64,000 nt of DNA from Nitrospirota bacterium. GTDB taxonomy: Bacteria > Nitrospirota > Thermodesulfovibrionia > Thermodesulfovibrionales > Dissulfurispiraceae. Below the pieces are notes generated by a model that had not been told where the DNA came from, did not search any database, and worked only from the letters and a program-made list of their open reading frames with translations. This document shows, piece after piece, positions 1-64,000 of the stretch. The stretch lies in assembly GCA_040754455.1 (NCBI GenBank), contig JBFMCP010000011.1, forward strand, positions 11,463-75,462. The letters run 5' to 3'. The stretch's first letter is position 1; each line of letters starts with the position of its first letter. A program made the position numbers and the translations under genes.

Positions 1-274
1 AATATAGCGAGGCATGATGATCACTGTGTGCAGGTGCTGTGCAATGCCCTGAGGATTTCGAGAGCGCTTAGGAAGCGGATATTCTTCAGCGGCAACTACG
101 TAAAAAACCTTGGCACTGTTTTGGACGGTACACACTATTACGGCGCTATTGAATTTTTAGAACGATAGATTGCGGCAGGCGGGGTAACAACAACCTAAGC
201 TTCATGGTGAAGCAACAAAGATAGAGGCTTCGGAGATCGCCCCCACAGATCTTCGGAGGAGAAAGGAGCCGACC

Positions 275-1705
275 TTGAGAACATCATTCGATCTCTACGA
301 AGAAGATTTCGACGAACAGGACACCGTAGCCAATGACGCATCATTTGAACAGGAGCATAATTATCTGAGGATGTACCTGAGGGAAATAAGCATGATCCCC
401 CTGCTCACCAAGGAGAAGGAGGTAAAGCTCGCACAGCAGATAGAGGAGTGCACGGCAAAGATATCCGAAATGCTCTTTACCGTCCCTTTTGTGCTTGATA
501 AGGTGATAGAGCTCGGGGAGAAGGTGGAAAGGGGAGAGGTTCCTTTGGCCGATGTGGTGCAGGACGGCGACGACCTGTCCGATAACGATCTGCGTATTCG
601 TATAAAAAAGTTTATCGAGACCGTCAGAGCGCTCCGTATTCTCGCACGAAAGAGAAAGGATTTCCTAAAGAGAGTTGCCGGCGACCAGAGGAGAGCGGCA
701 TCCTCCAGCATGACGACGGTAATGAAAGCGCTGCAGACCAATAAGATCCAGATTGTGCAGAAAGTCAAGGCGTTGCAGTTAAGGGACAGTGTCATCACTA
801 CCCTTTTGCGTGAGCTCAAAGCAATAAACGGTCATCTGAAAGTGCTGGGCGGCAGCGGAGCTGCGACAGGCGTCTGCACCGCGTCCCCTTCGAGCAAAGC
901 ACTAAAGAAAGAGATAAGGGACCTAGAATGCCGCATCGGCATCGACACCGAGAGGTTCGCGGCACTCGTTGAGGAACTGGAGCAGATTGAGAGGGAGATC
1001 AGCACGGCAAAGGAGCAGATGATCGAAGCGAACCTGAGGCTGGTGGTGAGCGTCGCCAAGCGCTACATCGGTAAGGGATTGAGCATGGAGGACCTTATCC
1101 AGGAAGGAAACATCGGGCTTATGAATGCCGTCGAGCGCTTCGAGTACCGGAGGGGATATAAATTCAGCACCTATGCAACCTGGTGGATACGCCAGGCGAT
1201 CAGCAGGGCACTCTATAATCATGCGAGAATTATACGGATTCCTGTGCATATGATCGATTACATGGGCAAGGTCACCAGGGCCACCGGCGAGCTCATCCGC
1301 GAAAACGGTTATGAGCCCACCGCTGAAGAGATTGCCGAACGTGCCCGTCTCTCTGTCGAAAAGGTGAGGAACGTACAGCAGATCGCGAAAGACCCGGTGT
1401 CGATTGAGAGCGCCGTCGGTGAAGATCATGACTCGATGCTGAAAGATTTCATTGAGGACCATTATACTCCCTCACCGCTCGATGCGGCGATCACGGAGGA
1501 TCTGAAAAAGCATATCGACAAGGTTCTCTCGCACCTCTCCCCGAAGGAGGAGATGGTTATCAGGGAACGCTTCGGCATCGGCAAAGACACCCATGCAACC
1601 CTGGAAGAGATCGGCGGCGAAATCGATGTCACCCGCGAGCGCGTCAGGCAGCTACAGGTACGGGCGATGCGGAAGTTGAGAGGACCACTCATGGCGGTAC
1701 TGTAG
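275..1705 (+). CDS. RpoD/SigA-family sigma-70 factor (likely paralog; no obvious region 1.1)
   Basis: Region 1.2 [13 protein letters not shown], region 2 [14 protein letters not shown]...[37 protein letters not shown], region 4 TLEEIG...[11 protein letters not shown] start after AAGGAG. Confidence 0.9.
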
Positions 1706-1712
1706 AAGCGCC

Positions 1713-1802
1713 GAGTTTCGGCTTTCAAGTTTCGAGTTAAGGGCAAAAGAATATGTGCGGAACATTGTATTCTTGACCCCGAGACTCGAAACTTGAAACT
1801 CG
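1713..1802. repeat. Palindromic heptamer tandem-repeat element
   Basis: Left arm GAGTTTC GGCTTTC AAGTTTC GAGTT; right arm GAGACTC GAAACTT GAAACTC (reverse-complement units). Confidence 0.75.
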
Positions 1803-2132
1803 CTCTTCTCATCTACATGCCTGTTCTACATACCTATTTTCTTGACCCACCCTTCGAGATGCGGTAGCATTTAAGTAGAGGTACTCCTGAGATGATGCTC
1901 CCGTATGAGCAGTGTTCCATCTCCTTGTAGGGAATGGTTGTCCGGACAGCCCGATCGAACACAAGACGGTAACCCTTACATACGGCTCGTCAGGTCAGAG
2001 AGAGGGCAAGACCATTATCAGCATTCCACCTGCATGCAGAACTGCATCTCCTTCCGACTCTCATTATCACTGTTGTCGCAGTCCTGGACATTCCCAGTAA
2101 CAACGCCAGCCGCTCGCAAAGGAGGAATATAC

Positions 2133-2969
2133 ATGGCAGACCTCAGGACACCATGGGACGCGGGTCCCTATCGTGAGGAGGAAGCACTGAAACTGAGGAA
2201 CATCGGTTCGCTTGGTGACTACGAAGTCGGCTCCGTCGATGGCCCGACCGGTACGATCCGTGAATGCCTCTTTGATGACGAGATATGGGCAGTCAGGTTC
2301 ATTGTCCTTGATGCCGGCGATTGGCTGCCGGGACGAAAGATTCTTATATCCCCGCTCAGCATCGACGAGCCGGAATGGGATGGCCAGCGGCTCCCTGTTC
2401 CGCTCACCAGGGCGCAGCTCATGAGAGGTCCTACGCTAGGGGTGGATGATCCCGTTTCCCGTCTGCACCAGATCGACCTCTATGCCTATTACGGGTGGCC
2501 GCCCTACTGGATTGAGGAGGAGTATTACGAGATTCCGCCGCACCCCTCGAACATCATGTCAGGGTTGAGCCAGGAGCAGGAGAAGGCAAGGGACCCTCAC
2601 CTCTTCAGCACCCATGATACGATCGAGTATCGCATCGAGGCGCTTGATGGTGATATAGGGTATGTTACCGATTTCATTTTCGATGAAGACGATTGGGTGA
2701 TCTACTATTTCGTCGTCGATATCACCGAGAACGAGCACAGCAGGAGTGTGCTCATCTCCACCGAATGGATTCAGAGGATTGTCCTTGATGAGGAGCGGGT
2801 GTATGTCGAGCTCGACAGGGAAACGGTGAGAAGCAGCCCCGAGTATGATCCCGCTGTTCCCATTACCCGTGAATACGAACTCGAGCTTTACGATCACTAC
2901 GGACGTCCGCGCTACTGGGAGCAGGGAGGAGATACCGAGGATGAGGAAGATACGCGTTTCTCAAGCTGA
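2133..2969 (+). CDS. Tandem PRC-barrel domain protein
   Basis: Two repeats of DG.(I/T)G.(I/V)...FD...W.(V/I).(Y/F).V.D.....KILISP, each followed by LY..YG.P.YW. ATG at 2133 follows GGAGG; the ORF-track start at 1905 is likely too long. Confidence 0.85.
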   Translation: MADLRTPWDAGPYREEEALKLRNIGSLGDYEVGSVDGPTGTIRECLFDDEIWAVRFIVLDAGDWLPGRKILISPLSIDEPEWDGQRLPVPLTRAQLMRGPTLGVDDPVSRLHQIDLYAYYGWPPYWIEEEYYEIPPHPSNIMSGLSQEQEKARDPHLFSTHDTIEYRIEALDGDIGYVTDFIFDEDDWVIYYFVVDITENEHSRSVLISTEWIQRIVLDEERVYVELDRETVRSSPEYDPAVPITREYELELYDHYGRPRYWEQGGDTEDEEDTRFSS

Positions 2970-3002
2970 GCGTATTCGCAATGAGTATGATCCTCTGATC
3001 CC

Positions 3003-3233
3003 TCATGTGTCCCGGCGGTCATCCGCTCCTTGTATAACGCTCTCGGCGAGTGCCTTGTCAGATGCTCTGACGAGGATTTTGATTTCTCCCATTTTACCGA
3101 TGGTGACCGGGTAGGGGCTTACCTTCGAGGAGCGCAGCACCACCGGGACATCGCCGCTCTCGAGGAGGTCCTTTATCATTTCCGCCTCGAGAGGATCAGA
3201 GGTGACAAAAACTTCAACCCACTTTTCGCTCAC
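3003..3233 (-). CDS. DUF2007 / putative signal-transducing small protein
   Basis: W..VF......EAEMIK.LLES.....V pattern; GTG start overlaps the transaldolase stop. Confidence 0.75.
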
Positions 3234-3877
3234 TTCGCCTTCACTTTTTCCCAATCCTTGAGAAATTTCTCGATGCCGATATCAGTGAGCGGATGCTTGA
3301 TGAGCTGGGTAATGACGCTGTAGGGTATCGTGGCGATATGGGCGCCGATCTTCGCCGCATCAACCACATGCAGGGGATTCCTGATACTAGCGACAATGAT
3401 CTCGGTGTTGAACATATAGTTCTCGAAAATAATCTGGATATCCTCGATGATGTCCATACCGATATGGCTTATATCATCAAGCCTGCCGACAAAGGGGCTG
3501 ACATAGGTTGCGCCTGCCTTGGCGGCAAGCAATGCCTGGCTGGATGAAAAAATGAGCGTCACATTCGTCTTGATGCCCGCCGAGGAGAGCCGCTTCACCG
3601 CTCTGAGCCCGTCCTCGGTCATGGGGATCTTGATCACGATATTCTTGTGGATCTTCGCCAGCTCTTCGGCCTCCCTGACCATCTCCTCGGTCCTCAGCCC
3701 GATCACCTCTGCGCTGATGGGGCCGTCGACAATACCGCAGATCTCTTTCAGCAGACTCGTCGGGTCCTTTTTTTCCTTCGAAATGAGCGAGGGGTTCGTC
3801 GTGACGCCGTCGATGACGCCGACCTCCCAGGCCTTTTTGATCTCTTCCACATTGGCGGTGTCGATAAAAAACTTCAT
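3230..3877 (-). CDS. tal: Transaldolase / fructose-6-phosphate aldolase (small TalC/Fsa type)
   Basis: [22 protein letters not shown] (Schiff-base Lys), [18 protein letters not shown]. Confidence 0.93.
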
Positions 3878-4629
3878 TGCTGCTCCTTATCCTCCTCTAT
3901 CGCTGATAAAATGTAGTCATCTCCTTCTTTGACGACCTTGAAGCCGAAGGCGTTTATGGTCTCTAACAGCGGCTTCCCGAGCACCAGGCTCATGGCCGGG
4001 GCAGGGACATTGAACTTCTCCTCGAGAAAAGGTCGCAAGTAGGTATCGAACTGGAGGGCATCCATGATCTCTTCGACAGCGGCCTCATCGCCCCCGGCAA
4101 GCCGCTCAAAAGCCCCGGAGAGCCTTTTATATGAGCACTTTTCCTCATGCCGCCTGATCGCATCGATCAGCACGTCAACAGACCTGAAGAGGTCTGCTCT
4201 CTTCAGCGATCCCTCTTCGAGCCCATCATAGAGATTTTTCTTGGTCCAGCACTCATATGTCCTGCATTGTGCAGGCCGGTGCTCATAGATGCTGCACCCT
4301 TCCTCGCCCTTATAGAAAAGACATCCGGCTTTCTCTCCCTCTTTCAACTTTATAAGTTCAGTAAAGGATTCATAGATCTGACCGTCCTCGCGGGAAGGCA
4401 CCAGCTCACCGTCCCGTATGGTAGAGACGGCATCATACGACAGTATGCCCGATGTAAAGAGGGCCATATCCTCCTTCATTAATGAAGGAGAGCTTCCCAT
4501 GCAGCATTTGCCACAGCGTATGCAGTGGGTCCTCTTCTGGAGCTGCATTTTCTGGGGCGTATCGCCCTGCTCCAGTCCCTGGGGGGTAAGTATGTTCAAT
4601 CGTTGATCCACAGCTTTTTTCTTTTTCAT
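3874..4629 (-). CDS. YkgJ-family Zn/Fe-chelating cysteine-cluster protein
   Basis: CIRCGKCC ... CLFY....[16 protein letters not shown]. Confidence 0.85.
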
Positions 4630-5852
4630 GGCCTCTCTCCCGTAACCGCCTCGTCGATAACCTCGACGAGGTGTCGTATCTTTCTGTCGTTTATTCTGCT
4701 CTTCAGTTGGAGTATGCAGTTGGGGCAGGAGGTGACGATCATGTCCGCCTCCCTGTAAACGTCAGCCCGCTTCTCGAGCATGCTCTCGGAAAGGTTCTGA
4801 TATAATACCCGAAACGTGCCGCCAAATCCACAGCAGCCCTGTTCCGTATCGAGGAGATCGAACCCCAGAGCAGTGAGCATCTGCCGCGGCTCGTGTTTTA
4901 CCTTGAGGTGGTACGAGGAGTGGCAGGGATCATGATAGGCGACACGGAGCGCCTTCTGCACTCGCACTCTGCCGTTCATCAGTTCCGGCAGACGGCTGCC
5001 GAGGAACTGAGAGACATCCATGGCATTCTCCATACCGGCCCCCGCAAGCTTCTTATATTCAAGCTTTATATAATGAACGCAGGTCGGACAGAGCCCGACA
5101 ATCGCCTCGACATTCATCCTTTGGAATATAGTAAGATTCCGCTCCGCCAGTTGAGCGGCATCTTCTTCAAGACCCAGCCCTCTCAGCGGCGCACCGCAGC
5201 AGACTTCGCCTTTCGGCAGAACCACATCATAGCTCATCGCATTGAGCGTGCCGATCAATGACCTCCCTATGTGGGGATAGAGGAAATTCGCCGTACAGCC
5301 ACCGAACACCGCTACTCTCCCCCGCGGTTTAGCTACCCTGAAGAGTGCCCCCTCTTCCCGCAAAGAGGTATCAGGAATATTAATATTGAAATCGTTCAAC
5401 AGGCGGAAGGGCCGGAGCTTCCGGACCGGCAGGATCTCCCCGGTTACTTCAAGCAGTTTCAGCAGCTTAAAGCCGAATGATGCCTTCTTGAAGAGTACCT
5501 GTGCGCCATGACTCAGCAGCCTTCTCCTTCTGTCAAACGTTCTCAGCACTCTTCTTCCCTCATAGATCGCATCGGTTACCGAAATGCCGAGCGGACAGTG
5601 ACTGTTGCAGGCACCGCAGAGGATGCAGCTGAAAACCCTTTCGTCGAGGAGTTCCGAAGGTTCCAGCGTACCTTCCATGAACTGTTTGAGCAGCATCATC
5701 CGCCCCCGGGCGCTCATGCCTTCAGAGGCCTCTTCGCCATAGGTCGGACAAAACGCCTTGCAGCTTCCGCAGCGCACACACGTTTCCGCCATTTCAGCAA
5801 TGCGTTTCCTCGCGGAAACGTTCCGGATGTCTTCCATGTTACTCTTCATCAA
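4626..5852 (-). CDS. Fe-S oxidoreductase, GlcF-like (2x[4Fe-4S] plus two CCG domains)
   Basis: CVRCGSCKAFCP, CILCGACNSHCP, CCGAP, YHDPCH, CCGFGG, TSCPNC. Start could be 5837. Confidence 0.85.
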   Translation of the reverse strand: MMKSNMEDIRNVSARKRIAEMAETCVRCGSCKAFCPTYGEEASEGMSARGRMMLLKQFMEGTLEPSELLDERVFSCILCGACNSHCPLGISVTDAIYEGRRVLRTFDRRRRLLSHGAQVLFKKASFGFKLLKLLEVTGEILPVRKLRPFRLLNDFNINIPDTSLREEGALFRVAKPRGRVAVFGGCTANFLYPHIGRSLIGTLNAMSYDVVLPKGEVCCGAPLRGLGLEEDAAQLAERNLTIFQRMNVEAIVGLCPTCVHYIKLEYKKLAGAGMENAMDVSQFLGSRLPELMNGRVRVQKALRVAYHDPCHSSYHLKVKHEPRQMLTALGFDLLDTEQGCCGFGGTFRVLYQNLSESMLEKRADVYREADMIVTSCPNCILQLKSRINDRKIRHLVEVIDEAVTGERP

Positions 5853-6221
5853 TGGTTTTATACGCCTTTCGGAAGGTGTCCGACAGGGAAGGCATGAAAA
5901 GCCTTGCTTCGCTGTTTGTTGGCGCTATCATTGTTACTATTCAAGAACACACGTTATTCAGACAGGAATGGGTGCGGAAAAAAGCTTTATAGCGCCTCCT
6001 TAGATTCCACCAAGGCCTCACATCCTTAATAACAATTTTTCTAAACGATGAGTAATGCATATCTAGTCATAATAAATTGCGCATAAGAAAGCTTCTTGGA
6101 GTACCCGTTCCTGCCTGCTCCGCGTATGTCCTGTATTCATTACAAAAATACAATCTGCACACAACGTAATTGTTTATTTTAGCATTTTAGCAGTTACCCG
6201 GTATAGGGCGGGACAGACTAC

Positions 6222-7010
6222 TTACCTGTTGAGTTTGCCGCTTGAAAATCCTTCGAGATCAAGGCTGACATACTTGAAGCCGAACTCCCTGAACGCTTTC
6301 ACTACCCCCTCTCTCAAGTCTCTATCAACAAAGCGCTCAATTTCTTCGGCCGGGACTTCGATCCTCGCTGTATCATGGGAGCATCTGACCCTGAGCTCGC
6401 TGAACCCGAGCTCCTTAAGGAATGCTTCGGCCCGCGCGACGCGTCTGAGAGCGTCTCTGGTAATTTCCACGCCGTAGGGAAACCGGGAAGAGAGGCAAGG
6501 AGAGGCGGGTTTGGACCATGTCGGCAGTCCCGCGGCCTTTGACAATGCCCTTATTTCCTCTTTTGAGAGCTCCGCCTCGATGAGAGGACTCCTCACCCTA
6601 TGCTTCTGTGCCGCCTTTCTGCCGGGACGCCAATCAGCGCAATCGTCGGCATTGCTGCCGTCGACCACGTGCCGATACCCCTCGGTAGCCGCAATTTGCC
6701 CGAGCTTGGCGAAAAGCTCGTCCTTGCAGTAGAAGCACCGTTCTTTAGGATTGCGGACAAAATCGGGATTCTCAAGCTCATCCGTCATAATGATCCGGTG
6801 AGGAGCAGCAAGGGTTGCCGCCATTGCTGCCGCTGACTTCAGGTCCTCTTGAGGCATCGTCTCGGAAACGGCGGTAACGGCAATAAAGCGGATTCCCGAT
6901 TCCTTGAGCGCCTTCAATAAGAAAGTGCTGTCCACGCCTCCCGAAAAGGCAAGAACAGCGGATTGCATATCGTTAAGGATAGAGAGGAGCTTTTGATACT
7001 TATCGGTCAT
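6222..7010 (-). CDS. larE: LarE-family ATP-dependent sulfur transferase (PP-loop)
   Basis: AFSGGVDS PP-loop, RCFYCK, DGSNADD...RPG, SPCLSSRFPYG, DLEGF.SG.LN C-terminus. Confidence 0.9.
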   Translation of the reverse strand: MTDKYQKLLSILNDMQSAVLAFSGGVDSTFLLKALKESGIRFIAVTAVSETMPQEDLKSAAAMAATLAAPHRIIMTDELENPDFVRNPKERCFYCKDELFAKLGQIAATEGYRHVVDGSNADDCADWRPGRKAAQKHRVRSPLIEAELSKEEIRALSKAAGLPTWSKPASPCLSSRFPYGVEITRDALRRVARAEAFLKELGFSELRVRCSHDTARIEVPAEEIERFVDRDLREGVVKAFREFGFKYVSLDLEGFSSGKLNR

Positions 7011-7039
7011 GATCAGAGAACAGATTAGAATGAATTTTA

Positions 7040-7077
7040 TCTGTCTTCTGTATTCTGTCTTCTGACTTCTGGCTTCT
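7040..7077. repeat. Heptamer tandem repeat (TCTGnnT)x5
   Basis: TCTGTCT TCTGTAT TCTGTCT TCTGACT TCTGGCT between rng and larE. Confidence 0.75.
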
Positions 7078-8590
7078 AAAGTACCGTGATCTCATAATTT
7101 TCCTGGTGGAAACGCATGTCCTCTTTTATGATGAGCTGGATGCCGTAGGTATGCTCAATCTCCTCGATGCCCTGCCGCTCCTCATAGGAGAGGAGCTCGG
7201 CAACAGAGGGGTGTGCCTTGATCATCGCCATCGAGCCACTGATGAGGTTCATCTTTTTGAGCTTCCTGAATATCTCATAGGCCACCGTCCTCGTTGATTT
7301 AATGAACCCTTTCCCCTCGCAATAAGGGCACTGTTCGCACAGGACCCGGCCGAGGCTCTCGCGCACGCGCTTCCTTGTCATTTGTATGATGCCCAGCTCG
7401 GAGATATTGTAGATCGTATTCTTGGCCCGGTCTTTCTTCATCGCATCGACAAAGGCCTTGAAGACCTTTTCACGGTTTTCGATCTTTTCCATGTCGATGA
7501 AGTCGATCACAATGATGCCCCCCAGATTGCGCAGACGTATCTGGTAGGCTATCTCCTTCACCGCCTCGAGGTTGGTCTTCAGGATGGTATCTTCGAGGTT
7601 CTCTTTGCCGACAAACTTTCCTGTGTTCACATCAATGACGGTCATGGCCTCGGTCTGGTCGATGACAATATACCCGCCGGATTTGAGCCATACCTTTCTT
7701 CCCAGCGCCCGCGAGATGTCGAGCTCGATGCCAAAGGCATCGAAGAGCGGCTCTCTCCCCTCGTAGAGCTCGATCCGCTCGATAAGTTTGGGGAAATAGC
7801 TCTTTGCGAACTCCTTCAATCGCTCGTACTCTTCGGGAGAGTCGATCACCAGCCGCTCCACCTCCTGGCTCATGAAATCCCTTACGCTCCTGGATACCAG
7901 ATCGAGGTCGCTGTAGAGCAACGCAGGGGCAGAGACCCTGTCCTTTTTCTGCTGGATGTTCTCCCAGAGAAGCAGGAGGAATTCGAGGTCCCGCTCCACC
8001 TCCTCGCGGGTAGCATCCTCACAGGCGGTACGCATAATCAGTCCGAATCCCTTCGGCCTGACTTCTGATGCGATCGTCTTCAGACGGGTACGGGTCTCTT
8101 CATCCTCGATCCTGCGCGAGATGCCGACGTGTTCGACATTGGGCATGAGTACGACATACCTGCCGGGCAGCGTAATATACGAGGTGACCCGCGCTCCCTT
8201 TGTGCCGATAGAATCCTTCGATACCTGCACAATAATATCCTGGCCCTCCTGGATCAGCTCCTCGATAGGAACCGACTCCTCCACATGATCGCCCCTCGTA
8301 TAGGACTCGGGCATCTCTATCTCTGCATCGAGGAAAGCGGCATAGTAATCGTCGATCTCCCGCATGATATCGGCAACATAGAGGAACGCGGCCTTCTCAA
8401 GTCCGATGTCGAGAAAAGAGGACTGCATGCCCGGCAATATCTTCAGCACCTTCCCTTTATAGATGTTGCCGACGAGGCTGGTGTCCCGTTTCCGTTCAAT
8501 GTATAACTCGACAACCTGTCCGCCCTCCAGCAGCGCAACCCTGCTCTCTTCACGTGTGACATTAATGACCAGTTCGCTCGTCATGACCAT
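7076..8590 (-). CDS. rng: Ribonuclease G (Rne/Rng family)
   Basis: GNIYKGKV..ILPGMQSSF.DIG, IIVQVSKD..GTKGAR, IDVNTG, LRNLGGIIVIDFIDM, CPYCEG. 504 aa with no long C-terminal tail. Confidence 0.92.
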   Translation of the reverse strand: MVMTSELVINVTREESRVALLEGGQVVELYIERKRDTSLVGNIYKGKVLKILPGMQSSFLDIGLEKAAFLYVADIMREIDDYYAAFLDAEIEMPESYTRGDHVEESVPIEELIQEGQDIIVQVSKDSIGTKGARVTSYITLPGRYVVLMPNVEHVGISRRIEDEETRTRLKTIASEVRPKGFGLIMRTACEDATREEVERDLEFLLLLWENIQQKKDRVSAPALLYSDLDLVSRSVRDFMSQEVERLVIDSPEEYERLKEFAKSYFPKLIERIELYEGREPLFDAFGIELDISRALGRKVWLKSGGYIVIDQTEAMTVIDVNTGKFVGKENLEDTILKTNLEAVKEIAYQIRLRNLGGIIVIDFIDMEKIENREKVFKAFVDAMKKDRAKNTIYNISELGIIQMTRKRVRESLGRVLCEQCPYCEGKGFIKSTRTVAYEIFRKLKKMNLISGSMAMIKAHPSVAELLSYEERQGIEEIEHTYGIQLIIKEDMRFHQENYEITVL

Positions 8591-8643
8591 CTCTCCGAAA
8601 AAATCTTTATTTTAATTCTGAATTTCCGATTTTTAATTTGCAA

Positions 8644-11172
8644 TCACAGCGGTTCGACCCAGCCGTTGTTCCAGCCGTAGACAGCGGTTCTCGTGACCTC
8701 AAGCTCTTTCATGCTGATGCCGGTCAAGGCCTCAATGGTTTCGGCGATGCGCACGTTCATCGTATCACGGTCCCGGACAACCAGCTCGAGAGAGAACTCC
8801 GCGCCTCCTCCAGCCGGTGCTTCCCGTATGTCGACCTGCTCGATGCAGGGTGCTATGTCAATCTCGTTGCCGTCACGCAGCACCGGCAGCGTCCGTTCGG
8901 ACGAGCACATGAACCGATGCAGCTTTGTATCCGCTGCGCGCACCAGCCTGTTCAACGGCTCGCCTTTTACCCGATAAGCATACCTGCATATGAAACTGCT
9001 TAACGAAGGTGCATTCACCGGGATTACGGACATCTTATGAATAGCGATGTCAGGGGGCAAGGTGCCGGCAAGCTCCCTGTTATAAAATTCTATATCAAAG
9101 GGCGTGAAAACCTCCATATCAAACCACTCCCGTTCTCCTGAAATGCCGACGCTCAGGGGAGGACCGAAAGAGACCTTTGGCGCCGGATGAAACCCCTTCG
9201 AGAAATCGAAGGGGACCCCTGCCCGGCGCAACCCCCTGACCATGGCAGTCACCACTTCGAGATGCGAGAGATACCGCAAAGCGCCGGTCTTTGAGAACCG
9301 GACCCTGACCCTTACTTTTGGAGCCGGAGAATCGGGGGTTCGGTGAATGGGTGAATGGGTGAATCGGTGAATAGGCGAGACTGGATTTGTTTCCTTGCAC
9401 TTTAATCCGCAGGCAGTACAGGTGTTCAGACAGCTAGGAGTCATCTCTTCCGAAAGCGCCCGCTCATACTCTTTCTGCAGGAACGCCTTTTTCACCCCGA
9501 TATTGATATTTTCCCAGGGTAACGGTTCATTGATGTCGAAACGCCGCTCTGCATACGCAGCTCCATCGATGCCTGTGGCGTCCATTGCCCGCAGCCATTT
9601 GTCGAAATCGAACACCTCTGACCACCCGTCCAGCCTGCAGCCTGCCTCCCATGCTTTTTCGATGAGCACGGACAGACGCCCGTCCCCCCGCGCAAACACC
9701 GCCTCGAGAAAGCTCGTCCGTTCATCATGCCCCTTGTACTTGAACTTCTTGCCGCTGAGCGTCTCCTTCAGATACTTCGACTTTCGCCGTATCTCGTCCA
9801 GGCTGATCTGTCCGCACCACTGAAACGGCGTGTGAGGCTTGGGTACAAAGGGAGAGATGGTCGTGCTGATATTGACGAACTTATTGGTATGCCGCTTCGC
9901 AATTTTCAATGCACGGGTTATCATCTCGCTGATGGCATCAATGTCCTCATCGCGCTCGGTCGGGAGGCCGATCATGAAGTAGAGCTTGAGCGTAAGCCAT
10001 CCCTCCTCGAAGAGCGACCTCAACGCCCGTTCGTAATCCTCATCGCTGAAATCTTTGTTGATGACCTTTCTCAGCCGCTCGGTGGCAGCCTCGGGAGCCA
10101 TGGTGAACCCCGTCTTCCGCACCAACCGTATTTCCCTCAGCACCTCCTGGTTGATGGCGCCGACTCTCAAGGAAGGCAGGGAGAGCGCTATTTTCGAATC
10201 ATGGTAGCGCTTATTAAATGTACGGACGACCGGGAGAAGGCAGGAGTAGTCTCCGGCGCTGAGCGAGGTGAGCGACACCTCGTCATAGCCGGTATTCCTG
10301 AGCGATGCTTCGGCGATCTCGAGCACCCGCTCGGCAGAGCGCTCCCTGAGCGGCCGGTAGATCATGCCTGCCTGGCAGAACCTGCACCCCATCGTGCATC
10401 CCCGCGAGACCTCGATAGTGACCCGGTCGTGCACGATGGAAGTATACGGCACCACCGGCGCTACCGGATACGGCGCCTGGTCGAGATCGGTGATGAACTG
10501 CCTCCTTATCGTTTCCTCAGAGGTATGGACGGAAGGAACATAGAATCCCTCAACTTTTGCAATCTCCCGCAAGATCGTTTCACGCTTGTTATCTCCGGAC
10601 AACTTCCATTGCCGCACCACATCGATCAGCTGCAGTACTGCCTGCTCACCATCCCCTATGAGCAGGGCATCGAAAAAGGGAGCCATCGGCGCAGGATTGA
10701 CCGTGCAGGGCCCGCCTGCTATAACCAGCGGATGGCGTTTGCCGGAATGAAGCCGCTCCTCTGCGCGCAGGGGAATCCCCCCGAGATGGAGCATGTTTAA
10801 TACGGTGGTAAAGGAAAGTTCATACTGCAGGCTGAAGCCGACGAGATCGAACTCCCTGAGCGGCGTTCGGGTCTCGAGCGACGAAAGCAGGATGCCTTTC
10901 TCTTTCATGTATGCTTCAAGATCAATCCATGGTGAAAACACCCGTTCGGCAGCGGCATAGGGGACCGCGTTGATGATGTCGTACAGCACCCTGAGCCCCA
11001 GGTGGGACATGCCCACATCGTAAATATCAGGAAACGAGAGCGCACACCGCACCGTCCCGGGTCCGGCAGCAGATCCTTTCGGGAAAACACCTGGAGACCG
11101 GTGCCGGGAGGAAAGGGAGTTGTACTCGTTGTCTATGTAGCGACTCGGTTTTTGGAAAAAAGAAAGGTTCAC
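8644..11172 (-). CDS. B12-binding radical SAM protein (TIGR03960-like) fused to DUF2344/TIGR03936-like domain
   Basis: FPDIYDVGMSHLG, RGCTMGCRFCQAG, LYFMIGLPTE, FVPKPHTPFQW, then F.K.G.LRYLSHLE...FSKGFHPAPKVSFGPPL. Confidence 0.9.
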   Translation of the reverse strand: MNLSFFQKPSRYIDNEYNSLSSRHRSPGVFPKGSAAGPGTVRCALSFPDIYDVGMSHLGLRVLYDIINAVPYAAAERVFSPWIDLEAYMKEKGILLSSLETRTPLREFDLVGFSLQYELSFTTVLNMLHLGGIPLRAEERLHSGKRHPLVIAGGPCTVNPAPMAPFFDALLIGDGEQAVLQLIDVVRQWKLSGDNKRETILREIAKVEGFYVPSVHTSEETIRRQFITDLDQAPYPVAPVVPYTSIVHDRVTIEVSRGCTMGCRFCQAGMIYRPLRERSAERVLEIAEASLRNTGYDEVSLTSLSAGDYSCLLPVVRTFNKRYHDSKIALSLPSLRVGAINQEVLREIRLVRKTGFTMAPEAATERLRKVINKDFSDEDYERALRSLFEEGWLTLKLYFMIGLPTERDEDIDAISEMITRALKIAKRHTNKFVNISTTISPFVPKPHTPFQWCGQISLDEIRRKSKYLKETLSGKKFKYKGHDERTSFLEAVFARGDGRLSVLIEKAWEAGCRLDGWSEVFDFDKWLRAMDATGIDGAAYAERRFDINEPLPWENINIGVKKAFLQKEYERALSEEMTPSCLNTCTACGLKCKETNPVSPIHRFTHSPIHRTPDSPAPKVRVRVRFSKTGALRYLSHLEVVTAMVRGLRRAGVPFDFSKGFHPAPKVSFGPPLSVGISGEREWFDMEVFTPFDIEFYNRELAGTLPPDIAIHKMSVIPVNAPSLSSFICRYAYRVKGEPLNRLVRAADTKLHRFMCSSERTLPVLRDGNEIDIAPCIEQVDIREAPAGGGAEFSLELVVRDRDTMNVRIAETIEALTGISMKELEVTRTAVYGWNNGWVEPL
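9325..9380. repeat. Octamer tandem repeat (nGGTGAAT) within the radical SAM interdomain linker
   Basis: CGGAGAAT CGGGGGTT CGGTGAAT GGGTGAAT GGGTGAAT CGGTGAAT AGGCGAGA; encodes SPIHRFTHSPIHRTPDSP. Confidence 0.8.
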
Positions 11173-11283
11173 TTTTTAGGATAACATCCGGTCAGGGTAT
11201 TAGGCAAGGAATGAGTCCTCCTGCACACTGAGCTGCATGCATTGTCTCATGCAACTCAATGTGCAGGAGCAGCGGATGGTTGC

Positions 11284-11463
11284 TTATTTTTTTGAGGCAG
11301 ACTTCTTTGCAGCTTTCTTTGCAGCAGGCTTCTTTGCTGCTTTCTTCTTCGCGGCCGGTTTCTTTGCTGCTTTCTTCTTTGCAGCCGGTTTCTTTGCTGC
11401 GGTTTTCTTCTTCGCTGCAGTCTTCTTTTTTGCGGCCGGTTTCTTTGCTGCTTTTGTTGCCAT
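11284..11463 (-). CDS. Small Lys/Ala-rich histone H1-like (Hc2-like) DNA-binding protein, 59 aa
   Basis: MATKAAKKPAAKKKTAAKKKTAAKKPAAKKKAAKKPAAKKKAAKKPAAKKAAKKSASKK, preceded by AAGGAGG. Confidence 0.85.
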   Translation of the reverse strand: MATKAAKKPAAKKKTAAKKKTAAKKPAAKKKAAKKPAAKKKAAKKPAAKKAAKKSASKK

Positions 11464-11719
11464 ACACAACCTCCTTATTTTTAATTTGCTATAAATATAC
11501 CTATCCATTTCAAAAAGTTCAAGAAAAAAACGCATAAATTTATTTTTTTCATCAGCATGCATCATTACACCCATCCGTTGATGATGGTCCACCTTCACTC
11601 TGAAATGACGTTGTCTTTTCTTTTTGATGAGCAGAAATAGGCGATCGATATTTCCGCCGAAGAATAAAAAGCCCTATACAATTTCCTCAATAAACCTGCT
11701 GTGCTAAAATACTGTCATC

Positions 11720-12598
11720 GTGAAGAGATACTTTATTTATTCGATCATTCTTCATATGCTTATCATTGCGCTGGCCCTTGTTATCTCCAGAGAGCAGAAG
11801 GAAAAGGCCCCTCAGCCCTTTTATGCGAAGATAATCACGCCGGAGGAACTGGATGGTAAAAAGACGATGCAGAGGCCGTCCGTTGCACCACGGAGAGAGA
11901 GACCTCCAGTGTTTCCACAGCTGCCTAAGAATCTGCCCCTGCCGAGGGACCTCTCGTCAGTTCCCACACGCCGCGCACCTGCGGCATCATCACCAAAGAA
12001 TGCTCCCGAAGGTTACGAGTCAAAGCGCTCTCAACAAGGAGGTGCTCCTGATGTGCCCTCCAAAGATACCGCAAGTGCGGAGCGGGAGCGAGCTCCGCAA
12101 GAAGCGCACTTGGGCACACAAAAAGCACCTGAAGCAAAGAACGGCATTCCATCAGGAAAGCCGGGAACATCACAGGGTCCCTCCAGAACCGCGAGGGAGA
12201 AGCTCTTCGACAGAGAGGTAATCGGGAAGCTGGCCCAGGCAGACAAAGGGGAAGCACAACACGGCAGCAGCATCACTTTCGACACAAAAGAATACCGCTA
12301 TTACGGCTACATGCAGCGGCTTAAAGACAAGATCGAAGGGATATGGATCTACCCTTCCGCAGCGGCAGCGCGGGGCATCTACGGTGATCTCTATATCAGA
12401 TTCACCATCAAGAAGAACGGAAAGCTCGGCGCAGTAGAGGTCATCCGCACCTCGGGACATAAAGAGCTTGATGACGCGGCGCTCAAGGCGCTCAGGGATG
12501 CCGAGCCCTACTGGCCGCTCCCCGAAAGCTGGGAAGAGGAAGGACTCACCATAACCGGACACTTCGTCTATACCATCTATGGCACCTACATCAGATAA
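11720..12598 (+). CDS. TonB-family energy transducer
   Basis: N-terminal TM helix with SxxxH, Pro-rich linker, TonB C-terminal domain (WIYPSAA...G...FTI.KNG.L......TSG...LD.AAL.A). Confidence 0.85.
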   Translation: MKRYFIYSIILHMLIIALALVISREQKEKAPQPFYAKIITPEELDGKKTMQRPSVAPRRERPPVFPQLPKNLPLPRDLSSVPTRRAPAASSPKNAPEGYESKRSQQGGAPDVPSKDTASAERERAPQEAHLGTQKAPEAKNGIPSGKPGTSQGPSRTAREKLFDREVIGKLAQADKGEAQHGSSITFDTKEYRYYGYMQRLKDKIEGIWIYPSAAAARGIYGDLYIRFTIKKNGKLGAVEVIRTSGHKELDDAALKALRDAEPYWPLPESWEEEGLTITGHFVYTIYGTYIR

Positions 12599-12684
12599 GA
12601 GCCGCTCTCGATGCACTTTTTTTTCTCGTAACCCCGTCTCCCTATACCGTTACAAAACAACAAAGCTCCGCGTATAATAGAGAC

Positions 12685-12927
12685 ATGAAGTACAGATTGT
12701 ATTTGCAAGTAGGCGACAAGGTGAGGCACCTGAAGTACTTTGCGTGGGGAATCGGCGAGGTGATCGAGGAAAAGCATTCCGACCTGCCAGGAGGATTTTG
12801 CCTTGTGAGAATTCTCTTTCAGGACGGCAAAGAGCGCTCGTTCATCAACGACATCAACAACGAGCTCTGCTGCTACTTCACCGGCATACGGCTGATCGAC
12901 GACCCGCGGTCGATTTGGGAAACCTGA
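12685..12927 (+). CDS. DUF3553-like small protein
   Basis: GDKVRH....WGIGEV...VRILFQDG pattern. Confidence 0.7.
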   Translation: MKYRLYLQVGDKVRHLKYFAWGIGEVIEEKHSDLPGGFCLVRILFQDGKERSFINDINNELCCYFTGIRLIDDPRSIWET

Positions 12928-12956
12928 GTTGCTCTTTCTTGCCCTCTTATAACCCT

Positions 12957-15125
12957 TTATTGCTGTACTATCGATGGCGTTATAAAGATGAGCAATTCCT
13001 CAGCTGTTGAACCTTTTGTGTCCCGCTTGAACAATCTCCCCAGGATCGGAATTTTCGAAACGCCAGGAACCGCTGATTCACTCTCAGTCTCATTACTTTT
13101 CAGTATGCCGCCGATCGCAATCGTCTCACCGCTTCTCAGAAGCACCTGGGTCGTTGCCGATCGTGAATTGATGGTAGGGTTGCCAAGGCTGTCGGTCCTT
13201 GAAAAGTCAGGCTCATCCTTATTCACATCGACCTTCAGGAAGACCGTGCCGTCAGGCGTTACCTGGGGAGTGACCGTTAATTTGATGTTGGCATCCTTAT
13301 AGGTTGTCGAGAACGTGCCGTCAGGCAGTCTGGTTGTCACCGGGATCTGGGCGCCATGCCGTATGATCGCCTGTTCATTTTCAACCGTCATGATTTTCGG
13401 ATTCGAAATAATCTTTCCTCTCCCGCTTGACTCAAGGGCGGAGAGTCTGAAATCGAGAAGCAAAGAGCCATCCCTATTGATATAGCCGAAACCAAACGCT
13501 GCACCTGCGCCCGATCCGACAGCTGCGGGCAAATTAACGACAAGCGGCAGGAGACTCTGTGAGGTTGTTGATCCGGCAGGAACTTGACCCGTGCCCACTT
13601 GCGTCTCAGGCGAGCCTGTATAGTCGCTCACATCGGTCACCGGATTTCTTGTACCGCCGAAAGAATACCGCCCCTGCTTTGAAAAGCCCCATTGTATCCC
13701 CAGATCCTTTGTAAGGTTCTTATTGATCTCTACCATTCTCGCTTCGATGAGCACCTGTGGGGTCGGCTTGTCGAGCGATTCAATGAGCTTTTGGAGCTCA
13801 ACCTGTACGGAGGGAATATCCTTGACAATAAGGGACCGCGTCCTGGTATCGGTGCCGATACTCCCCCTCGGGGAAAGTGCCTTTGCCTTGTCGATCGACT
13901 CTTTCACCTTTTCAACATTGGCATAATTCACTGTAAAAACGCGCGTCTCGATATCCTCGGCCTTGCCAAAGACCTCTTTGGTATCGGCAATCGCCTTCTT
14001 TTCATCCTGGAACGCTTTCAAAGTGGCTACTCTTATAACATTGCCTTCGATCACTTTTTCCAGATTGAACGTTTTTAATACAATATCCAGCGCCTGTTCC
14101 CAGGGCACATTCATGAGCTTCATGGTGATCCTTCCCTTTACCTCAGGGTGCACCACGATGTTATAGCCGCTCACATCGCCCAAAAGCCTCAGGATCGGGA
14201 CGATGTCGGCATCTTGAAAATCAAGAGAGATCAACCGGGCCGTCTCTTTTACCTCTTTCTGGTCCCCCGCCTGCATGACCGATGCAGCACCTGCCTTCGC
14301 CTTTCCCTGCACCACGTCTTTGCGGCGGATACTCACCATCAGCTCGTCATCCAGCACAGCGACCTCTGCTGTGGCATCACGCTCCAGCTCAAGGATGAAT
14401 CTGACCTTGCCCTGATCGGCTTTATAGGAGACCTTCTTGAGCGGTGCCGTTATATCAGAGGGCAGCGGGGCGCTCATAAGAACGCCGGGAATTTCGATGG
14501 TCACCTTGTTACTCAATTCAAAAACAATCGGATCAGGCATCATGCCGTCTCCCTCGATAACAAGCTCGGCAACCTCACCTGCTTTGGTAAAGAGCACATT
14601 GACAATCGACCGGGCGGGACCCTCCCCACTCCCCGCAGGGTCGGGGCTCGCCGCTGTCGTTACTATTTCTGCAGCATCCTGTGCGACTGCTACTGTTTTT
14701 GCATCCTCTTTTATATAAAGCATGAGTGCATCATCTTTGATTGCAGCATCGATCGACGAGGGTGCCGGGAGGAGAATATTCAGATGCGCTGCCATTACAG
14801 GGGCGTGGGTCTGGAGGGGAGCAATTTCAGTAATGCCGGGCTTTGCAGAATAGATCTTATTCCTGAATGTTCCGATGCTCGCACCCTCTATCTCCACTAT
14901 TGCCCTGAAGGGGTCGTCGGGTTTGTTGATCTTGTACCGGATCGGACCATTCAAAGTGATTTTGACGGCGTGATCCAATATCTCGATTCCGGTAACCTCG
15001 GATACCGGCTTCGTCCCGTTGCTGTCATCGGCAAAAGCAGGCATGCACAACCCCAGCAGTGCTACTCCAAAAGCAATGACAGTTATCACTATCCGTATAT
15101 TGCTCATATTCAATTGCTCTCTCAT
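12957..15125 (-). CDS. pilQ: Type IV pilus secretin PilQ
   Basis: Signal peptide, AMIN-like domains, ISLDFQDADI, VPWEQALD, QVLIEARMVE, LTVTPQVT, GVSKIPILGRLFK, ELLIFITP. Confidence 0.93.
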   Translation of the reverse strand: MREQLNMSNIRIVITVIAFGVALLGLCMPAFADDSNGTKPVSEVTGIEILDHAVKITLNGPIRYKINKPDDPFRAIVEIEGASIGTFRNKIYSAKPGITEIAPLQTHAPVMAAHLNILLPAPSSIDAAIKDDALMLYIKEDAKTVAVAQDAAEIVTTAASPDPAGSGEGPARSIVNVLFTKAGEVAELVIEGDGMMPDPIVFELSNKVTIEIPGVLMSAPLPSDITAPLKKVSYKADQGKVRFILELERDATAEVAVLDDELMVSIRRKDVVQGKAKAGAASVMQAGDQKEVKETARLISLDFQDADIVPILRLLGDVSGYNIVVHPEVKGRITMKLMNVPWEQALDIVLKTFNLEKVIEGNVIRVATLKAFQDEKKAIADTKEVFGKAEDIETRVFTVNYANVEKVKESIDKAKALSPRGSIGTDTRTRSLIVKDIPSVQVELQKLIESLDKPTPQVLIEARMVEINKNLTKDLGIQWGFSKQGRYSFGGTRNPVTDVSDYTGSPETQVGTGQVPAGSTTSQSLLPLVVNLPAAVGSGAGAAFGFGYINRDGSLLLDFRLSALESSGRGKIISNPKIMTVENEQAIIRHGAQIPVTTRLPDGTFSTTYKDANIKLTVTPQVTPDGTVFLKVDVNKDEPDFSRTDSLGNPTINSRSATTQVLLRSGETIAIGGILKSNETESESAVPGVSKIPILGRLFKRDTKGSTAEELLIFITPSIVQQ

Positions 15126-15691
15126 CCCTCTTCCTCCCTGCGGAGCTTTAAAATAGTATCCCTCGGATTGACAACACCGCTATAATCTCGCACGTGCTCT
15201 CTGATGATCACGGCATCTCTCGTAATTCTTTGCACTTTCCCTCGATGCAAGCCCAGCTTCATCCCCTCTCTTATGGTGTAGGATTTGCCGTCGGGCAGCG
15301 TAATCACTGCATAATAGCCGGACCTGTTCCACAGGACGGCGATGAGCTTGAATTCCACTACTTCGTAACTCTCTATGGGGGTCAGCCCCTTTTTATCGAT
15401 ATCCGCCTTTACCACGAGCGGCATAAAGGGATCTCTTCTGCCCTGAGAAGTGTATTCATAGACAGGCACCGTCTTTTTCTCTGCGTCCTGTGCGTTTGCT
15501 TCCGCCGGTGCAGGGCTTTTTACCGGAAGATTCGCCTGAGCGGGAGATGGTGTTTTTGCCGGTGCAGGTGCTGCTTTGGCGGGAGCCGCAGGTTTCTGCG
15601 CACTGCCCCCTTTGCCGGTGAAATAGACGGCTGCTGCCGCACCGATAATGATGCCGAGGAGCGAGACCAATATGATGAGCCACTTTTTCAT
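15122..15691 (-). CDS. pilP: Type IV pilus assembly protein PilP
   Basis: Y...GRRDPF, P.ESY....FKLIAV, G.KLGLHRGKV..I; operon position. Confidence 0.88.
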   Translation of the reverse strand: MKKWLIILVSLLGIIIGAAAAVYFTGKGGSAQKPAAPAKAAPAPAKTPSPAQANLPVKSPAPAEANAQDAEKKTVPVYEYTSQGRRDPFMPLVVKADIDKKGLTPIESYEVVEFKLIAVLWNRSGYYAVITLPDGKSYTIREGMKLGLHRGKVQRITRDAVIIREHVRDYSGVVNPRDTILKLRREEEG

Positions 15692-16323
15692 TTCTTGTCC
15701 TTTGCTGCCTTTTCCAGCTCTTTTTTCTCGCTCTCGGATAAAAGGGAATAGGTCATCGCGGTAAAACTCACATTGAGGCTTATCATCCCCTTCTGTTGCC
15801 GCTGGTCGCCCGTCTTCGCCTGTATATTGCCGATATTGACGATCCTGTTCAACCCGGTGACATTGCTGAAGAACTGTCCGAACCTATGATAGGTGCCGCG
15901 CATCGCTACCTCAACCGGTATCTCATAGACCTCTTTGCTGGGATGTACACTTCTTTCCCGAGGCCGCCAGGAAATGATCTGAAGGCCCGATTTGATTCCC
16001 AAATCCGAGACCTGCTTCAACAGCCCGGAGACCTCTTTCTCCATAGGCAATTGCAGCTGCAGTTCGGCAAGCTTCTCGGTGAGCCTCTTGTTCTCTGCCA
16101 TCAGGAGCGGAAGTTTTGCCGAGGTCTTCCGGAGCGTTGCGATCTCGTTATCCTGCCTCTCTAGCTCCTCGTTCAATTGGCGCATCTCTTCCAGCGCAGG
16201 TTTGATGAAGAGCATGACAAAGATCACTATGATCACGAGGGAAGGCAGCGCAAGAAGCAGGTTCTTCTTCAGAGGAGGAAGGCTCTCTATAGTGTTCATA
16301 TCGACACCTAACTTAAATTCCAT
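15688..16323 (-). CDS. pilO: Type IV pilus assembly protein PilO
   Basis: TM plus coiled coil, QLP.EKEV.GLL..VS..G..SGL, Y.EIPV....GTYH.FGQFF..V..L.RIVN. Confidence 0.9.
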   Translation of the reverse strand: MEFKLGVDMNTIESLPPLKKNLLLALPSLVIIVIFVMLFIKPALEEMRQLNEELERQDNEIATLRKTSAKLPLLMAENKRLTEKLAELQLQLPMEKEVSGLLKQVSDLGIKSGLQIISWRPRERSVHPSKEVYEIPVEVAMRGTYHRFGQFFSNVTGLNRIVNIGNIQAKTGDQRQQKGMISLNVSFTAMTYSLLSESEKKELEKAAKDKK

Positions 16324-16330
16324 CTGTCAC

Positions 16331-16873
16331 TCACACCTTTATCTTGAAATTCAGTTTGAACCGGTAGACCTTTACCTTTTCTACTTCCGTTTCGCTCGAT
16401 TCCTCCAGATAGACATCGGCGAAGCTCGGCGATTTCTTCAGGTTGTCCACATAGGCAACAATATCGTTATTGGTAAACGCGATGCCTTCGAGAGAAACGC
16501 CGTTATCCCTATAGAGAAACGAACTCAGCCAAACCCCTTCCGGTATCAGACTGCTCACCTCATCGAGGAGCTTTACCGGGACCGATTGATTCTTTCTTAA
16601 TGTTTCGATGAGATTGCTCTTCTGCTCAAGCTCCTTATTGAGCCGCTCGTATTTCTTTATTTCATTGATCCTCTTCGAGAGATCATTGATCGTTACTCTG
16701 TTTGTCTCCCGCTGCTCCTTCATGTGGGACACTTTGCTTTTAAGGAAAATGGTAGTGCCGCCTACAACAATGAGAGTTACGAGGGTGATGCCGGAGACGA
16801 GGACGAGAAAACCCGCCGGCCCCGCTGCCTTCTTCTTTTTCCTCTTCTCCGTGAGCAGGTTGACTCGTATCAT
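16331..16873 (-). CDS. pilN: Type IV pilus assembly protein PilN
   Basis: MIRVNLL N-terminal motif, TM, IPEGVWL, YVDNLKKSPSF. Confidence 0.9.
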   Translation of the reverse strand: MIRVNLLTEKRKKKKAAGPAGFLVLVSGITLVTLIVVGGTTIFLKSKVSHMKEQRETNRVTINDLSKRINEIKKYERLNKELEQKSNLIETLRKNQSVPVKLLDEVSSLIPEGVWLSSFLYRDNGVSLEGIAFTNNDIVAYVDNLKKSPSFADVYLEESSETEVEKVKVYRFKLNFKIKV

Positions 16874-17937
16874 TACCGGTCACCGCTGCGCCGCAAAGCC
16901 AAACCCACCGCCACTGCGGTAATCGGCGCAATCTCCTTTATATAGGCGACGTCAAGTTTATCGGAGATCCTTATATTTTTGAAAGGGTCCGCGACTTCCA
17001 CAGACATTCCGAGCCTCTCGGCCATCATTTCAGGAAACCCCTTTATCAGTGCGGCACCGCCGCTCAGGATGATGCCGTGGATGTCCTCATCGCTTACGCT
17101 GCTCCTGAAGTATTCAAACGAGCGGTAGATTTCGGTATAGATTTCATCTGAGGCGGTCGTAATGACGAGCTGGGCGTTTTCAGGAGCGGCTCCCTCTATA
17201 GACTGTCCCCTCTTGAGCCGCTCTGCGTCCTCACGTGAAACGGAAAGTTCTCTCATAAGGGCGTCCGTATGATTATTGCTGCCGATCGAGCTGTCCCTGG
17301 TGAAGACCGGAATTCCCGTCTGAAAGATATTGATGTTCGTTTTGCTCGCTCCTACGTTGACGAGGGCGATATTTTTTCCATTGGCGCTCTCGTAGTTGAC
17401 CTCGTACATATTGCCGAGGGCAAAGGAGTCGATATCGAGCACAATAGGATCGAACCCGGCCTTTTCGACCGTTTCGACATACTCGGCAATAATGTTCTTC
17501 TTCACCGCAACGAGGACAACGTCCATCTGGCTCTCCTCATCGGGCCGGGGGCCGAGGATCTGGAAGTCTATATTTACGTCGTTGATATCAAAAGGGATAT
17601 ACTGTTCCGCCTCGTATTTGATTGATGTGGCGAGCTCTTCCTCAGCCATCAGCGGTAACGTAATTTTTTTTATAATGACGGAGGAATGTCCTGATACACC
17701 GATGACCGCTTCCTTTGCCTTTATTCCCGCTTTGCCGAAGAGCTCCTTGATGGTACCGGCGACCATTCCCCTATCGGCGATGGACCCGTCGACAATACTT
17801 TCAGGCGGGAGCGGCAACATACCGGCAAAGGTAAGTTCATAGCCCGAAGCGGTTTCATTGACCTGTGCGGCCTTTATATAACTCGAACCGATATCGAGAC
17901 CTACAGGAATGCTCTTTCGTTTGAAGTTAAACGGCAT
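16873..17937 (-). CDS. pilM: Type IV pilus assembly actin-like protein PilM
   Basis: VGLDIGSSYIK, EAEQYIPF, VVLVAVKK, ILSGGAA, AVAVGLALR. Confidence 0.93.
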   Translation of the reverse strand: MPFNFKRKSIPVGLDIGSSYIKAAQVNETASGYELTFAGMLPLPPESIVDGSIADRGMVAGTIKELFGKAGIKAKEAVIGVSGHSSVIIKKITLPLMAEEELATSIKYEAEQYIPFDINDVNIDFQILGPRPDEESQMDVVLVAVKKNIIAEYVETVEKAGFDPIVLDIDSFALGNMYEVNYESANGKNIALVNVGASKTNINIFQTGIPVFTRDSSIGSNNHTDALMRELSVSREDAERLKRGQSIEGAAPENAQLVITTASDEIYTEIYRSFEYFRSSVSDEDIHGIILSGGAALIKGFPEMMAERLGMSVEVADPFKNIRISDKLDVAYIKEIAPITAVAVGLALRRSGDR

Positions 17938-18015
17938 TGTCCCCCCATCTGTTGGCGCTGCGCGCTCTCTTATGCATAATTCCTCTCAACAGCAGATTTG
18001 TGCTCTATTGATAAA

Positions 18016-18031
18016 AGCAATTGCTGTGCCT
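18016..18031 (-). promoter_or_regulatory. Putative sigma-54 (-24/-12) promoter of pilMNOPQ
   Basis: Minus strand AGGCAC-AGCAA-TTGCT (GG-N10-GC), about 80 nt upstream of the pilM ATG. Confidence 0.6.
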
Positions 18032-18222
18032 GCTCTAAAAGCAGCGATACGACCTGCTCTGCTCTCTTGTCATCCCTATTTTGTCCATCAGGATGACGGT
18101 TAGCGAGTGATCTTTGTCACAAAATTGACACTTTTTTTATCGGGGGAGATAACAAAAACTTTAGGTAACTTTCACATATACAGGAATTACGCGTTTGGAC
18201 CGAAGCCAGGGACGGAAAAAAA

Positions 18223-18296
18223 ACGGAGTAGTGGAGTGCTAGTGGAGTGCTGGAGTGATGGATATTTCTGTTTCAGAATACTCCAGCGCTCCGCTA
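18223..18296. repeat. Palindromic octamer-like repeat element downstream of aspS
   Basis: GGAGTAGT GGAGTGCT..GGAGTGCT GGAGTGAT ... ATACTCCA GCGCTCCG. Confidence 0.65.
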
Positions 18297-18310
18297 TCCC
18301 GTCTTCTTTT

Positions 18311-20110
18311 CTATAAGGGTACATCGATTTTTATATGCAGCTCTTTTAATTGCTTCGGTTCGACCGGTGAAGGTGCACCGGACATCATGCAGACCGCCTT
18401 CTGCGTCTTGGGGAACGCGATCACATCCCTGATGGATGACACCCCCGCCATGAGCATTACAAGCCGATCAAGTCCGAGCGCCAGTCCTCCATGGGGAGGA
18501 GCTCCGAACTGCAGCGCATCGAGGAGAAAGCCGAATTTCTGCTTTGCCTCTTCCTCGGAGATGTTCAGGACATCAAACATCTTCCGCTGTACCGAAGTGT
18601 TATGGATACGGATACTGCCACCGCCGATCTCGTAGCCGTTCAGTACGATATCGTACGCCTTAGCCCTGAGCGAGGCCAGCAGTTTGAATGAGGCATTGTT
18701 GAACTTAACATCCTCCAGGTCAACGGAAAACAGCTTTTCGATATCTTCATCCAGCGTTGCAGTGAATGGATGATGCATTGCCTGAAAGCGTCCCTCTTCC
18801 TCATCCCACTCGAGGAGCGGGAAGTCGGTGATCCATGCAAACTTATATCCGGGCTGAATGAGATTGAGTCTCTTGCCGAGCTCAAGCCGCATACGGCTCA
18901 GCACATCATAGACGATCTTCGGCTTATCGGCAACGAAGAGCATCAAGTCTCCCTCTTCAGCCTCAAGCCGCCCCGCCATGTTCCTGAGGACCTCTTCAGG
19001 GAAGAACTTTGCGATAGGAGACTCGAATCCGCCTTTCACCTTGATCCACGCAAGGCCCTTTGCTCCGAAAGACTGCGCCTCGGCAGTGAGCATGTCGAGA
19101 TCCTTCCTCGAGATTCCGGCCATGCCTTTACCGTTGAGGGCTTTCACCATCCCGCCAGCCCGGAGCGCATCGAGGAAGACCTTGAAGGTGCCCTGTCCTG
19201 CGAGATCAGCCATATCTTTGAGCTCGAGGCCGAACCGCAGGTCGGGCTTGTCGTTGCCGAACCGCTCCATCGATTCATGAAAAGTCAGACGCGGAAAGGG
19301 CGTTTCAACGGGGATATCCAGCACTTCCTTGAAGAGCCGCTGCATCAGTCCCTCGATAAGATCGATGATGTGTTCCCGATCGACAAACGACATCTCGAGA
19401 TCCACCTGAGTGAATTCAGGCTGACGGTCTGCTCTCAGATCCTCATCACGGAAGCATTTCACGATCTGGAAATACCGCTCCATTCCCGCGACCATGAGTA
19501 TCTGCTTGAAGAGCTGGGGGGACTGGGGAAGGGCGTAGAATTGTCCCGCATTCAAGCGGCTCGGTACGAGATAGTCCCGTGCACCTTCAGGCGTCGACTT
19601 GGTAAGCATCGGCGTTTCGATTTCGAGGAAGCCCCGCTCATCGAGATAGTCCCTGGTGACCTTGGAGATGCGATGACGCATGATGAGATTCCTCTGCATT
19701 TCCGGCCTTCTCAGGTCGAGATAGCGGTACCTGAGCCTGAGGGCTTCGCCCGCATCAGTATCCTCTTCCATAGCGAAGGGAAGAGGAGCGGCCTCATTGA
19801 GCACCTCAAGAGTGCGGATATAGATTTCGATCATGCCGGTAGAGAGAGCAGGGTTCACGGTACCTTCCGGTCTCTTTCGCACCTCGCCGGAAACGGCAAT
19901 CACATACTCAGCCCTCAGGTCATGTGCCTTTTCGTGGGCCTCACCCGAGACATCGGGGCTGAAGACAATCTGGCAGATGCCGCTCCGGTCCCTGAGATCG
20001 ATGAATATCAGACCTCCGTGGTCCCTCCTTCTGAATACCCAGCCGGCAAGACGCACCGAAGCGCCGATATCCGATTCTCTCAGCTCACCACACCCTTTGT
20101 CCCGAACCAT
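18311..20110 (-). CDS. aspS: Aspartate--tRNA ligase (likely non-discriminating Asp/Asn type)
   Basis: GWVFRRRDHGGLIFIDLRD (His), STPEGARDYLVPSR, LPQSPQLFKQ, FRDEDLRADRQPEFTQ, GAPPHGG. Confidence 0.96.
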   Translation of the reverse strand: MVRDKGCGELRESDIGASVRLAGWVFRRRDHGGLIFIDLRDRSGICQIVFSPDVSGEAHEKAHDLRAEYVIAVSGEVRKRPEGTVNPALSTGMIEIYIRTLEVLNEAAPLPFAMEEDTDAGEALRLRYRYLDLRRPEMQRNLIMRHRISKVTRDYLDERGFLEIETPMLTKSTPEGARDYLVPSRLNAGQFYALPQSPQLFKQILMVAGMERYFQIVKCFRDEDLRADRQPEFTQVDLEMSFVDREHIIDLIEGLMQRLFKEVLDIPVETPFPRLTFHESMERFGNDKPDLRFGLELKDMADLAGQGTFKVFLDALRAGGMVKALNGKGMAGISRKDLDMLTAEAQSFGAKGLAWIKVKGGFESPIAKFFPEEVLRNMAGRLEAEEGDLMLFVADKPKIVYDVLSRMRLELGKRLNLIQPGYKFAWITDFPLLEWDEEEGRFQAMHHPFTATLDEDIEKLFSVDLEDVKFNNASFKLLASLRAKAYDIVLNGYEIGGGSIRIHNTSVQRKMFDVLNISEEEAKQKFGFLLDALQFGAPPHGGLALGLDRLVMLMAGVSSIRDVIAFPKTQKAVCMMSGAPSPVEPKQLKELHIKIDVPL

Positions 20111-20146
20111 AAAACCTCCGCCTTTATAATTTAAAAACTGATCTTC

Positions 20147-20869
20147 TTAGTGCGCGCTTATCTCTTGCCTGATACGTTCCAGCTCTTCATCGTAAAGGGG
20201 GCGGTACTTTCCCTCTTCCACTCCCCTGAGCACCAACCCGTTGATGGCGATACGTTTGAGGCGCATTACCGGATGCCCGACGCTCTCGAGCATTCTCCGT
20301 ACCTGCCGCTTCTTTCCCTCATGGATGGTTATCTCTATCCAGGAATTATGCTCCAGCTGCTTCAGTTTTTTCACTTTGGCGGGAGCGGTCATGCCGTCCT
20401 CAAGCCGTACGCCGCGCCGGAGCTTCACAAGTGCGCTGTCTTCAATGTCGCCCTTCACCTTGACCACGTAGGTCTTCGGTATCTTTTTGGACGGATGCAA
20501 GATCGAATGGGCAAAATCGCCGTCATTCGTAATCAGGAGCAATCCCTCGGAGTCGTAATCAAGCCTGCCGATGGGAAATACCCGGTATTTGATACCACGC
20601 AGATAATCCTTTATCGTCGGTCTGCCCTCCGGATCATAGAGCGAGGTGACGACCCCCCGCGGCTTATTGAACATAAGATAGACCTTCGGCTCAGGCCTGG
20701 TGAGAAGCTTTCCATCGACTTTTATATGATCCCGTGCAGGGTCGGCCTTCATCCCGAGTTCTGCGGGCTTGCCGTTGACCGTCACCCTTCCCTCGATGAT
20801 GAGTTCCTCGGCCTTTCGCCGCGAGACGACCCCCATCTGGGCAAGTATTTTCTGGATTCGCTGTTCCAT
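20147..20869 (-). CDS. rRNA pseudouridine synthase, RsuA/RluB family with S4 domain
   Basis: RIQKILAQ.G..SRRKAE, NKPRG, PIGRLDYDSEGLLL.TNDG, EGKKRQVRRM. Confidence 0.92.
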   Translation of the reverse strand: MEQRIQKILAQMGVVSRRKAEELIIEGRVTVNGKPAELGMKADPARDHIKVDGKLLTRPEPKVYLMFNKPRGVVTSLYDPEGRPTIKDYLRGIKYRVFPIGRLDYDSEGLLLITNDGDFAHSILHPSKKIPKTYVVKVKGDIEDSALVKLRRGVRLEDGMTAPAKVKKLKQLEHNSWIEITIHEGKKRQVRRMLESVGHPVMRLKRIAINGLVLRGVEEGKYRPLYDEELERIRQEISAH

Positions 20870-20880
20870 ACTACTTCGTG

Positions 20881-20960
20881 AAGTCAGGAGTCAGAATCCA
20901 GGATTCAGAATAAAAACTCCCTATTGCTTCTGATTACTGGCTCCTGGGTTCCGAATTTTC
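20881..20960. repeat. Palindromic heptamer repeat element
   Basis: AGTCAGG AGTCAGA ATCCAGG ATTCAGA ... TCTGATT ACTGGCT CCTGGGT TCCGAAT. Confidence 0.75.
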
Positions 20961-20962
20961 GT

Positions 20963-21910
20963 TTATATCTTTACTTCCACGTATGCCTTTTCGCGCAGGC
21001 CCTTTACCCAGTTCCGGTATTCCCTGGTGAATTTCTCATTGAGCAGCTTCTGGCGTATCGCCTCACGTAATTCCTGAGGAGTCTTGTACAGCACTACATC
21101 ATTTACTTTGAGAATGTGCATTCCGCTTTCACTCCAGAACGGCTCGCTCACCTCACCGGCCTTCATGGTACTCAGCACATTGAGGAAGTCTCCGGACATC
21201 TCCGATTTCCGTATAAATCCCAGGTCGCCGCCGGCCCGTGCACTGCGGTCTTCCGAATAGGTACGGGCGAGATCGGAAAAGCTCTCCCCGGCCTTGATCT
21301 TTCTATAGATATCCTGCGCCTTCTCTTCAACCGCTTTCTTGTCGTCTGTTTTGCGCAGAAAGATATGGCTGATGGCAAAGCCCTCACTGTTTGCCGATGC
21401 CTCCCTATGCTCTGCAAGGTAGGCATCGATCTCTTTCTCCGTCACTAATACTTTGCTCCGCACCTCCTGATCTATAATGCGGCCAATCGTTATCTGCTCG
21501 GCGAGCTTCTTCCGGTATTCGGCAAGGGAGAACCCCTCCTTCTTGATCATCTCTTCGAACATCGCATCAGTCATGGCGTACTTATCCCTGATGCTCCTGA
21601 TCGCCGTGTCGACATCGCTCTTGCCTGCGCCGATCCCGGCCCTGGCCGCTTCCTGGAGCTGCAGTTTCATTTCGATGAGCGTATCGAGATACGCCATTTC
21701 ATTCTCTTTGAAGACCCTTCGCTTGTCTTCGGCTTTCAGGGCCTTTATTTCTTCAGCAGCATCAAATTCCATGCCCTTGTAGAGGTCGCTCCAGGTGATT
21801 ACCTCTTTATTGACGATGGCCATGATTCTATCGAGGACGATGGCACCCTGCACCGCCGGTGCGAGCCCAAGCATCATAATACATATACCCACGATCAACT
21901 TTTTACTCAT
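20963..21910 (-). CDS. SurA-like periplasmic chaperone / parvulin peptidyl-prolyl isomerase
   Basis: Signal peptide, DRIMAIVNKEVIT, SHIF, FSDLARTYSED.SA..GGDLG, GEVSEPF.SESGMHI. Confidence 0.88.
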   Translation of the reverse strand: MSKKLIVGICIMMLGLAPAVQGAIVLDRIMAIVNKEVITWSDLYKGMEFDAAEEIKALKAEDKRRVFKENEMAYLDTLIEMKLQLQEAARAGIGAGKSDVDTAIRSIRDKYAMTDAMFEEMIKKEGFSLAEYRKKLAEQITIGRIIDQEVRSKVLVTEKEIDAYLAEHREASANSEGFAISHIFLRKTDDKKAVEEKAQDIYRKIKAGESFSDLARTYSEDRSARAGGDLGFIRKSEMSGDFLNVLSTMKAGEVSEPFWSESGMHILKVNDVVLYKTPQELREAIRQKLLNEKFTREYRNWVKGLREKAYVEVKI

Positions 21911-22100
21911 AATCGAACCTCCCCTGCTGCTCACTGCTGTGTGTTGATTGCTGCTCCATTGCCGTAGAGAGCCGTCAAACCGTTATAAGACAACGGATAT
22001 TGTAGCATATTTGAAGCCATTATTCTCCGGGAAGCTCCGGGTGCGTCCTTTTGTTGCAGTATATAAGCAACATCAAAGAGAAAGGAATGCAGGTGACCGA

Positions 22101-23069
22101 TTATCGCTCAATGAGAGGAAGGACGGTTACAGGGTCTGAAGGGATGCTCTCGCTCTTCGGGCCCAGGGCGGTAATGTAATACGTGGTTTTTATACGCAGC
22201 GGGTCACGGTCGGTAAAGGCAGGGGTCACAGTCTCCCCGATAACGCTGAAGCCCTCCTCGTTGTCCCTCTTTCTATAAATGCGATACCCCCCGATCCATG
22301 TCTCGGAGTTCTCATTCCACAGTAGGTGGACCCTGTGCGGCGAGAGGGCATAATTAAGTCCCGAGGGTTTTGAGGGAACAAATGCATCAGGGTTGATCTC
22401 CAGTTGCCGGGAGGGAGCCCCCTCTTCGATCATGCCGGCGGTGAGCACGGATGTCACCACATAGTACACCGGCCTTTCCGTCGTGATAGCATCACGAAAT
22501 ACCGGCTCTTTTAAGGGAGCGCTGTTCAGGGGCGCCGGCGCGTAAACGCCCCTTTCAGCACTTTTATAGATATTATATGAAATCCCCTCGCCGACGCTTT
22601 TCCACCTGATTTCGACAATGTTATCGACAATCCGGTATGACAGCTCTGCGGGAGGGGGAGGCAACTTCGATGGTCGTACCGTAATCACCGGCGAAGGATC
22701 GCTGATCACGTCTCTAAGGCTATAGACCCGTATCCGGTAGAAGTAACTGCCGCCTGTACTGAATTCCTTGTCAGCAAACTGTGAAGCATCATTCTTCAAA
22801 AAGGCGATATTTCTGAACCCTTCTCTCGGGTCTCCCTCTGCTTTCTCGATATAAAACCCTTTAATCGTCGCCCTGCTTGCAGAAGGATATGACCATGAGA
22901 TGGTCAGTTCATCTTTGCGGTGTACCGCGTTGAGCGCGGTCACTGCCGGTGGCTTCTCAAAGGTCTTAAGAGTAGGCGCACCCTTTTTGCCGCAGCCGGT
23001 GATGAGCGCAACCTGTGCAAGGGCGACGGCGATATACATGATCATCCGCAGGAGGTAACGGCAATTCAT
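22101..23069 (-). CDS. Lipoprotein with fibronectin type III-like repeats
   Basis: Lipobox ITG-C GKKG.P; three beta-sandwich repeats (ISW..GFYIEK..YFYRI; IRW..YNIYK..YYVV; LLW..GYRIYR..YYITA). Start uncertain. Confidence 0.75.
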   Translation of the reverse strand: MNCRYLLRMIMYIAVALAQVALITGCGKKGAPTLKTFEKPPAVTALNAVHRKDELTISWSYPSASRATIKGFYIEKAEGDPREGFRNIAFLKNDASQFADKEFSTGGSYFYRIRVYSLRDVISDPSPVITVRPSKLPPPPAELSYRIVDNIVEIRWKSVGEGISYNIYKSAERGVYAPAPLNSAPLKEPVFRDAITTERPVYYVVTSVLTAGMIEEGAPSRQLEINPDAFVPSKPSGLNYALSPHRVHLLWNENSETWIGGYRIYRKRDNEEGFSVIGETVTPAFTDRDPLRIKTTYYITALGPKSESIPSDPVTVLPLIER

Positions 23070-23198
23070 TAGTTTCACCCTCTGAACCATTAATGCAGCT
23101 ATTATACCATTGAATAAAAGAAAAGAGAGGCATGCAGCGGTCCTTTCTTGCGTGAGCATGCACATACCGCAGGCAGCCCCAACACATAAGTCCTGCTG

Positions 23199-24575
23199 TT
23201 ATTTTCTGAGATCTCTTTTGAACCTTTTAATCTGTGCTCTGACAGACTGAGATGATGTGCCGCCAAAGGACTTCCTGGCGCTCACTGATGCGTGTGTACT
23301 GATAAAGCGGTAGAGGTCTTCATCAATAGCGGACGAAAAAGACTTGTACTCGTCGATGCGCACATCGGATAATGTTTTCTTCTTTTCAATGCAGTAGCGG
23401 ACAATCTTTCCGGTAATCTCATGGGCGGTTCTGAAAGGGATTCCCTTCCGTACAAGATATTCGGCTATATCCGTCGCTGTAGAGAACGCAGCATCGCCGC
23501 TCGCTTCCAGCTTTCGTTTATTGTAGGTCACTTTCGGCAGCATTTCGGCAAGCAACGCGAGTGTGGCCTTGACCGTATCCACTGAGTCAAAAACAGGCTC
23601 CTTGTCCTCCTGCATATCTCTGTTATAGGTAAGGGGCAGTCCCTTCATAATTGTTAAGAGGTTAACGAGATTGCCGTATACCCTGCCGGTCTTGCCGCGC
23701 ATCAGCTCGGATACGTCGGGGTTCTTTTTCTGCGGCATGATGCTCGACCCTGTGGTGAACGCATCAGGCAATGTTATAAACGAGAACTCTTCTGATGACC
23801 AGAGGATCAATTCCTCGGACATACGTGAAACGTGCATCATTATTATTGCCGCACAGGAAAGGAATTCGATCGCAAAGTCCCGGTCGGCAACAGAGTCCAT
23901 GCTGTTCTCGGAGACCGCATCAAAGCCCAGAAGCTCCGCAACATAGTGCCGGTCGATCGGCAGCGTTGTCCCGGCCAGCGCGCCTGATCCCAAGGGCAGG
24001 ATATTGATTCTCTTCAATGCATCTTCACAACGATTCCGGTCCCTGCGGAACATCTGCGCATAAGCCATGAGATGGTGCGAGAGGAGCACCGGCTGTGCCC
24101 GCTGAGTATGGGTGTAGCCGGGCATGACGATGCCGAGATACTTTTCCGCGCTGTCGGCAAGCACGGTCTCGAGCTCTTTCAGCAGCGAGATAATGGTACG
24201 CACTTCCGCTCTCAGGTAGAGCCTGATATCGAGCGCCACCTGGTCGTTTCTCGAACGCGCCGTGTGGAGCCTGCCGCCCACATCCCCGATCTTTGCAATG
24301 AGCGCCGATTCGATATTCATGTGGATATCCTCAAGCTCCTCTTTGAATCTGAATCTGCCCTCTTCGATCTCTTTGCTAATCTCCTTGATCCCCTTTACAA
24401 TCTTGTCCGCATCTTTTTTGGGGATAATGCCCTGCTTCCCCAGCATCTTCGCATGGGCAATACTTCCCTCGATATCGTATCTCCAGAGGCGTTTATCAAA
24501 GGAGATCGACTCGGTGTATTGCTCGACGCTCTTCGAGGTCTTCTCGGTAAATCTTCCCGACCACAGTTTTTTCAT
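23199..24575 (-). CDS. argH: Argininosuccinate lyase
   Basis: [47 protein letters not shown]. Confidence 0.96.
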
Positions 24576-24678
24576 GTATTCACCAATCGCATTGAGATTA
24601 CTTATGAATAGCATGCATATTATCGTGTACTGAGAAAAAAATGCAAGGGGACACGCATGACAACAGATGAGGATAAGC

Positions 24679-24717
24679 AAAAACGGAGGCAGTGAGATGA
24701 TCTCTCCTGCCTCCGTT
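24679..24717 (-). terminator. Intrinsic terminator after the EF-G paralog
   Basis: AACGGAGGCAG...CTGCCTCCGTT followed by TTT on the minus strand. Confidence 0.75.
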
Positions 24718-24734
24718 CTCATTTCAGAATAATT

Positions 24735-26828
24735 TTAGTGTTCTTCTTCCTTCTGCTTCTGGCGCTCTGCAATGATCTTCTGCGCAATATGCGCCGGCAC
24801 TTCCTCATAGTGGGAGAATTCCATCGAATAGAGGCCCCGCGCCGATGTCATACTCTGGAGTTGGTTGGCATACGTCAGCATCTCCGACATAGGGACCGTA
24901 GCAAGGATCTTCTGGTTGCCGCCTGCCTGGGGCTCCACACCCTGCACCTTGCCGCGCCGGGTGTTCAGATCGCCGATGACCGTGCCGAGCGTATCATCGG
25001 GGGCAATGACCTCAACCTTCATGACCGGCTCGAGCAGCACAGGCTTCGCATCCATAAAGGCCTTCTTCAGTGCCATTGAGCCGGCGATCTTGAAGGCCAT
25101 TTCCGAGGAGTCCACCGAATGGTAGGAGCCGTCATAGAGTGTCGCTTTCATGTCGATAATCGGATATCCCGCAAGGATACCCTCCTTCATGGTCTCCACA
25201 ATTCCCTTTTCAACAGCCGGACGGTATTGTTGCGGGATGACACCGCCGACGATTTTGTCGACGAACTGAAACCCGCTGCCTCTCGGAAGCGGCTCAATCT
25301 CGATCCAACAGTCGCCGTACTGGCCGCGGCCGCCGGACTGCTTTTTGTATCTGCCCTGCGCCTTGACCGCCACCCTGATCGCTTCGCGGTAGGCGATCTT
25401 CGGTGTCTTCATCACCACTTCGACGCCGAACTTTCTCTTGAGCCGCTCGAGAGCGATCTCGAGGTGGACCTGTCCCATCCCGGAGAAGATCATCTCTTTT
25501 GACTCTTCATCTCTTGAGAAGCGGAGGGTAGGGTCTTCCTCCAGGATGCGGTGAAGCCCGGTGCTCACCTTTTCCTCGTCACCCTTCGTCTTCGGCGCTA
25601 TCGCATAAGAAATGATAGGTTCCGCAAATTTGACCTGCTCCAGGACCAGCGGATGGTGTTCTTCGCACAGGGTATCACCGACATTGGTATCCTTGAGCTT
25701 TACCACTGCAGCGATCTCGCCGGGACCCACCGACTGAACCTGGACATGTTTTTTCCCCTGCAGATAGAACACCTGCCCTACCCTCTCTTTTGCGTTCGCG
25801 GTTGCGTTCAACACCGTAGAGTCCGCCTTCAGCACTCCCGAATAGACCCTGAAAATGGAGAGCTTGCCTGCATAAGGATCGGCAATGGTCTTAAAGACAT
25901 AGGCAGTAAGCGGGTCAGTATCGACCGGCTTTCTTTCTATCTCTTTTCCCTCTTTGGGATTAGTTCCCCTGATCGGGGAGATCCTGCTCATGTCCACCGG
26001 TGACGGCAGGCAGAGCAGCATGGCATCCATAAGCTGACGCACACCGATATTCAGGGTGGCGGCTCCGCAGGCGACCGGGATAAAACGCCGCGTCAGCGAG
26101 CCCTCACGTACTCCCTTTATGATTTCATCATTGGTCGGCTCTGTTCCTTCGAGATACTTTTCAAGAAGACTGTCGTCCGACTCAGCGATCTTCTCGACGA
26201 GCTTTTTCCGGTATTCTTCAGCACGGTCACGCACATCCGAAGGGATCTCGGCCTCAACCGTTTTTCCTCCTTCGGAGAGGTAGGCCCTCATGGCAATGAG
26301 ATCCACCACACCTTTGAGCTGCTCGCCCTCGCCCACCGGAATAAACAGGGGGACCCCCTCTGTTTCAAAGGACTTCTCGAGCTCGCTCAGGGCATTGTAA
26401 AAGTCTGCCGATTCCTTGTCCAACTTGTTCACAAAGACCATTCTCGGGATCTCGAACTCGCAGGCGTATTTCCATATCTTCTCTGTTTCCGCCTTGACGC
26501 CCGATATACCGCTGACAATGACGACCGCTCCGTCGGAGACCCTGAGACTGCCCCTCGTATCCTCTATGAAATTGATAAACCCCGGCGTGTCGATGAGATT
26601 CACCCTGTTGCCCTTCCAGTCGCAATACGCAATCGCCGAGGAGACGCTTATCTTTCGCGCAATCTCTTCCGGCTCGTAATCGGTCACCGTGTTGCCGGCT
26701 TCAACGCTTCCCATTCTGTCAATAACTCCCGCATTGAACAAAATGGCTTCGGTCAGCGACGTCTTGCCGGCGCCACTGTGGGCAATGATTGCTACATTCC
26801 TGATGTGACCCGTATCTACTTTTGACAT
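24735..26828 (-). CDS. fusA: Elongation factor G paralog (EF-G2 type)
   Basis: Full EF-G architecture (AHSGAGKT, DTPG, NKLD, KKQSGGRGQYG, GSYHSVDSSEMAFK). Non-canonical G1 motif and not in an rpsL-rpsG-tuf context. Confidence 0.88.
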   Translation of the reverse strand: MSKVDTGHIRNVAIIAHSGAGKTSLTEAILFNAGVIDRMGSVEAGNTVTDYEPEEIARKISVSSAIAYCDWKGNRVNLIDTPGFINFIEDTRGSLRVSDGAVVIVSGISGVKAETEKIWKYACEFEIPRMVFVNKLDKESADFYNALSELEKSFETEGVPLFIPVGEGEQLKGVVDLIAMRAYLSEGGKTVEAEIPSDVRDRAEEYRKKLVEKIAESDDSLLEKYLEGTEPTNDEIIKGVREGSLTRRFIPVACGAATLNIGVRQLMDAMLLCLPSPVDMSRISPIRGTNPKEGKEIERKPVDTDPLTAYVFKTIADPYAGKLSIFRVYSGVLKADSTVLNATANAKERVGQVFYLQGKKHVQVQSVGPGEIAAVVKLKDTNVGDTLCEEHHPLVLEQVKFAEPIISYAIAPKTKGDEEKVSTGLHRILEEDPTLRFSRDEESKEMIFSGMGQVHLEIALERLKRKFGVEVVMKTPKIAYREAIRVAVKAQGRYKKQSGGRGQYGDCWIEIEPLPRGSGFQFVDKIVGGVIPQQYRPAVEKGIVETMKEGILAGYPIIDMKATLYDGSYHSVDSSEMAFKIAGSMALKKAFMDAKPVLLEPVMKVEVIAPDDTLGTVIGDLNTRRGKVQGVEPQAGGNQKILATVPMSEMLTYANQLQSMTSARGLYSMEFSHYEEVPAHIAQKIIAERQKQKEEEH

Positions 26829-26852
26829 AGGCTCTAACCCCCTTCTGTATTT

Positions 26853-26930
26853 AAACTCCCAATCCCAAATTCTAAATTCTAAACCAATACCGGAAACAGT
26901 TTAGGATTTAGTACTTAGGATTTAGTATTT
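26853..26930. repeat. Palindromic heptamer repeat element overlapping the 3' end of the rseC-like gene
   Basis: AATCCCA AATTCTA AATTCTA ... TAGGATT TAGTACT TAGGATT TAGTATT. Confidence 0.7.
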
Positions 26931-27348
26931 CTTCTACTATTGGTACATCTTCCTTTTTGCTCTCATACCCCTTTGACCATAGCTTGATGATCAGAAAGGA
27001 GATGATAAACAGTCCGAATCCACCGATGGCAGAGGCGATATCCGGATCAAGAAAAGCAAGAATTCTGCTCAGATACTCCTTGCCGATGACCGCACCGACG
27101 ATGAGCATCAAGGCAGGGACACCATAGATAAGGGCGGTTCCTTTAATATAGGTGTACGGTCTGAAAGAGACCCTGACCGTATCGCCAATGCCCGCCTTTA
27201 CATCGTTTACGGCCTCGATCATCATCTCATTGGCTCCGAGCTTTTTGCAGACGGAGCCGCCGGGGCAGGATTCACAGGAGCTCTTTTTCTGCACCGCAAT
27301 GAGAGCTTTCGGCCCATGTATCTCTCTGACAACGCCAATTTCTTCCAT
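26908..27348 (-). CDS. RseC/MucC family protein
   Basis: MEE.G.V, SSCESC....VC, GDTV, ALIYGVP, two TM helices. Confidence 0.85.
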   Translation of the reverse strand: MEEIGVVREIHGPKALIAVQKKSSCESCPGGSVCKKLGANEMMIEAVNDVKAGIGDTVRVSFRPYTYIKGTALIYGVPALMLIVGAVIGKEYLSRILAFLDPDIASAIGGFGLFIISFLIIKLWSKGYESKKEDVPIVEEILNPKY

Positions 27349-27421
27349 ACCTCTTTTTATCCTACACTAAAGTCGTCAAGGCAGTAAATAAGCAGGCAGA
27401 AAACAGGCAAAATCACTGTGC

Positions 27422-28849
27422 TTAGGGCAGATTAAGCACCATCAACCGCAGCTCGGTCATCTCCTCAATGGCATACCTGATCCCCTCCCTGCCGAAGCCT
27501 GACCGTTTTACCCCGCCATAGGGCATATGGTCGACCCGGTAGGTAGGGATATCGTTAATGACCACACCGCCTACCTCGAGAGACTCAAATGCCTTGAAGG
27601 CACGCTTGATATCATTGGTAAATACCCCTGCCTGGAGCCCGTAGGCCGAGCTGTCCACCGCCCGGATACCTTCGTCAAAATCCTTGATCCTTGCAACCGT
27701 TACAATCGGAGCAAACACCTCCATGCAGCTTACCTTCATCTCAAGAGTCGTATCAGCCAGCACCGTAGGGGCATAGAAACTCCCTTCCCTCTTGCCTCCG
27801 ATCAACACCGTGGCTCCCTTCTCTTTAGCCTCCGCAACCCAGGCCTCAGCCCGTTCGCTGTTGGCAACATCGATCAAGGGACCGATATCCGTCTCTTCTG
27901 AAAGGGGATCACCCTGCCTCAGCTCGGCAACCAACGCAATAAACCTCTCCACAAAGGCGTCATATACCCGTTCATGAATATAGACACGCTGCACCGAAAT
28001 GCAGACCTGCCCTACATAGGAAAACGCCCCGGTGACACACCGCTTCGCAGCATAGTCCAGATCAGTGTCCTCATCGATAATGACCCCTGCATTGCCGCCC
28101 AATTCGAGGATCACCCTCTTCTGCGGGGGCACCTTTGCTTTCAACGACCACCCCACTGATGCACTTCCGGTAAAGCTGAACACCTTGATCCGCTCATCCA
28201 TCATGATCTTCTCTGCAATCCCGGTGTCGCTGGGGATCACGCTGATGCCGCCCTCGGGCAGCCCTGCCTCGGTGACAATCTCCCCGAGCAGGAGCGCTGT
28301 CGTCGGTGTTGCCGATGCGGGCCTGATGATCACCGGATTGCCTGAGGCGATTGCAGGCGCGACTTTGTGGGAAACGAGGTTCAAAGGAAAATTGAAGGGT
28401 GTAATACCGAAGACCGGGCCGGCAGGAAAGCGACGGGTGATCCCCCATCTCCCTTCGGAGAGAGGATTCCGGTCCAGCGGGATCATCTCTCCACCAATCC
28501 TGCTCGCCTCTTCAGAGGCTATTTTGAAAGTGAGAATGGACCGGTCGACCTCTCCCCTTGCATCCTTGATAGGCTTGCCGCATTCAAGCGTGATATTCCT
28601 AGCTATCTCTTCTTTTCTCTGAGCAAGAAGAGAGGAGACATTGGAAAGTATTTCAGCCCGCTTGTAGGAAGGGAGGGTTGCAATCGTTGCTTTTGCATTA
28701 TGTGCAAGCTCGATTGCTCTGCCCGCCTCTTCATTACCTGCGCGGCACACTTCAGCAACGACTTCATTATTGAAAGGATTGACTACATTAATTGAATCCT
28801 TTGTCTCGACCCTCCGCCCGCCGAGGAACACCGACCACTTTTTCGCCAT
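27422..28849 (-). CDS. Aldehyde dehydrogenase family protein
   Basis: ITPFNFP, SFTGS, LELGGN, GQVCIS (catalytic Cys), EVFAP, PYGGVK.SG.GREG. Start after GGAGG. Confidence 0.92.
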   Translation of the reverse strand: MAKKWSVFLGGRRVETKDSINVVNPFNNEVVAEVCRAGNEEAGRAIELAHNAKATIATLPSYKRAEILSNVSSLLAQRKEEIARNITLECGKPIKDARGEVDRSILTFKIASEEASRIGGEMIPLDRNPLSEGRWGITRRFPAGPVFGITPFNFPLNLVSHKVAPAIASGNPVIIRPASATPTTALLLGEIVTEAGLPEGGISVIPSDTGIAEKIMMDERIKVFSFTGSASVGWSLKAKVPPQKRVILELGGNAGVIIDEDTDLDYAAKRCVTGAFSYVGQVCISVQRVYIHERVYDAFVERFIALVAELRQGDPLSEETDIGPLIDVANSERAEAWVAEAKEKGATVLIGGKREGSFYAPTVLADTTLEMKVSCMEVFAPIVTVARIKDFDEGIRAVDSSAYGLQAGVFTNDIKRAFKAFESLEVGGVVINDIPTYRVDHMPYGGVKRSGFGREGIRYAIEEMTELRLMVLNLP

Positions 28850-29023
28850 ACGCCGCCTCCCTAAGGATTGAACATACTTTGTATATCTTATCATGTATTT
28901 ACCACTGAGCAAACGGTTACGTCTCTGCAAAGATGGCGAGAGACTCAGAACTGAGTTTTTTAAGGCTCCATGAGCAGCTTTTTGTTATAATTCAATATAT
29001 TGCATAAGGAGGCGACGGGCACC

Positions 29024-29509
29024 ATGGAAATGCTGTCTGCAGAGCACGTGGAGAAAATATGGGGGGAGGCTGCGGGCTTCTCTCCTCAACAGGCAGAGAG
29101 AGAAATGATCAAGATGAGTAAAAGCCAGCCGGACCTTTTGGCATTTCTTATGTCTATGAGCGATGGGCTTTCCACCGATGCGCGAGAGCTTGCCATCTGC
29201 ATCGGCTTCGTCGTATATAAAATGTTTGCTAACGCAAGAAGCACGATCCCGAATATCTCATCCGAAGAGATTATGGACAACTATAAAGAAAATCTGTTCC
29301 TTTTGGAAGATCTGAAAGGGTCACGCGTAAAAATTATCGATAGCATTATTAAAACCCAATCCTCTGATCAGCCGCATGTCATGAAGTATGTCATCGAGGC
29401 ACTTACCGAAGACACCGAGGGAGATGATATCAAGCTCACAGCAAAGGATACCGCCTCTCTCTTTATCCTTTTGAAAACGGTGATAGAAGTTCTTGATGAA
29501 AAGGGGTAG
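29024..29509 (+). CDS. Hypothetical protein (acidic, helical)
   Basis: Open frame with AAGGAGG RBS; no family recognised. Confidence 0.65.
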   Translation: MEMLSAEHVEKIWGEAAGFSPQQAEREMIKMSKSQPDLLAFLMSMSDGLSTDARELAICIGFVVYKMFANARSTIPNISSEEIMDNYKENLFLLEDLKGSRVKIIDSIIKTQSSDQPHVMKYVIEALTEDTEGDDIKLTAKDTASLFILLKTVIEVLDEKG

Positions 29510-29563
29510 AAAGTTACAAAAAGAGCTTGAAATTAATCGTCCTGCTTCGAAACACTAATCTCG

Positions 29564-31132
29564 CTACTCTTTTTCCTTCAGCAGCTTGTAATCAATGCTG
29601 TCCACCAACGCCTGCCAGGATGCTTCGATGATGTTTTCGGAGACGCCGACGGTGCCCCATTTGTGGACTTCATCGCCTGATTCGATGAGGACGCGCACGC
29701 GGGCGGCAGTACCTTTGCCTGCGGCGAGGACGCGGACTTTATAGTCGTAGAGTTTTACTTTCTTGAGCTCGGGATAGAATTTTTCGAGCGCCTTTCTCAG
29801 CGCATGGTCGAGCGCGTTCACCGGGCCGTTGCCGGTTGCGGCGGTGTGCTCGATATGTTTACCGACTTTGACCATGATGGTCGCTTCGCTGATAGGGGGT
29901 TCGCCCTCTTTCCGCTTTTCATCGATGACCCTGAATCCGATGAGGTCAAAGAATCTTCTATGGAGTCCCAGCGCTTTCTTGATCAGAAGCTCGAATGATG
30001 CCTCTGCGCCCTCGAACTGGAAGCCCTGGTGCTCCAGCTCTTTCATACTGTCGAGGATTCCCTGGACCTCCGGTGAATCAGCTTTCAGATTGATCTTGAA
30101 CTCCTGGGCTTTTCTGAGAATATTGCTCTTGCCGGCGAGATCGGATACGAGCACCCTCTGTGAGTTGCCGACGAGCTCGGGCCTGATGTGCTCATACGTC
30201 TCCGGCCTCTTCTGTATAGCGCTCACATGCATGCCGCCTTTATGGGCAAAGGCGCTGTCGCCGACAAAAGGCTGCCGCTTGAAGTGCCGCATGTTCGAAA
30301 TCTCGTTCACGTACCGTGACACTTCACGTAATTTTTTCAGATCCTCGCCGCTCACGGCCTTATATCCCATCTTCAGCTGGAGATTCGGGATGATCGAGCA
30401 GAGGTTGGCATTGCCGCACCGTTCGCCGATGCCGTTGATGGTCCCCTGCACCTGCACGGCACCGAGCTCTACGGCAATCAATGAATTTGCTACAGCACAT
30501 TCGGAATCGTTGTGGGCATGGATGCCGATCGGAGCCTTCACTTTCTTGCCGACGTCCTGGACGATCTTTCTGATCTCTGGCGGGAGCGTGCCGCCGTTGG
30601 TGTCGCAGAGTACGAGGCAGTCAGCACCTGCGTCCTGCGCAGCAAGAAGACACTTCACCGCATACAAGGGATTGTCTTTATAGCCGTCGAAAAAGTGCTC
30701 TGCATCAAAAAAAACTTTCTCGGCATGCTTTTTAAGGAAGGTAATGGAATCATAGATGATATCGAGATTCTCCAGAAGGGTGGCCTTCAGCGCCTCTTTC
30801 ACATGAAAGTCCCAGGTCTTGCCGAAGATGGTGATGACCGGCGTCTTTGACTCAACAAGGGCTTTTAGATTGTGGTCATCCTTCGCCTTATGTTTGGGCC
30901 GATGCGTGCTTCCGAAAGCGACGACCTTTGCGTTCGAGAGCGAAAGTTTTCTTACTTTCTTGAAGTAGTCGATGTCCTTCGGGTTGGAACCTGGGAAGCC
31001 GCCCTCGATATAGGGGATGCCGAACTCATCGAGCTTTTCGGTGATGCGCAGCTTGTCCTCGACCGACAGGGAGATGTCCTCTGCCTGGGTGCCGTCCCTG
31101 AGGGTGGTATCGTAGAGCTCGATCTTACGCAT
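29564..31132 (-). CDS. cimA: Citramalate synthase (LeuA-related)
   Basis: [78 protein letters not shown]. Confidence 0.92.
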
Positions 31133-31140
31133 AATAAAAC

Positions 31141-32361
31141 TTATTTCACCTCTGCTAATTTAAAAGCATCATGCAATACGCGCACGGCAAGCTCGGTGTA
31201 TTTCAGGTCGATGATGCAGGACACCTTGATTTCCGAGGTGCTGATCATCATGACATTGATGCCGTGCTTTGCAAGAGTCTCGAACATCTGGGCCGCCACT
31301 CCGGAATGGGTCCTCATGCCCACGCCGACGATCGATATCTTCGCGATGTCCTCGCTGAGGTTGACGCCTTTTGCACCGAGCTCCCCGGCGATTTCTTCAG
31401 TCAGCTTTAATGCCTTCTTGCTGTCGGTCTTCGGCAGCGTAAACGATATATCGGCTTCCTTGCCGTCGCTGCTCACATTCTGGACGATCATGTCTACGAT
31501 GATGTTCGCATCCGCAATCGTCTTGAACAGCTTCGCGGCAACACCCGGCTTATCAGGCACCCCCCTCACCGTGATCTTCGCCTGGTTCTTGTCGTATGCA
31601 ACGCCTGAAACAACAACCTTCTCCATATCCTTATCCTCCTTGGTCACCAGTGTTCCGGGATTGTCGTTGAAGCTCGAGCGGACCACCACCGGCACCTCGT
31701 ATTTCATGGCAAATTCGACCGACCTCGTCTGGAGCACTTTTGCGCCGAGGCTCGCGAGTTCGAGCATCTCTTCGAACGAGATCTTCTCGAGTTTCCGCGC
31801 CTCGGAAACGATGTTCGGGTCCGTAGTATAGACGCCGTCGACGTCGGTATAGATTTCGCAGAGATCGGCATCCAGCGCCGAAGCGATCGCAACAGCGGAG
31901 AGGTCAGAACCTCCCCTGCCGAGTGTCGTTACATCCTCGCCTTCGGTGATACCCTGGAAGCCGGCGACGATAACGACATAGCCGTCATTCAGCGCCTTCT
32001 TCGCCCGTTCGGCGGTAATCTTCTCTATCTTCGCTTTTGTGTGGACGCCGTCGGTAATGATGCCCATCTGGCGTCCGGTGAGCGCCATTGCTTTGTACCC
32101 GAGGGCCTCGACCGCCATAGCGGTAAGGGCGCTGGTGACGCGCTCTCCCGAAGAGAGGAGCAGGTCCATCTCCCGTTCGTTCGGATTCGGCGATACCTGG
32201 TGCGCCAGGCCGATGAGTTTGTCCGTCTCTCCCGACATAGCGGAGACGACCACGGCTACTTTATTGCCCTGTTGCGCAGTTCTCACAATGCGCTCCGCAA
32301 CTGCCTTGATTCTCTCGGTATTGGCGACGGATGTGCCGCCATATTTCTGTACGATAAGCAT
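31141..32361 (-). CDS. lysC: Aspartate kinase
   Basis: [30 protein letters not shown], two ACT domains ending ISTSEIKVS. Confidence 0.95.
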
Positions 32362-33575
32362 TACTGCCTGCCCTCCCTGATAAAGTAGTCCATCAATCTA
32401 TATCCTTCCTCAACGACCATGATATCCTTTCTGGTCGTGATGGTTTCATCATAGGTAACACCTTCGTTGTTCTTTCCGGCGCGGCTGTCGTAGATGACGA
32501 ACGGCACCGGCTCATCCGTATGTGTTCTGATCGCGATGGGCGTCGGATGGTCGGGCATGAGCAGCACGCGAAACTCCTTGAACCGCATATGCAGCCCTTT
32601 CATCAACGGCCCGACAACACGGGCATCGAAATCCTCTATAGCCTTCAATTTGTTTTTGTAATCACCCGAGTGGCCTGCCTCGTCGGGGGCCTCGATATGC
32701 ACATAGACGAAATCGACCTCGTCCAGCGCCTTGAGTGCGTAGTCCACTTTTCCATCATAGTTCGTATCGAGCCAGCCCGTTGCACCGGGCACATTGAGCA
32801 CCTTGAATCCGGCATAGGTGCCGAGCCCTTTAGTGAGATCAACGGCGGAGATGAGCGCTCCCGTTATATTGTACTTCTCTCTATATGTGGGCAGCTGCGG
32901 CCGCTTTCCCTGGCCCCAAAGCCAGATGCTGGTTGCCGGTTTCTTGCCGTTTCTTACCCGCTCTTTATTTACCGGATGGTCTTTGAGAACGCCGACCGAA
33001 CGGTGCATCAGTTCGCGCAGCACCGCTTCACCCTCCCCTCTGGGCAGGTACGCCTCGATCTCTCTCTCAAGGATATCGTGGGGCGGCGTGCATTCCACAT
33101 CATCCGTTCCACCTTTCCACACCATCAAATGACGGTAGCTGACCCCCGGATAGAACCGTATCTTCTCATTTCCCAATTCGGCCTTGACCGTCTCGATCAG
33201 CGCCCGCGCCTCACCAGTCGTAATGTGGCCGCTGCTGTAATCATCCATAACCGTTTTACCCTCATCATCTCTGAGCGTCACGAAATTGCAGCGGTATGCC
33301 ACATCGTCGGCATCAAGCGTAACGCCGATGCTCGCCGCTTCGAGGGGAGCCCTCCCTGTATAGTAGAGGCCCGGATCATAGCCGAGAATGCTCAGGTTCG
33401 CCACGTCGGAGCCGGGATGAAAGCCTTTAGGCACTGTGCGCACGCTGCCGATCGTGCCCTCACGTGCAAGCCTGTCCATAAACGGCGTCGATGCCTTCTG
33501 GAGCAGCGTCAGCCCCCCGAGCTCCGCAAGGGGCCTGTCCGCCATACCGTCTCCGATGATGACGACATATTTCAT
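32361..33575 (-). CDS. Cofactor-independent phosphoglycerate mutase ApgM family (subgroup proposed to act as homoserine kinase)
   Basis: [45 protein letters not shown]...THT..PVPF. Lies among aspartate-pathway genes. Confidence 0.88.
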
Positions 33576-33653
33576 AGGATACTTTCCCTTATCTTCCCGG
33601 CCTCATTGAATTCCGGTTTAATCTTTCGCAATGCTGAACAGTGCTACAAGACC

Positions 33654-33890
33654 TCACTCGATCACATCTCCCTCGACCAACTCTACCTCGATGCCCTGCT
33701 CTCTGAGCGACTGGATTCCTTTTTCAAGGTTTTCAGCGGTACCTTCGAGCTCCAGCACCATCTCTCCGACGGTATCGGTAACTCTCGCCCTGCGTATATT
33801 GGGCAGAACATCATACTTCTTGGCCATGGTGAAGATAACCGGCTCTCTGATAAGCTGCTGAGGAAATGTCAGTTTCACTCGCCTCTTCAT
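33654..33890 (-). CDS. Stand-alone NIL-domain protein
   Basis: V.LTFP..LI.EPVI......YDV.PNIRRA.V....GE.VLELEG. Confidence 0.85.
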   Translation of the reverse strand: MKRRVKLTFPQQLIREPVIFTMAKKYDVLPNIRRARVTDTVGEMVLELEGTAENLEKGIQSLREQGIEVELVEGDVIE

Positions 33891-33902
33891 AAAACCCCCT
33901 CT

Positions 33903-34038
33903 TTTAGAGTTATAGCGTTGTGCGTTATTGCGTTTATCGCATGATAAAACAATCGAATACTATACAGTACGCGTAAAGCTTTACGCTATAACAAGGTTTT
34001 TCGCGCTATAACGCTGCACGCTCAACGCTCGGCGCGTT
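33903..34038. repeat. Palindromic GCGTT-type repeat element overlapping the sulfur carrier 3' end
   Basis: TATAGCGTT GTGCGTT ATTGCGTT ... GCGCTAT AACGCTGC ACGCTC AACGCTC. Confidence 0.6.
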
Positions 34039-34311
34039 GCTGCCTCCCGCAATGGCCGGGACAATCGAGACCTCGTCACCGTCCTTCACCTTCGTCTGCT
34101 CCGCCTGCAGAAAGCGTATATCTTCCTCGTTCACATAAATATTGACAAACCTTCTGACCTTGCCACCCTCGGAAATCCTCTCGGCAATGCCGGGATACTT
34201 TGTCTCAAGGTCATTGATGAGTTCCAGTATCGTGCCCGCCTTCCCCTCAACCTCTTCCTTTCCCTGCGTCAGTCTCTGAAGGGGTGTCGGAATCCTTACT
34301 TTTACTGCCAT
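34006..34311 (-). CDS. MoaD/ThiS/CysO-family ubiquitin-like sulfur carrier with an 11-aa extension after GG
   Basis: MAVKVRIPTPLQRLT.G...RRFVNIYVNEEDIRFL....T..KDGDEVSIVPAIAGG-SNAPSVERAAL. Confidence 0.92.
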   Translation of the reverse strand: MAVKVRIPTPLQRLTQGKEEVEGKAGTILELINDLETKYPGIAERISEGGKVRRFVNIYVNEEDIRFLQAEQTKVKDGDEVSIVPAIAGGSNAPSVERAAL

Positions 34312-34324
34312 GTGACCACCTCCC

Positions 34325-34411
34325 AATTACAAAATTTAAAAATCAAAATGAAAAATGCAAAATTATGGAGTTCCGCATCTTTACTTTTTTCATTTTGCAC
34401 TTTGAATTTTA
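34325..34411. repeat. Palindromic heptamer repeat element (A/T-rich)
   Basis: CAAAATT TAAAAAT CAAAATG AAAAATG CAAAATT ... CATTTTG CACTTTG AATTTT; right arm overlaps the 3' end of the thrC-like gene. Confidence 0.7.
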
Positions 34412-35631
34412 TTGAGCACCGCTTCAAAGGCGCCGAGGTTCGGCTTTATGTGATGCACTGCCGTAGTATGTCCGGTGAGGGCTTCCTGTGTTTTTAGCCC
34501 GTTTCCGGTAATACAAATGACCGTTGTTTCATGCTTTCCGATCCTGCCCTGCTCGATCAGCTTCTTTGTCGTGGCGACGGTGACGCCGCCCGCAGTCTCT
34601 GCGAAGATGCCTTCCGTCCGCGCAAGCAGTTTCATTCCTTCGATGATCTCTTCATCGGAGACATCCTCGCCGTATCCGCCGGTCTCCTTGACGATACGGC
34701 TTGCGTAAAAGCCGTCTGCGGGATTGCCGATGGCAAGCGATTTCGCGACCGTCTGGGGTCTGACCGGCCGAATAATATCAGTGCCCTGCTTTATGGCAGC
34801 CGTAATCGGAGAACAGCCGGTCGCCTGGGCGGCAAACACCTTCGTATCGAGTCCTTTGATGATGCCGATCTCCTTGAACTCCTTGAAGGCTTTCCATACC
34901 TTGGTGAGCAGCGACCCGCTTGCGCAGGGAACGACGACATTATCCGGCGCCTTCCATCCCAGCTGCTCGATGATCTCGAAGCCCTGGCTCTTCGATCCTT
35001 CGGCATAAAAGGGCCGTATATTGATGTTGACAAAGGCCCAGCGGTACTTGTTCGCTATTTCGCTGCAGAGCCTGTTCACCTCGTCGTAGTTGCCGTCGAC
35101 GGCAACTACATTCGGCTCATAGACGAGTGAGGCGATGATTTTAGTCGGCTCCAGTGTTGCGGGAATAAAGACAAAACGCTTGAACCCCGCCGTCGCCCCA
35201 TGGGCGGAAACGGAATGCGCAAGGTTGCCGGTAGAAGCGCAGGCGACTGTGTCGAAGCCGAATTCCTTCGCTTTGGTAAGGGCGACGGCAACCACCCTGT
35301 CTTTAAATGATAAGGTAGGATGGACCACAGTGTCATCTTTGACGTACAGTTCTTTGACGCCGAGCTCCTTTGCAAGGTTATCGGCCTTTACCAGAGGAGT
35401 GAATCCTGAGTTCAGACCGACCCGGGGCTCGCCATCAATGGGTAGCAGTTCTTTATAGCGCCAGAGATTTTTCCCTCTCTTTTCGATCGCTTTTCGGTTA
35501 AGCACTTGCTGAATCCCTTTGTAGTCATAACTGACTTCGAGAGGGCCAAAACAGAATTCGCAGACATATATAGGTTCAACAGGATACTCCCTGCCGCATT
35601 CTCTGCACTTAAGACCTTTCACATATCCCAT
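34390..35631 (-). CDS. Threonine synthase-like PLP enzyme (possible O-phosphohomoserine sulfhydrylase)
   Basis: N-terminal CRECG/CEFCFGPL Zn ribbon, TPLV, PTLSFKDR (PLP Lys), ASTGNLA, ITGNGLKT. Directly upstream of the sulfur carrier. Confidence 0.88.
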   Translation of the reverse strand: MGYVKGLKCRECGREYPVEPIYVCEFCFGPLEVSYDYKGIQQVLNRKAIEKRGKNLWRYKELLPIDGEPRVGLNSGFTPLVKADNLAKELGVKELYVKDDTVVHPTLSFKDRVVAVALTKAKEFGFDTVACASTGNLAHSVSAHGATAGFKRFVFIPATLEPTKIIASLVYEPNVVAVDGNYDEVNRLCSEIANKYRWAFVNINIRPFYAEGSKSQGFEIIEQLGWKAPDNVVVPCASGSLLTKVWKAFKEFKEIGIIKGLDTKVFAAQATGCSPITAAIKQGTDIIRPVRPQTVAKSLAIGNPADGFYASRIVKETGGYGEDVSDEEIIEGMKLLARTEGIFAETAGGVTVATTKKLIEQGRIGKHETTVICITGNGLKTQEALTGHTTAVHHIKPNLGAFEAVLNKIQSAK

Positions 35632-35703
35632 CGAGAACCTCCTGTTATTCCAGCGAAACGTTCAGGGGCAACCCTCCGCGGGAAGGCTTGAAAATAAAAG
35701 TAT

Positions 35704-35732
35704 ATTTTACTCCAAAAGTGAAAGAAAATCAA
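35704..35732 (-). promoter_or_regulatory. Putative sigma-70 promoter for the thrC-like/carrier unit
   Basis: TTGATT-N17-TAAAAT on the minus strand, about 70 nt upstream of the ATG. Confidence 0.55.
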
Positions 35733-35791
35733 AGCAGTTCGGACCCATTCGGCGGGGAGCCTGCATGATATTCCGAGGCCCGGTCAATCGC

Positions 35792-36193
35792 CTAACGCAG
35801 CACAAGGCCGATCTCTTTTACCTTTCCCTCTTTAATCGAAAATCCTTTCGCTACCGGCTCTCTTTCCGCCAGGCTCACAATAAGATAGGCACATTCATCA
35901 TAAAAGGCGAGGCTTACGTCCTTTGCGGAAGGATACGCTGCAGAGGCGGGATGGGAATGGAAGATGGCGACCATCGAGAGGCCTTTCTCCCTCATGTCCT
36001 TCATCGCAAGAAACTGCTCCTTCGGGTCCATCAGATAGCTCACCGGCGATGATTCACTATTGGTCATTTTATAAAGCGCCGAAACCTCGCTGCCATGTCC
36101 TGCAAGGATACCGCACACCTCGTTCGGACGGCCCTCCTTGCAATAAGCAATCATCTCGTCAAAAATGTGATAGGGAACTATCAATTGATCCAT
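35792..36193 (-). CDS. JAB/MPN+ (M67, Mec-like) metallopeptidase
   Basis: PNEVCGILAG, AIFHSHPASAAYPSAKD (HxH-x7-S-xx-D JAMM motif), YLIVSL. Confidence 0.92.
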   Translation of the reverse strand: MDQLIVPYHIFDEMIAYCKEGRPNEVCGILAGHGSEVSALYKMTNSESSPVSYLMDPKEQFLAMKDMREKGLSMVAIFHSHPASAAYPSAKDVSLAFYDECAYLIVSLAEREPVAKGFSIKEGKVKEIGLVLR

Positions 36194-36280
36194 GAAGAAA
36201 AAACAAAATGTAAAAAGCGACGTGAAAAATAAGGAATCATCAATGTTTATTTTTGCTCTTTGATCGTTGCATTCTTGATC

Positions 36281-37081
36281 TTACAATCTGCAATACCCTC
36301 CCTCGTAATCCTGCAGCGCAGTGATGGTCGGGTGCTCTCCGCAGACCGGGCATTCGGGATTCTTCGGTACCCTGACCCTTCTGAACGTTACCCTCAGCGC
36401 ATCATAAATCAGGAGCGCATTTTTGAGCAGTTCGCCTTTTCCGAGAAGAATCTTGATCACCTCGATCGCCTGCAACGAGCCGACGACGCCCGTAATCGCG
36501 CCGATAACGCCCGCCTCCTGGCATGAGGGGACAAGCCCCGCAGGGGGCATATCTTCAAAGAGGCAGCGGTAGCAGTGGCCCTCGCCAGGCATAATGGTCG
36601 TCACCTGGCCCTCGAACCTGAGGATCGCACCGCTCACCAGGGGCTTTTTCGCCAGCACACAGGCATCGTTCACCAGGTACCGCGTCGGGAAGTTATCACT
36701 GCCGTCGACGACAACATCATACTCCCCTATCAGATCCATGATATTGTCCTTCGAGATCCTCTCCTTCATGCCTATGATCCTCACATCGGGATTAAGCGCT
36801 TCGAACGTCGCCTTTGCAGAGTCGACCTTATGGAGGCCCAGCGTCTTGGTGCTGTGGGCGATCTGACGCTGCAGGTTGCTCAGCTCGACCGTGTCATTAT
36901 CGATCATTCCGATCGTGCCTACCCCCGCAGCAGCAAGGTAGTAGCCGACAGGACACCCGAGTCCCCCCGCGCCGACAATGAACACCTTTGCATTGAGCAG
37001 CTTCTTCTGGCCCTTTCCACCGACTTCGGGAAGAATAATGTGGCGGCTGTACCGCTGCAATTGATCCTCGTTGAACTCCAT
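36281..37081 (-). CDS. MoeB/ThiF-family E1-like adenylyltransferase (no C-terminal rhodanese)
   Basis: RYSRHI.LPEVG..GQ.KL, GAGGLG, SNLQRQ, DGSDNFPTRYLVND, CYRC, SCQEAGV, CPVC. Confidence 0.93.
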   Translation of the reverse strand: MEFNEDQLQRYSRHIILPEVGGKGQKKLLNAKVFIVGAGGLGCPVGYYLAAAGVGTIGMIDNDTVELSNLQRQIAHSTKTLGLHKVDSAKATFEALNPDVRIIGMKERISKDNIMDLIGEYDVVVDGSDNFPTRYLVNDACVLAKKPLVSGAILRFEGQVTTIMPGEGHCYRCLFEDMPPAGLVPSCQEAGVIGAITGVVGSLQAIEVIKILLGKGELLKNALLIYDALRVTFRRVRVPKNPECPVCGEHPTITALQDYEGGYCRL

Positions 37082-37094
37082 CCTGTTACCCCCG

Positions 37095-37340
37095 CTACTC
37101 TTTTTCTTTTTTTATGACGATACGCCAATCGGAACTATTGACCTTTTCCACAGCCAGCACCTTTTGGCCGTGGTCCTCCATGGATTTGGGAATACTCCTC
37201 GATGCCTCCTCATAATCGAGGACTATTTCGAGCACTTCGCCTACTTCCATGTCCTCGATGGCGAGCTTTGCTTTCACGAAGGTATAAGGGCATACCAGTC
37301 CTTTAATGTTGATGCTCTTATCGATCTTTGTTTCCCCCAT
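37095..37340 (-). CDS. TusA/SirA-family sulfurtransferase
   Basis: I.GLVCPY..VKAK......GEVLEIV.D. Confidence 0.9.
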   Translation of the reverse strand: MGETKIDKSINIKGLVCPYTFVKAKLAIEDMEVGEVLEIVLDYEEASRSIPKSMEDHGQKVLAVEKVNSSDWRIVIKKEKE

Positions 37341-37355
37341 CTGGCACGTCCCCTA

Positions 37356-37423
37356 TCAGTTCACCGTTCACGGTTCACTGTCCATAGTAAAAACAACACC
37401 AATGAGCAATGAACTATGAGCAA
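37356..37423. repeat. Palindromic heptamer repeat element
   Basis: GTTCACC GTTCACG GTTCACT GTCCATA ... ATGAGCA ATGAACT ATGAGCA. Confidence 0.75.
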
Positions 37424-37426
37424 AGG

Positions 37427-38746
37427 TTACTCTTCGCTTCCCTCAACCCTGATAACAAGCGTTTTATCGGAAACTATGGGGAGGCCGTCGATTTCCCGTA
37501 TTGCGCTCAGTACATCCCGCTCTTTGGCCCTGTGGGTGAGCACAACAAGGGGAACAGACCCGCCGATCCTTCTGCCCTTCTGGATAACCGATGCGATGCT
37601 TATATTGTTTTTGCCGAGGACACCCGATATCTTCGAAAGCACTCCCGGCTCATCCATCGCGGCAAACCTGAAGTAGTACATACTCTCGATGTCCTCCATC
37701 TTCCTGATCCGCTTTTGCCCGCTGCGCGACGCCTCTTTTGTAACGATACCGGAGCCGCTCATAACACCGCCGCTCACCATGGATTTTCCAATCTCAACAA
37801 TGTCGGCAACCACAGCGCTCCCGGTAGGCATATCACCGGCCCCCCTGCCGTAGTAGAGCGTTGAGCCCACGGCATCGCCTTCGACATAAACGGCATTGAA
37901 GACGCCATCCACTTTCGAGATGAGATACTCATTCGGGACCATAGTGGGATGGACTCTCATTTCAACCTCTCCGTCGGAGGCCTTGGTGATGGCCAGGAGC
38001 TTCACCTTATAGCCGAGCTCCGAGGCGAATTCGATATCCTGCGCCGTTACCTTCGTGATACCCTCTCTGTATACCTCGCCGTATGAGAGCGGGATCCCGT
38101 AGGCGAGCGATGACAGTATGGTCAGCTTGTGTGCCGTATCAATGCCTTCGATATCAAACGTGGGGTCTGCCTCGGCATAGCCGAGCCGCTGCGCCTCTTG
38201 CAGCGCAGATGAAAACTCCACCTTCTCGTTCGTCATCTTCGTAAGGATATAATTAGAGGTCCCGTTGATGATGCCGTAGACAGCGATGATGTTATTGGCA
38301 ACAAGCCCCTCCCTCAGAACCTTTATGATCGGAATGCCACCCGCAACCGCTGCCTCAAACCCGACAGCGACTCCCGCCTTTGCGGCCTCGGCGAATATTT
38401 CATTCCCCTCGGTCGCCAGCAGTGCCTTGTTCGCGGTAACCACATGCTTTTTATTGCTGATCGCCTGGAGCATGAACTCCTTCGCGGGATGGATACCGCC
38501 CATCAGTTCCACGACAATATCTATTTCGGGATCGTTGATAAGCTCCCTGGCATCGGTAGTGAGCACGCCGGCGGGGACCTTAATGCCCCTATCCCTTGTT
38601 ATATCGAGGTCGGCAATTCTCTTGAGTACAATGTCGATGCCCGCCCGCTCTTTGATAATGCCGCTGTTCTCAAGGAGAATCCTCGCCGCGCCGGTGCCGA
38701 CTGTTCCGAAACCGATAATGCCAACGGTGATCTTATCTTTTCTCAT
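37427..38746 (-). CDS. hom: Homoserine dehydrogenase with C-terminal ACT domain
   Basis: GIIGFGTVG, VVTANKAL, EAAVAGGIP, GIINGTSNYIL, GYAEADPT.D, YGRGAG..PT.SAV. Confidence 0.95.
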   Translation of the reverse strand: MRKDKITVGIIGFGTVGTGAARILLENSGIIKERAGIDIVLKRIADLDITRDRGIKVPAGVLTTDARELINDPEIDIVVELMGGIHPAKEFMLQAISNKKHVVTANKALLATEGNEIFAEAAKAGVAVGFEAAVAGGIPIIKVLREGLVANNIIAVYGIINGTSNYILTKMTNEKVEFSSALQEAQRLGYAEADPTFDIEGIDTAHKLTILSSLAYGIPLSYGEVYREGITKVTAQDIEFASELGYKVKLLAITKASDGEVEMRVHPTMVPNEYLISKVDGVFNAVYVEGDAVGSTLYYGRGAGDMPTGSAVVADIVEIGKSMVSGGVMSGSGIVTKEASRSGQKRIRKMEDIESMYYFRFAAMDEPGVLSKISGVLGKNNISIASVIQKGRRIGGSVPLVVLTHRAKERDVLSAIREIDGLPIVSDKTLVIRVEGSEE

Positions 38747-38756
38747 AGTATCTTCC

Positions 38757-39935
38757 TCACCCTTTATTCAGTACTTTCTTTATGCCTGCCGTTGCCTGGC
38801 GTATCCTGTGCTCATTTTCGACAAGGGCAAACCTGACGTAATGATCGCCGCCCTCGCCGAAGCCGATGCCGGGAGATACCGCCACCTTTGCTTCGGTGAT
38901 CAGAAATTTGCAGAATTCGAGCGACCCCATCTTTTTGAACTGCTCCGGGATTTCCGCCCAGACGAACATGGTCGCCTTTGGTGCAGGCACATTCCATCCC
39001 GCACTCTTCAATCCCTTGATGAGTGCATTCCGGCGGGACTGATAAATCTTTCGGATATCTTCAACACACTCCTGGGGCCCCCGCAGCGCGACGATGCTCG
39101 CGATCTGTATAGGCTGGAACATGCCGTAATCGAGATAGCTCTTTATCTTGATCAGCGCGCCCACCACCTCTTTGTTGCCGCAGCAGAAGCCGACCCTCCA
39201 GCCTGCCATGGAATAGCTCTTGGTGAGCGAATAGAATTCGACCGCTACATCTTTTGCCCCCGGGACCTGAAGGATGCTCGGCGCCGCGTAATCATCGAAC
39301 GTGAGGTCTGCATAGGCAAAATCCTGCAGCACGATAATGTTGTTCTCCCGGGCAAAATCCACGACCTTCCGAAAGAAGTCCAGCCCCTCGACCACCGTGG
39401 TTGTCGGGTTATGGGGGAAATTCAGGATAAGCATCTTCGGCCGCGGCCAGGTGTTCCTGAGCGACCTCTCAAGCTCCTCAAAGAAATCGTATCCCGGACC
39501 GATCGGGACACTGATCACCTCGCCGCCCGCGATGATCGCGCTGTAGGGATGAATGGGATAGGCGGGCGTCGGTGTCATCACCACATCACCGGGCTGGATC
39601 GTGGCTAGAGCCAGATGCGAAAGCCCCTCCTTGGAGCCGATGGTGACCACCGCTTCGGATTCAGGATCGATGTCGACATCGAACCGTCTCTTGTACCATT
39701 CGGAGATGGCGCACCGCAGCTGGGTTATTCCTTTCGATGCGGAATAGCGGTGGTTCTTCGGATTATGGGATGCCTCGCAGAGCTTTTCGACAATATGCTT
39801 CGGCGTCGGCATATCGGGGTTCCCCATGCCGAGGTCGATGATGTCCTCACCTTTTCTCCTATAATCCATCTTCAGGGTATTGACGATGGCAAATACATAC
39901 GGCGGCAGCCGTTTTACCCTGTTAAACTCGAACAT
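38757..39935 (-). CDS. Class I PLP aminotransferase (AlaC / LL-DAP aminotransferase-like)
   Basis: [51 protein letters not shown]. Confidence 0.88.
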
Positions 39936-39953
39936 CTACGCACTCCTCCTCAA

Positions 39954-40056
39954 AGACAGAATTCAGGAGCCAGGAACCAGAATAAGAATACTTTTACTCT
40001 CTTAAAGATATTCTTACACCTTACCCCTGGATTCTGACTTCTGTCTCCTGAGTTCT
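39954..40056. repeat. Palindromic heptamer repeat element
   Basis: AGACAGA ATTCAGG AGCCAGG AACCAGA ATAAGA ... CCTGGAT TCTGACT TCTGTCT CCTGAGT TCT. Confidence 0.75.
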
Positions 40057-40940
40057 CATTCTTCTTTATTGTACATTTCTTCTGCATTCATTGAGCTCCT
40101 CACCAGCGGCCCAGAAGCGACAAAGGCAAATCCCAGAGCAAGAGCTCTCTCTTTTAGGTCGTTAAAGATTTCTGGTTTTATGTATTCTACAACAGGAAGG
40201 TTCTTTTTTGTAGGTCGCAGATACTGGCCTATGGTCAGAACACTGCAGCCTGTCTGCCTCAGATCGCCGAAAAGTTCGAGGAGTTCGCTTTCTGTTTCGC
40301 CGAGCCCTACCATGAGCCCTGACTTTGTCGCTATATCAGGGGCGATCTCTTTTGCTCGCTGCAGCACCTGCAGCGAACGCTCGTAGTCAGCCTGCGGCCG
40401 CACCCGGGCATAGAGCCTCTTGACGGTCTCGATATTGTGATTGAAGACATCGGGACGGGCTTCAAGAACTGTCTGCAACGCGTGCTCGTCGCCCTTGAAA
40501 TCAGGGGTAAGCACTTCAATTTTAGTATCGGGCAACGTACTCCTCACCGCCGTAATGGTAGCGGCAAAATGAGCGGCGCCGCCGTCGGGCAGATCATCCC
40601 TCGTCACCGAGGTGATCACCACATACTTCAGGCCCAAGGCGTGTGCAGCTTCCGCCACCCTTTCCGGCTCGGCAGCATCGACGGCGGAGGGAGCGCCTGT
40701 TGCAACGGCACAGAAAGCGCAATCTCGCGTACAGCAATCCCCGAGGATCATGAAGGTCGCCGTCGGCTTTGAAAAACAGTACCCCCTGTTGGGACAGCGC
40801 GCCTCTTCACACACGGTCGAGAGCCGATGACCTCTCAAAAGGCTCTTTGTCGCATGCAGCCCTGCGTGTCGTTCGGCGAGAGCCCCTGAAGACTCAGGAG
40901 CCCCTGCTGCTTTGACTCTTATCCATTCAGGCAAGCGCAT
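40056..40940 (-). CDS. lipA: Lipoyl synthase
   Basis: TVCEEARCPNRGYC, CTRDCAFC, VITSVTRDDL.DGGA, NHNIETV, GQYLRP, GPLVRSS. Confidence 0.95.
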   Translation of the reverse strand: MRLPEWIRVKAAGAPESSGALAERHAGLHATKSLLRGHRLSTVCEEARCPNRGYCFSKPTATFMILGDCCTRDCAFCAVATGAPSAVDAAEPERVAEAAHALGLKYVVITSVTRDDLPDGGAAHFAATITAVRSTLPDTKIEVLTPDFKGDEHALQTVLEARPDVFNHNIETVKRLYARVRPQADYERSLQVLQRAKEIAPDIATKSGLMVGLGETESELLELFGDLRQTGCSVLTIGQYLRPTKKNLPVVEYIKPEIFNDLKERALALGFAFVASGPLVRSSMNAEEMYNKEE

Positions 40941-41014
40941 ATCGGATAAAAAATTTAATATATAAGTGTACCACGTTTTTTGTCATAAGGTCTGCCTTGA
41001 TTGTTGGGGGGCGC

Positions 41015-41043
41015 AAAAAAGAGGGCCTTGAACAGGCCCTCTT
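41015..41043 (-). terminator. Intrinsic terminator after the cold-shock gene
   Basis: AAGAGGGCCT-GTTCA-AGGCCCTCTT-TTTT on the minus strand. Confidence 0.8.
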
Positions 41044-41070
41044 GATGTAATTTTAAATTATAATTGCGTG

Positions 41071-41277
41071 TTAGCTCAGTTTTTCTACATTAATTGCCTT
41101 TGGTCCGCGGTCACCTTCGACGATGTCAAACTGGACCTTCTGGCCTTCGGCCAGTGTTTTAAATCCCTCGGACTTGATTGCTGAGTAGTGAACAAAGACA
41201 TCTGCTCCATTCTCCTGCTGGATGAATCCAAACCCCTTCGCTTCATTAAACCACTTCACCTTTCCTTCGAACGCCAT
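41071..41277 (-). CDS. Cold-shock protein (CspA family)
   Basis: [24 protein letters not shown]...GFKTL.EGQ.V.F. Confidence 0.95.
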
Positions 41278-41385
41278 AACAACCACGCCTCCTTGTTTTC
41301 CCTGTCTCCAGGGTTGCTAAATAACGAAACAAAGTATCGCATACTCATTTATACCATGTACTTACCTCAAATGTCAAAGGGAAAA

Positions 41386-42162
41386 TTATTGATTTTGTTG
41401 GGGGTATTTGGCTTCTTCCCAGAGCGCGTCCATCTCCTCCAGGGTCATGTCCGAGAGATTTCTCCCGGATTCGGCAGCTTTTATCTCGATATATCGGAAA
41501 CGGGAAATGAATTTACTGATCGTTTTCCTGAGTGCGTCTTCCGGATTGACGCCTACGAAGCGGGCGATATTGACGAGAGAGAAAAAGACGTCACCGAGTT
41601 CATCCTCGATCCGGGCCTGATCTTTGCTTTCAAGGGCTTTCCTGAACTCTGCGAGTTCCTCGTCAAGCTTTCCGAGTACATCCTCAACCCGTTTCCAGTC
41701 GAACCCTACACGTGCCGCCCTCGATTGGATCCGGTGCGCCTTGAGGAGTGAGGGAAGCTCCTTTGGAACACCCTCAAGGATGGACTCCCTGCCCTTCCCC
41801 TCTTCCCGCTTGCGTTCCTCCCATTGCTTCAGCACCTGTTCAGGGGTCTCGAATTTCGCGGTGCCGAAGACATGCGGATGCCGCCCGATCATTTTCGTGC
41901 TGATAGTGTTGATGACATCATCCATATCGAACTCCCCCTGCTCCTTGGCAAGCTGGGCATGGAAGATGATTTGAAAGAGCAGGTCGCCGAGCTCCTCTTT
42001 TATCTTTGAAGGGGCCTTTTCATCGATCGCCTCGATCACCTCATAGGTCTCCTCGACGAGAAAGGGCTTCAGCGACTCCCGCGTCTGCTCCTTGTCCCAG
42101 GGGCAGCCGTTCTCGGCGCGCAGGGCAGCCATAATGTCGAGCAATTTTTGAAAATTATCCAT
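41386..42162 (-). CDS. mazG: Nucleoside triphosphate pyrophosphohydrolase MazG
   Basis: LR...GCPWD.EQT..SL...EETYEV, EELGDLL.Q, RHPHVF, GFDW, ELGD.FF. Confidence 0.95.
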   Translation of the reverse strand: MDNFQKLLDIMAALRAENGCPWDKEQTRESLKPFLVEETYEVIEAIDEKAPSKIKEELGDLLFQIIFHAQLAKEQGEFDMDDVINTISTKMIGRHPHVFGTAKFETPEQVLKQWEERKREEGKGRESILEGVPKELPSLLKAHRIQSRAARVGFDWKRVEDVLGKLDEELAEFRKALESKDQARIEDELGDVFFSLVNIARFVGVNPEDALRKTISKFISRFRYIEIKAAESGRNLSDMTLEEMDALWEEAKYPQQNQ

Positions 42163-42303
42163 AAAAATAAATTCTAAATTCTAAGCACGAAGTCCTAAGC
42201 AAACCTTTACATTCAAATAACCCGAACAGTTTCGAATTTTGAGCATTCGAATTTGTTTCGAATTTAGGATTGAGGATTTTTCAGCTTTGTGTCCTTTGTG
42301 GTT
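42163..42303. repeat. Palindromic heptamer repeat element
   Basis: AAATTCT AAATTCT AAGCACG AAGTCCT AAGC ... TCGAATT TTGAGCA TTCGAATT ... TCGAATT TAGGATT. Confidence 0.7.
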
Positions 42304-42309
42304 CAGAAG

Positions 42310-43188
42310 TTATTTCGTTAAAATATCCACGATCTTCCGGTATCTGGCCACGGTCTTCTGCACGATCTCATCGGGGAGCACCGGACCCGGATAGGTTTTG
42401 TCCCAGTCAAGGGTAAGAAGGTAGTCCCTTACGAGTTGCTTGTCAAAGCTGTCCTGTCCCTTGCCGGGCTGGTAGTCCTTTATCGACCAGAACCGCGATG
42501 AATCGGGGGTGAGGAGCTCATCGATCAGGATCAACCTGTTTTCATACAATCCGAATTCCATCTTCGTATCGGCGATGATGATGCCTTTCTTCTCCGCAAT
42601 CTCTCTGCCCCTTTTGTACACTTTGAGACTCACCTCTTTGAGTTGTTCCGCAAGGGCAGGATCAACGAGCTTTTTCATCTCATCGAAACTGATATTGACG
42701 TCGTGTCCCTCTTCCGCTTTCGTGCTCGGCGTAAAGATAGGCTCATCGAGCCGGGAAGATTCCACGAGACCTCCGGGAAGCTTGATCCCGCCGACAGTCC
42801 CTCTTTCTTTGTACTCCTTCCATCCGGAGCCCGAGAGATATCCGCGCACAATGCACTCGACAGGCATCGGCGTTGCCTTTTTCACCAGCATGCTCCTGCC
42901 TTCGAGCACACTCTTATGTTTCTGGAGCACGGAGGGATAATCTTTCACCTCAGTCGCTACAATATGGTTTTCGATAATATCCTTCATCTGGTCGAACCAA
43001 TAGAGGGATATGCGGGTCAGCATCGTTCCTTTATCGGGAATGCCGTTGGGCAGCACTACATCAAAGGCCGAAACCCTGTCGGTAGCGACAATGAGGAGAT
43101 AGTTGTCCACTTCATAGACGTCCCTCACCTTGCCGCGCCTGACCAGCTTCACCTCATCGAAATCCGTTTTCATGACTACGTCAGCCAT
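42310..43188 (-). CDS. purC: SAICAR synthetase
   Basis: [65 protein letters not shown]. Confidence 0.95.
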
Positions 43189-43250
43189 GGTTACCTCCTC
43201 AGAGCGATTTCCGAAACTCACATGACGCTAGAAAACAAGTTATTATTTTA

Positions 43251-45920
43251 TCATAAACGGGCGGGAGCAGCACTACGCCGCCGTATCCACTTCTCGATCT
43301 CAACCGCAAAAAATACCACCGTGGAAAGCGCGAGGATCGACAGCAGCTCGTGCGCCGTAAGCGGTACCGTCTTGAATATAGAATTAAAGAACGGCACATA
43401 GATGACCGCCATCTGGAGAAGAAAGGTAACGAGCACCGCCCCCAGCATTGCCTTGATTTTTTCTGGAGGCATTCTGAAGAACGATTGCTGCTCAGAGGTA
43501 AGGGCCAGTGCAGTGCCGAGTTCAGCTACACAGATGAAGGTGAAGACCATGGTCTGCCACTTTGCATGCAAGCCGCCGTTCATCGTGCCCGCCTGGAGCA
43601 TGATGCCGATGCCTGCCAGGAGGAGACCCGTCCAGAGGACGCTCACCATCATCCGAGCACCAATGATCCCGGCCTTGGGATCACGGGGCGGTCTGCTCAT
43701 CACATTCGGCTCCGCAGGCCCCGCAGCAAAGGCGAGGCTCGGCAGGCCGTCGGTAACGAGATTGAGCCAGAGCATATGAATCGGCAGGAGGGGGAGGGGC
43801 AGTCCGAAGAACGGGGCAAAGAAGATCAGCATGATCTCACCAGAATTGGTTGAAAGTATATAGCGGATCATCTTCTCGATTCCGTCGAATATCCTTCTCC
43901 CCTCCTTAACCGCCTTGACGATGGTGGCGAAATTATCGTCCAGGAGAACCATGTGGGCCGCCTGCTTCGCCACATCGGTGCCGGTGATGCCCATCGCAAT
44001 ACCGATATCTGCGCGTTTCAGGGCAGGGGTGTCGTTGACACCATCCCCCGTCATTGCGACAAATTGTCCTTTGTCCTGGAGCGCTTTGACGATCTTCAGC
44101 TTCTGTTCGGGGGCAACCCGGGCATACGCCCTGATATGTTCAACCCGTTCTTCAAACTCCTCGAGAGGCAACTTTTCAAGCTCCCTTCCTGTCATCACTC
44201 CCCGCTCACCCTCAAGTATCCCGAGCCTTTTAGCGATAGCCCGTGCGGTAAGGGGATGGTCGCCCGTAATCATGACCGGCTTGATTCCCGCACTCTTGCA
44301 CAGGGCAACCGCCTCCTTTGCTTCCTCCCGGGGCGGATCCATCATGCCGACAAGTCCGAGCATCGTGAGGCCTGTCTCGACCTGCTCGGGCGACAGGTTT
44401 TCAGGAATCCTGTCCCATGTCCTCATGGTGATACATAAAATTCTCAGCCCATCCGCAGCCATTCGCTCATTGATTTTAAAAACAGCTTGTTCATTGACTG
44501 CTTTTGTTCCCTGCACGGTAAGCACATCCTCCGATTTTTCGGCAAGCGACTCGACCGCACCTTTGGTGAACGATACAAAACCGCCACCCCATTTATGAAA
44601 GGTGGTCATTGCCTTTCGTTCAGAATCAAAGGGAACCTCAGCCATCCTCGGAAAGTCATTCTCGAGGGCTTTCTTATCAAAGCCAAGCTCTTTGGCAATA
44701 TTATAGAGTGCGATTTCGGTCGGATCGCCGATCATCGTTCCATCGGCGCCCATCTGCGCGTCATTGCTCAACGCAAGGGCAATCATCATCAGCTCGGAAG
44801 CGCGGAGGTCCGGAAGCGCAGAAGGGACGGGCTTCCTTAATGTGACCTCCGCACTTCCACGCTTCAGATCCTCCGCTCTCGCTACTTTCTCATCAACATA
44901 GACCTCTTCAACGGTCATTTTATTCAGGGTAAGCGTCCCTGTCTTATCGGAGCAGATGTAGGTGACCGAGCCGAGCGTCTCTACTGCCGGGAGCTTTCTC
45001 ACCAATACATTCTGCCTGACCATTTTCCTTGCCCCGAGAGCAAGCGATATGGTCACCACCGCTGGCAGTGCCTCCGGAATCGCTGCAACAACAAGGGTGA
45101 GGGCGGTCATGAACATTCCCAGAACCGGCTCCCCCCTCAGTATGCCGAAACCAAAGACAATGGCGCAGATGGCGATCACCGACAGCGCAAGTTTTCTCCC
45201 GAATGCGGCCAGTCTCTTTTGAAGCGGTGTTTTGACCTCCTCCTCTTCCTGGAGCATGGTGGCGATCTTACCGAGCTCCGTGTCCATTCCGGTGGCGACC
45301 ACAATGCCACTCCCTCTCCCATACGATACCGTCGTGCCCTTGTATGCCATATTTTTTCTATCACCGAGGGAAAGCGCTGCGTCCTCCAATGCTTCCGTGT
45401 GCTTTTCTACAGGAACCGACTCCCCCGTAAGCGCTGCCTCTTCAACTTTCAACTGTGCCGCTTCCGCAAGCCGCATGTCAGCAGGCACGATTTTCCCGGC
45501 CTCGAGCAGCACCATATCACCGGGCACAATCTCCGAGGCCTGAATATCCGCAGGCACTCCGCTCCTGATGACCGTCGCCGTCGGCGCCGCCATCTTCTCA
45601 AGAGCTGCCATCGCCTTTTCTGCCCTGTACTCCTGGATAAATCCTATAATCGCGTTGAGAACAATGATCACGATGATGGCAATAGTATCCGAGAGCTCGC
45701 CGATAAAGCCCGATATTCCCGCGGCAGCGACGAGCACGAGGATCATGAGATCCTTGAATTGATCGAGAAACATCATGAAGGGGGTCTTTTTCTTCTTCTC
45801 TTTCAGCTTATTGGGGCCGTAATCAGCCAGGCGCTTCCGCGCCTCTTCAGGGGAAATCCCCTGAAGGGATGTATTCAGTTCGGCGACAACTGCATCGATT
45901 CTCTTCTGGTGCCAGCGCAT
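43251..45920 (-). CDS. P-type ATPase, P2A (Ca2+/Mn2+-type; YoaB/PacL-like)
   Basis: LTGES, TM4 [33 protein letters not shown]5 STNSGE, TM6 [10 protein letters not shown]. Confidence 0.93.
44795..44880. repeat. Palindromic octamer repeat inserted in frame in the P-type ATPase
   Basis: GGAAGCGC GGAGGTCC GGAAGCGC AGAAG ... GACCTCC GCACTTCC ACGCTTCA GATCCTCC GC; encodes roughly [27 protein letters not shown]. Confidence 0.7.
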
Positions 45921-45956
45921 GAATGCTCCTTCTAAAGCCAAGATTAAAGGCTCAGG

Positions 45957-46226
45957 TCAGTCGAACAATTCTTCGAAGAACGATTTCATTTTGTGTTTCT
46001 TATGTCCGTAGTGTTTATCTTTGTATTCGTAATGTTTATGCTTATTCCTGGACTCCTCATGGGGTACATGTCGATGTCCCTCATCATACACTGAAGCGGA
46101 TCTTTCTATAATTTTATCAAGCTCGCCGCGATCTAACCACACCCCGCGGCACTGCGGGCAATAATCGATCTCGATTCCCTGCCGCTCGGATATCGCCAGG
46201 GCGATAGTACATGCCGGACATTTCAT
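45957..46226 (-). CDS. zf-TFIIB-type Zn-ribbon protein with His/Lys-rich tail
   Basis: MKCPAC...IEIDYCPQCRGVWLDRGELDKII...KKHKMKSFFEELFD. Confidence 0.88.
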   Translation of the reverse strand: MKCPACTIALAISERQGIEIDYCPQCRGVWLDRGELDKIIERSASVYDEGHRHVPHEESRNKHKHYEYKDKHYGHKKHKMKSFFEELFD

Positions 46227-46254
46227 ACCGGATACCTCCCTTCCAATGGCCTGG

Positions 46255-46554
46255 CTACTTCTTGAATACGCTGAAAAGCTTATCGAGCCCCGTCTTTTCG
46301 AGCCGGGCTACTGCCTCGAGCTCTCCAGCATCGAGCCAGATCCCCTCGCACTCCGAGCATTTATCGACCTTTATGTCTTTATAGTCAATCTCTATCAGCT
46401 CCATCCCGCACTTGGGGCAGCGCATAAAATGGAGCTCTCTGAGCCGCTTCTTCTCCTCATCGGCGAGCCTCCTATGCTTCTCCTCCTCGATCTTCTTTAA
46501 TCTCTCATACTCCTTCCTTGCTACATACTCCTCTTCTCTTTCGCTTGGTCTCAT
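46255..46554 (-). CDS. zf-TFIIB-type Zn-ribbon protein with N-terminal coiled coil
   Basis: EEEY...HFMRCPKCG.EL......VDKCSECEGIWLDAGELE. ATGA overlap with the upstream gene and AAGGAGG RBS. Confidence 0.85.
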   Translation of the reverse strand: MRPSEREEEYVARKEYERLKKIEEEKHRRLADEEKKRLRELHFMRCPKCGMELIEIDYKDIKVDKCSECEGIWLDAGELEAVARLEKTGLDKLFSVFKK

Positions 46555-46763
46555 TGCATATACCTCCTTTTTCCGTTCTGCAGCTTGGTTTTCACTGCCC
46601 TTAATAAACCTCTCGCCCAACTGAACTCGGTGGAGAGGATCCCCAGGCCGAGCGGTATCACGACAACGGCAGGGCCGGGCAGAATAATCATTGCAATGCC
46701 TCCCGCCAGCACGGCAAACCCGACGACGGCCACCAGCACCCTCTTCATCGATCGCACAACCAT
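46551..46763 (-). CDS. PGPGW-domain small membrane protein
   Basis: VVGF.VL..GIAMIILPGPA.VVIPLGL.ILSTEF.WAR. Confidence 0.85.
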   Translation of the reverse strand: MVVRSMKRVLVAVVGFAVLAGGIAMIILPGPAVVVIPLGLGILSTEFSWARGLLRAVKTKLQNGKRRYMQ

Positions 46764-46770
46764 GATGCGA

Positions 46771-48234
46771 TTATCCCAGGAACTTTCTTATATGCGCTGC
46801 CTCAATGAGCATCCGCTGCATATTCGAATGGTCATTCTCCCTGAGGGCCTTTATGATCCGTGAAGTGATCTTCTTGTACTCAGGGAGTATGCTGTATTCA
46901 CCCCAGTCGAGCCGGAGCGATTTCCTCACCTCATCCGGAAGAAGTGCAAGCACCTCCTCGTTAAAAAAGGACATTGCCGTCTTCATATCGAACATGAAGT
47001 TCACATGCATATCCTTCATGCATGCTCTATCCTCAGGGGTAAGAACATTAAGCCCGATGATCTCCGGCGGCAGGCCGATGGAATAGCAGGCGGCACAGAA
47101 GCTTATAACTCTCGGGAGCGAGGTGGTGCCGATGCTGCGGGCGTATCCGAAAAGACCGACATGGAGCTTTCGCATCCTTCGCCTCGGAACAAAACCTGCC
47201 ATATGGTTGATAACGGGAGCAAGATATTCTATAAGTCTCCGGTATTCCACCGACACCTTTTCTATGATTTCGATGCACTTCCCCTCGTCCAGGTCATATC
47301 CCCTCATCATCCGGGTTCCTCTCAGCCTCTCTATGGCGGAGGTGACCGACAAAACGGAGTAGTCGTACTTGAAAGCAGACTGGATGGTAAATGTCTGGAC
47401 ATCGGGATACTCTTCCAGCATCATGTCGACGGTGTCGGGGGTAAGATGTCCTCTGAACGGCGCAGAACCGGCGCCGAGTATGGGGTATATTGCAACGCCG
47501 GTCTCTTCGGAGAGCTTCCTCAGGCGTTGAAGGGCGATTTTATTGCAGAGGATTGCGCTTACCATGCCGTAGTTCATAGCGGGATCGGACCTGGCGATAA
47601 AAACCCGCTGGTGCTTGATATCCTTCCCCTTCAAATATTCGCCTATAATGCGGTGGGCCTCGAGCATATGCACCTTATCCTCGAAAAGCGGGATCACATT
47701 GATGGTTCCAGGCTGGAACTCTCCGATCCACTCGGAGATGGTGATGTCCCCCGGGTAAAAGGGCTTATGCCCCTTTCCCACCACAAAATCCTTGTAGTAA
47801 TAGTAGACCCTGTTCAGACTCTCAGGGGATATCGTCATCGGCAGAATGACTTCGAAAATGGGAGGGATGTCCTGTCCATAAAACAGCCGCGCAGCATCGC
47901 AGGACCGGGGTATGCTCTCAAGTGTCTCTATGAGGACTTTGGCTTCCTGCCGTTCCGCATCGGGGTTGGGGACCCGCAACGTGAGGAAGATATCCTCCCC
48001 CAACCTCTTCTGTTTGAAAAAGTGCTCATATTTGGTGAGGAGCTTGCGCACGACGAAATCATCGACTTCCTTGCCCTCGCAATCCCACATCTGCTCATCG
48101 ATACCGAGGTGCGAATAGGCGTAATACGCTTCCTGTATCTCGTCATCTCCCGACATGTCCTGACTCTCGGCAAAGAAGGGCAGGACGACATTGTCCGGGT
48201 GCTGTGTCGACATTACCCTCGGAATCCTCATCAT
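46771..48234 (-). CDS. ppcA: Archaeal-type phosphoenolpyruvate carboxylase
   Basis: IPRVMSTQHPDN, EQMWDCEGK, LTLRVPNP, FEVILPMT, VIPLFED, RVFIARSDPAMNYG, GSAPFRG, TIQSAFKYD, RKLHVGLFGYAR, LPR.ISFC.A.YSIGLPPE. Confidence 0.92.
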   Translation of the reverse strand: MMRIPRVMSTQHPDNVVLPFFAESQDMSGDDEIQEAYYAYSHLGIDEQMWDCEGKEVDDFVVRKLLTKYEHFFKQKRLGEDIFLTLRVPNPDAERQEAKVLIETLESIPRSCDAARLFYGQDIPPIFEVILPMTISPESLNRVYYYYKDFVVGKGHKPFYPGDITISEWIGEFQPGTINVIPLFEDKVHMLEAHRIIGEYLKGKDIKHQRVFIARSDPAMNYGMVSAILCNKIALQRLRKLSEETGVAIYPILGAGSAPFRGHLTPDTVDMMLEEYPDVQTFTIQSAFKYDYSVLSVTSAIERLRGTRMMRGYDLDEGKCIEIIEKVSVEYRRLIEYLAPVINHMAGFVPRRRMRKLHVGLFGYARSIGTTSLPRVISFCAACYSIGLPPEIIGLNVLTPEDRACMKDMHVNFMFDMKTAMSFFNEEVLALLPDEVRKSLRLDWGEYSILPEYKKITSRIIKALRENDHSNMQRMLIEAAHIRKFLG

Positions 48235-48866
48235 TGTGCTATCCTCTCAAACCTATCGGTGGAGGGATTGTAGGAGCACATACTTCCCTCTCCTATGTCA
48301 TAGTACCAGCCGTGGAGGTGCAGCGTTCCCTCATTCAATGACTGCTCAACAAAGGGATAGGTCTGTATATTATTCAATTGCAGCAGGATATTCTCCTCCT
48401 CGGTAATCCGTTGGCGGGATTCCTCGGAAGAGATCTTATCCGGGTAAAATTTAGTGACGATGAGCTTTACCGGGAATGCAAGTTTCAGCCACTCCTTCAG
48501 GTGCGGCATATGCTCAAAATCCCCTTCAGAATGGTAAAGCGCCTGCATGGCGCCGCAATTCGAATGTCCGCATACGATGATATCGGCCACCTTCAGGCCG
48601 AGTACGGCAAACTCAATAGCTGCGGCAACGCTGTTTTTGTCCTTTATGGCATCGTAGGGGGGAACGATATTTCCTACATTTCTCACAATGAAAAGCTCAC
48701 CCGGCCTACTTTGCGTCACGAGGTTGGGGTCCACCCGCGAATCCGCACAGGTGATAAAGAGCACTTTTGGAGATTGATGCTCGGAAAGGCGCCTGAAAAG
48801 ATCCCTCTCCCTCTTAAAATACGACTCCTGAAATGTGTGAATACCCCTATACAGTTTTTCGACCAT
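48231..48866 (-). CDS. Beta-class carbonic anhydrase
   Basis: Q.PKVLFITCADSRV, GELFIVRNVGN, IIVCGHSNCGAM, LHGWYYDI. ATGA overlap with ppcA. Confidence 0.94.
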   Translation of the reverse strand: MVEKLYRGIHTFQESYFKRERDLFRRLSEHQSPKVLFITCADSRVDPNLVTQSRPGELFIVRNVGNIVPPYDAIKDKNSVAAAIEFAVLGLKVADIIVCGHSNCGAMQALYHSEGDFEHMPHLKEWLKLAFPVKLIVTKFYPDKISSEESRQRITEEENILLQLNNIQTYPFVEQSLNEGTLHLHGWYYDIGEGSMCSYNPSTDRFERIAQ

Positions 48867-48882
48867 ACTATCGCTCCAATAT

Positions 48883-49003
48883 AAAAAGACCTTTACCACT
48901 TTTAAAGTAAGAGCTAAGAAGTGAGAACTCAAGAAGTAAAAGATAAAGGCAAATACTATTACTTCTCACTTCCTACTTCTTACTTTTCAGGTGGTAAAGG
49001 TCT
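48883..49003 (-). terminator. Riboswitch-1 expression-platform terminator (long repeat-filled loop)
   Basis: AGACCTTTACCAC ... GTGGTAAAGGTCT-TTTT; the 5' arm is the aptamer P1 3' strand. Confidence 0.8.
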
Positions 49004-49090
49004 CGCTTGTTAGACTGTCCTAACCAGCGGTACCGGGTCAAATGTACGACCGTATTGACGATAGCCGCTGCTACAGCTACTCCCCTTTAC
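48994..49090 (-). ncRNA. yybP-ykoY (Mn2+) riboswitch, copy 1 (upstream of CA-ppcA-...-P-type ATPase)
   Basis: GUAAAGGGGAGUAGC...UCGUCAAUACGG...CCGG...GCGAGACCUUUAC with P1 GUAAAGG/CCUUUAC; matches the hallmark L1 and L3 motifs. Confidence 0.9.
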
Positions 49091-49099
49091 TATTGTTCT

Positions 49100-49128
49100 A
49101 CCTTACCCCAAATGGGAAGATATGTCAA
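49100..49128 (-). promoter_or_regulatory. Putative sigma-70 promoter for riboswitch 1
   Basis: TTGACA-N17-TAAGGT ending about 9 nt before the aptamer 5' end. Confidence 0.6.
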
Positions 49129-49198
49129 CTATCATTTCCCGTAAGGAAGAACTCTCTTCACCTCGCCCTCTCCTCAAGCGCCACCATACGTGAATGTC

Positions 49199-51538
49199 CT
49201 ACGATAAATAGGCCACCTCGGGAAGCAGATAGGAGACAACATCCCTGTAGGATATGACTCCTACGACCTTCTCATCTTCGGTTACCGGAAGGTGCCTGAT
49301 CTTTTTATCCGACATGAGCGTAACGGCAATGCCGAGATCGGAAGAGGCATCGAGCGTTACCGGCGTAGGCGTCATGACATTCCTCATTACCTCGCTGTTC
49401 AACTGAACGCCTTTGACCAGGCAATGCATGATGTCCCGCTCGGTGAATATGCCGATTAGTTCTCCTTCCGCATCAGCGACGAGCAGCGAGCCGATATTCT
49501 TGCCGTCCATGATAGTCACGGCGTCCGCGACAATGCAGTCGGGGCTGCAGGTCTCCACGATCATCGGCTTTGACTGTACCACATCCTTCAGCGTCATTCG
49601 TGTGCTCCGCTCAAGCACCTCGATTCTCTCCGAGGGAATCCCGAACTGCTCCTGCAGCTTCACCAGGCTCTGTTTTCTTACTTTTACCGCCTCCACCGGG
49701 CAGGCCTCGTAGCATGCCCTGCACTTGACGCAGTCGTCCCGATCGATGAAGTATTTATCTCTCGTTTCTTTTACCGCACCAAAGGCGCATGCCTCCTTGC
49801 AGAGCCCACACCGTATGCATTCCGTCTGGTTAATAATGTATACGCCCATCCCCGAGCATACCTTTGCGCGGCAGTAGTGGTCGTACACATGCTCCTCGAC
49901 CTCCTCTCTGAAGTACTTGATGACCGAGAGTATGGGATTGGGAGCGCTCTTGCCGAGGCCGCACAGGGAGCCTCTCTGTATGTTCTTACCGAGCTGTATG
50001 AGCTTCTCGATATCGCCGGGCTTTCCTTTTCCTGTAGTAATATTCTCCAGGATCTGAAGCATCTGGTACGTGCCGATCCTGCAGGTCGGGCACTTGCCGC
50101 ATGACTCCGACTGGGTAAAAGAAAGGAAGTACTTTGCCACGTCCACCATGCAGGTGTCTTCGTCCATAACGACCATTCCGCCCGAGCCCATCATTGACCC
50201 GACCTTTATAAGAGAATCGAAATCGACGGGCATGTCGAGATGGCTCGCGGGGATACATCCTCCGGAAGGGCCGCCCGTCTGAACGGCCTTGAATGCTTTG
50301 CCGCCGAGGGTCCCTCCTCCTATGTCAAAGATGATTTCTCGTAGCGTCGTCCCCATCGGGACTTCGATAAGCCCTGTGTTCTTTACCTTGCCGGTGAGTG
50401 CAAAGACCTTCGTTCCCGGAGCGCTCTCGGTACCGATGCTCCTGAACCATTCGGCGCCCTTTTCAATAATGGGGGGCACACAGGCAAAGGTCTCAATGTT
50501 ATTCATATTGCTCGGATAGCCCCAGACTCCTCCTCCCACCTCGGAAGGAAGCGGCGGCCTCGTCCTCGGAAATCCTCTTTCACCCTCAAGAGATGCCACC
50601 AGCGCGGATGCTTCACCGCAGACAAAAGCTCCGGCGCCTTCACGTATCTTGAGGAGGAAGTTGAAACCGGTCCCAAGGATATTATTTCCAAGCAGGCCGA
50701 TATCTTCCGCCTGCTTTATGGCATGCCTGAGGTTCTTCACTGCAAGAGGATACTCATGCCGCACATAGATGAAGCCGTACTGTGCTCCGATCGCATAGGC
50801 GCAGAGAAGCATGCCCTCAAAGAGACTGTGAGGATCGCCTTCCATGATCGACCGATCCATGAACGCACCGGGATCGCCCTCATCCCCGTTCGCAATAACG
50901 AATTTCACGGGACTGTTGGAGCTCCTGGTATGCCGCCACTTCTGGCCCGCGGGAAAGCCGGCCCCGCCTCTTCCTCTGAGGTGCGCCCGATCAACCTCCT
51001 GCAGCACCTCATCCGGCGTCATTGAAGAGAGCGCCTTCTCGAGTGCGGCATATCCACCCACGGCAATATAGTGGTAGATATTTTGCGGATCGATCTTATC
51101 GTTATTTCTCAGCGCAATCCTCAGCTGTTTTTTGTAGAAGGGGATCGATTCCATTTCCGGAATAGGCTCGCTCATGATGTCCTCTCGATACAGCGCCTGC
51201 CTGAAATAGTTTCCCTTTCCGGATAAAGAGTTAATAAGGGGTTCCGCATGCTCCGGTTTTACCTTTTGATAAAACGTATTCTGTGGGTCAATCCGCATGA
51301 CAGGCCCCTTTTGGCACATCCCCTGGCACCCTGTTTTTATGATCTCCGGGGCAAGGCCTTTCTTCCGGCCCTCTTCCTTGAGGGCAGCGACGACGTTATG
51401 CGAGCCCATAGCTGCACAGGCCGTACCGCAGCAGACATGTATTCTCTCCCGGTCTTTCTGAAAAATTTCTCCAGAAAGCCTTTCTCTAAGCTTTTTCAGA
51501 TCATCAATACTCGCCAGCCTCTTCGTTAACATCTCCAT
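49199..51538 (-). CDS. NuoF/HydB-like NADH-binding FMN Fe-S protein with C-terminal CBS-domain pair
   Basis: Thioredoxin-like [2Fe-2S] (VCCGTAC...GCQGMC), LRGRGGAGFP, NGDEGDPGAFMDR, GAGAFVCGEAS, GGPSGG, ESCGKCPTCR, 2x CxxCxxCxxxC, then CBS (NIGSLLV...GIFTERD...IRHLPV...GVISYRD). Start after GGAGG. Confidence 0.9.
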   Translation of the reverse strand: MEMLTKRLASIDDLKKLRERLSGEIFQKDRERIHVCCGTACAAMGSHNVVAALKEEGRKKGLAPEIIKTGCQGMCQKGPVMRIDPQNTFYQKVKPEHAEPLINSLSGKGNYFRQALYREDIMSEPIPEMESIPFYKKQLRIALRNNDKIDPQNIYHYIAVGGYAALEKALSSMTPDEVLQEVDRAHLRGRGGAGFPAGQKWRHTRSSNSPVKFVIANGDEGDPGAFMDRSIMEGDPHSLFEGMLLCAYAIGAQYGFIYVRHEYPLAVKNLRHAIKQAEDIGLLGNNILGTGFNFLLKIREGAGAFVCGEASALVASLEGERGFPRTRPPLPSEVGGGVWGYPSNMNNIETFACVPPIIEKGAEWFRSIGTESAPGTKVFALTGKVKNTGLIEVPMGTTLREIIFDIGGGTLGGKAFKAVQTGGPSGGCIPASHLDMPVDFDSLIKVGSMMGSGGMVVMDEDTCMVDVAKYFLSFTQSESCGKCPTCRIGTYQMLQILENITTGKGKPGDIEKLIQLGKNIQRGSLCGLGKSAPNPILSVIKYFREEVEEHVYDHYCRAKVCSGMGVYIINQTECIRCGLCKEACAFGAVKETRDKYFIDRDDCVKCRACYEACPVEAVKVRKQSLVKLQEQFGIPSERIEVLERSTRMTLKDVVQSKPMIVETCSPDCIVADAVTIMDGKNIGSLLVADAEGELIGIFTERDIMHCLVKGVQLNSEVMRNVMTPTPVTLDASSDLGIAVTLMSDKKIRHLPVTEDEKVVGVISYRDVVSYLLPEVAYLS

Positions 51539-51637
51539 AGCTACCTCCCACATAATGTATTTCGCTCGTCTTCTCATGGGATGGATGAGGTCTCTTGCCT
51601 TCCCTTTGATAAAGCCTCTCTCTCCATCTCTCTATAT

Positions 51638-51740
51638 AAAAAGACCTTTACCATTTGAAACTAAGAAGTAGGAAGTGAGAAGTTAGATTTTACGCTTACT
51701 TCCCAGTCCTTGCTTCTTACTTTTCAGGCGGTAAAGGTCT
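51638..51740 (-). terminator. Riboswitch-2 expression-platform terminator (long repeat-filled loop)
   Basis: AGACCTTTACC ... GGTAAAGGTCT-TTTT. Confidence 0.8.
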
Positions 51741-51827
51741 CGCTTCTTAGATTGCCCTAACCAGCGGTACCGGGTCGAATGTACGACCGTAGTGACGATA
51801 GCCGCTGCTACAGCTACTCCCCTTTAC
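51731..51827 (-). ncRNA. yybP-ykoY (Mn2+) riboswitch, copy 2 (upstream of the NuoF-CBS gene)
   Basis: 97 nt, differing from copy 1 at 5 positions by manual alignment; same L1, L3 and P1 motifs. Confidence 0.9.
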
Positions 51828-52064
51828 AAACGCACAAACAGCAGACCAATATTCCTCTGCAGCAGTACTTTTACAAGCAACGCGATTATTGCTGGTGCAT
51901 CCTGACCGGGGCCTTATGCATCGCAGGGCTTACAGCATATGCTGCAGAAGGTTGCTGCTTAGTTCTACAGTACACGAATTCTTAAAGCGTTTTCCCTGAC
52001 CTTATCACGTCATAATAAATCCTCATAGAGATTAAAAACGTTCTACTTATGGTATTCTAGAAAT

Positions 52065-53006
52065 GTGGATATAAAGCTGAAACTGTTTTGCACTGTTGCC
52101 GAAACGAAGAGTTTCTCAAAGGCCTCCCGGATCGTTCATCTCACCCAGCCTGCCGTGAGCCTGCAGATCCAATCGCTTGAGGAATTTTTCGAGACGAAAC
52201 TCTTCGACCGATCAGAGGGAATGGTAAGCCTTACCCCTGCGGGGAAAATACTGTATAAGCACGCAAAACACCTGCTCGAACATTATGCTGAAATCGAGAA
52301 AGAGATCGGAACGCTCACCGGCATGATAAAAGGGGGTGTCGCGGTAGGCGCGAGCACCACGCTGGGGAACCATGTACTGCCCCGCGTCATCATTGATTTC
52401 AAGAAGAAACACCCCAAGATCAAATTCAGCATGCTCGTAGGCAACACAAAGCGCATTGAGGATCTCCTAATATCAGGGCTCATTGATATCGGTCTGGTTG
52501 AGGGCGAAACATCCAGGCCCACCTTGCGTATAGAGCCGATCGTGCCGGACGAGCTGATCTTGATCGTCCCCCCTGCTCACCCGTGGGCCCGGAGAAAAGT
52601 AATTCCTGTGCTCGATGTCACCAGAGAACCCATTATTCTGAGAGAAGAGGGATCAGGCACGAGGTATCAAATAGAGGAATATCTGAAATCGCACGGTATC
52701 AGCACCGGTGATATGCATGTCGCGCTGACCCTCGGGAGCACGGAATCGATAAAAGAGGCCGTTGAGGCCGGAATAGGGGTCTCGATAGTCTCAAAATGGG
52801 CGGTCAAGAAAGAGGTGGAAGACGGAAGATTGAGGACCGTCGCGCTCAGGGAAGGGAAAATCCTCAGAAACCTCTCTCTCATCACGCCCCTGAAGGCACG
52901 GCTTACGCCAGCGGTCGAGGAGTTCTCCCTTTACGTCAAATCCTACCCGTATGAGCACCTTTCTGCCGAGCCCATGCCGGCGAACCACCTCTCCCGCCAG
53001 CGCTAG
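52065..53006 (+). CDS. LysR-family transcriptional regulator (CysL/CmpR-like)
   Basis: LKLFCTVAE.KSFSKAS...LTQPAVS.QI..LE....LFDR.....LTPAG, GASTT.G, REEGSGTR, STESIK.AV.AG.GVS.VS. GTG start. Confidence 0.92.
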   Translation: MDIKLKLFCTVAETKSFSKASRIVHLTQPAVSLQIQSLEEFFETKLFDRSEGMVSLTPAGKILYKHAKHLLEHYAEIEKEIGTLTGMIKGGVAVGASTTLGNHVLPRVIIDFKKKHPKIKFSMLVGNTKRIEDLLISGLIDIGLVEGETSRPTLRIEPIVPDELILIVPPAHPWARRKVIPVLDVTREPIILREEGSGTRYQIEEYLKSHGISTGDMHVALTLGSTESIKEAVEAGIGVSIVSKWAVKKEVEDGRLRTVALREGKILRNLSLITPLKARLTPAVEEFSLYVKSYPYEHLSAEPMPANHLSRQR

Positions 53007-55111
53007 TCGATCCGCTCCACAGGCTCCTGGCTCTTGGGCTGCACCTTTTCGATCACGAACAGAAGCTGCTTTTCCTGAACGGTATCATTGAGCTTTACGC
53101 AGACCTCGACAATCTGCCCGTCGAAGGGAGCGACGATCGCATTCTCCATCTTCATTGCTTCGAGGTTGGCGATCTCCTCGCCCTTGTGGACAATATCCCC
53201 CGCCTTGATGGCACCACGTTCGGGATTCCCGATTCTCCAGATATTGCCGTTGATCGGCGCGCCGATATCGTTCGGCCCTTTGGCCATCCTGATCTCTACT
53301 CTCTTGGCCCTTGGCGTCTCGACCGTATACACCCTCGTTTTGTTGTTCACCTTCATGACGACGTGGATCAATCCATCATGCTCGGCGCCTAACGATACGA
53401 GCTCTATGCAATAGGGCTTCCCAGAAAGCTCGAATTCAACCTTGTCGCCCACCCTCTTCAGCCCCTCTCTCCAGACATTGGTCGGCAGCAGGAGCGGAGC
53501 CTCTCCATATTTCTCTCTGAAGCCGATCATCTCGAGGGCATCCTTGGGATGCATGAGGTACAGAATGAACTCCTCTTCCGTCGGCATCCGGCCGATATGC
53601 TCGGACAAGGTCTGTCTGAGCTTTTCGAGATCGTCATCTCCTACCGAATCAAGGGGGGAGACATCTTTTCGTTCCTTGATCTTTGTGTGCCATTCATCGC
53701 CGAAGGTGCTTTGATAGACCCATTCCGCAGGCCAGCCCATGGGGAGCTTTCCGTAGCCGCCGAGCAGGAGGTTCTTGAAGTCGCCCGGTGCATTTCTAAA
53801 GAGCAGCAACAGTTCTTCCTGCTCGTTTTTCTCCATAGCTTCGAACTGCTGCCCCTTCTCTTCGACGAACTTCGTGAGCAATCCGATTACATGCCGCACT
53901 CCTGCAGCGCCCTTCTCTTTATCGTAGCGGTTGATAATGCCGTTGCAAGTGACCCAGGTAATCTGAGAGCCGGGTGTTACATCAAAATATTTGATGATCC
54001 GGTTGTACAGTGACATCATCCTCAATATAGCAGGCATCAGGTGGAGAAACCCGCCGTTTGCCGCCTGTTCGAAGGAGCTGGGGAAAGCGCCGCCGGGCAT
54101 TCTGTGCTCGGTGACGGTATGGTCATAGCCTTTGAACGGCGATTCGGCCCACTCATAATGGCCTATCCAATCCCGCACCCTCTGCACTGCAGCCTCTGCG
54201 TGCGCTCTGCTGATGTTCACCTTGATGCCGGACTCCTCAAGATATGCCTGCAGACCGAGGATGGGGGCCTGGCCGTAGAATCTGGTGAGCGAATCCTCCT
54301 GCACATCGAGGATCTTGGCTCCTGCCTGCGCGGCAGCCAGGAGCGCGGGCATGGCAAGCCCGTCGGTGGAGTGTCGGTGGTACTGCACTTCGAGATCGGG
54401 ATATTTCTGTTTTATCGCATCGATAAGGCTCCTGATGCGCTGGGGGCTGCCGACACCGGCCATGTCCTTTATGCAAAGGATGATCTCGTCAACACCGCTA
54501 CAGAGATCGACCATCTCTCCGGCAACCTTGAGGTAGTACTCATTCGTTGTCCAGTCCGCCTGGGTGAAGGAGATCGCGGGCTGAAAGAGCCTGCCCCGCC
54601 GCATCACCACTTCGGCAACTGCACGCATATTCCTCACATCATTAAGGAACGAAAAGCATCGCCATACATCAATGTCCACCCTCGAAACGACATACTCGAT
54701 GACGTTCTTCGGATACGGCCGGTAGCCAAACAGGTTGGTCTCCCTGATAAGCGTCTGCAGGAGCACGTTCGGCATCAACTCGCGGAGCAGGTCGACCTCC
54801 TCGAAGGGGGTCTCCCTCCTGTTCATCACGCCGACATGCCAGCGCGCGCCGCCGTGGCACTCTGCACTGAAGAGCCCCATTTCATTATAGAAGGGAGCGA
54901 GCGTCTTCAGGTCGTAAATCCGGTGGCGGTTTTTATAGTCCGACTGTCCTGCATCACGCATGCCGGTAGACGTCAGAAAAACGCCGGGCGTGGAACGCAC
55001 GGTCTTCACGATATCACGCGGCGACATACCGGGCCTGATGAGGACAGATCCCGTATCGGTGGTATCGGGCATCTGGCTTCCGTTTTCTGTCTTTCGGATA
55101 TTTACATCCAT
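53003..55111 (-). CDS. Biotin-dependent 2-oxoacid carboxylase, carboxyltransferase plus biotin-carrier subunit (PycB/OadA-like, divergent)
   Basis: RDAGQS, LLQTLIR..N.FGY.PYP, IKDMAG, HRH, H.MPGG, VTPGSQ; C-terminal EAMKM biotinylation motif. Confidence 0.85.
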   Translation of the reverse strand: MDVNIRKTENGSQMPDTTDTGSVLIRPGMSPRDIVKTVRSTPGVFLTSTGMRDAGQSDYKNRHRIYDLKTLAPFYNEMGLFSAECHGGARWHVGVMNRRETPFEEVDLLRELMPNVLLQTLIRETNLFGYRPYPKNVIEYVVSRVDIDVWRCFSFLNDVRNMRAVAEVVMRRGRLFQPAISFTQADWTTNEYYLKVAGEMVDLCSGVDEIILCIKDMAGVGSPQRIRSLIDAIKQKYPDLEVQYHRHSTDGLAMPALLAAAQAGAKILDVQEDSLTRFYGQAPILGLQAYLEESGIKVNISRAHAEAAVQRVRDWIGHYEWAESPFKGYDHTVTEHRMPGGAFPSSFEQAANGGFLHLMPAILRMMSLYNRIIKYFDVTPGSQITWVTCNGIINRYDKEKGAAGVRHVIGLLTKFVEEKGQQFEAMEKNEQEELLLLFRNAPGDFKNLLLGGYGKLPMGWPAEWVYQSTFGDEWHTKIKERKDVSPLDSVGDDDLEKLRQTLSEHIGRMPTEEEFILYLMHPKDALEMIGFREKYGEAPLLLPTNVWREGLKRVGDKVEFELSGKPYCIELVSLGAEHDGLIHVVMKVNNKTRVYTVETPRAKRVEIRMAKGPNDIGAPINGNIWRIGNPERGAIKAGDIVHKGEEIANLEAMKMENAIVAPFDGQIVEVCVKLNDTVQEKQLLFVIEKVQPKSQEPVERID

Positions 55112-56559
55112 TTCTGCGGCCCCAGCGCGGAGATTTCCGCTACATATTTTGCGATCTTCAGCGCCTCATCCTCGCTGCTCTCTTCCTTGAACATAGAGAT
55201 GAGCTCGTCCATGTGCTCTTCTATGAAGCGGGTCGAAAACTCCCCTGCAATAAAGGCAGGATGTCTGATGATGCTCAGCAGCAGCGGTGCAAGCGTCTTT
55301 ATTCCCTCAACCCTGAGATTTCTGCCCAGGGCGCGGTCCATCGTCCTCACCGCATCTTCCCTATCAGCCCCTGCGGTCATCAGCAGCATAAAGAGCGAAT
55401 CATAATAAGGAGGAATATCCGCCCCTTCGTAGACGCCTGAGGCTATCCTCACGCCGGGGCCATGTGGTATCTGGAGGCGGGTAATCGTGCCGAACGAGGG
55501 GCTGAAGGTCTTGGGATCCTCTGCATTCAACCTGACCTCAAGCGACCAGCGGTTCGGAACGATCTCATCCTGGGTAAACGGCAATCTCTTTCCCGAAGCG
55601 ACGTCGATCATGATGCCGACGATATCGAGGCCGGTAATGAGCTCCGTCGTGCCATGCTCGACCTGCAGGCGGGTATTCACTTCGAGGAAATAGAATTTCT
55701 TTTTCGGTGCATCGAAAATAAACTCCACCGTACCGGCCGTCGTATAGCCAATCTCCCTCATCAGGCGGACAGCCGTAAAGCATATTTCCTGGCGGAGATT
55801 GTTGTCGAGCGAGGGCGACGGCGCCTCCTCGATGATTTTCTGATTGCGCCGTTGGAGTGTGCACTCCCTTTCAAAGAGATGGACCACATTGCCGTGCTCA
55901 TCGGCGACGATCTGCACCTCGATATGCCTGCCACGCTCAATGTATTTTTCGACGAGAATCTTCTCGTCACCGAAGGCCTTCTTCGCCTCGGAGCGGGCCT
56001 GTGCAAAGGCCTGCGTGATATCCGCCTCGTTTTCGACCTTTACCATTCCCTTGCCGCCGCCCCCTGCAGCAGCCTTTATCATAATGGGGAAATCCACCTT
56101 CTCCTGCTTCATCCATTTCTTGATCTGCTCAGGTTCGGTGACATCACTGATACCTGGAATCGTCGGCACATTGGCCCTTTTCGCAATGACCTTTGCCTCT
56201 ATTTTATCTCCCATCATCCTGATCACTTCAGGAGAAGGGCCGATCCAGATCAGCCCGGCATCGATCACCCGTTGCGCGAAATCCTCGTTCTCCGCAAGGA
56301 ACCCCCATCCCGGGTGCACTGCGTTTGATTTGCTCTTCAGCGCAGCATCGATGATCCGGTCCATATTGAGGTATGACTCGGCGGGAGGCGCTTCACCGAT
56401 ATGGACGGCGGAGTCGGCCATGAAGACATGGTGGGCAAGCCGGTCGGGAGTGCTGTAGACTGCAGTGGTGGGAATCCTCCGGTCCCGGCAGGTGTGCATG
56501 ATCCTGACGGCGGGAACACCCCTGTTCGCGACTAATACTTTCTCAATTTTTCTTTCCAT
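55102..56559 (-). CDS. Biotin carboxylase subunit (PycA/AccC-like)
   Basis: KVLVANRG, HPGWGFLAEN, IKAAAGGGGKGM, RHIEVQ, ERECTLQRRNQKIIEEAPS, FLEVNTRLQVEH, YYDS. Confidence 0.92.
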   Translation of the reverse strand: MERKIEKVLVANRGVPAVRIMHTCRDRRIPTTAVYSTPDRLAHHVFMADSAVHIGEAPPAESYLNMDRIIDAALKSKSNAVHPGWGFLAENEDFAQRVIDAGLIWIGPSPEVIRMMGDKIEAKVIAKRANVPTIPGISDVTEPEQIKKWMKQEKVDFPIMIKAAAGGGGKGMVKVENEADITQAFAQARSEAKKAFGDEKILVEKYIERGRHIEVQIVADEHGNVVHLFERECTLQRRNQKIIEEAPSPSLDNNLRQEICFTAVRLMREIGYTTAGTVEFIFDAPKKKFYFLEVNTRLQVEHGTTELITGLDIVGIMIDVASGKRLPFTQDEIVPNRWSLEVRLNAEDPKTFSPSFGTITRLQIPHGPGVRIASGVYEGADIPPYYDSLFMLLMTAGADREDAVRTMDRALGRNLRVEGIKTLAPLLLSIIRHPAFIAGEFSTRFIEEHMDELISMFKEESSEDEALKIAKYVAEISALGPQKWM

Positions 56560-56565
56560 ACGGCG

Positions 56566-57057
56566 TTACTTCCCTTTGAGTTTTGCTGATTTTTCGAGGA
56601 GCTTTTCCCTCGTTTTTTCCCTGGAAGCTTCCAGCCGTTGTGCTATCTCAGGGTATTTTATTGAAAGGATGGAGCATGCCAGGTAGGCGGCATTCTTTGC
56701 GCCATCGATTGCTACCGTAGCAACGGGAATTCCGGGCGGCATCTGCACGGTGGAATACAATGCATCGACACCGTTGAGCGCACCTGATTTAAGCGGAACT
56801 CCAATGACAGGCAGGGTTGTATGCGAGGCGATTACACCTGCAAGATGAGCTGCCATACCTGCGCCGGCAATCAATACCTCAATGCCGCGATCACGGGCAG
56901 TCTTCGCATAATCCGCCGTCTTTTCCGGCAAGCGGTGCGCAGAGCTAATATCGATCTCATAGGGGATGTCCAGCTCCGCCAGGACCTCGGCAGCCTTTTC
57001 CATGACGGGGAGATCACTATCGCTCCCCATGAGAATTCCCACTAATGGCTTTTTCAT
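56566..57057 (-). CDS. purE: N5-CAIR mutase / AIR carboxylase
   Basis: [49 protein letters not shown]. Confidence 0.95.
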
Positions 57058-57240
57058 TGAACTCCTCCTTGCTGCCCATTCCAGGGGTTTTCAGCCCTTT
57101 CAAAGACGCCGTATTTTTAAGTCAGGGATTTTACCAGAATTGAACCGTTTATAGCTATAAAAAAATCGAAAAGGAATCATTATAATCACCTAATGAATCC
57201 CTACCATGCTGCTGAACAGTACCGCTTCCGCGCAGAATAC

Positions 57241-57280
57241 AAAAAAGGCTGAAGATGTGATCGATCATCTTCAGCCTTTT
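57241..57280 (-). terminator. Intrinsic terminator after htpX
   Basis: AAAAGGCTGAAGATG...CATCTTCAGCCTTTT inverted repeat flanked by A/T runs. Confidence 0.8.
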
Positions 57281-57300
57281 CCCTTTCATGGTTTATAGTC

Positions 57301-58149
57301 TTATCTTTTGTACATCATTGCCTCGAGCCGGGCTATTCTCTCCTCCATCGGCGGATGGGTGCTGAAGAGCTTCACCAGCGCACCGCCCGAAAGGGGATTA
57401 ACAATAAACATGTGCGACGTTGCCGGGTTGGCATCCATGGGGATCCTCTGCGATGCCATATGCAGTTTCTTGAGCGCATTGGCGAGCGACAGAGGGTTGC
57501 CCGCAATCCTGGCACCCCCGGCATCGGCCCCGTATTCGCGCGAACGCGATATCGCCATCTGCACGAGCATCGCTGCGATCGGCCCGACGATCATCATGAC
57601 GATAGCGGCGATGGGATTGCCTCCTTCGTCATCGTCATGCCTTGCGCCGCCGAAGATCATCGCCCACTGCGCCATCTGCGCGAGATAGCTGATCGCACCG
57701 GCAATGGCAGCCGCCACCGTGCTCACCAGAATATCGCGGTGCTTGATATGGGCTAGCTCATGCGCCAGTACTCCCTCGAGCTCCTCCCGTGAAAGAATCC
57801 TCATAATACCGGATGTTACTGCAACGGCACCATGCTGGGGATTCCGTCCGGTCGCGAAGGCATTCGGCTGGTCCTCTTCAATAATATACACTCGGGGCAT
57901 CGGAAGCTCTGCGCGGTGGGCCAGTCTTCTCACCATTCCGAACAATTCGGGGGCCTCTGATTCGCTAACCTCTTTTGCCCTGTACATTCTCAGCACGATC
58001 TTGTCGCTGAACCAATAGGTGATAAAGTTCATACCGAAGGCCATGATAAGCGCAAAGGTCATTCCAGATTTGCCGCCGATCACACCCCCGATCGCTACCA
58101 GCATCAACGTCAAAGTAACCATCAGCACCATTGTCTTCAATCCGTTCAT
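57301..58149 (-). CDS. htpX: Membrane zinc metalloprotease HtpX
   Basis: [29 protein letters not shown] (HExxH), [22 protein letters not shown]. Confidence 0.95.
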
Positions 58150-58226
58150 TTTTCGAACCTCCTCAATCCTATGAGCAGTTGGTTATGTTCATAAGAGCTT
58201 ATATAGTTTAAGTATACAATTTCCAT

Positions 58227-58284
58227 AAAAAAACCTTTACCTCGATCAATACTTATCATATAAATATTCATCGTGGTAAAGGTC
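58227..58284 (-). terminator. Riboswitch-3 expression-platform terminator
   Basis: ACCTTTACCACGAT ... ATCGAGGTAAAGGT-TTTTTT. Confidence 0.8.
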
Positions 58285-58371
58285 TCGCCTGTTAGTTGCG
58301 TTACTAACCAGTAGTACCGGGCCCCATCGGCCGTGCTGACGACAGCTACTGACTCAGCTACTCCCCTCTAC
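58276..58371 (-). ncRNA. yybP-ykoY (Mn2+) riboswitch, copy 3 (upstream of htpX)
   Basis: GUAGAGGGGAGUAGC...GUCGUCAGCACGG...CCGG...GGCGAGACCUUUAC; stems diverge from copies 1 and 2 but retain pairing. Confidence 0.88.
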
Positions 58372-58380
58372 GTATATTTC

Positions 58381-58410
58381 AATGTAACTGATAGGGGGAC
58401 CGACTGTCAA
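58381..58410 (-). promoter_or_regulatory. Putative sigma-70 promoter for riboswitch 3 / htpX
   Basis: TTGACA-N18-TACATT ending about 9 nt before the aptamer. Confidence 0.6.
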
Positions 58411-58540
58411 GTATTTATTTTAAAAAGGAAAAGCAGCTCAACAGGGCTTTATTGCACAACAGAAATGAGATAGAATGTCTATAAAGAAGATCATACCTAC
58501 CGTTTTGAACAGACAGAGAGGAATTAACAGAGGAGGCATT

Positions 58541-59107
58541 ATGGAATACTGGATCGACGATGCCGATGTTGCATTACTAAGAAAAGCAGGAGTTGCCGCA
58601 AGCGATATCCAGCATTGTATCAAAGTGGCGGAAAAGGCCCTCGAGATCGCCCGGAGGACAGGGGTGAGCCTCGACATGGAACTGATCGGCAGGGGCGCGC
58701 TCTTCCACGATCTCGGCAAGGCGCAAACGCACGAGATAACGCACGGGATGATCGGTGCAGAGATCGGCGAGGATCTGGGACTGCCGAAACAGATCACCGA
58801 TGTTATGGAGAAACACATCAGAGGCGGACTTACTGAAGAGGAAGCGCTCGAGCTCGGATTGCCGGTGAAGGACTACCGGCTCAAGGAACTTGAGGAGAGG
58901 GTCATCATCTATGCCGACCGACTCGTCGATATCATCACCGACGGCATAGTCGATATCGGCGGTGATGAGCTTGAGGCTGAGAGGAGATTCGAAGAGATAC
59001 TCAGAAATTATCCGAAATACGGCAAGAATGAAAAAACGCTCGACCGGTACCTCGGCTATCACCGAGAGATTCAGGAGCTCATTAATAAGGCTAAGGGTGA
59101 GGCATAG
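58541..59107 (+). CDS. HD-domain (HDIG) phosphohydrolase, TIGR00295-like
   Basis: HC..VA...GALFHDLGK...HG..GA...EKHI.GG...A..LGLP..DY......EE.VIIYAD. ATG after GGAGG. Confidence 0.85.
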   Translation: MEYWIDDADVALLRKAGVAASDIQHCIKVAEKALEIARRTGVSLDMELIGRGALFHDLGKAQTHEITHGMIGAEIGEDLGLPKQITDVMEKHIRGGLTEEEALELGLPVKDYRLKELEERVIIYADRLVDIITDGIVDIGGDELEAERRFEEILRNYPKYGKNEKTLDRYLGYHREIQELINKAKGEA

Positions 59108-59151
59108 GCTAAGGAGGCCGTGCCTCCTATGACCACCTTAACAATTAATTT

Positions 59152-60324
59152 ATGAGATACAGTCCCTTCATGCTTTTGTGCATCACCGGTCTCTTTGCGA
59201 TATTCAGCTCTACCATTTCGAAGAGCCCAGTGCTGCCGCTCTTTGCCGCACACCTCGGAGCTGATCCTTCGGGCGTAGGAGCTGTTGCTGCGGTGTCTGC
59301 CTTCACGGGAATCATCGCGAGCATCCCTGCCGGGATACTCTCCGACCGTTGGGGGCGAAGACGGATGCTCCTTATAGCAGCACTCGTCTTTTCTACAGCT
59401 CCTTTCCTCTATTTGTTCGTGACACACATCTGGCAGCTCGCAATCATCAGACTCTATCATGGCCTTGCAACCGCCGTCTTCGTGCCAGTAGGGACCGCCA
59501 TGGTCGCCGACATCTTCCACAGAGAGCGGGGCGAGAAGATCGGCTGGTTTTCGACGGCAACGCTTCTGGGAAGATTTATGGCGCCGATTGTCGGAGGCAG
59601 CATCATCGGCATGTTCGCATTGCACCCCGCCGCGGGGTACAGAACAGTCTATCTTGTATGCGGTGCAGCAGGCGTACTGGTCCTGCTTCTTGCACTGTGC
59701 ACTCCACCTCCTCCAAAGACAACAGTACAACGCCCGGACTGGAAAACAACCATGCGCGCCTTCAAAGAGGTAATCGCCCATAGGGGCATCATTGTCACTA
59801 GTTCGGTAGAAGCGGCCATACTCTTCTCCTATGGAACATTCGAGACCTTTCTTCCCCTCTATGCAGTCGAAACCGGGCTGAGCGCCTACGAAGTAGGCAT
59901 ATTCCTTTCCTCTCAGGTCATCACCCTGGCATTGACCAAACCGGTGATGGGAAGATTTTCGGACAGGCACGGCAGGCAGCCGCAGATCACTGCAGGCGCA
60001 CTTATCGGCGCTGTCTGCATCGGGAGCTTTTCCCTCTTCAGTTCCTTTGTGCCCCTTCTCTGCCTCAGCATTCTTTTCGGCCTCAGCCTTTCGATCGTCA
60101 CCTCCGCAACCTCCGCATTGATCGCCGACCTGAGCAGGCAGGAGGGGCGCGGTGCGGCAATGGGGATACTGGGTTCGGTCATGGACATCGGACATACGAC
60201 GGGCCCGCTCGTCTCCGGCATCATCGCAGCACAGTTCGGCTTCGGTCGTTCCTTTATTGCTGCCGCAGTGCTGCTCGTCGGCGTCGCGCTCATCTTTCGC
60301 GCCCTTGTTGCCGCGACGCGTTGA
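59152..60324 (+). CDS. MFS transporter
   Basis: About 12 hydrophobic segments; motif A GILSDRWGRR and GRFSDRHGR. Confidence 0.92.
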   Translation: MRYSPFMLLCITGLFAIFSSTISKSPVLPLFAAHLGADPSGVGAVAAVSAFTGIIASIPAGILSDRWGRRRMLLIAALVFSTAPFLYLFVTHIWQLAIIRLYHGLATAVFVPVGTAMVADIFHRERGEKIGWFSTATLLGRFMAPIVGGSIIGMFALHPAAGYRTVYLVCGAAGVLVLLLALCTPPPPKTTVQRPDWKTTMRAFKEVIAHRGIIVTSSVEAAILFSYGTFETFLPLYAVETGLSAYEVGIFLSSQVITLALTKPVMGRFSDRHGRQPQITAGALIGAVCIGSFSLFSSFVPLLCLSILFGLSLSIVTSATSALIADLSRQEGRGAAMGILGSVMDIGHTTGPLVSGIIAAQFGFGRSFIAAAVLLVGVALIFRALVAATR

Positions 60325-60366
60325 CTTTTCCCTCTGCCCTGATATCATTTTGGTAGAGGAGGACGC

Positions 60367-60918
60367 ATGGAGCACACAACGAGCACGCATTACAAGGCGC
60401 TGCATTTCGCCGCTGCAATCTTTGTCTTCTTTCTTATAGCGACCGCTCTCAGCAAGGAGGATAGCGCAATGGCTGAGCTAAAACTATCAAGCCCGGTGTT
60501 CAAGGACAACAGCCCTATTCCGTCGAAATACACCTGCGACGGCAACGACGTCAACCCCCCGCTCGTCATAGAAAATGTGCCGTCCAATGCAAAGTCCCTG
60601 GTCCTGATCGTCGATGATCCTGATGCCCCCATGGGCACCTGGGTGCACTGGGTGGTTTGGAACATCGAACCAAAGACAAAGGAGATCAAAGAGCATTCCC
60701 TGCCGAAAGGGGCCATTCAGGGCATCAATGATTTCAAAAAACATGATTACGGCGGCCCCTGCCCGCCGTCAGGGACGCACCGCTACTTCTTCAAGCTCTA
60801 TGCGCTGGACGCGACCCTGAACCTTCCCTCCAGTGCAAGGAAAGCTGATGTCGAGAAGGCGATGAAAGGCCATATCATCTCGCAGGGCCAGCTGGTGGGG
60901 CTGTACAGCAAGAAGTAA
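60367..60918 (+). CDS. YbhB/YbcL family (PEBP / Raf kinase inhibitor-like) protein
   Basis: IPSKYTCDG..VNPPL, LIVDDPDAP.GTWVHWVVWNI, YGGPCPPSGTHRYFFKLYALD. Alternative start at 60469. Confidence 0.92.
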   Translation: MEHTTSTHYKALHFAAAIFVFFLIATALSKEDSAMAELKLSSPVFKDNSPIPSKYTCDGNDVNPPLVIENVPSNAKSLVLIVDDPDAPMGTWVHWVVWNIEPKTKEIKEHSLPKGAIQGINDFKKHDYGGPCPPSGTHRYFFKLYALDATLNLPSSARKADVEKAMKGHIISQGQLVGLYSKK

Positions 60919-60919
60919 G

Positions 60920-60955
60920 AAAAAATCCCTGCAGGTTGCCTGCAGGGATTTTTTT
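60920..60955. terminator. Bidirectional intrinsic terminator between convergent genes
   Basis: AAAAAATCCCTGCAGG-TTG-CCTGCAGGGATTTTTT. Confidence 0.85.
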
Positions 60956-60973
60956 CATACTTCGAAATAACAA

Positions 60974-62341
60974 CTACTCTTTCGTTATCGTATATTTTCC
61001 GTCTTTGTCGATCTTGATGTTCGCATCAAGGAACCGTACCTTGAATCCGGCATCTTTCAGAATATTGTAGGCCATCTCCGCCCTGACGCCTGTGACGCAA
61101 TGGGTGATGATCTCTTTGTCTTTGGGCAGTTCTTTCAGCCTGTCCTTGAGATCGCCGCCGGGGATATTGACCGCCCCCTTCAGCATGCCCTGCATTGCCT
61201 CATCCTCATCACGGACATCGAGGATGAGCTTGGTGGCGGGCAATGTTTCGGCAATGCCCTTGAACTCGTCAATCGCAATCGCTCCCGGTCTCGGCTTCGG
61301 CACGTAGACGATCTTTGTCGCTACATCGCCGGATACGACAAGACCGCCGATCTTTTTCCATTCATTGAGACCGCCCTCAAGCACCGTCGTGTTGGGGTAG
61401 CCCCATCCCCTTACGGTCTTAAAGGCGTCGATTGCCGCAGCGGTGTCATCGGCATAAAGGATGATCGGCGCCGATTTATCGGCAGGGAACTTGTCCTTTG
61501 CAGCAGCAATCTCTTTCGCTGGAATCGAGGTTGCACCCTGGATATGGCCCTTCTTCGCATCATTGGCTGATCGCACATCAACAAGGACATTGGGAATATC
61601 CTTGTCCATCATCTCTTTGAGGTTTTTGACGGAAGAGAGTACGATGTTCCCCGCTTTCTTCCATGCAGGCATGCCGTCGAGGAATACTTTTACCTTTGTA
61701 TAACCTAATTTCTCTGCCTTAACTGCAGAGGACGGGCTCAGCCTTCAGGTAGGGCCTGCGCAGTAGAAGATGAGGAGCTTGTCCTTCTCCTTCGGCAGCT
61801 TATCGATGTTCTTTTCGAACTCGGCATCGTAGATATTGATGGAGCCGGGGATATGCCCCTCGATGTACCGGGCTCCCGGTCGCGAATCGACAAGCGTAAA
61901 ATTTCCCTGCTGGGCCCCCATGGCAACGAGTTTCGCCACCTCTTCGACAGACATGAGCTTTTCAGGCGCGACCTTTGCCGGCGGCTTGACCGACACGCTC
62001 TGGGCATAGAGACCGCCGTCCTGCTCCTTGATGGCGATCGCTATTTCCTTCTCCTTCGGTATCTGGCTCCATTTCTCGGCGCCGATCAGCTTTGTATCAT
62101 CGTCATAGGTGACGACCCATGCAGCAGGCCCGATATTGACCTGGATAGTGCTGGTCTTGTTTGACACGCCAGCAAAAGCGCCGCGCAGGATGTTCTCATC
62201 AGGCTTATGGCACTGTTTGCAGGGCGGCGCTATCTTGGGCTTCTGCGGAGCATCTGCCGTCATGCCCGTTGCGCTCAGCAGGAAAACCCCTACTGCAGCC
62301 ATAAGGGCGACAATGGTCAACATTACACTCTTCTTACCCAT
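60974..62341 (-). CDS. Exported heme-c (CxxCH) triple-rhodanese protein, probable selenoprotein (TGA at 61745-61747 read as Sec), 455 aa
   Basis: ORFs 61745..62341 and 60974..61672 are in the same frame. The joint reads LIFYCAGPT-TGA-RLSPSSAVKAEKLGYTKVKVFLDGMPAW, an intact rhodanese domain. Signal peptide and PCKQCH at the N-terminus; hairpin 14 nt after the TGA. Confidence 0.82.
61712..61730 (-). promoter_or_regulatory. Candidate bacterial SECIS hairpin
   Basis: CTCTGC-AGTTAAG-GCAGAG starting 14 nt 3' of the in-frame TGA; G-containing loop. Confidence 0.55.
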
Positions 62342-62703
62342 ATTTCTCCCTCTTAATAATGAATGGCCGTGACAAGGTCAGGCTTTATGCAGTTTATAGA
62401 TTAATTAACATTATGGCTACTATATTATCGTCAACTTTTGAATATTTCAATATCAGAAAGCACTCCACCATGAAAGTCCCTGAATACTAAAAGGTATTTA
62501 TCTAAGCCCCGGTTGCTGTGGAACAGGAGAGGAAAGGTGTTGCGCGTACTCCTCGATCTCCCGAGGCACAAGCGATTCCATGGATATTGTTTTATTATAA
62601 ACTTATAGGGACAAGGAAGGATAAGAGAAGTAAATAAGCGGAAGGGATACGTTCCTTGTTAATGCTTCTGCAAGTTGCTGCGCGGCCGCCCGTGCAACCG
62701 CTG

Positions 62704-62994
62704 CTATCGTCTCGAATAGGTTATGCAGTCGGCATGACCGCTGTGCAGGCCGACGCGGATGCTGCCTGCATTGCATTCGAGGGATTGGTTGAATTTGCAG
62801 TCTCCCTCCCTGCAGGCGCCGACGCCTCCGATAATGTCCGTCGAGCCCCCTTTCTGACCCATCTTTGTATAAGTGTCGCACATGGCGCAGCCGCCGTCTC
62901 CCACCGTAATCGCCATTGTGTGACACTGTTTGTCGATATTGTAAGAACAGTCTGTTACCTCACAGGCTGAGATCTTCGACATTGAAAGAGCCAT
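62704..62994 (-). CDS. DUF1540-repeat Cys-rich small protein
   Basis: Two repeats of C....C.(Y/F)N....C.....I.VG......C.TY. ATG after AAGGAGG; TTGACA-N16-TAGACT upstream (63034-63061). Confidence 0.8.
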   Translation of the reverse strand: MALSMSKISACEVTDCSYNIDKQCHTMAITVGDGGCAMCDTYTKMGQKGGSTDIIGGVGACREGDCKFNQSLECNAGSIRVGLHSGHADCITYSRR

Positions 62995-63248
62995 ACCGTC
63001 TACCTCCTTGACCATCCCTTCCGCCATAGAAAAAGTCTACCAGAACCGCAGTTCCTGTCAAGAAGAAGCCCGGACACGAAAACAGTGCAAGAGTTCGACC
63101 TGTACACTCTGCTTTTTGTCGCTGACCCGGAGCCCTGACCTGTACACGGTATTGATGTAGAGGGCGACGTTCCATGTTACAATGGATAGAGGGGGGTGAT
63201 CATGTATCTTTTAAATGCGACCGATCCGGAGCACCGTTACATATAGAG

Positions 63249-64000
63249 ATGAGGGAGAACCAGCGCCCTTCAGGTAACTCCTCCGAGCACCCCGATATTG
63301 ATCCCATCAGTTATTTTCTGTTTGACCGGGAAGGGCTCATTATCGAAGCAAACATCACCGCCGCCGATATGCTGGACACGCCGCACTCCAGCCTCATCCG
63401 GCAACCGTTTACCCGTTACCTTCCGTCGGATAGTCATGAAGCATTCCGTGCACATCTTGATCGGGTATGCACCACGGGACATCGCCAGACCTGCGAACTG
63501 AAGATCGGGGAAAAAGACCATCGTGAGCTCCATATCCAGCTCACAAGCATTGCCATGAGGGATGAGCACGGCGAGCTCAGCCGTTGCCGGACCGCTGCTA
63601 TCGACATTACCGGACAGAAACGGGCAGAAGAACAATTGCGGAAGAGCAAGGAACATCTCGCCGAAGCGCAGCACCTTGCCCATGTCGGCAGCTGGGAGTG
63701 GGACTTAGCCGCAGATAAGGTCACCTGGTCTGATGAGCTCTACCGCATTTTCGGCCTTTCACCCGGCGAGTTCGGCGCCTCCTACGGGGCCTTTCTCGAT
63801 AGCGTCCATCCCGATGACCGGGAGCGGGTCAACAGTATCGTCTTCAAGGCACTCCGCGACCACCAGCCGATTGATTATTACCACCGGACCCTCGGGCCGG
63901 ACGGGCTCGTCCGCATACTGCACTGCCGGGGGCAGGTGGTCGCTGATGAAAAGGGCAATGTAATAAAAATGTTCGGGACCGCCCAGGATGTCACCGAGCT
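63249..64000 (+). CDS. PAS-domain sensor protein (5' part; runs off the window end)
   Basis: Manual translation from ATG 63249: ISYFLFDREGLIIEANITAA.ML...DITGQKRAEEQLRKSKEHLAEAQHLAHVGSWEWDL..DKVTWSDELYRIFG...VHPDDRE...GTAQDVTE (PAS plus PAS_3). Absent from the ORF track because it has no stop in the window. Confidence 0.85.
   Translation, partial: MRENQRPSGNSSEHPDIDPISYFLFDREGLIIEANITAADMLDTPHSSLIRQPFTRYLPSDSHEAFRAHLDRVCTTGHRQTCELKIGEKDHRELHIQLTSIAMRDEHGELSRCRTAAIDITGQKRAEEQLRKSKEHLAEAQHLAHVGSWEWDLAADKVTWSDELYRIFGLSPGEFGASYGAFLDSVHPDDRERVNSIVFKALRDHQPIDYYHRTLGPDGLVRILHCRGQVVADEKGNVIKMFGTAQDVTE

Follow-up and report, generated by a model that had tools for sequence, protein, structure and literature searches.

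Compact yybP-ykoY-like riboswitches before carbonic anhydrase, cation pump and htpX genes in a Nitrospirota bacterium

Related systems

Riboswitches of the yybP-ykoY class are among the commonest known, and two studies raise the questions of why the class stands before non-export genes and how it relates to alkaline pH (PMC10197570, PMC7266159). A third describes an aptamer in which P2 or P4 is optional; L1 residues G-G-A and L3 residues C40-A41 form the metal site; and A41 is the Mn2+ determinant (PMC6649816). The same study presents the S. pneumoniae mgtA and L. lactis yoaB leaders, the former without P4 and the latter four-way, as terminator-type ON switches before a PII-type Mn2+/Ca2+ ATPase. 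The E. coli alx leader acts mostly through translational control and precedes a TerC exporter (PMC10197570). The RegPrecise yybP-ykoY regulon (Sun et al. 2013) holds 18 gene families, listing htpX, the P-type ATPase atcL, COG2119, COG1971, and COG0530; carbonic anhydrase (CA), PEP carboxylase (PEPC), and a NuoF-like gene are unnamed there, several entries being bare, unmatched locus tags (PMC3766115 supplement 5).

Three further elements lie in the window analysed here, a stretch of 64,000 nucleotides from a Nitrospirota bacterium of the class Thermodesulfovibrionia. Unlike mgtA and yoaB, they have no P2, and genes for CA, PEPC, a PGPGW protein, and two zf-TFIIB proteins stand between the first element and its pump. 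They differ from alx in cargo, and in an expression platform that consists of one terminator sharing a P1 strand. CA and PEPC are also the enzyme pair of the plant biochemical pH-stat, a pair that would yield protons and organic acid under alkalinisation. There, control is at the enzyme level, whereas here an archaeal-type PEPC stands behind a predicted RNA metal sensor.

Three aptamers without P2

All three elements are on the minus strand and together span 9.4 kb, at the positions given by the original prediction: element 1 at 48994..49090, element 2 at 51731..51827, and element 3 at 58276..58371. Element 1 is a three-way form with L1 GGAGUA/GAGA and L3 UCAAUAC; element 2 is identical to it in 92 of 97 nt, with L3 UCACUAC; and element 3 has L3 UCAGCAC. 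The P2 helix is absent throughout, and the equivalents of L1 (G-G-A on the 5′ side, AGA on the 3′ side) and of L3 C40-A41 are intact in all three. The window contains three matches to the motif GGGGAGTAGC-N8-36-TCGTCANNNCG, whereas 100 shuffles gave 0.00 on average; the 3.27-Mb assembly holds no others.

Among 60 sequences, 95.7% of cells pair and both sides change in 14 of 26 pairs, a covariation signal that none of the 500 shuffles or of the slid controls reaches. Helices P1, P3.1, P3.2, and P4 show covariation. These stems, together with the intact L1 and L3 residues, point to yybP-ykoY aptamers lacking P2.

Model R1, built solely from relatives of the elements within this bacterial class, scores element 1 at 108.8 bits by construction. 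Searched against 35 sources, R1 also recovers, at 44.1 bits (E 8e-9), the E. coli alx leader, which has no P2, reads UCAUUAC in L3, and aligns with the model from end to end; the mntP leader scores 21.3 bits (E 0.01). R1 has only one more match in the genome, at 21 bits (E 0.12) on contig C6; this candidate fourth element lies inside a coding frame and was rejected.

A search with Rfam RF00080, proposed as a check in the original prediction, gave no match in the window at the gathering cut-off of 45 bits; the elements score 14.4, 15.9, and 10.4. They make up three of the five RF00080 matches in the genome at E≤10 (ranks 1, 2, and 4), and the model is strict, since only two of 14 control genomes pass its cut-off in the same search. 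With the alx leader recovered, the stems covarying, and L1 and L3 intact, the class assignment holds, and the elements are probably compact, alx-like yybP-ykoY riboswitches. Because the Rfam cut-off misses this form (found in 93 of the 301 genomes of the class, with the Rfam score computed in this genome only), regulon catalogues likely undercount it. Matches to miRNAs and snoRNAs, admitted in the window by an E-value threshold, were discarded, since they score far below their own cut-offs; the miRNA matches fall on long terminator hairpins.

Terminators, promoters, and ligand

The 3′ strand of P1 (GACCTTTAC) doubles, in all three elements, as the 5′ arm of a hairpin followed by a U-run, as the original prediction noted. 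These terminators, all on the minus strand, lie at 48883..49002 for element 1 (a long hairpin of −52 kcal/mol), 51638..51739 for element 2 (−41 kcal/mol, homologous to the first), and 58227..58284 for element 3 (−26 kcal/mol). In computed folds, the terminator state is favoured over the P1 state by 14.5–16 kcal/mol. Among the matches listed, relatives with visible folds share the strand in the same way. P1 and the terminator are mutually exclusive. A ligand-bound aptamer, by keeping the shared strand in P1, is predicted to withhold it from the terminator and so switch transcription ON; the ON direction is inferred from the riboswitch family. In its middle part, the element-1 terminator is similar to a palindromic repeat that is dispersed in this genome.

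Two elements have a TTGACA promoter upstream, as anticipated. The predicted element-1 σ70 promoter (49100..49128, minus strand; TTGACA-17-TAAGGT, with TTGACA at 49128-49123) has a weak −10 box and falls under the consensus scanner's threshold, but both boxes are kept in a sister species although the spacer has diverged. The element-3 promoter (58381..58410, minus strand; TTGACA-18-TACATT, with TTGACA at 58410-58405) scores 10/12, is the only site that the scanner lists, and is also kept in the sister species. There is no TTGACA upstream of element 2.

By analogy with the family, the ligand is likely Mn2+, perhaps also Ca2+. Variant aptamers tuned to Ca2+, or to pH via folding kinetics, would instead make the element-1 unit a calcium/carbonate or alkali programme. 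Such tuning would fit a pump whose closest solved relative is a Ca2+-ATPase, the Na/Ca exchanger and GDT1 genes of the class regulon, and a fold resembling the pH-induced alx leader. In vitro, the S. pneumoniae three-way aptamer had a higher affinity for Ca2+ than for Mn2+, yet in a B. subtilis reporter the switch responded to Mn2+ and not to Ca2+ (PMC6649816); Sherlock and Breaker regard altered-metal variants as likely (PMC7266159). Here, however, the A41 equivalent is present in all three elements, and L3 variants in the census described below show no clean division by first gene, so an L3 signature of ligand was rejected. We consider a cue other than Mn2+ very unlikely.

The element-1 and element-3 units

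The first genes behind the elements are those named in the original prediction: β-CA followed by archaeal-type PEPC, a NuoF-CBS protein, and HtpX. Behind element 1, the β-CA gene (48231..48866, minus strand, as are all genes of this unit; Pfam Pro_CA E 1e-49) encodes intact CADSR and HSNCG motifs, which we take to be those of β-CA. The PEPC gene ppcA (46771..48234; TIGR02751 605 bits, cut-off 146) overlaps the CA stop by 4 nt and is the sole copy found in the assembly. Then come a PGPGW small membrane protein (46551..46763; PF09656), two zf-TFIIB zinc-ribbon proteins (46255..46554 and 45957..46226; both PF13453), and a type-IIA (Ca2+/Mn2+-type) P-type ATPase (43251..45917). The ATPase carries motifs IPEALP, DKTGT, STNSGE, NLVTDG, and VAELG; its best PDB matches are the Listeria Lmo0841 Ca2+-ATPase (E 6e-186) and human SPCA1 (E 1e-160). 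With operon extents drawn from gene spacing alone, element 1 likely controls a CA–PEPC–cation-pump operon that the ATPase closes. A purC-like gene, so named from its sequence (42310..43188, minus strand), begins 62 nt downstream; read-through is possible, but it is likely a mere neighbour.

Element 3 precedes htpX (57301..58149, minus strand; NF002826 423 bits, cut-off 369), which encodes a zinc membrane protease. An intrinsic terminator lies 3′ of the gene (57241..57280, minus strand) and also occurs in the sister species. Thus htpX is predicted to be monocistronic, and element 3 likely controls it alone. The same terminator separates element 3 from purE, pycA, and pycB (53003..57057, minus strand), which encode bicarbonate- or CO2-using enzymes, and on this ground their control by element 3 was rejected for this genome; certain relatives have purE after htpX with no terminator between them.

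The regulon had been called atypical. For the regulon as a whole this is not supported: the element-1 unit ends in a type-IIA Ca/Mn ATPase, textbook cargo for the class; a membrane-protease arm is present as proposed, but htpX was already listed for yybP-ykoY. Both the metal-export pump operon and htpX are known cargo of the switch.

Genes behind the switch across the class

The 93 pattern-positive genomes were reduced to 89 by leaving out four with a match at a contig end. From 116 regex hits, two were dropped as spurious and four had no readable downstream gene, giving 110 elements. The genomes are related and are not independent samples; PEPC in genome L058, where the gene is mis-called, was set by hand. 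Since the search patterns demanded L1 and L3 letters, they account in part for how conserved those loops look in the census.

The first gene encodes HtpX behind 55 elements, zf-TFIIB behind 15, a P-ATPase behind 14, β-CA behind 13, and NuoF behind one. CA lies inside 19 units (18 genomes, five families) and is absent from the other 91; the ATPase lies inside 51 of the 110, in keeping with the exporter association of the class. The orders seen are CA first, htpX-CA, htpX-purE-CA, and htpX-CA-PEPC-purE. Na/Ca exchanger and GDT1 genes also occur in the class regulon. In a metagenome scan that overlaps the genome set, CA came first behind 12 of 78 non-duplicate elements. Only 40 of the 301 genomes carry this CA, and no switch was found at 17 of 36 examined CA loci, within the upstream DNA available. 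PEPC lies inside switch-led units in four genomes; of the 30 PEPC loci examined, a switch leads only four. Tabulating downstream genes in this way, as had been suggested, supports a recurrent link of the switch to CA; half of the elements lead into the known cargo HtpX.

Perhaps CA is merely a hitchhiker: the switch would serve only the pump and htpX, the export operon being embedded in a neighbourhood of bicarbonate genes (CA, PEPC, pyc, purE, purC) where shuffling sometimes puts CA first, with no selective link to Mn2+. The locus would then be an ordinary Mn/Ca export regulon. Ten of the 17 switch-free CA loci indeed adjoin pyc, ppcA, or purE; purE and purC flank switch genes at many loci; and element 2 (below) illustrates switch copies landing before new genes. 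Moreover, purE without purK has its own reason to sit near CA, and this genome has no purK over the cut-off. Against this, the 13 elements with CA directly behind the terminator represent four families and two orders, and CA expression there would depend on the switch. Exporter-module genes also occur near seven of the 17 switch-free CA loci and 11 of the 30 PEPC loci. Hitchhiking is judged unlikely.

The CA tree is poorly resolved, with good support for 11 of its 35 inner branches, and interleaves switch-led with switch-free CAs, so the number of recruitments cannot be read from it. Outside Thermodesulfovibrionia, a Fimbriimonas genome has a distant CA behind the switch (27% identical, with an N-terminal extension resembling a signal peptide). 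It is the one case among 32 elements read in the Fimbriimonas class (30 loci, from 68 matches); the CA link outside the class is thus sporadic, and a general one was rejected.

Within the class, β-CA as recurrent yybP-ykoY cargo, sometimes with PEPC, looks new. Literature searches, whose coverage leaves out some key yybP-ykoY papers, returned only general reviews and no publication linking the class to CA; nor did they find work on this switch with Nitrospirota, a Ca2+ riboswitch, or variants.

A proposed mechanism

Our main reading, to which we give a probability of roughly two-thirds, is that these are Mn2+ ON switches: element 1 for the CA–PEPC–pump operon, element 3 for htpX, and element 2 a duplicate with incidental control of nuoF. 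What the response achieves is the most inferential step, and we hold it tentatively, at somewhat below even odds. The cell may take a raised cytoplasmic Mn2+ level to signal stress from alkali or cation overload; the pump would then expel the cation, HtpX would clear damaged membrane proteins, and CA and the carboxylase would run. Together the two enzymes would release protons from CO2 and capture bicarbonate as oxaloacetate; less carbonate would then precipitate. In E. coli, alkaline medium raises both cytoplasmic Mn2+ and alx expression, and Alx itself is no help to pH homeostasis (PMC10197570). By analogy, an alkaline-pH response of the present elements is plausible. Recurrent CA, sometimes with PEPC, behind an intact aptamer offers a concrete handle on the question of whether the class responds to alkali or carbonate stress, or to Ca2+.

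The link might instead be metal loading rather than carbon or pH, with zinc-protein cargo (HtpX, β-CA, zf-TFIIB, sometimes FtsH or a second M48 peptidase) re-made, or serving as sinks, under Mn2+ excess. All non-transporter cargo carries zinc-type motifs or belongs to zinc-type families, and HtpX co-purifies with a B. subtilis TerC protein (PMC10550928). Metal loading does not account, however, for PEPC, which in several families belongs to the unit or adjoins the pump. Mn2+ is also a weak competitor at zinc sites, and we regard this account as highly improbable.

Element 2, a recent duplicate

The main reading treats element 2 separately. Behind it lies an orphan NuoF/HydB-like flavoprotein gene (49199..51538, minus strand) with 2Fe-2S, FMN, 4Fe-4S, and two CBS domains, 75% identical to a paralog in a nuoE-nuoF-X-nuoG-like operon on contig C2. 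Element 2 is absent at the orthologous place in the sister species, G094, and no switch precedes nuoF-CBS there or at the 29 best other loci. The single nuoF among the 110 class elements has no counterpart among the 78 of the metagenome scan. Element 2 is a young duplicate of element 1, specific to this genome by sequence comparison, and its control of nuoF is likely incidental. A conserved riboswitch–nuoF redox arm was therefore rejected, and the redox-balance component of the original prediction reduces to one recent duplication before an orphan paralog.

A bolder version, which we find doubtful, would make the Thermodesulfovibrionia switch an alkali/cation-overload alarm that joins a CA–carboxylase pH-stat and carbonate sink to Ca/Mn export and membrane proteolysis, with an alternative NADH-binding subunit recently wired in, in this genome, behind a LysR promoter. 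A riboswitch would then tie the sensing of metal to the fixation of inorganic carbon. A LysR regulator gene (52065..53006, plus strand; NF040786 279 bits, cut-off 250) diverges from element 2; in other genera of the family, the gene divergent from lysR is pycA. The stretch separating lysR from element 2 carries an inverted TTAT-N6-ATAA motif (52002..52015, strand-neutral), which is kept in the sister species and is a candidate LysR site.

A known riboswitch class

The locus carries riboswitches of a known class with a partly new regulon member. Three yybP-ykoY aptamers lacking P2 lie on the minus strand at the positions originally predicted: element 1 (48994-49090), element 2 (51731-51827) and element 3 (58276-58371). 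The core pattern matches only these three in the window (0.00 expected), and a pattern search found no others in the rest of the assembly. None matches at the Rfam gathering threshold: RF00080 gives them 14.4, 15.9 and 10.4 bits where 45 are required, which speaks against the finding as the original prediction framed it. The three rank 1, 2 and 4 among five weak RF00080 matches genome-wide, and of 14 control genomes put through the same search, just 2 scored above the cut-off. The pattern is present in 93 of 301 class genomes (reversed control, 0 matches), and the motif recurs, followed by the same genes, in records named as Nitrospirota (Thermodesulfovibrionales, Thermodesulfovibrionia), which suggests that the class is Thermodesulfovibrionia.

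A structural alignment of 60 selected elements supports four features: P1; a 5-nt linker replacing P2; P3 with a 7-nt L3 loop; and P4. Pairing holds in 95.7% of cells and both sides have changed in 14 of 26 pairs, exceeding all shuffles and slid controls, with kinship among the 60 sequences inflating the shuffle test. A covariance model built from this alignment alone recognizes the Escherichia coli alx leader (44.1 bits, E 8e-9) and the mntP leader (21.3 bits, E 0.01). Excerpts from Martin et al. (2019, PMC6649816) describe P2 and P4 as optional and place the metal site at L1 G8-G9-A10 and L3 C40-A41; in excerpts from a 2024 review (PMC11672702), A41 N7 is the Mn2+ determinant. All three elements keep the L1 G-G-A and L3 C-A residues. 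They are real yybP-ykoY riboswitches. A rival reading, which draws on part of PMC7266159, makes the switch a Ca2+- or pH-tuned variant.

The P1 3' strand of each leader is also part of the terminator, which makes the two structures mutually exclusive; folding into the terminator is favoured over the alternative with P1 by 14.5-16 kcal/mol. Default OFF, ligand ON control is therefore predicted; we infer that Mn2+ is bound and turns the elements ON. In the terminators of elements 1 and 2, the long central part (48895-48990, 51650-51725) is similar to a family of palindromic repeats dispersed in the genome (contigs C3, C4, C6, C12 and C37), and a similar kind of long hairpin lies at 42160-42300.

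Elsewhere in the class, a switch before a carbonic anhydrase (CA) gene in one relative (G252, L319:5881-5989; 62 bits) aligns an L3 G at the A41 position and is one G short in L1; it may be either degenerate or a natural specificity variant. No switch was found by pattern in 15 genomes of family f5, nor by model in six of those, nor by pattern in families f3, f6 and f7. One weak false match of the RNA model came from an open reading frame near a contig end (L391, minus strand), presumably encoding a type I-C Cas8c-like protein.

Carbonic anhydrase as switch cargo

Upstream of element 1 lies a promoter-like site that is conserved in the sister species. Behind the aptamer follow genes for beta-CA, archaeal-type PEP carboxylase (PEPC), PGPGW, two zf-TFIIB proteins and a type-IIA P-type ATPase, with intergenic gaps of -4 to 39 nt; co-transcription is likely. 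The best solved relatives of the pump are Listeria Lmo0841 and human SPCA1, so the unit ends in textbook switch cargo. Two positions that are Ala and Arg in Lmo0841 are acidic in the pump, which by SERCA numbering suggests two ion sites.

The original prediction proposed a programme with three arms: bicarbonate (CA/PEPC), redox (an NADH flavoprotein) and membrane quality control (a membrane protease). It holds for the first, which recurs. A census of 98 regions from 88 relatives, plus the window, yielded 114 genuine elements in 89 genomes, with the first gene readable in 110: HtpX, 55 (a few of them truncated); zf-TFIIB, 15; ATPase, 14; beta-CA, 13; PGPGW/SPFH, 4; UPF0182, 3; TerC, 2; and four singletons including nuoF. 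Zinc-protein compensation is a rival explanation for such non-transporter cargo. With units defined heuristically (same strand, gaps of at most 300 nt), the 110 contain ATPase in 51, CA in 19 (18 genomes, five families) and PEPC in three; the model turned up a fourth unit with PEPC, which belongs to another family. One metagenome contig reads switch-htpX-CA-PEPC-purE-PGPGW-ATPase, and CA came first in 12 of 78 non-duplicate metagenome elements, a set that overlaps the genome census and is not independent of it. Outside the class, cargo is mostly TerC and ATPase among the matches listed in a broad scan. In the Fimbriimonas class the switch-CA order is sporadic (1 of 32 elements read); there, one Fimbriimonas switch is followed by a distant beta-CA whose N-terminus resembles a signal peptide (L209:3995-4798).

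The beta-CA of the window is found in 40 of 301 class genomes. Among 36 loci examined, 13 have it first behind a switch, five deeper in the unit and one behind a degenerate switch; the flanking DNA examined at the other 17 holds no switch. Seven of these 17 lie near exporter-module genes and ten beside pyc, ppcA or purE. PEPC is present in 43 of 301 genomes; of 30 loci examined, four sit behind a switch and 11 are next to module genes. A rival view is that CA hitchhikes, being embedded in a bicarbonate gene neighbourhood; in its favour, the genome has no purK over the cut-off. Our favoured, speculative reading is that the switch reports indirectly on alkali or cation overload, because E. coli in alkaline medium has more cytoplasmic Mn2+ and expresses alx more strongly, although Alx does not correct pH (excerpts from PMC10197570 and PMC8632737). 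On this reading, CA would free protons and a carboxylase would remove bicarbonate.

Already known are the RNA class, the terminator logic, the occurrence of several copies in one genome, and both the pump and htpX as cargo. The literature searched links no yybP-ykoY switch to CA or PEPC, a provisional statement since some primary gene tables lay outside its coverage. The zf-TFIIB zinc-ribbon (window 45957-46554; many loci) is regular switch cargo in two phyla: it occurs in 45 of 110 units here, comes first in most of the Fimbriimonas-class loci read, and is absent from the names in the RegPrecise list.

A recent duplicate before nuoF

Element 2 matches element 1 at 92 of 97 nt, and each matches the orthologous element of the sister species (G094) at 82-83 of 97. 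There, lysR and nuoF are arranged in the same way, separated by a short spacer, and no switch is present. Hence the duplication postdates the split between the two. The NuoF-like protein encoded behind element 2 is intact and carries CBS domains; a paralog, 75% identical, lies on contig C2 in a nuoE-nuoF-X-nuoG-like operon adjoining CO dehydrogenase. Of the 29 best other loci, 28 share this operon context, G094 being the exception, and none has a switch upstream of nuoF-CBS within the flank examined. With nuoF first behind only 1 of 110 elements, the redox arm is left unsupported.

No TTGACA precedes element 2, which follows the region divergent from lysR; double control of nuoF by LysR and metal is therefore possible. 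No evident terminator with a U-tail separates nuoF from element 1. The LysR gene (52065-53006; L045, L047, L049-L052) diverges from pycAB in other genera; in this genus its divergent partner is nuoF-CA-ppcA, as though a regulator of carbon fixation had switched targets. The contig C2 operon (L389:5554-11087: nuoE, nuoF-CBS, small Fe-S, nuoG-like), with CBS fused to the flavoprotein, is of a type widespread across the class.

HtpX, a listed regulon member

Element 3 precedes htpX and then a terminator, also found in the sister species, so purE-pycAB likely lies beyond its unit. The switch-htpX order also occurs in Selenomonas, Abditibacterium, Chthonomonas and the Fimbriimonas class. The protease arm is not novel: the yybP-ykoY regulon list of Sun et al. 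(2013, PMC3766115, supplement 5) already has htpX, with atcL, COG2119, COG1971 and COG0530. HtpX co-purifies with Bacillus subtilis MeeF, according to part of PMC10550928. At two loci (L085, L141) a citrate synthase gene sits between two switches, 3' of htpX and a predicted terminator.
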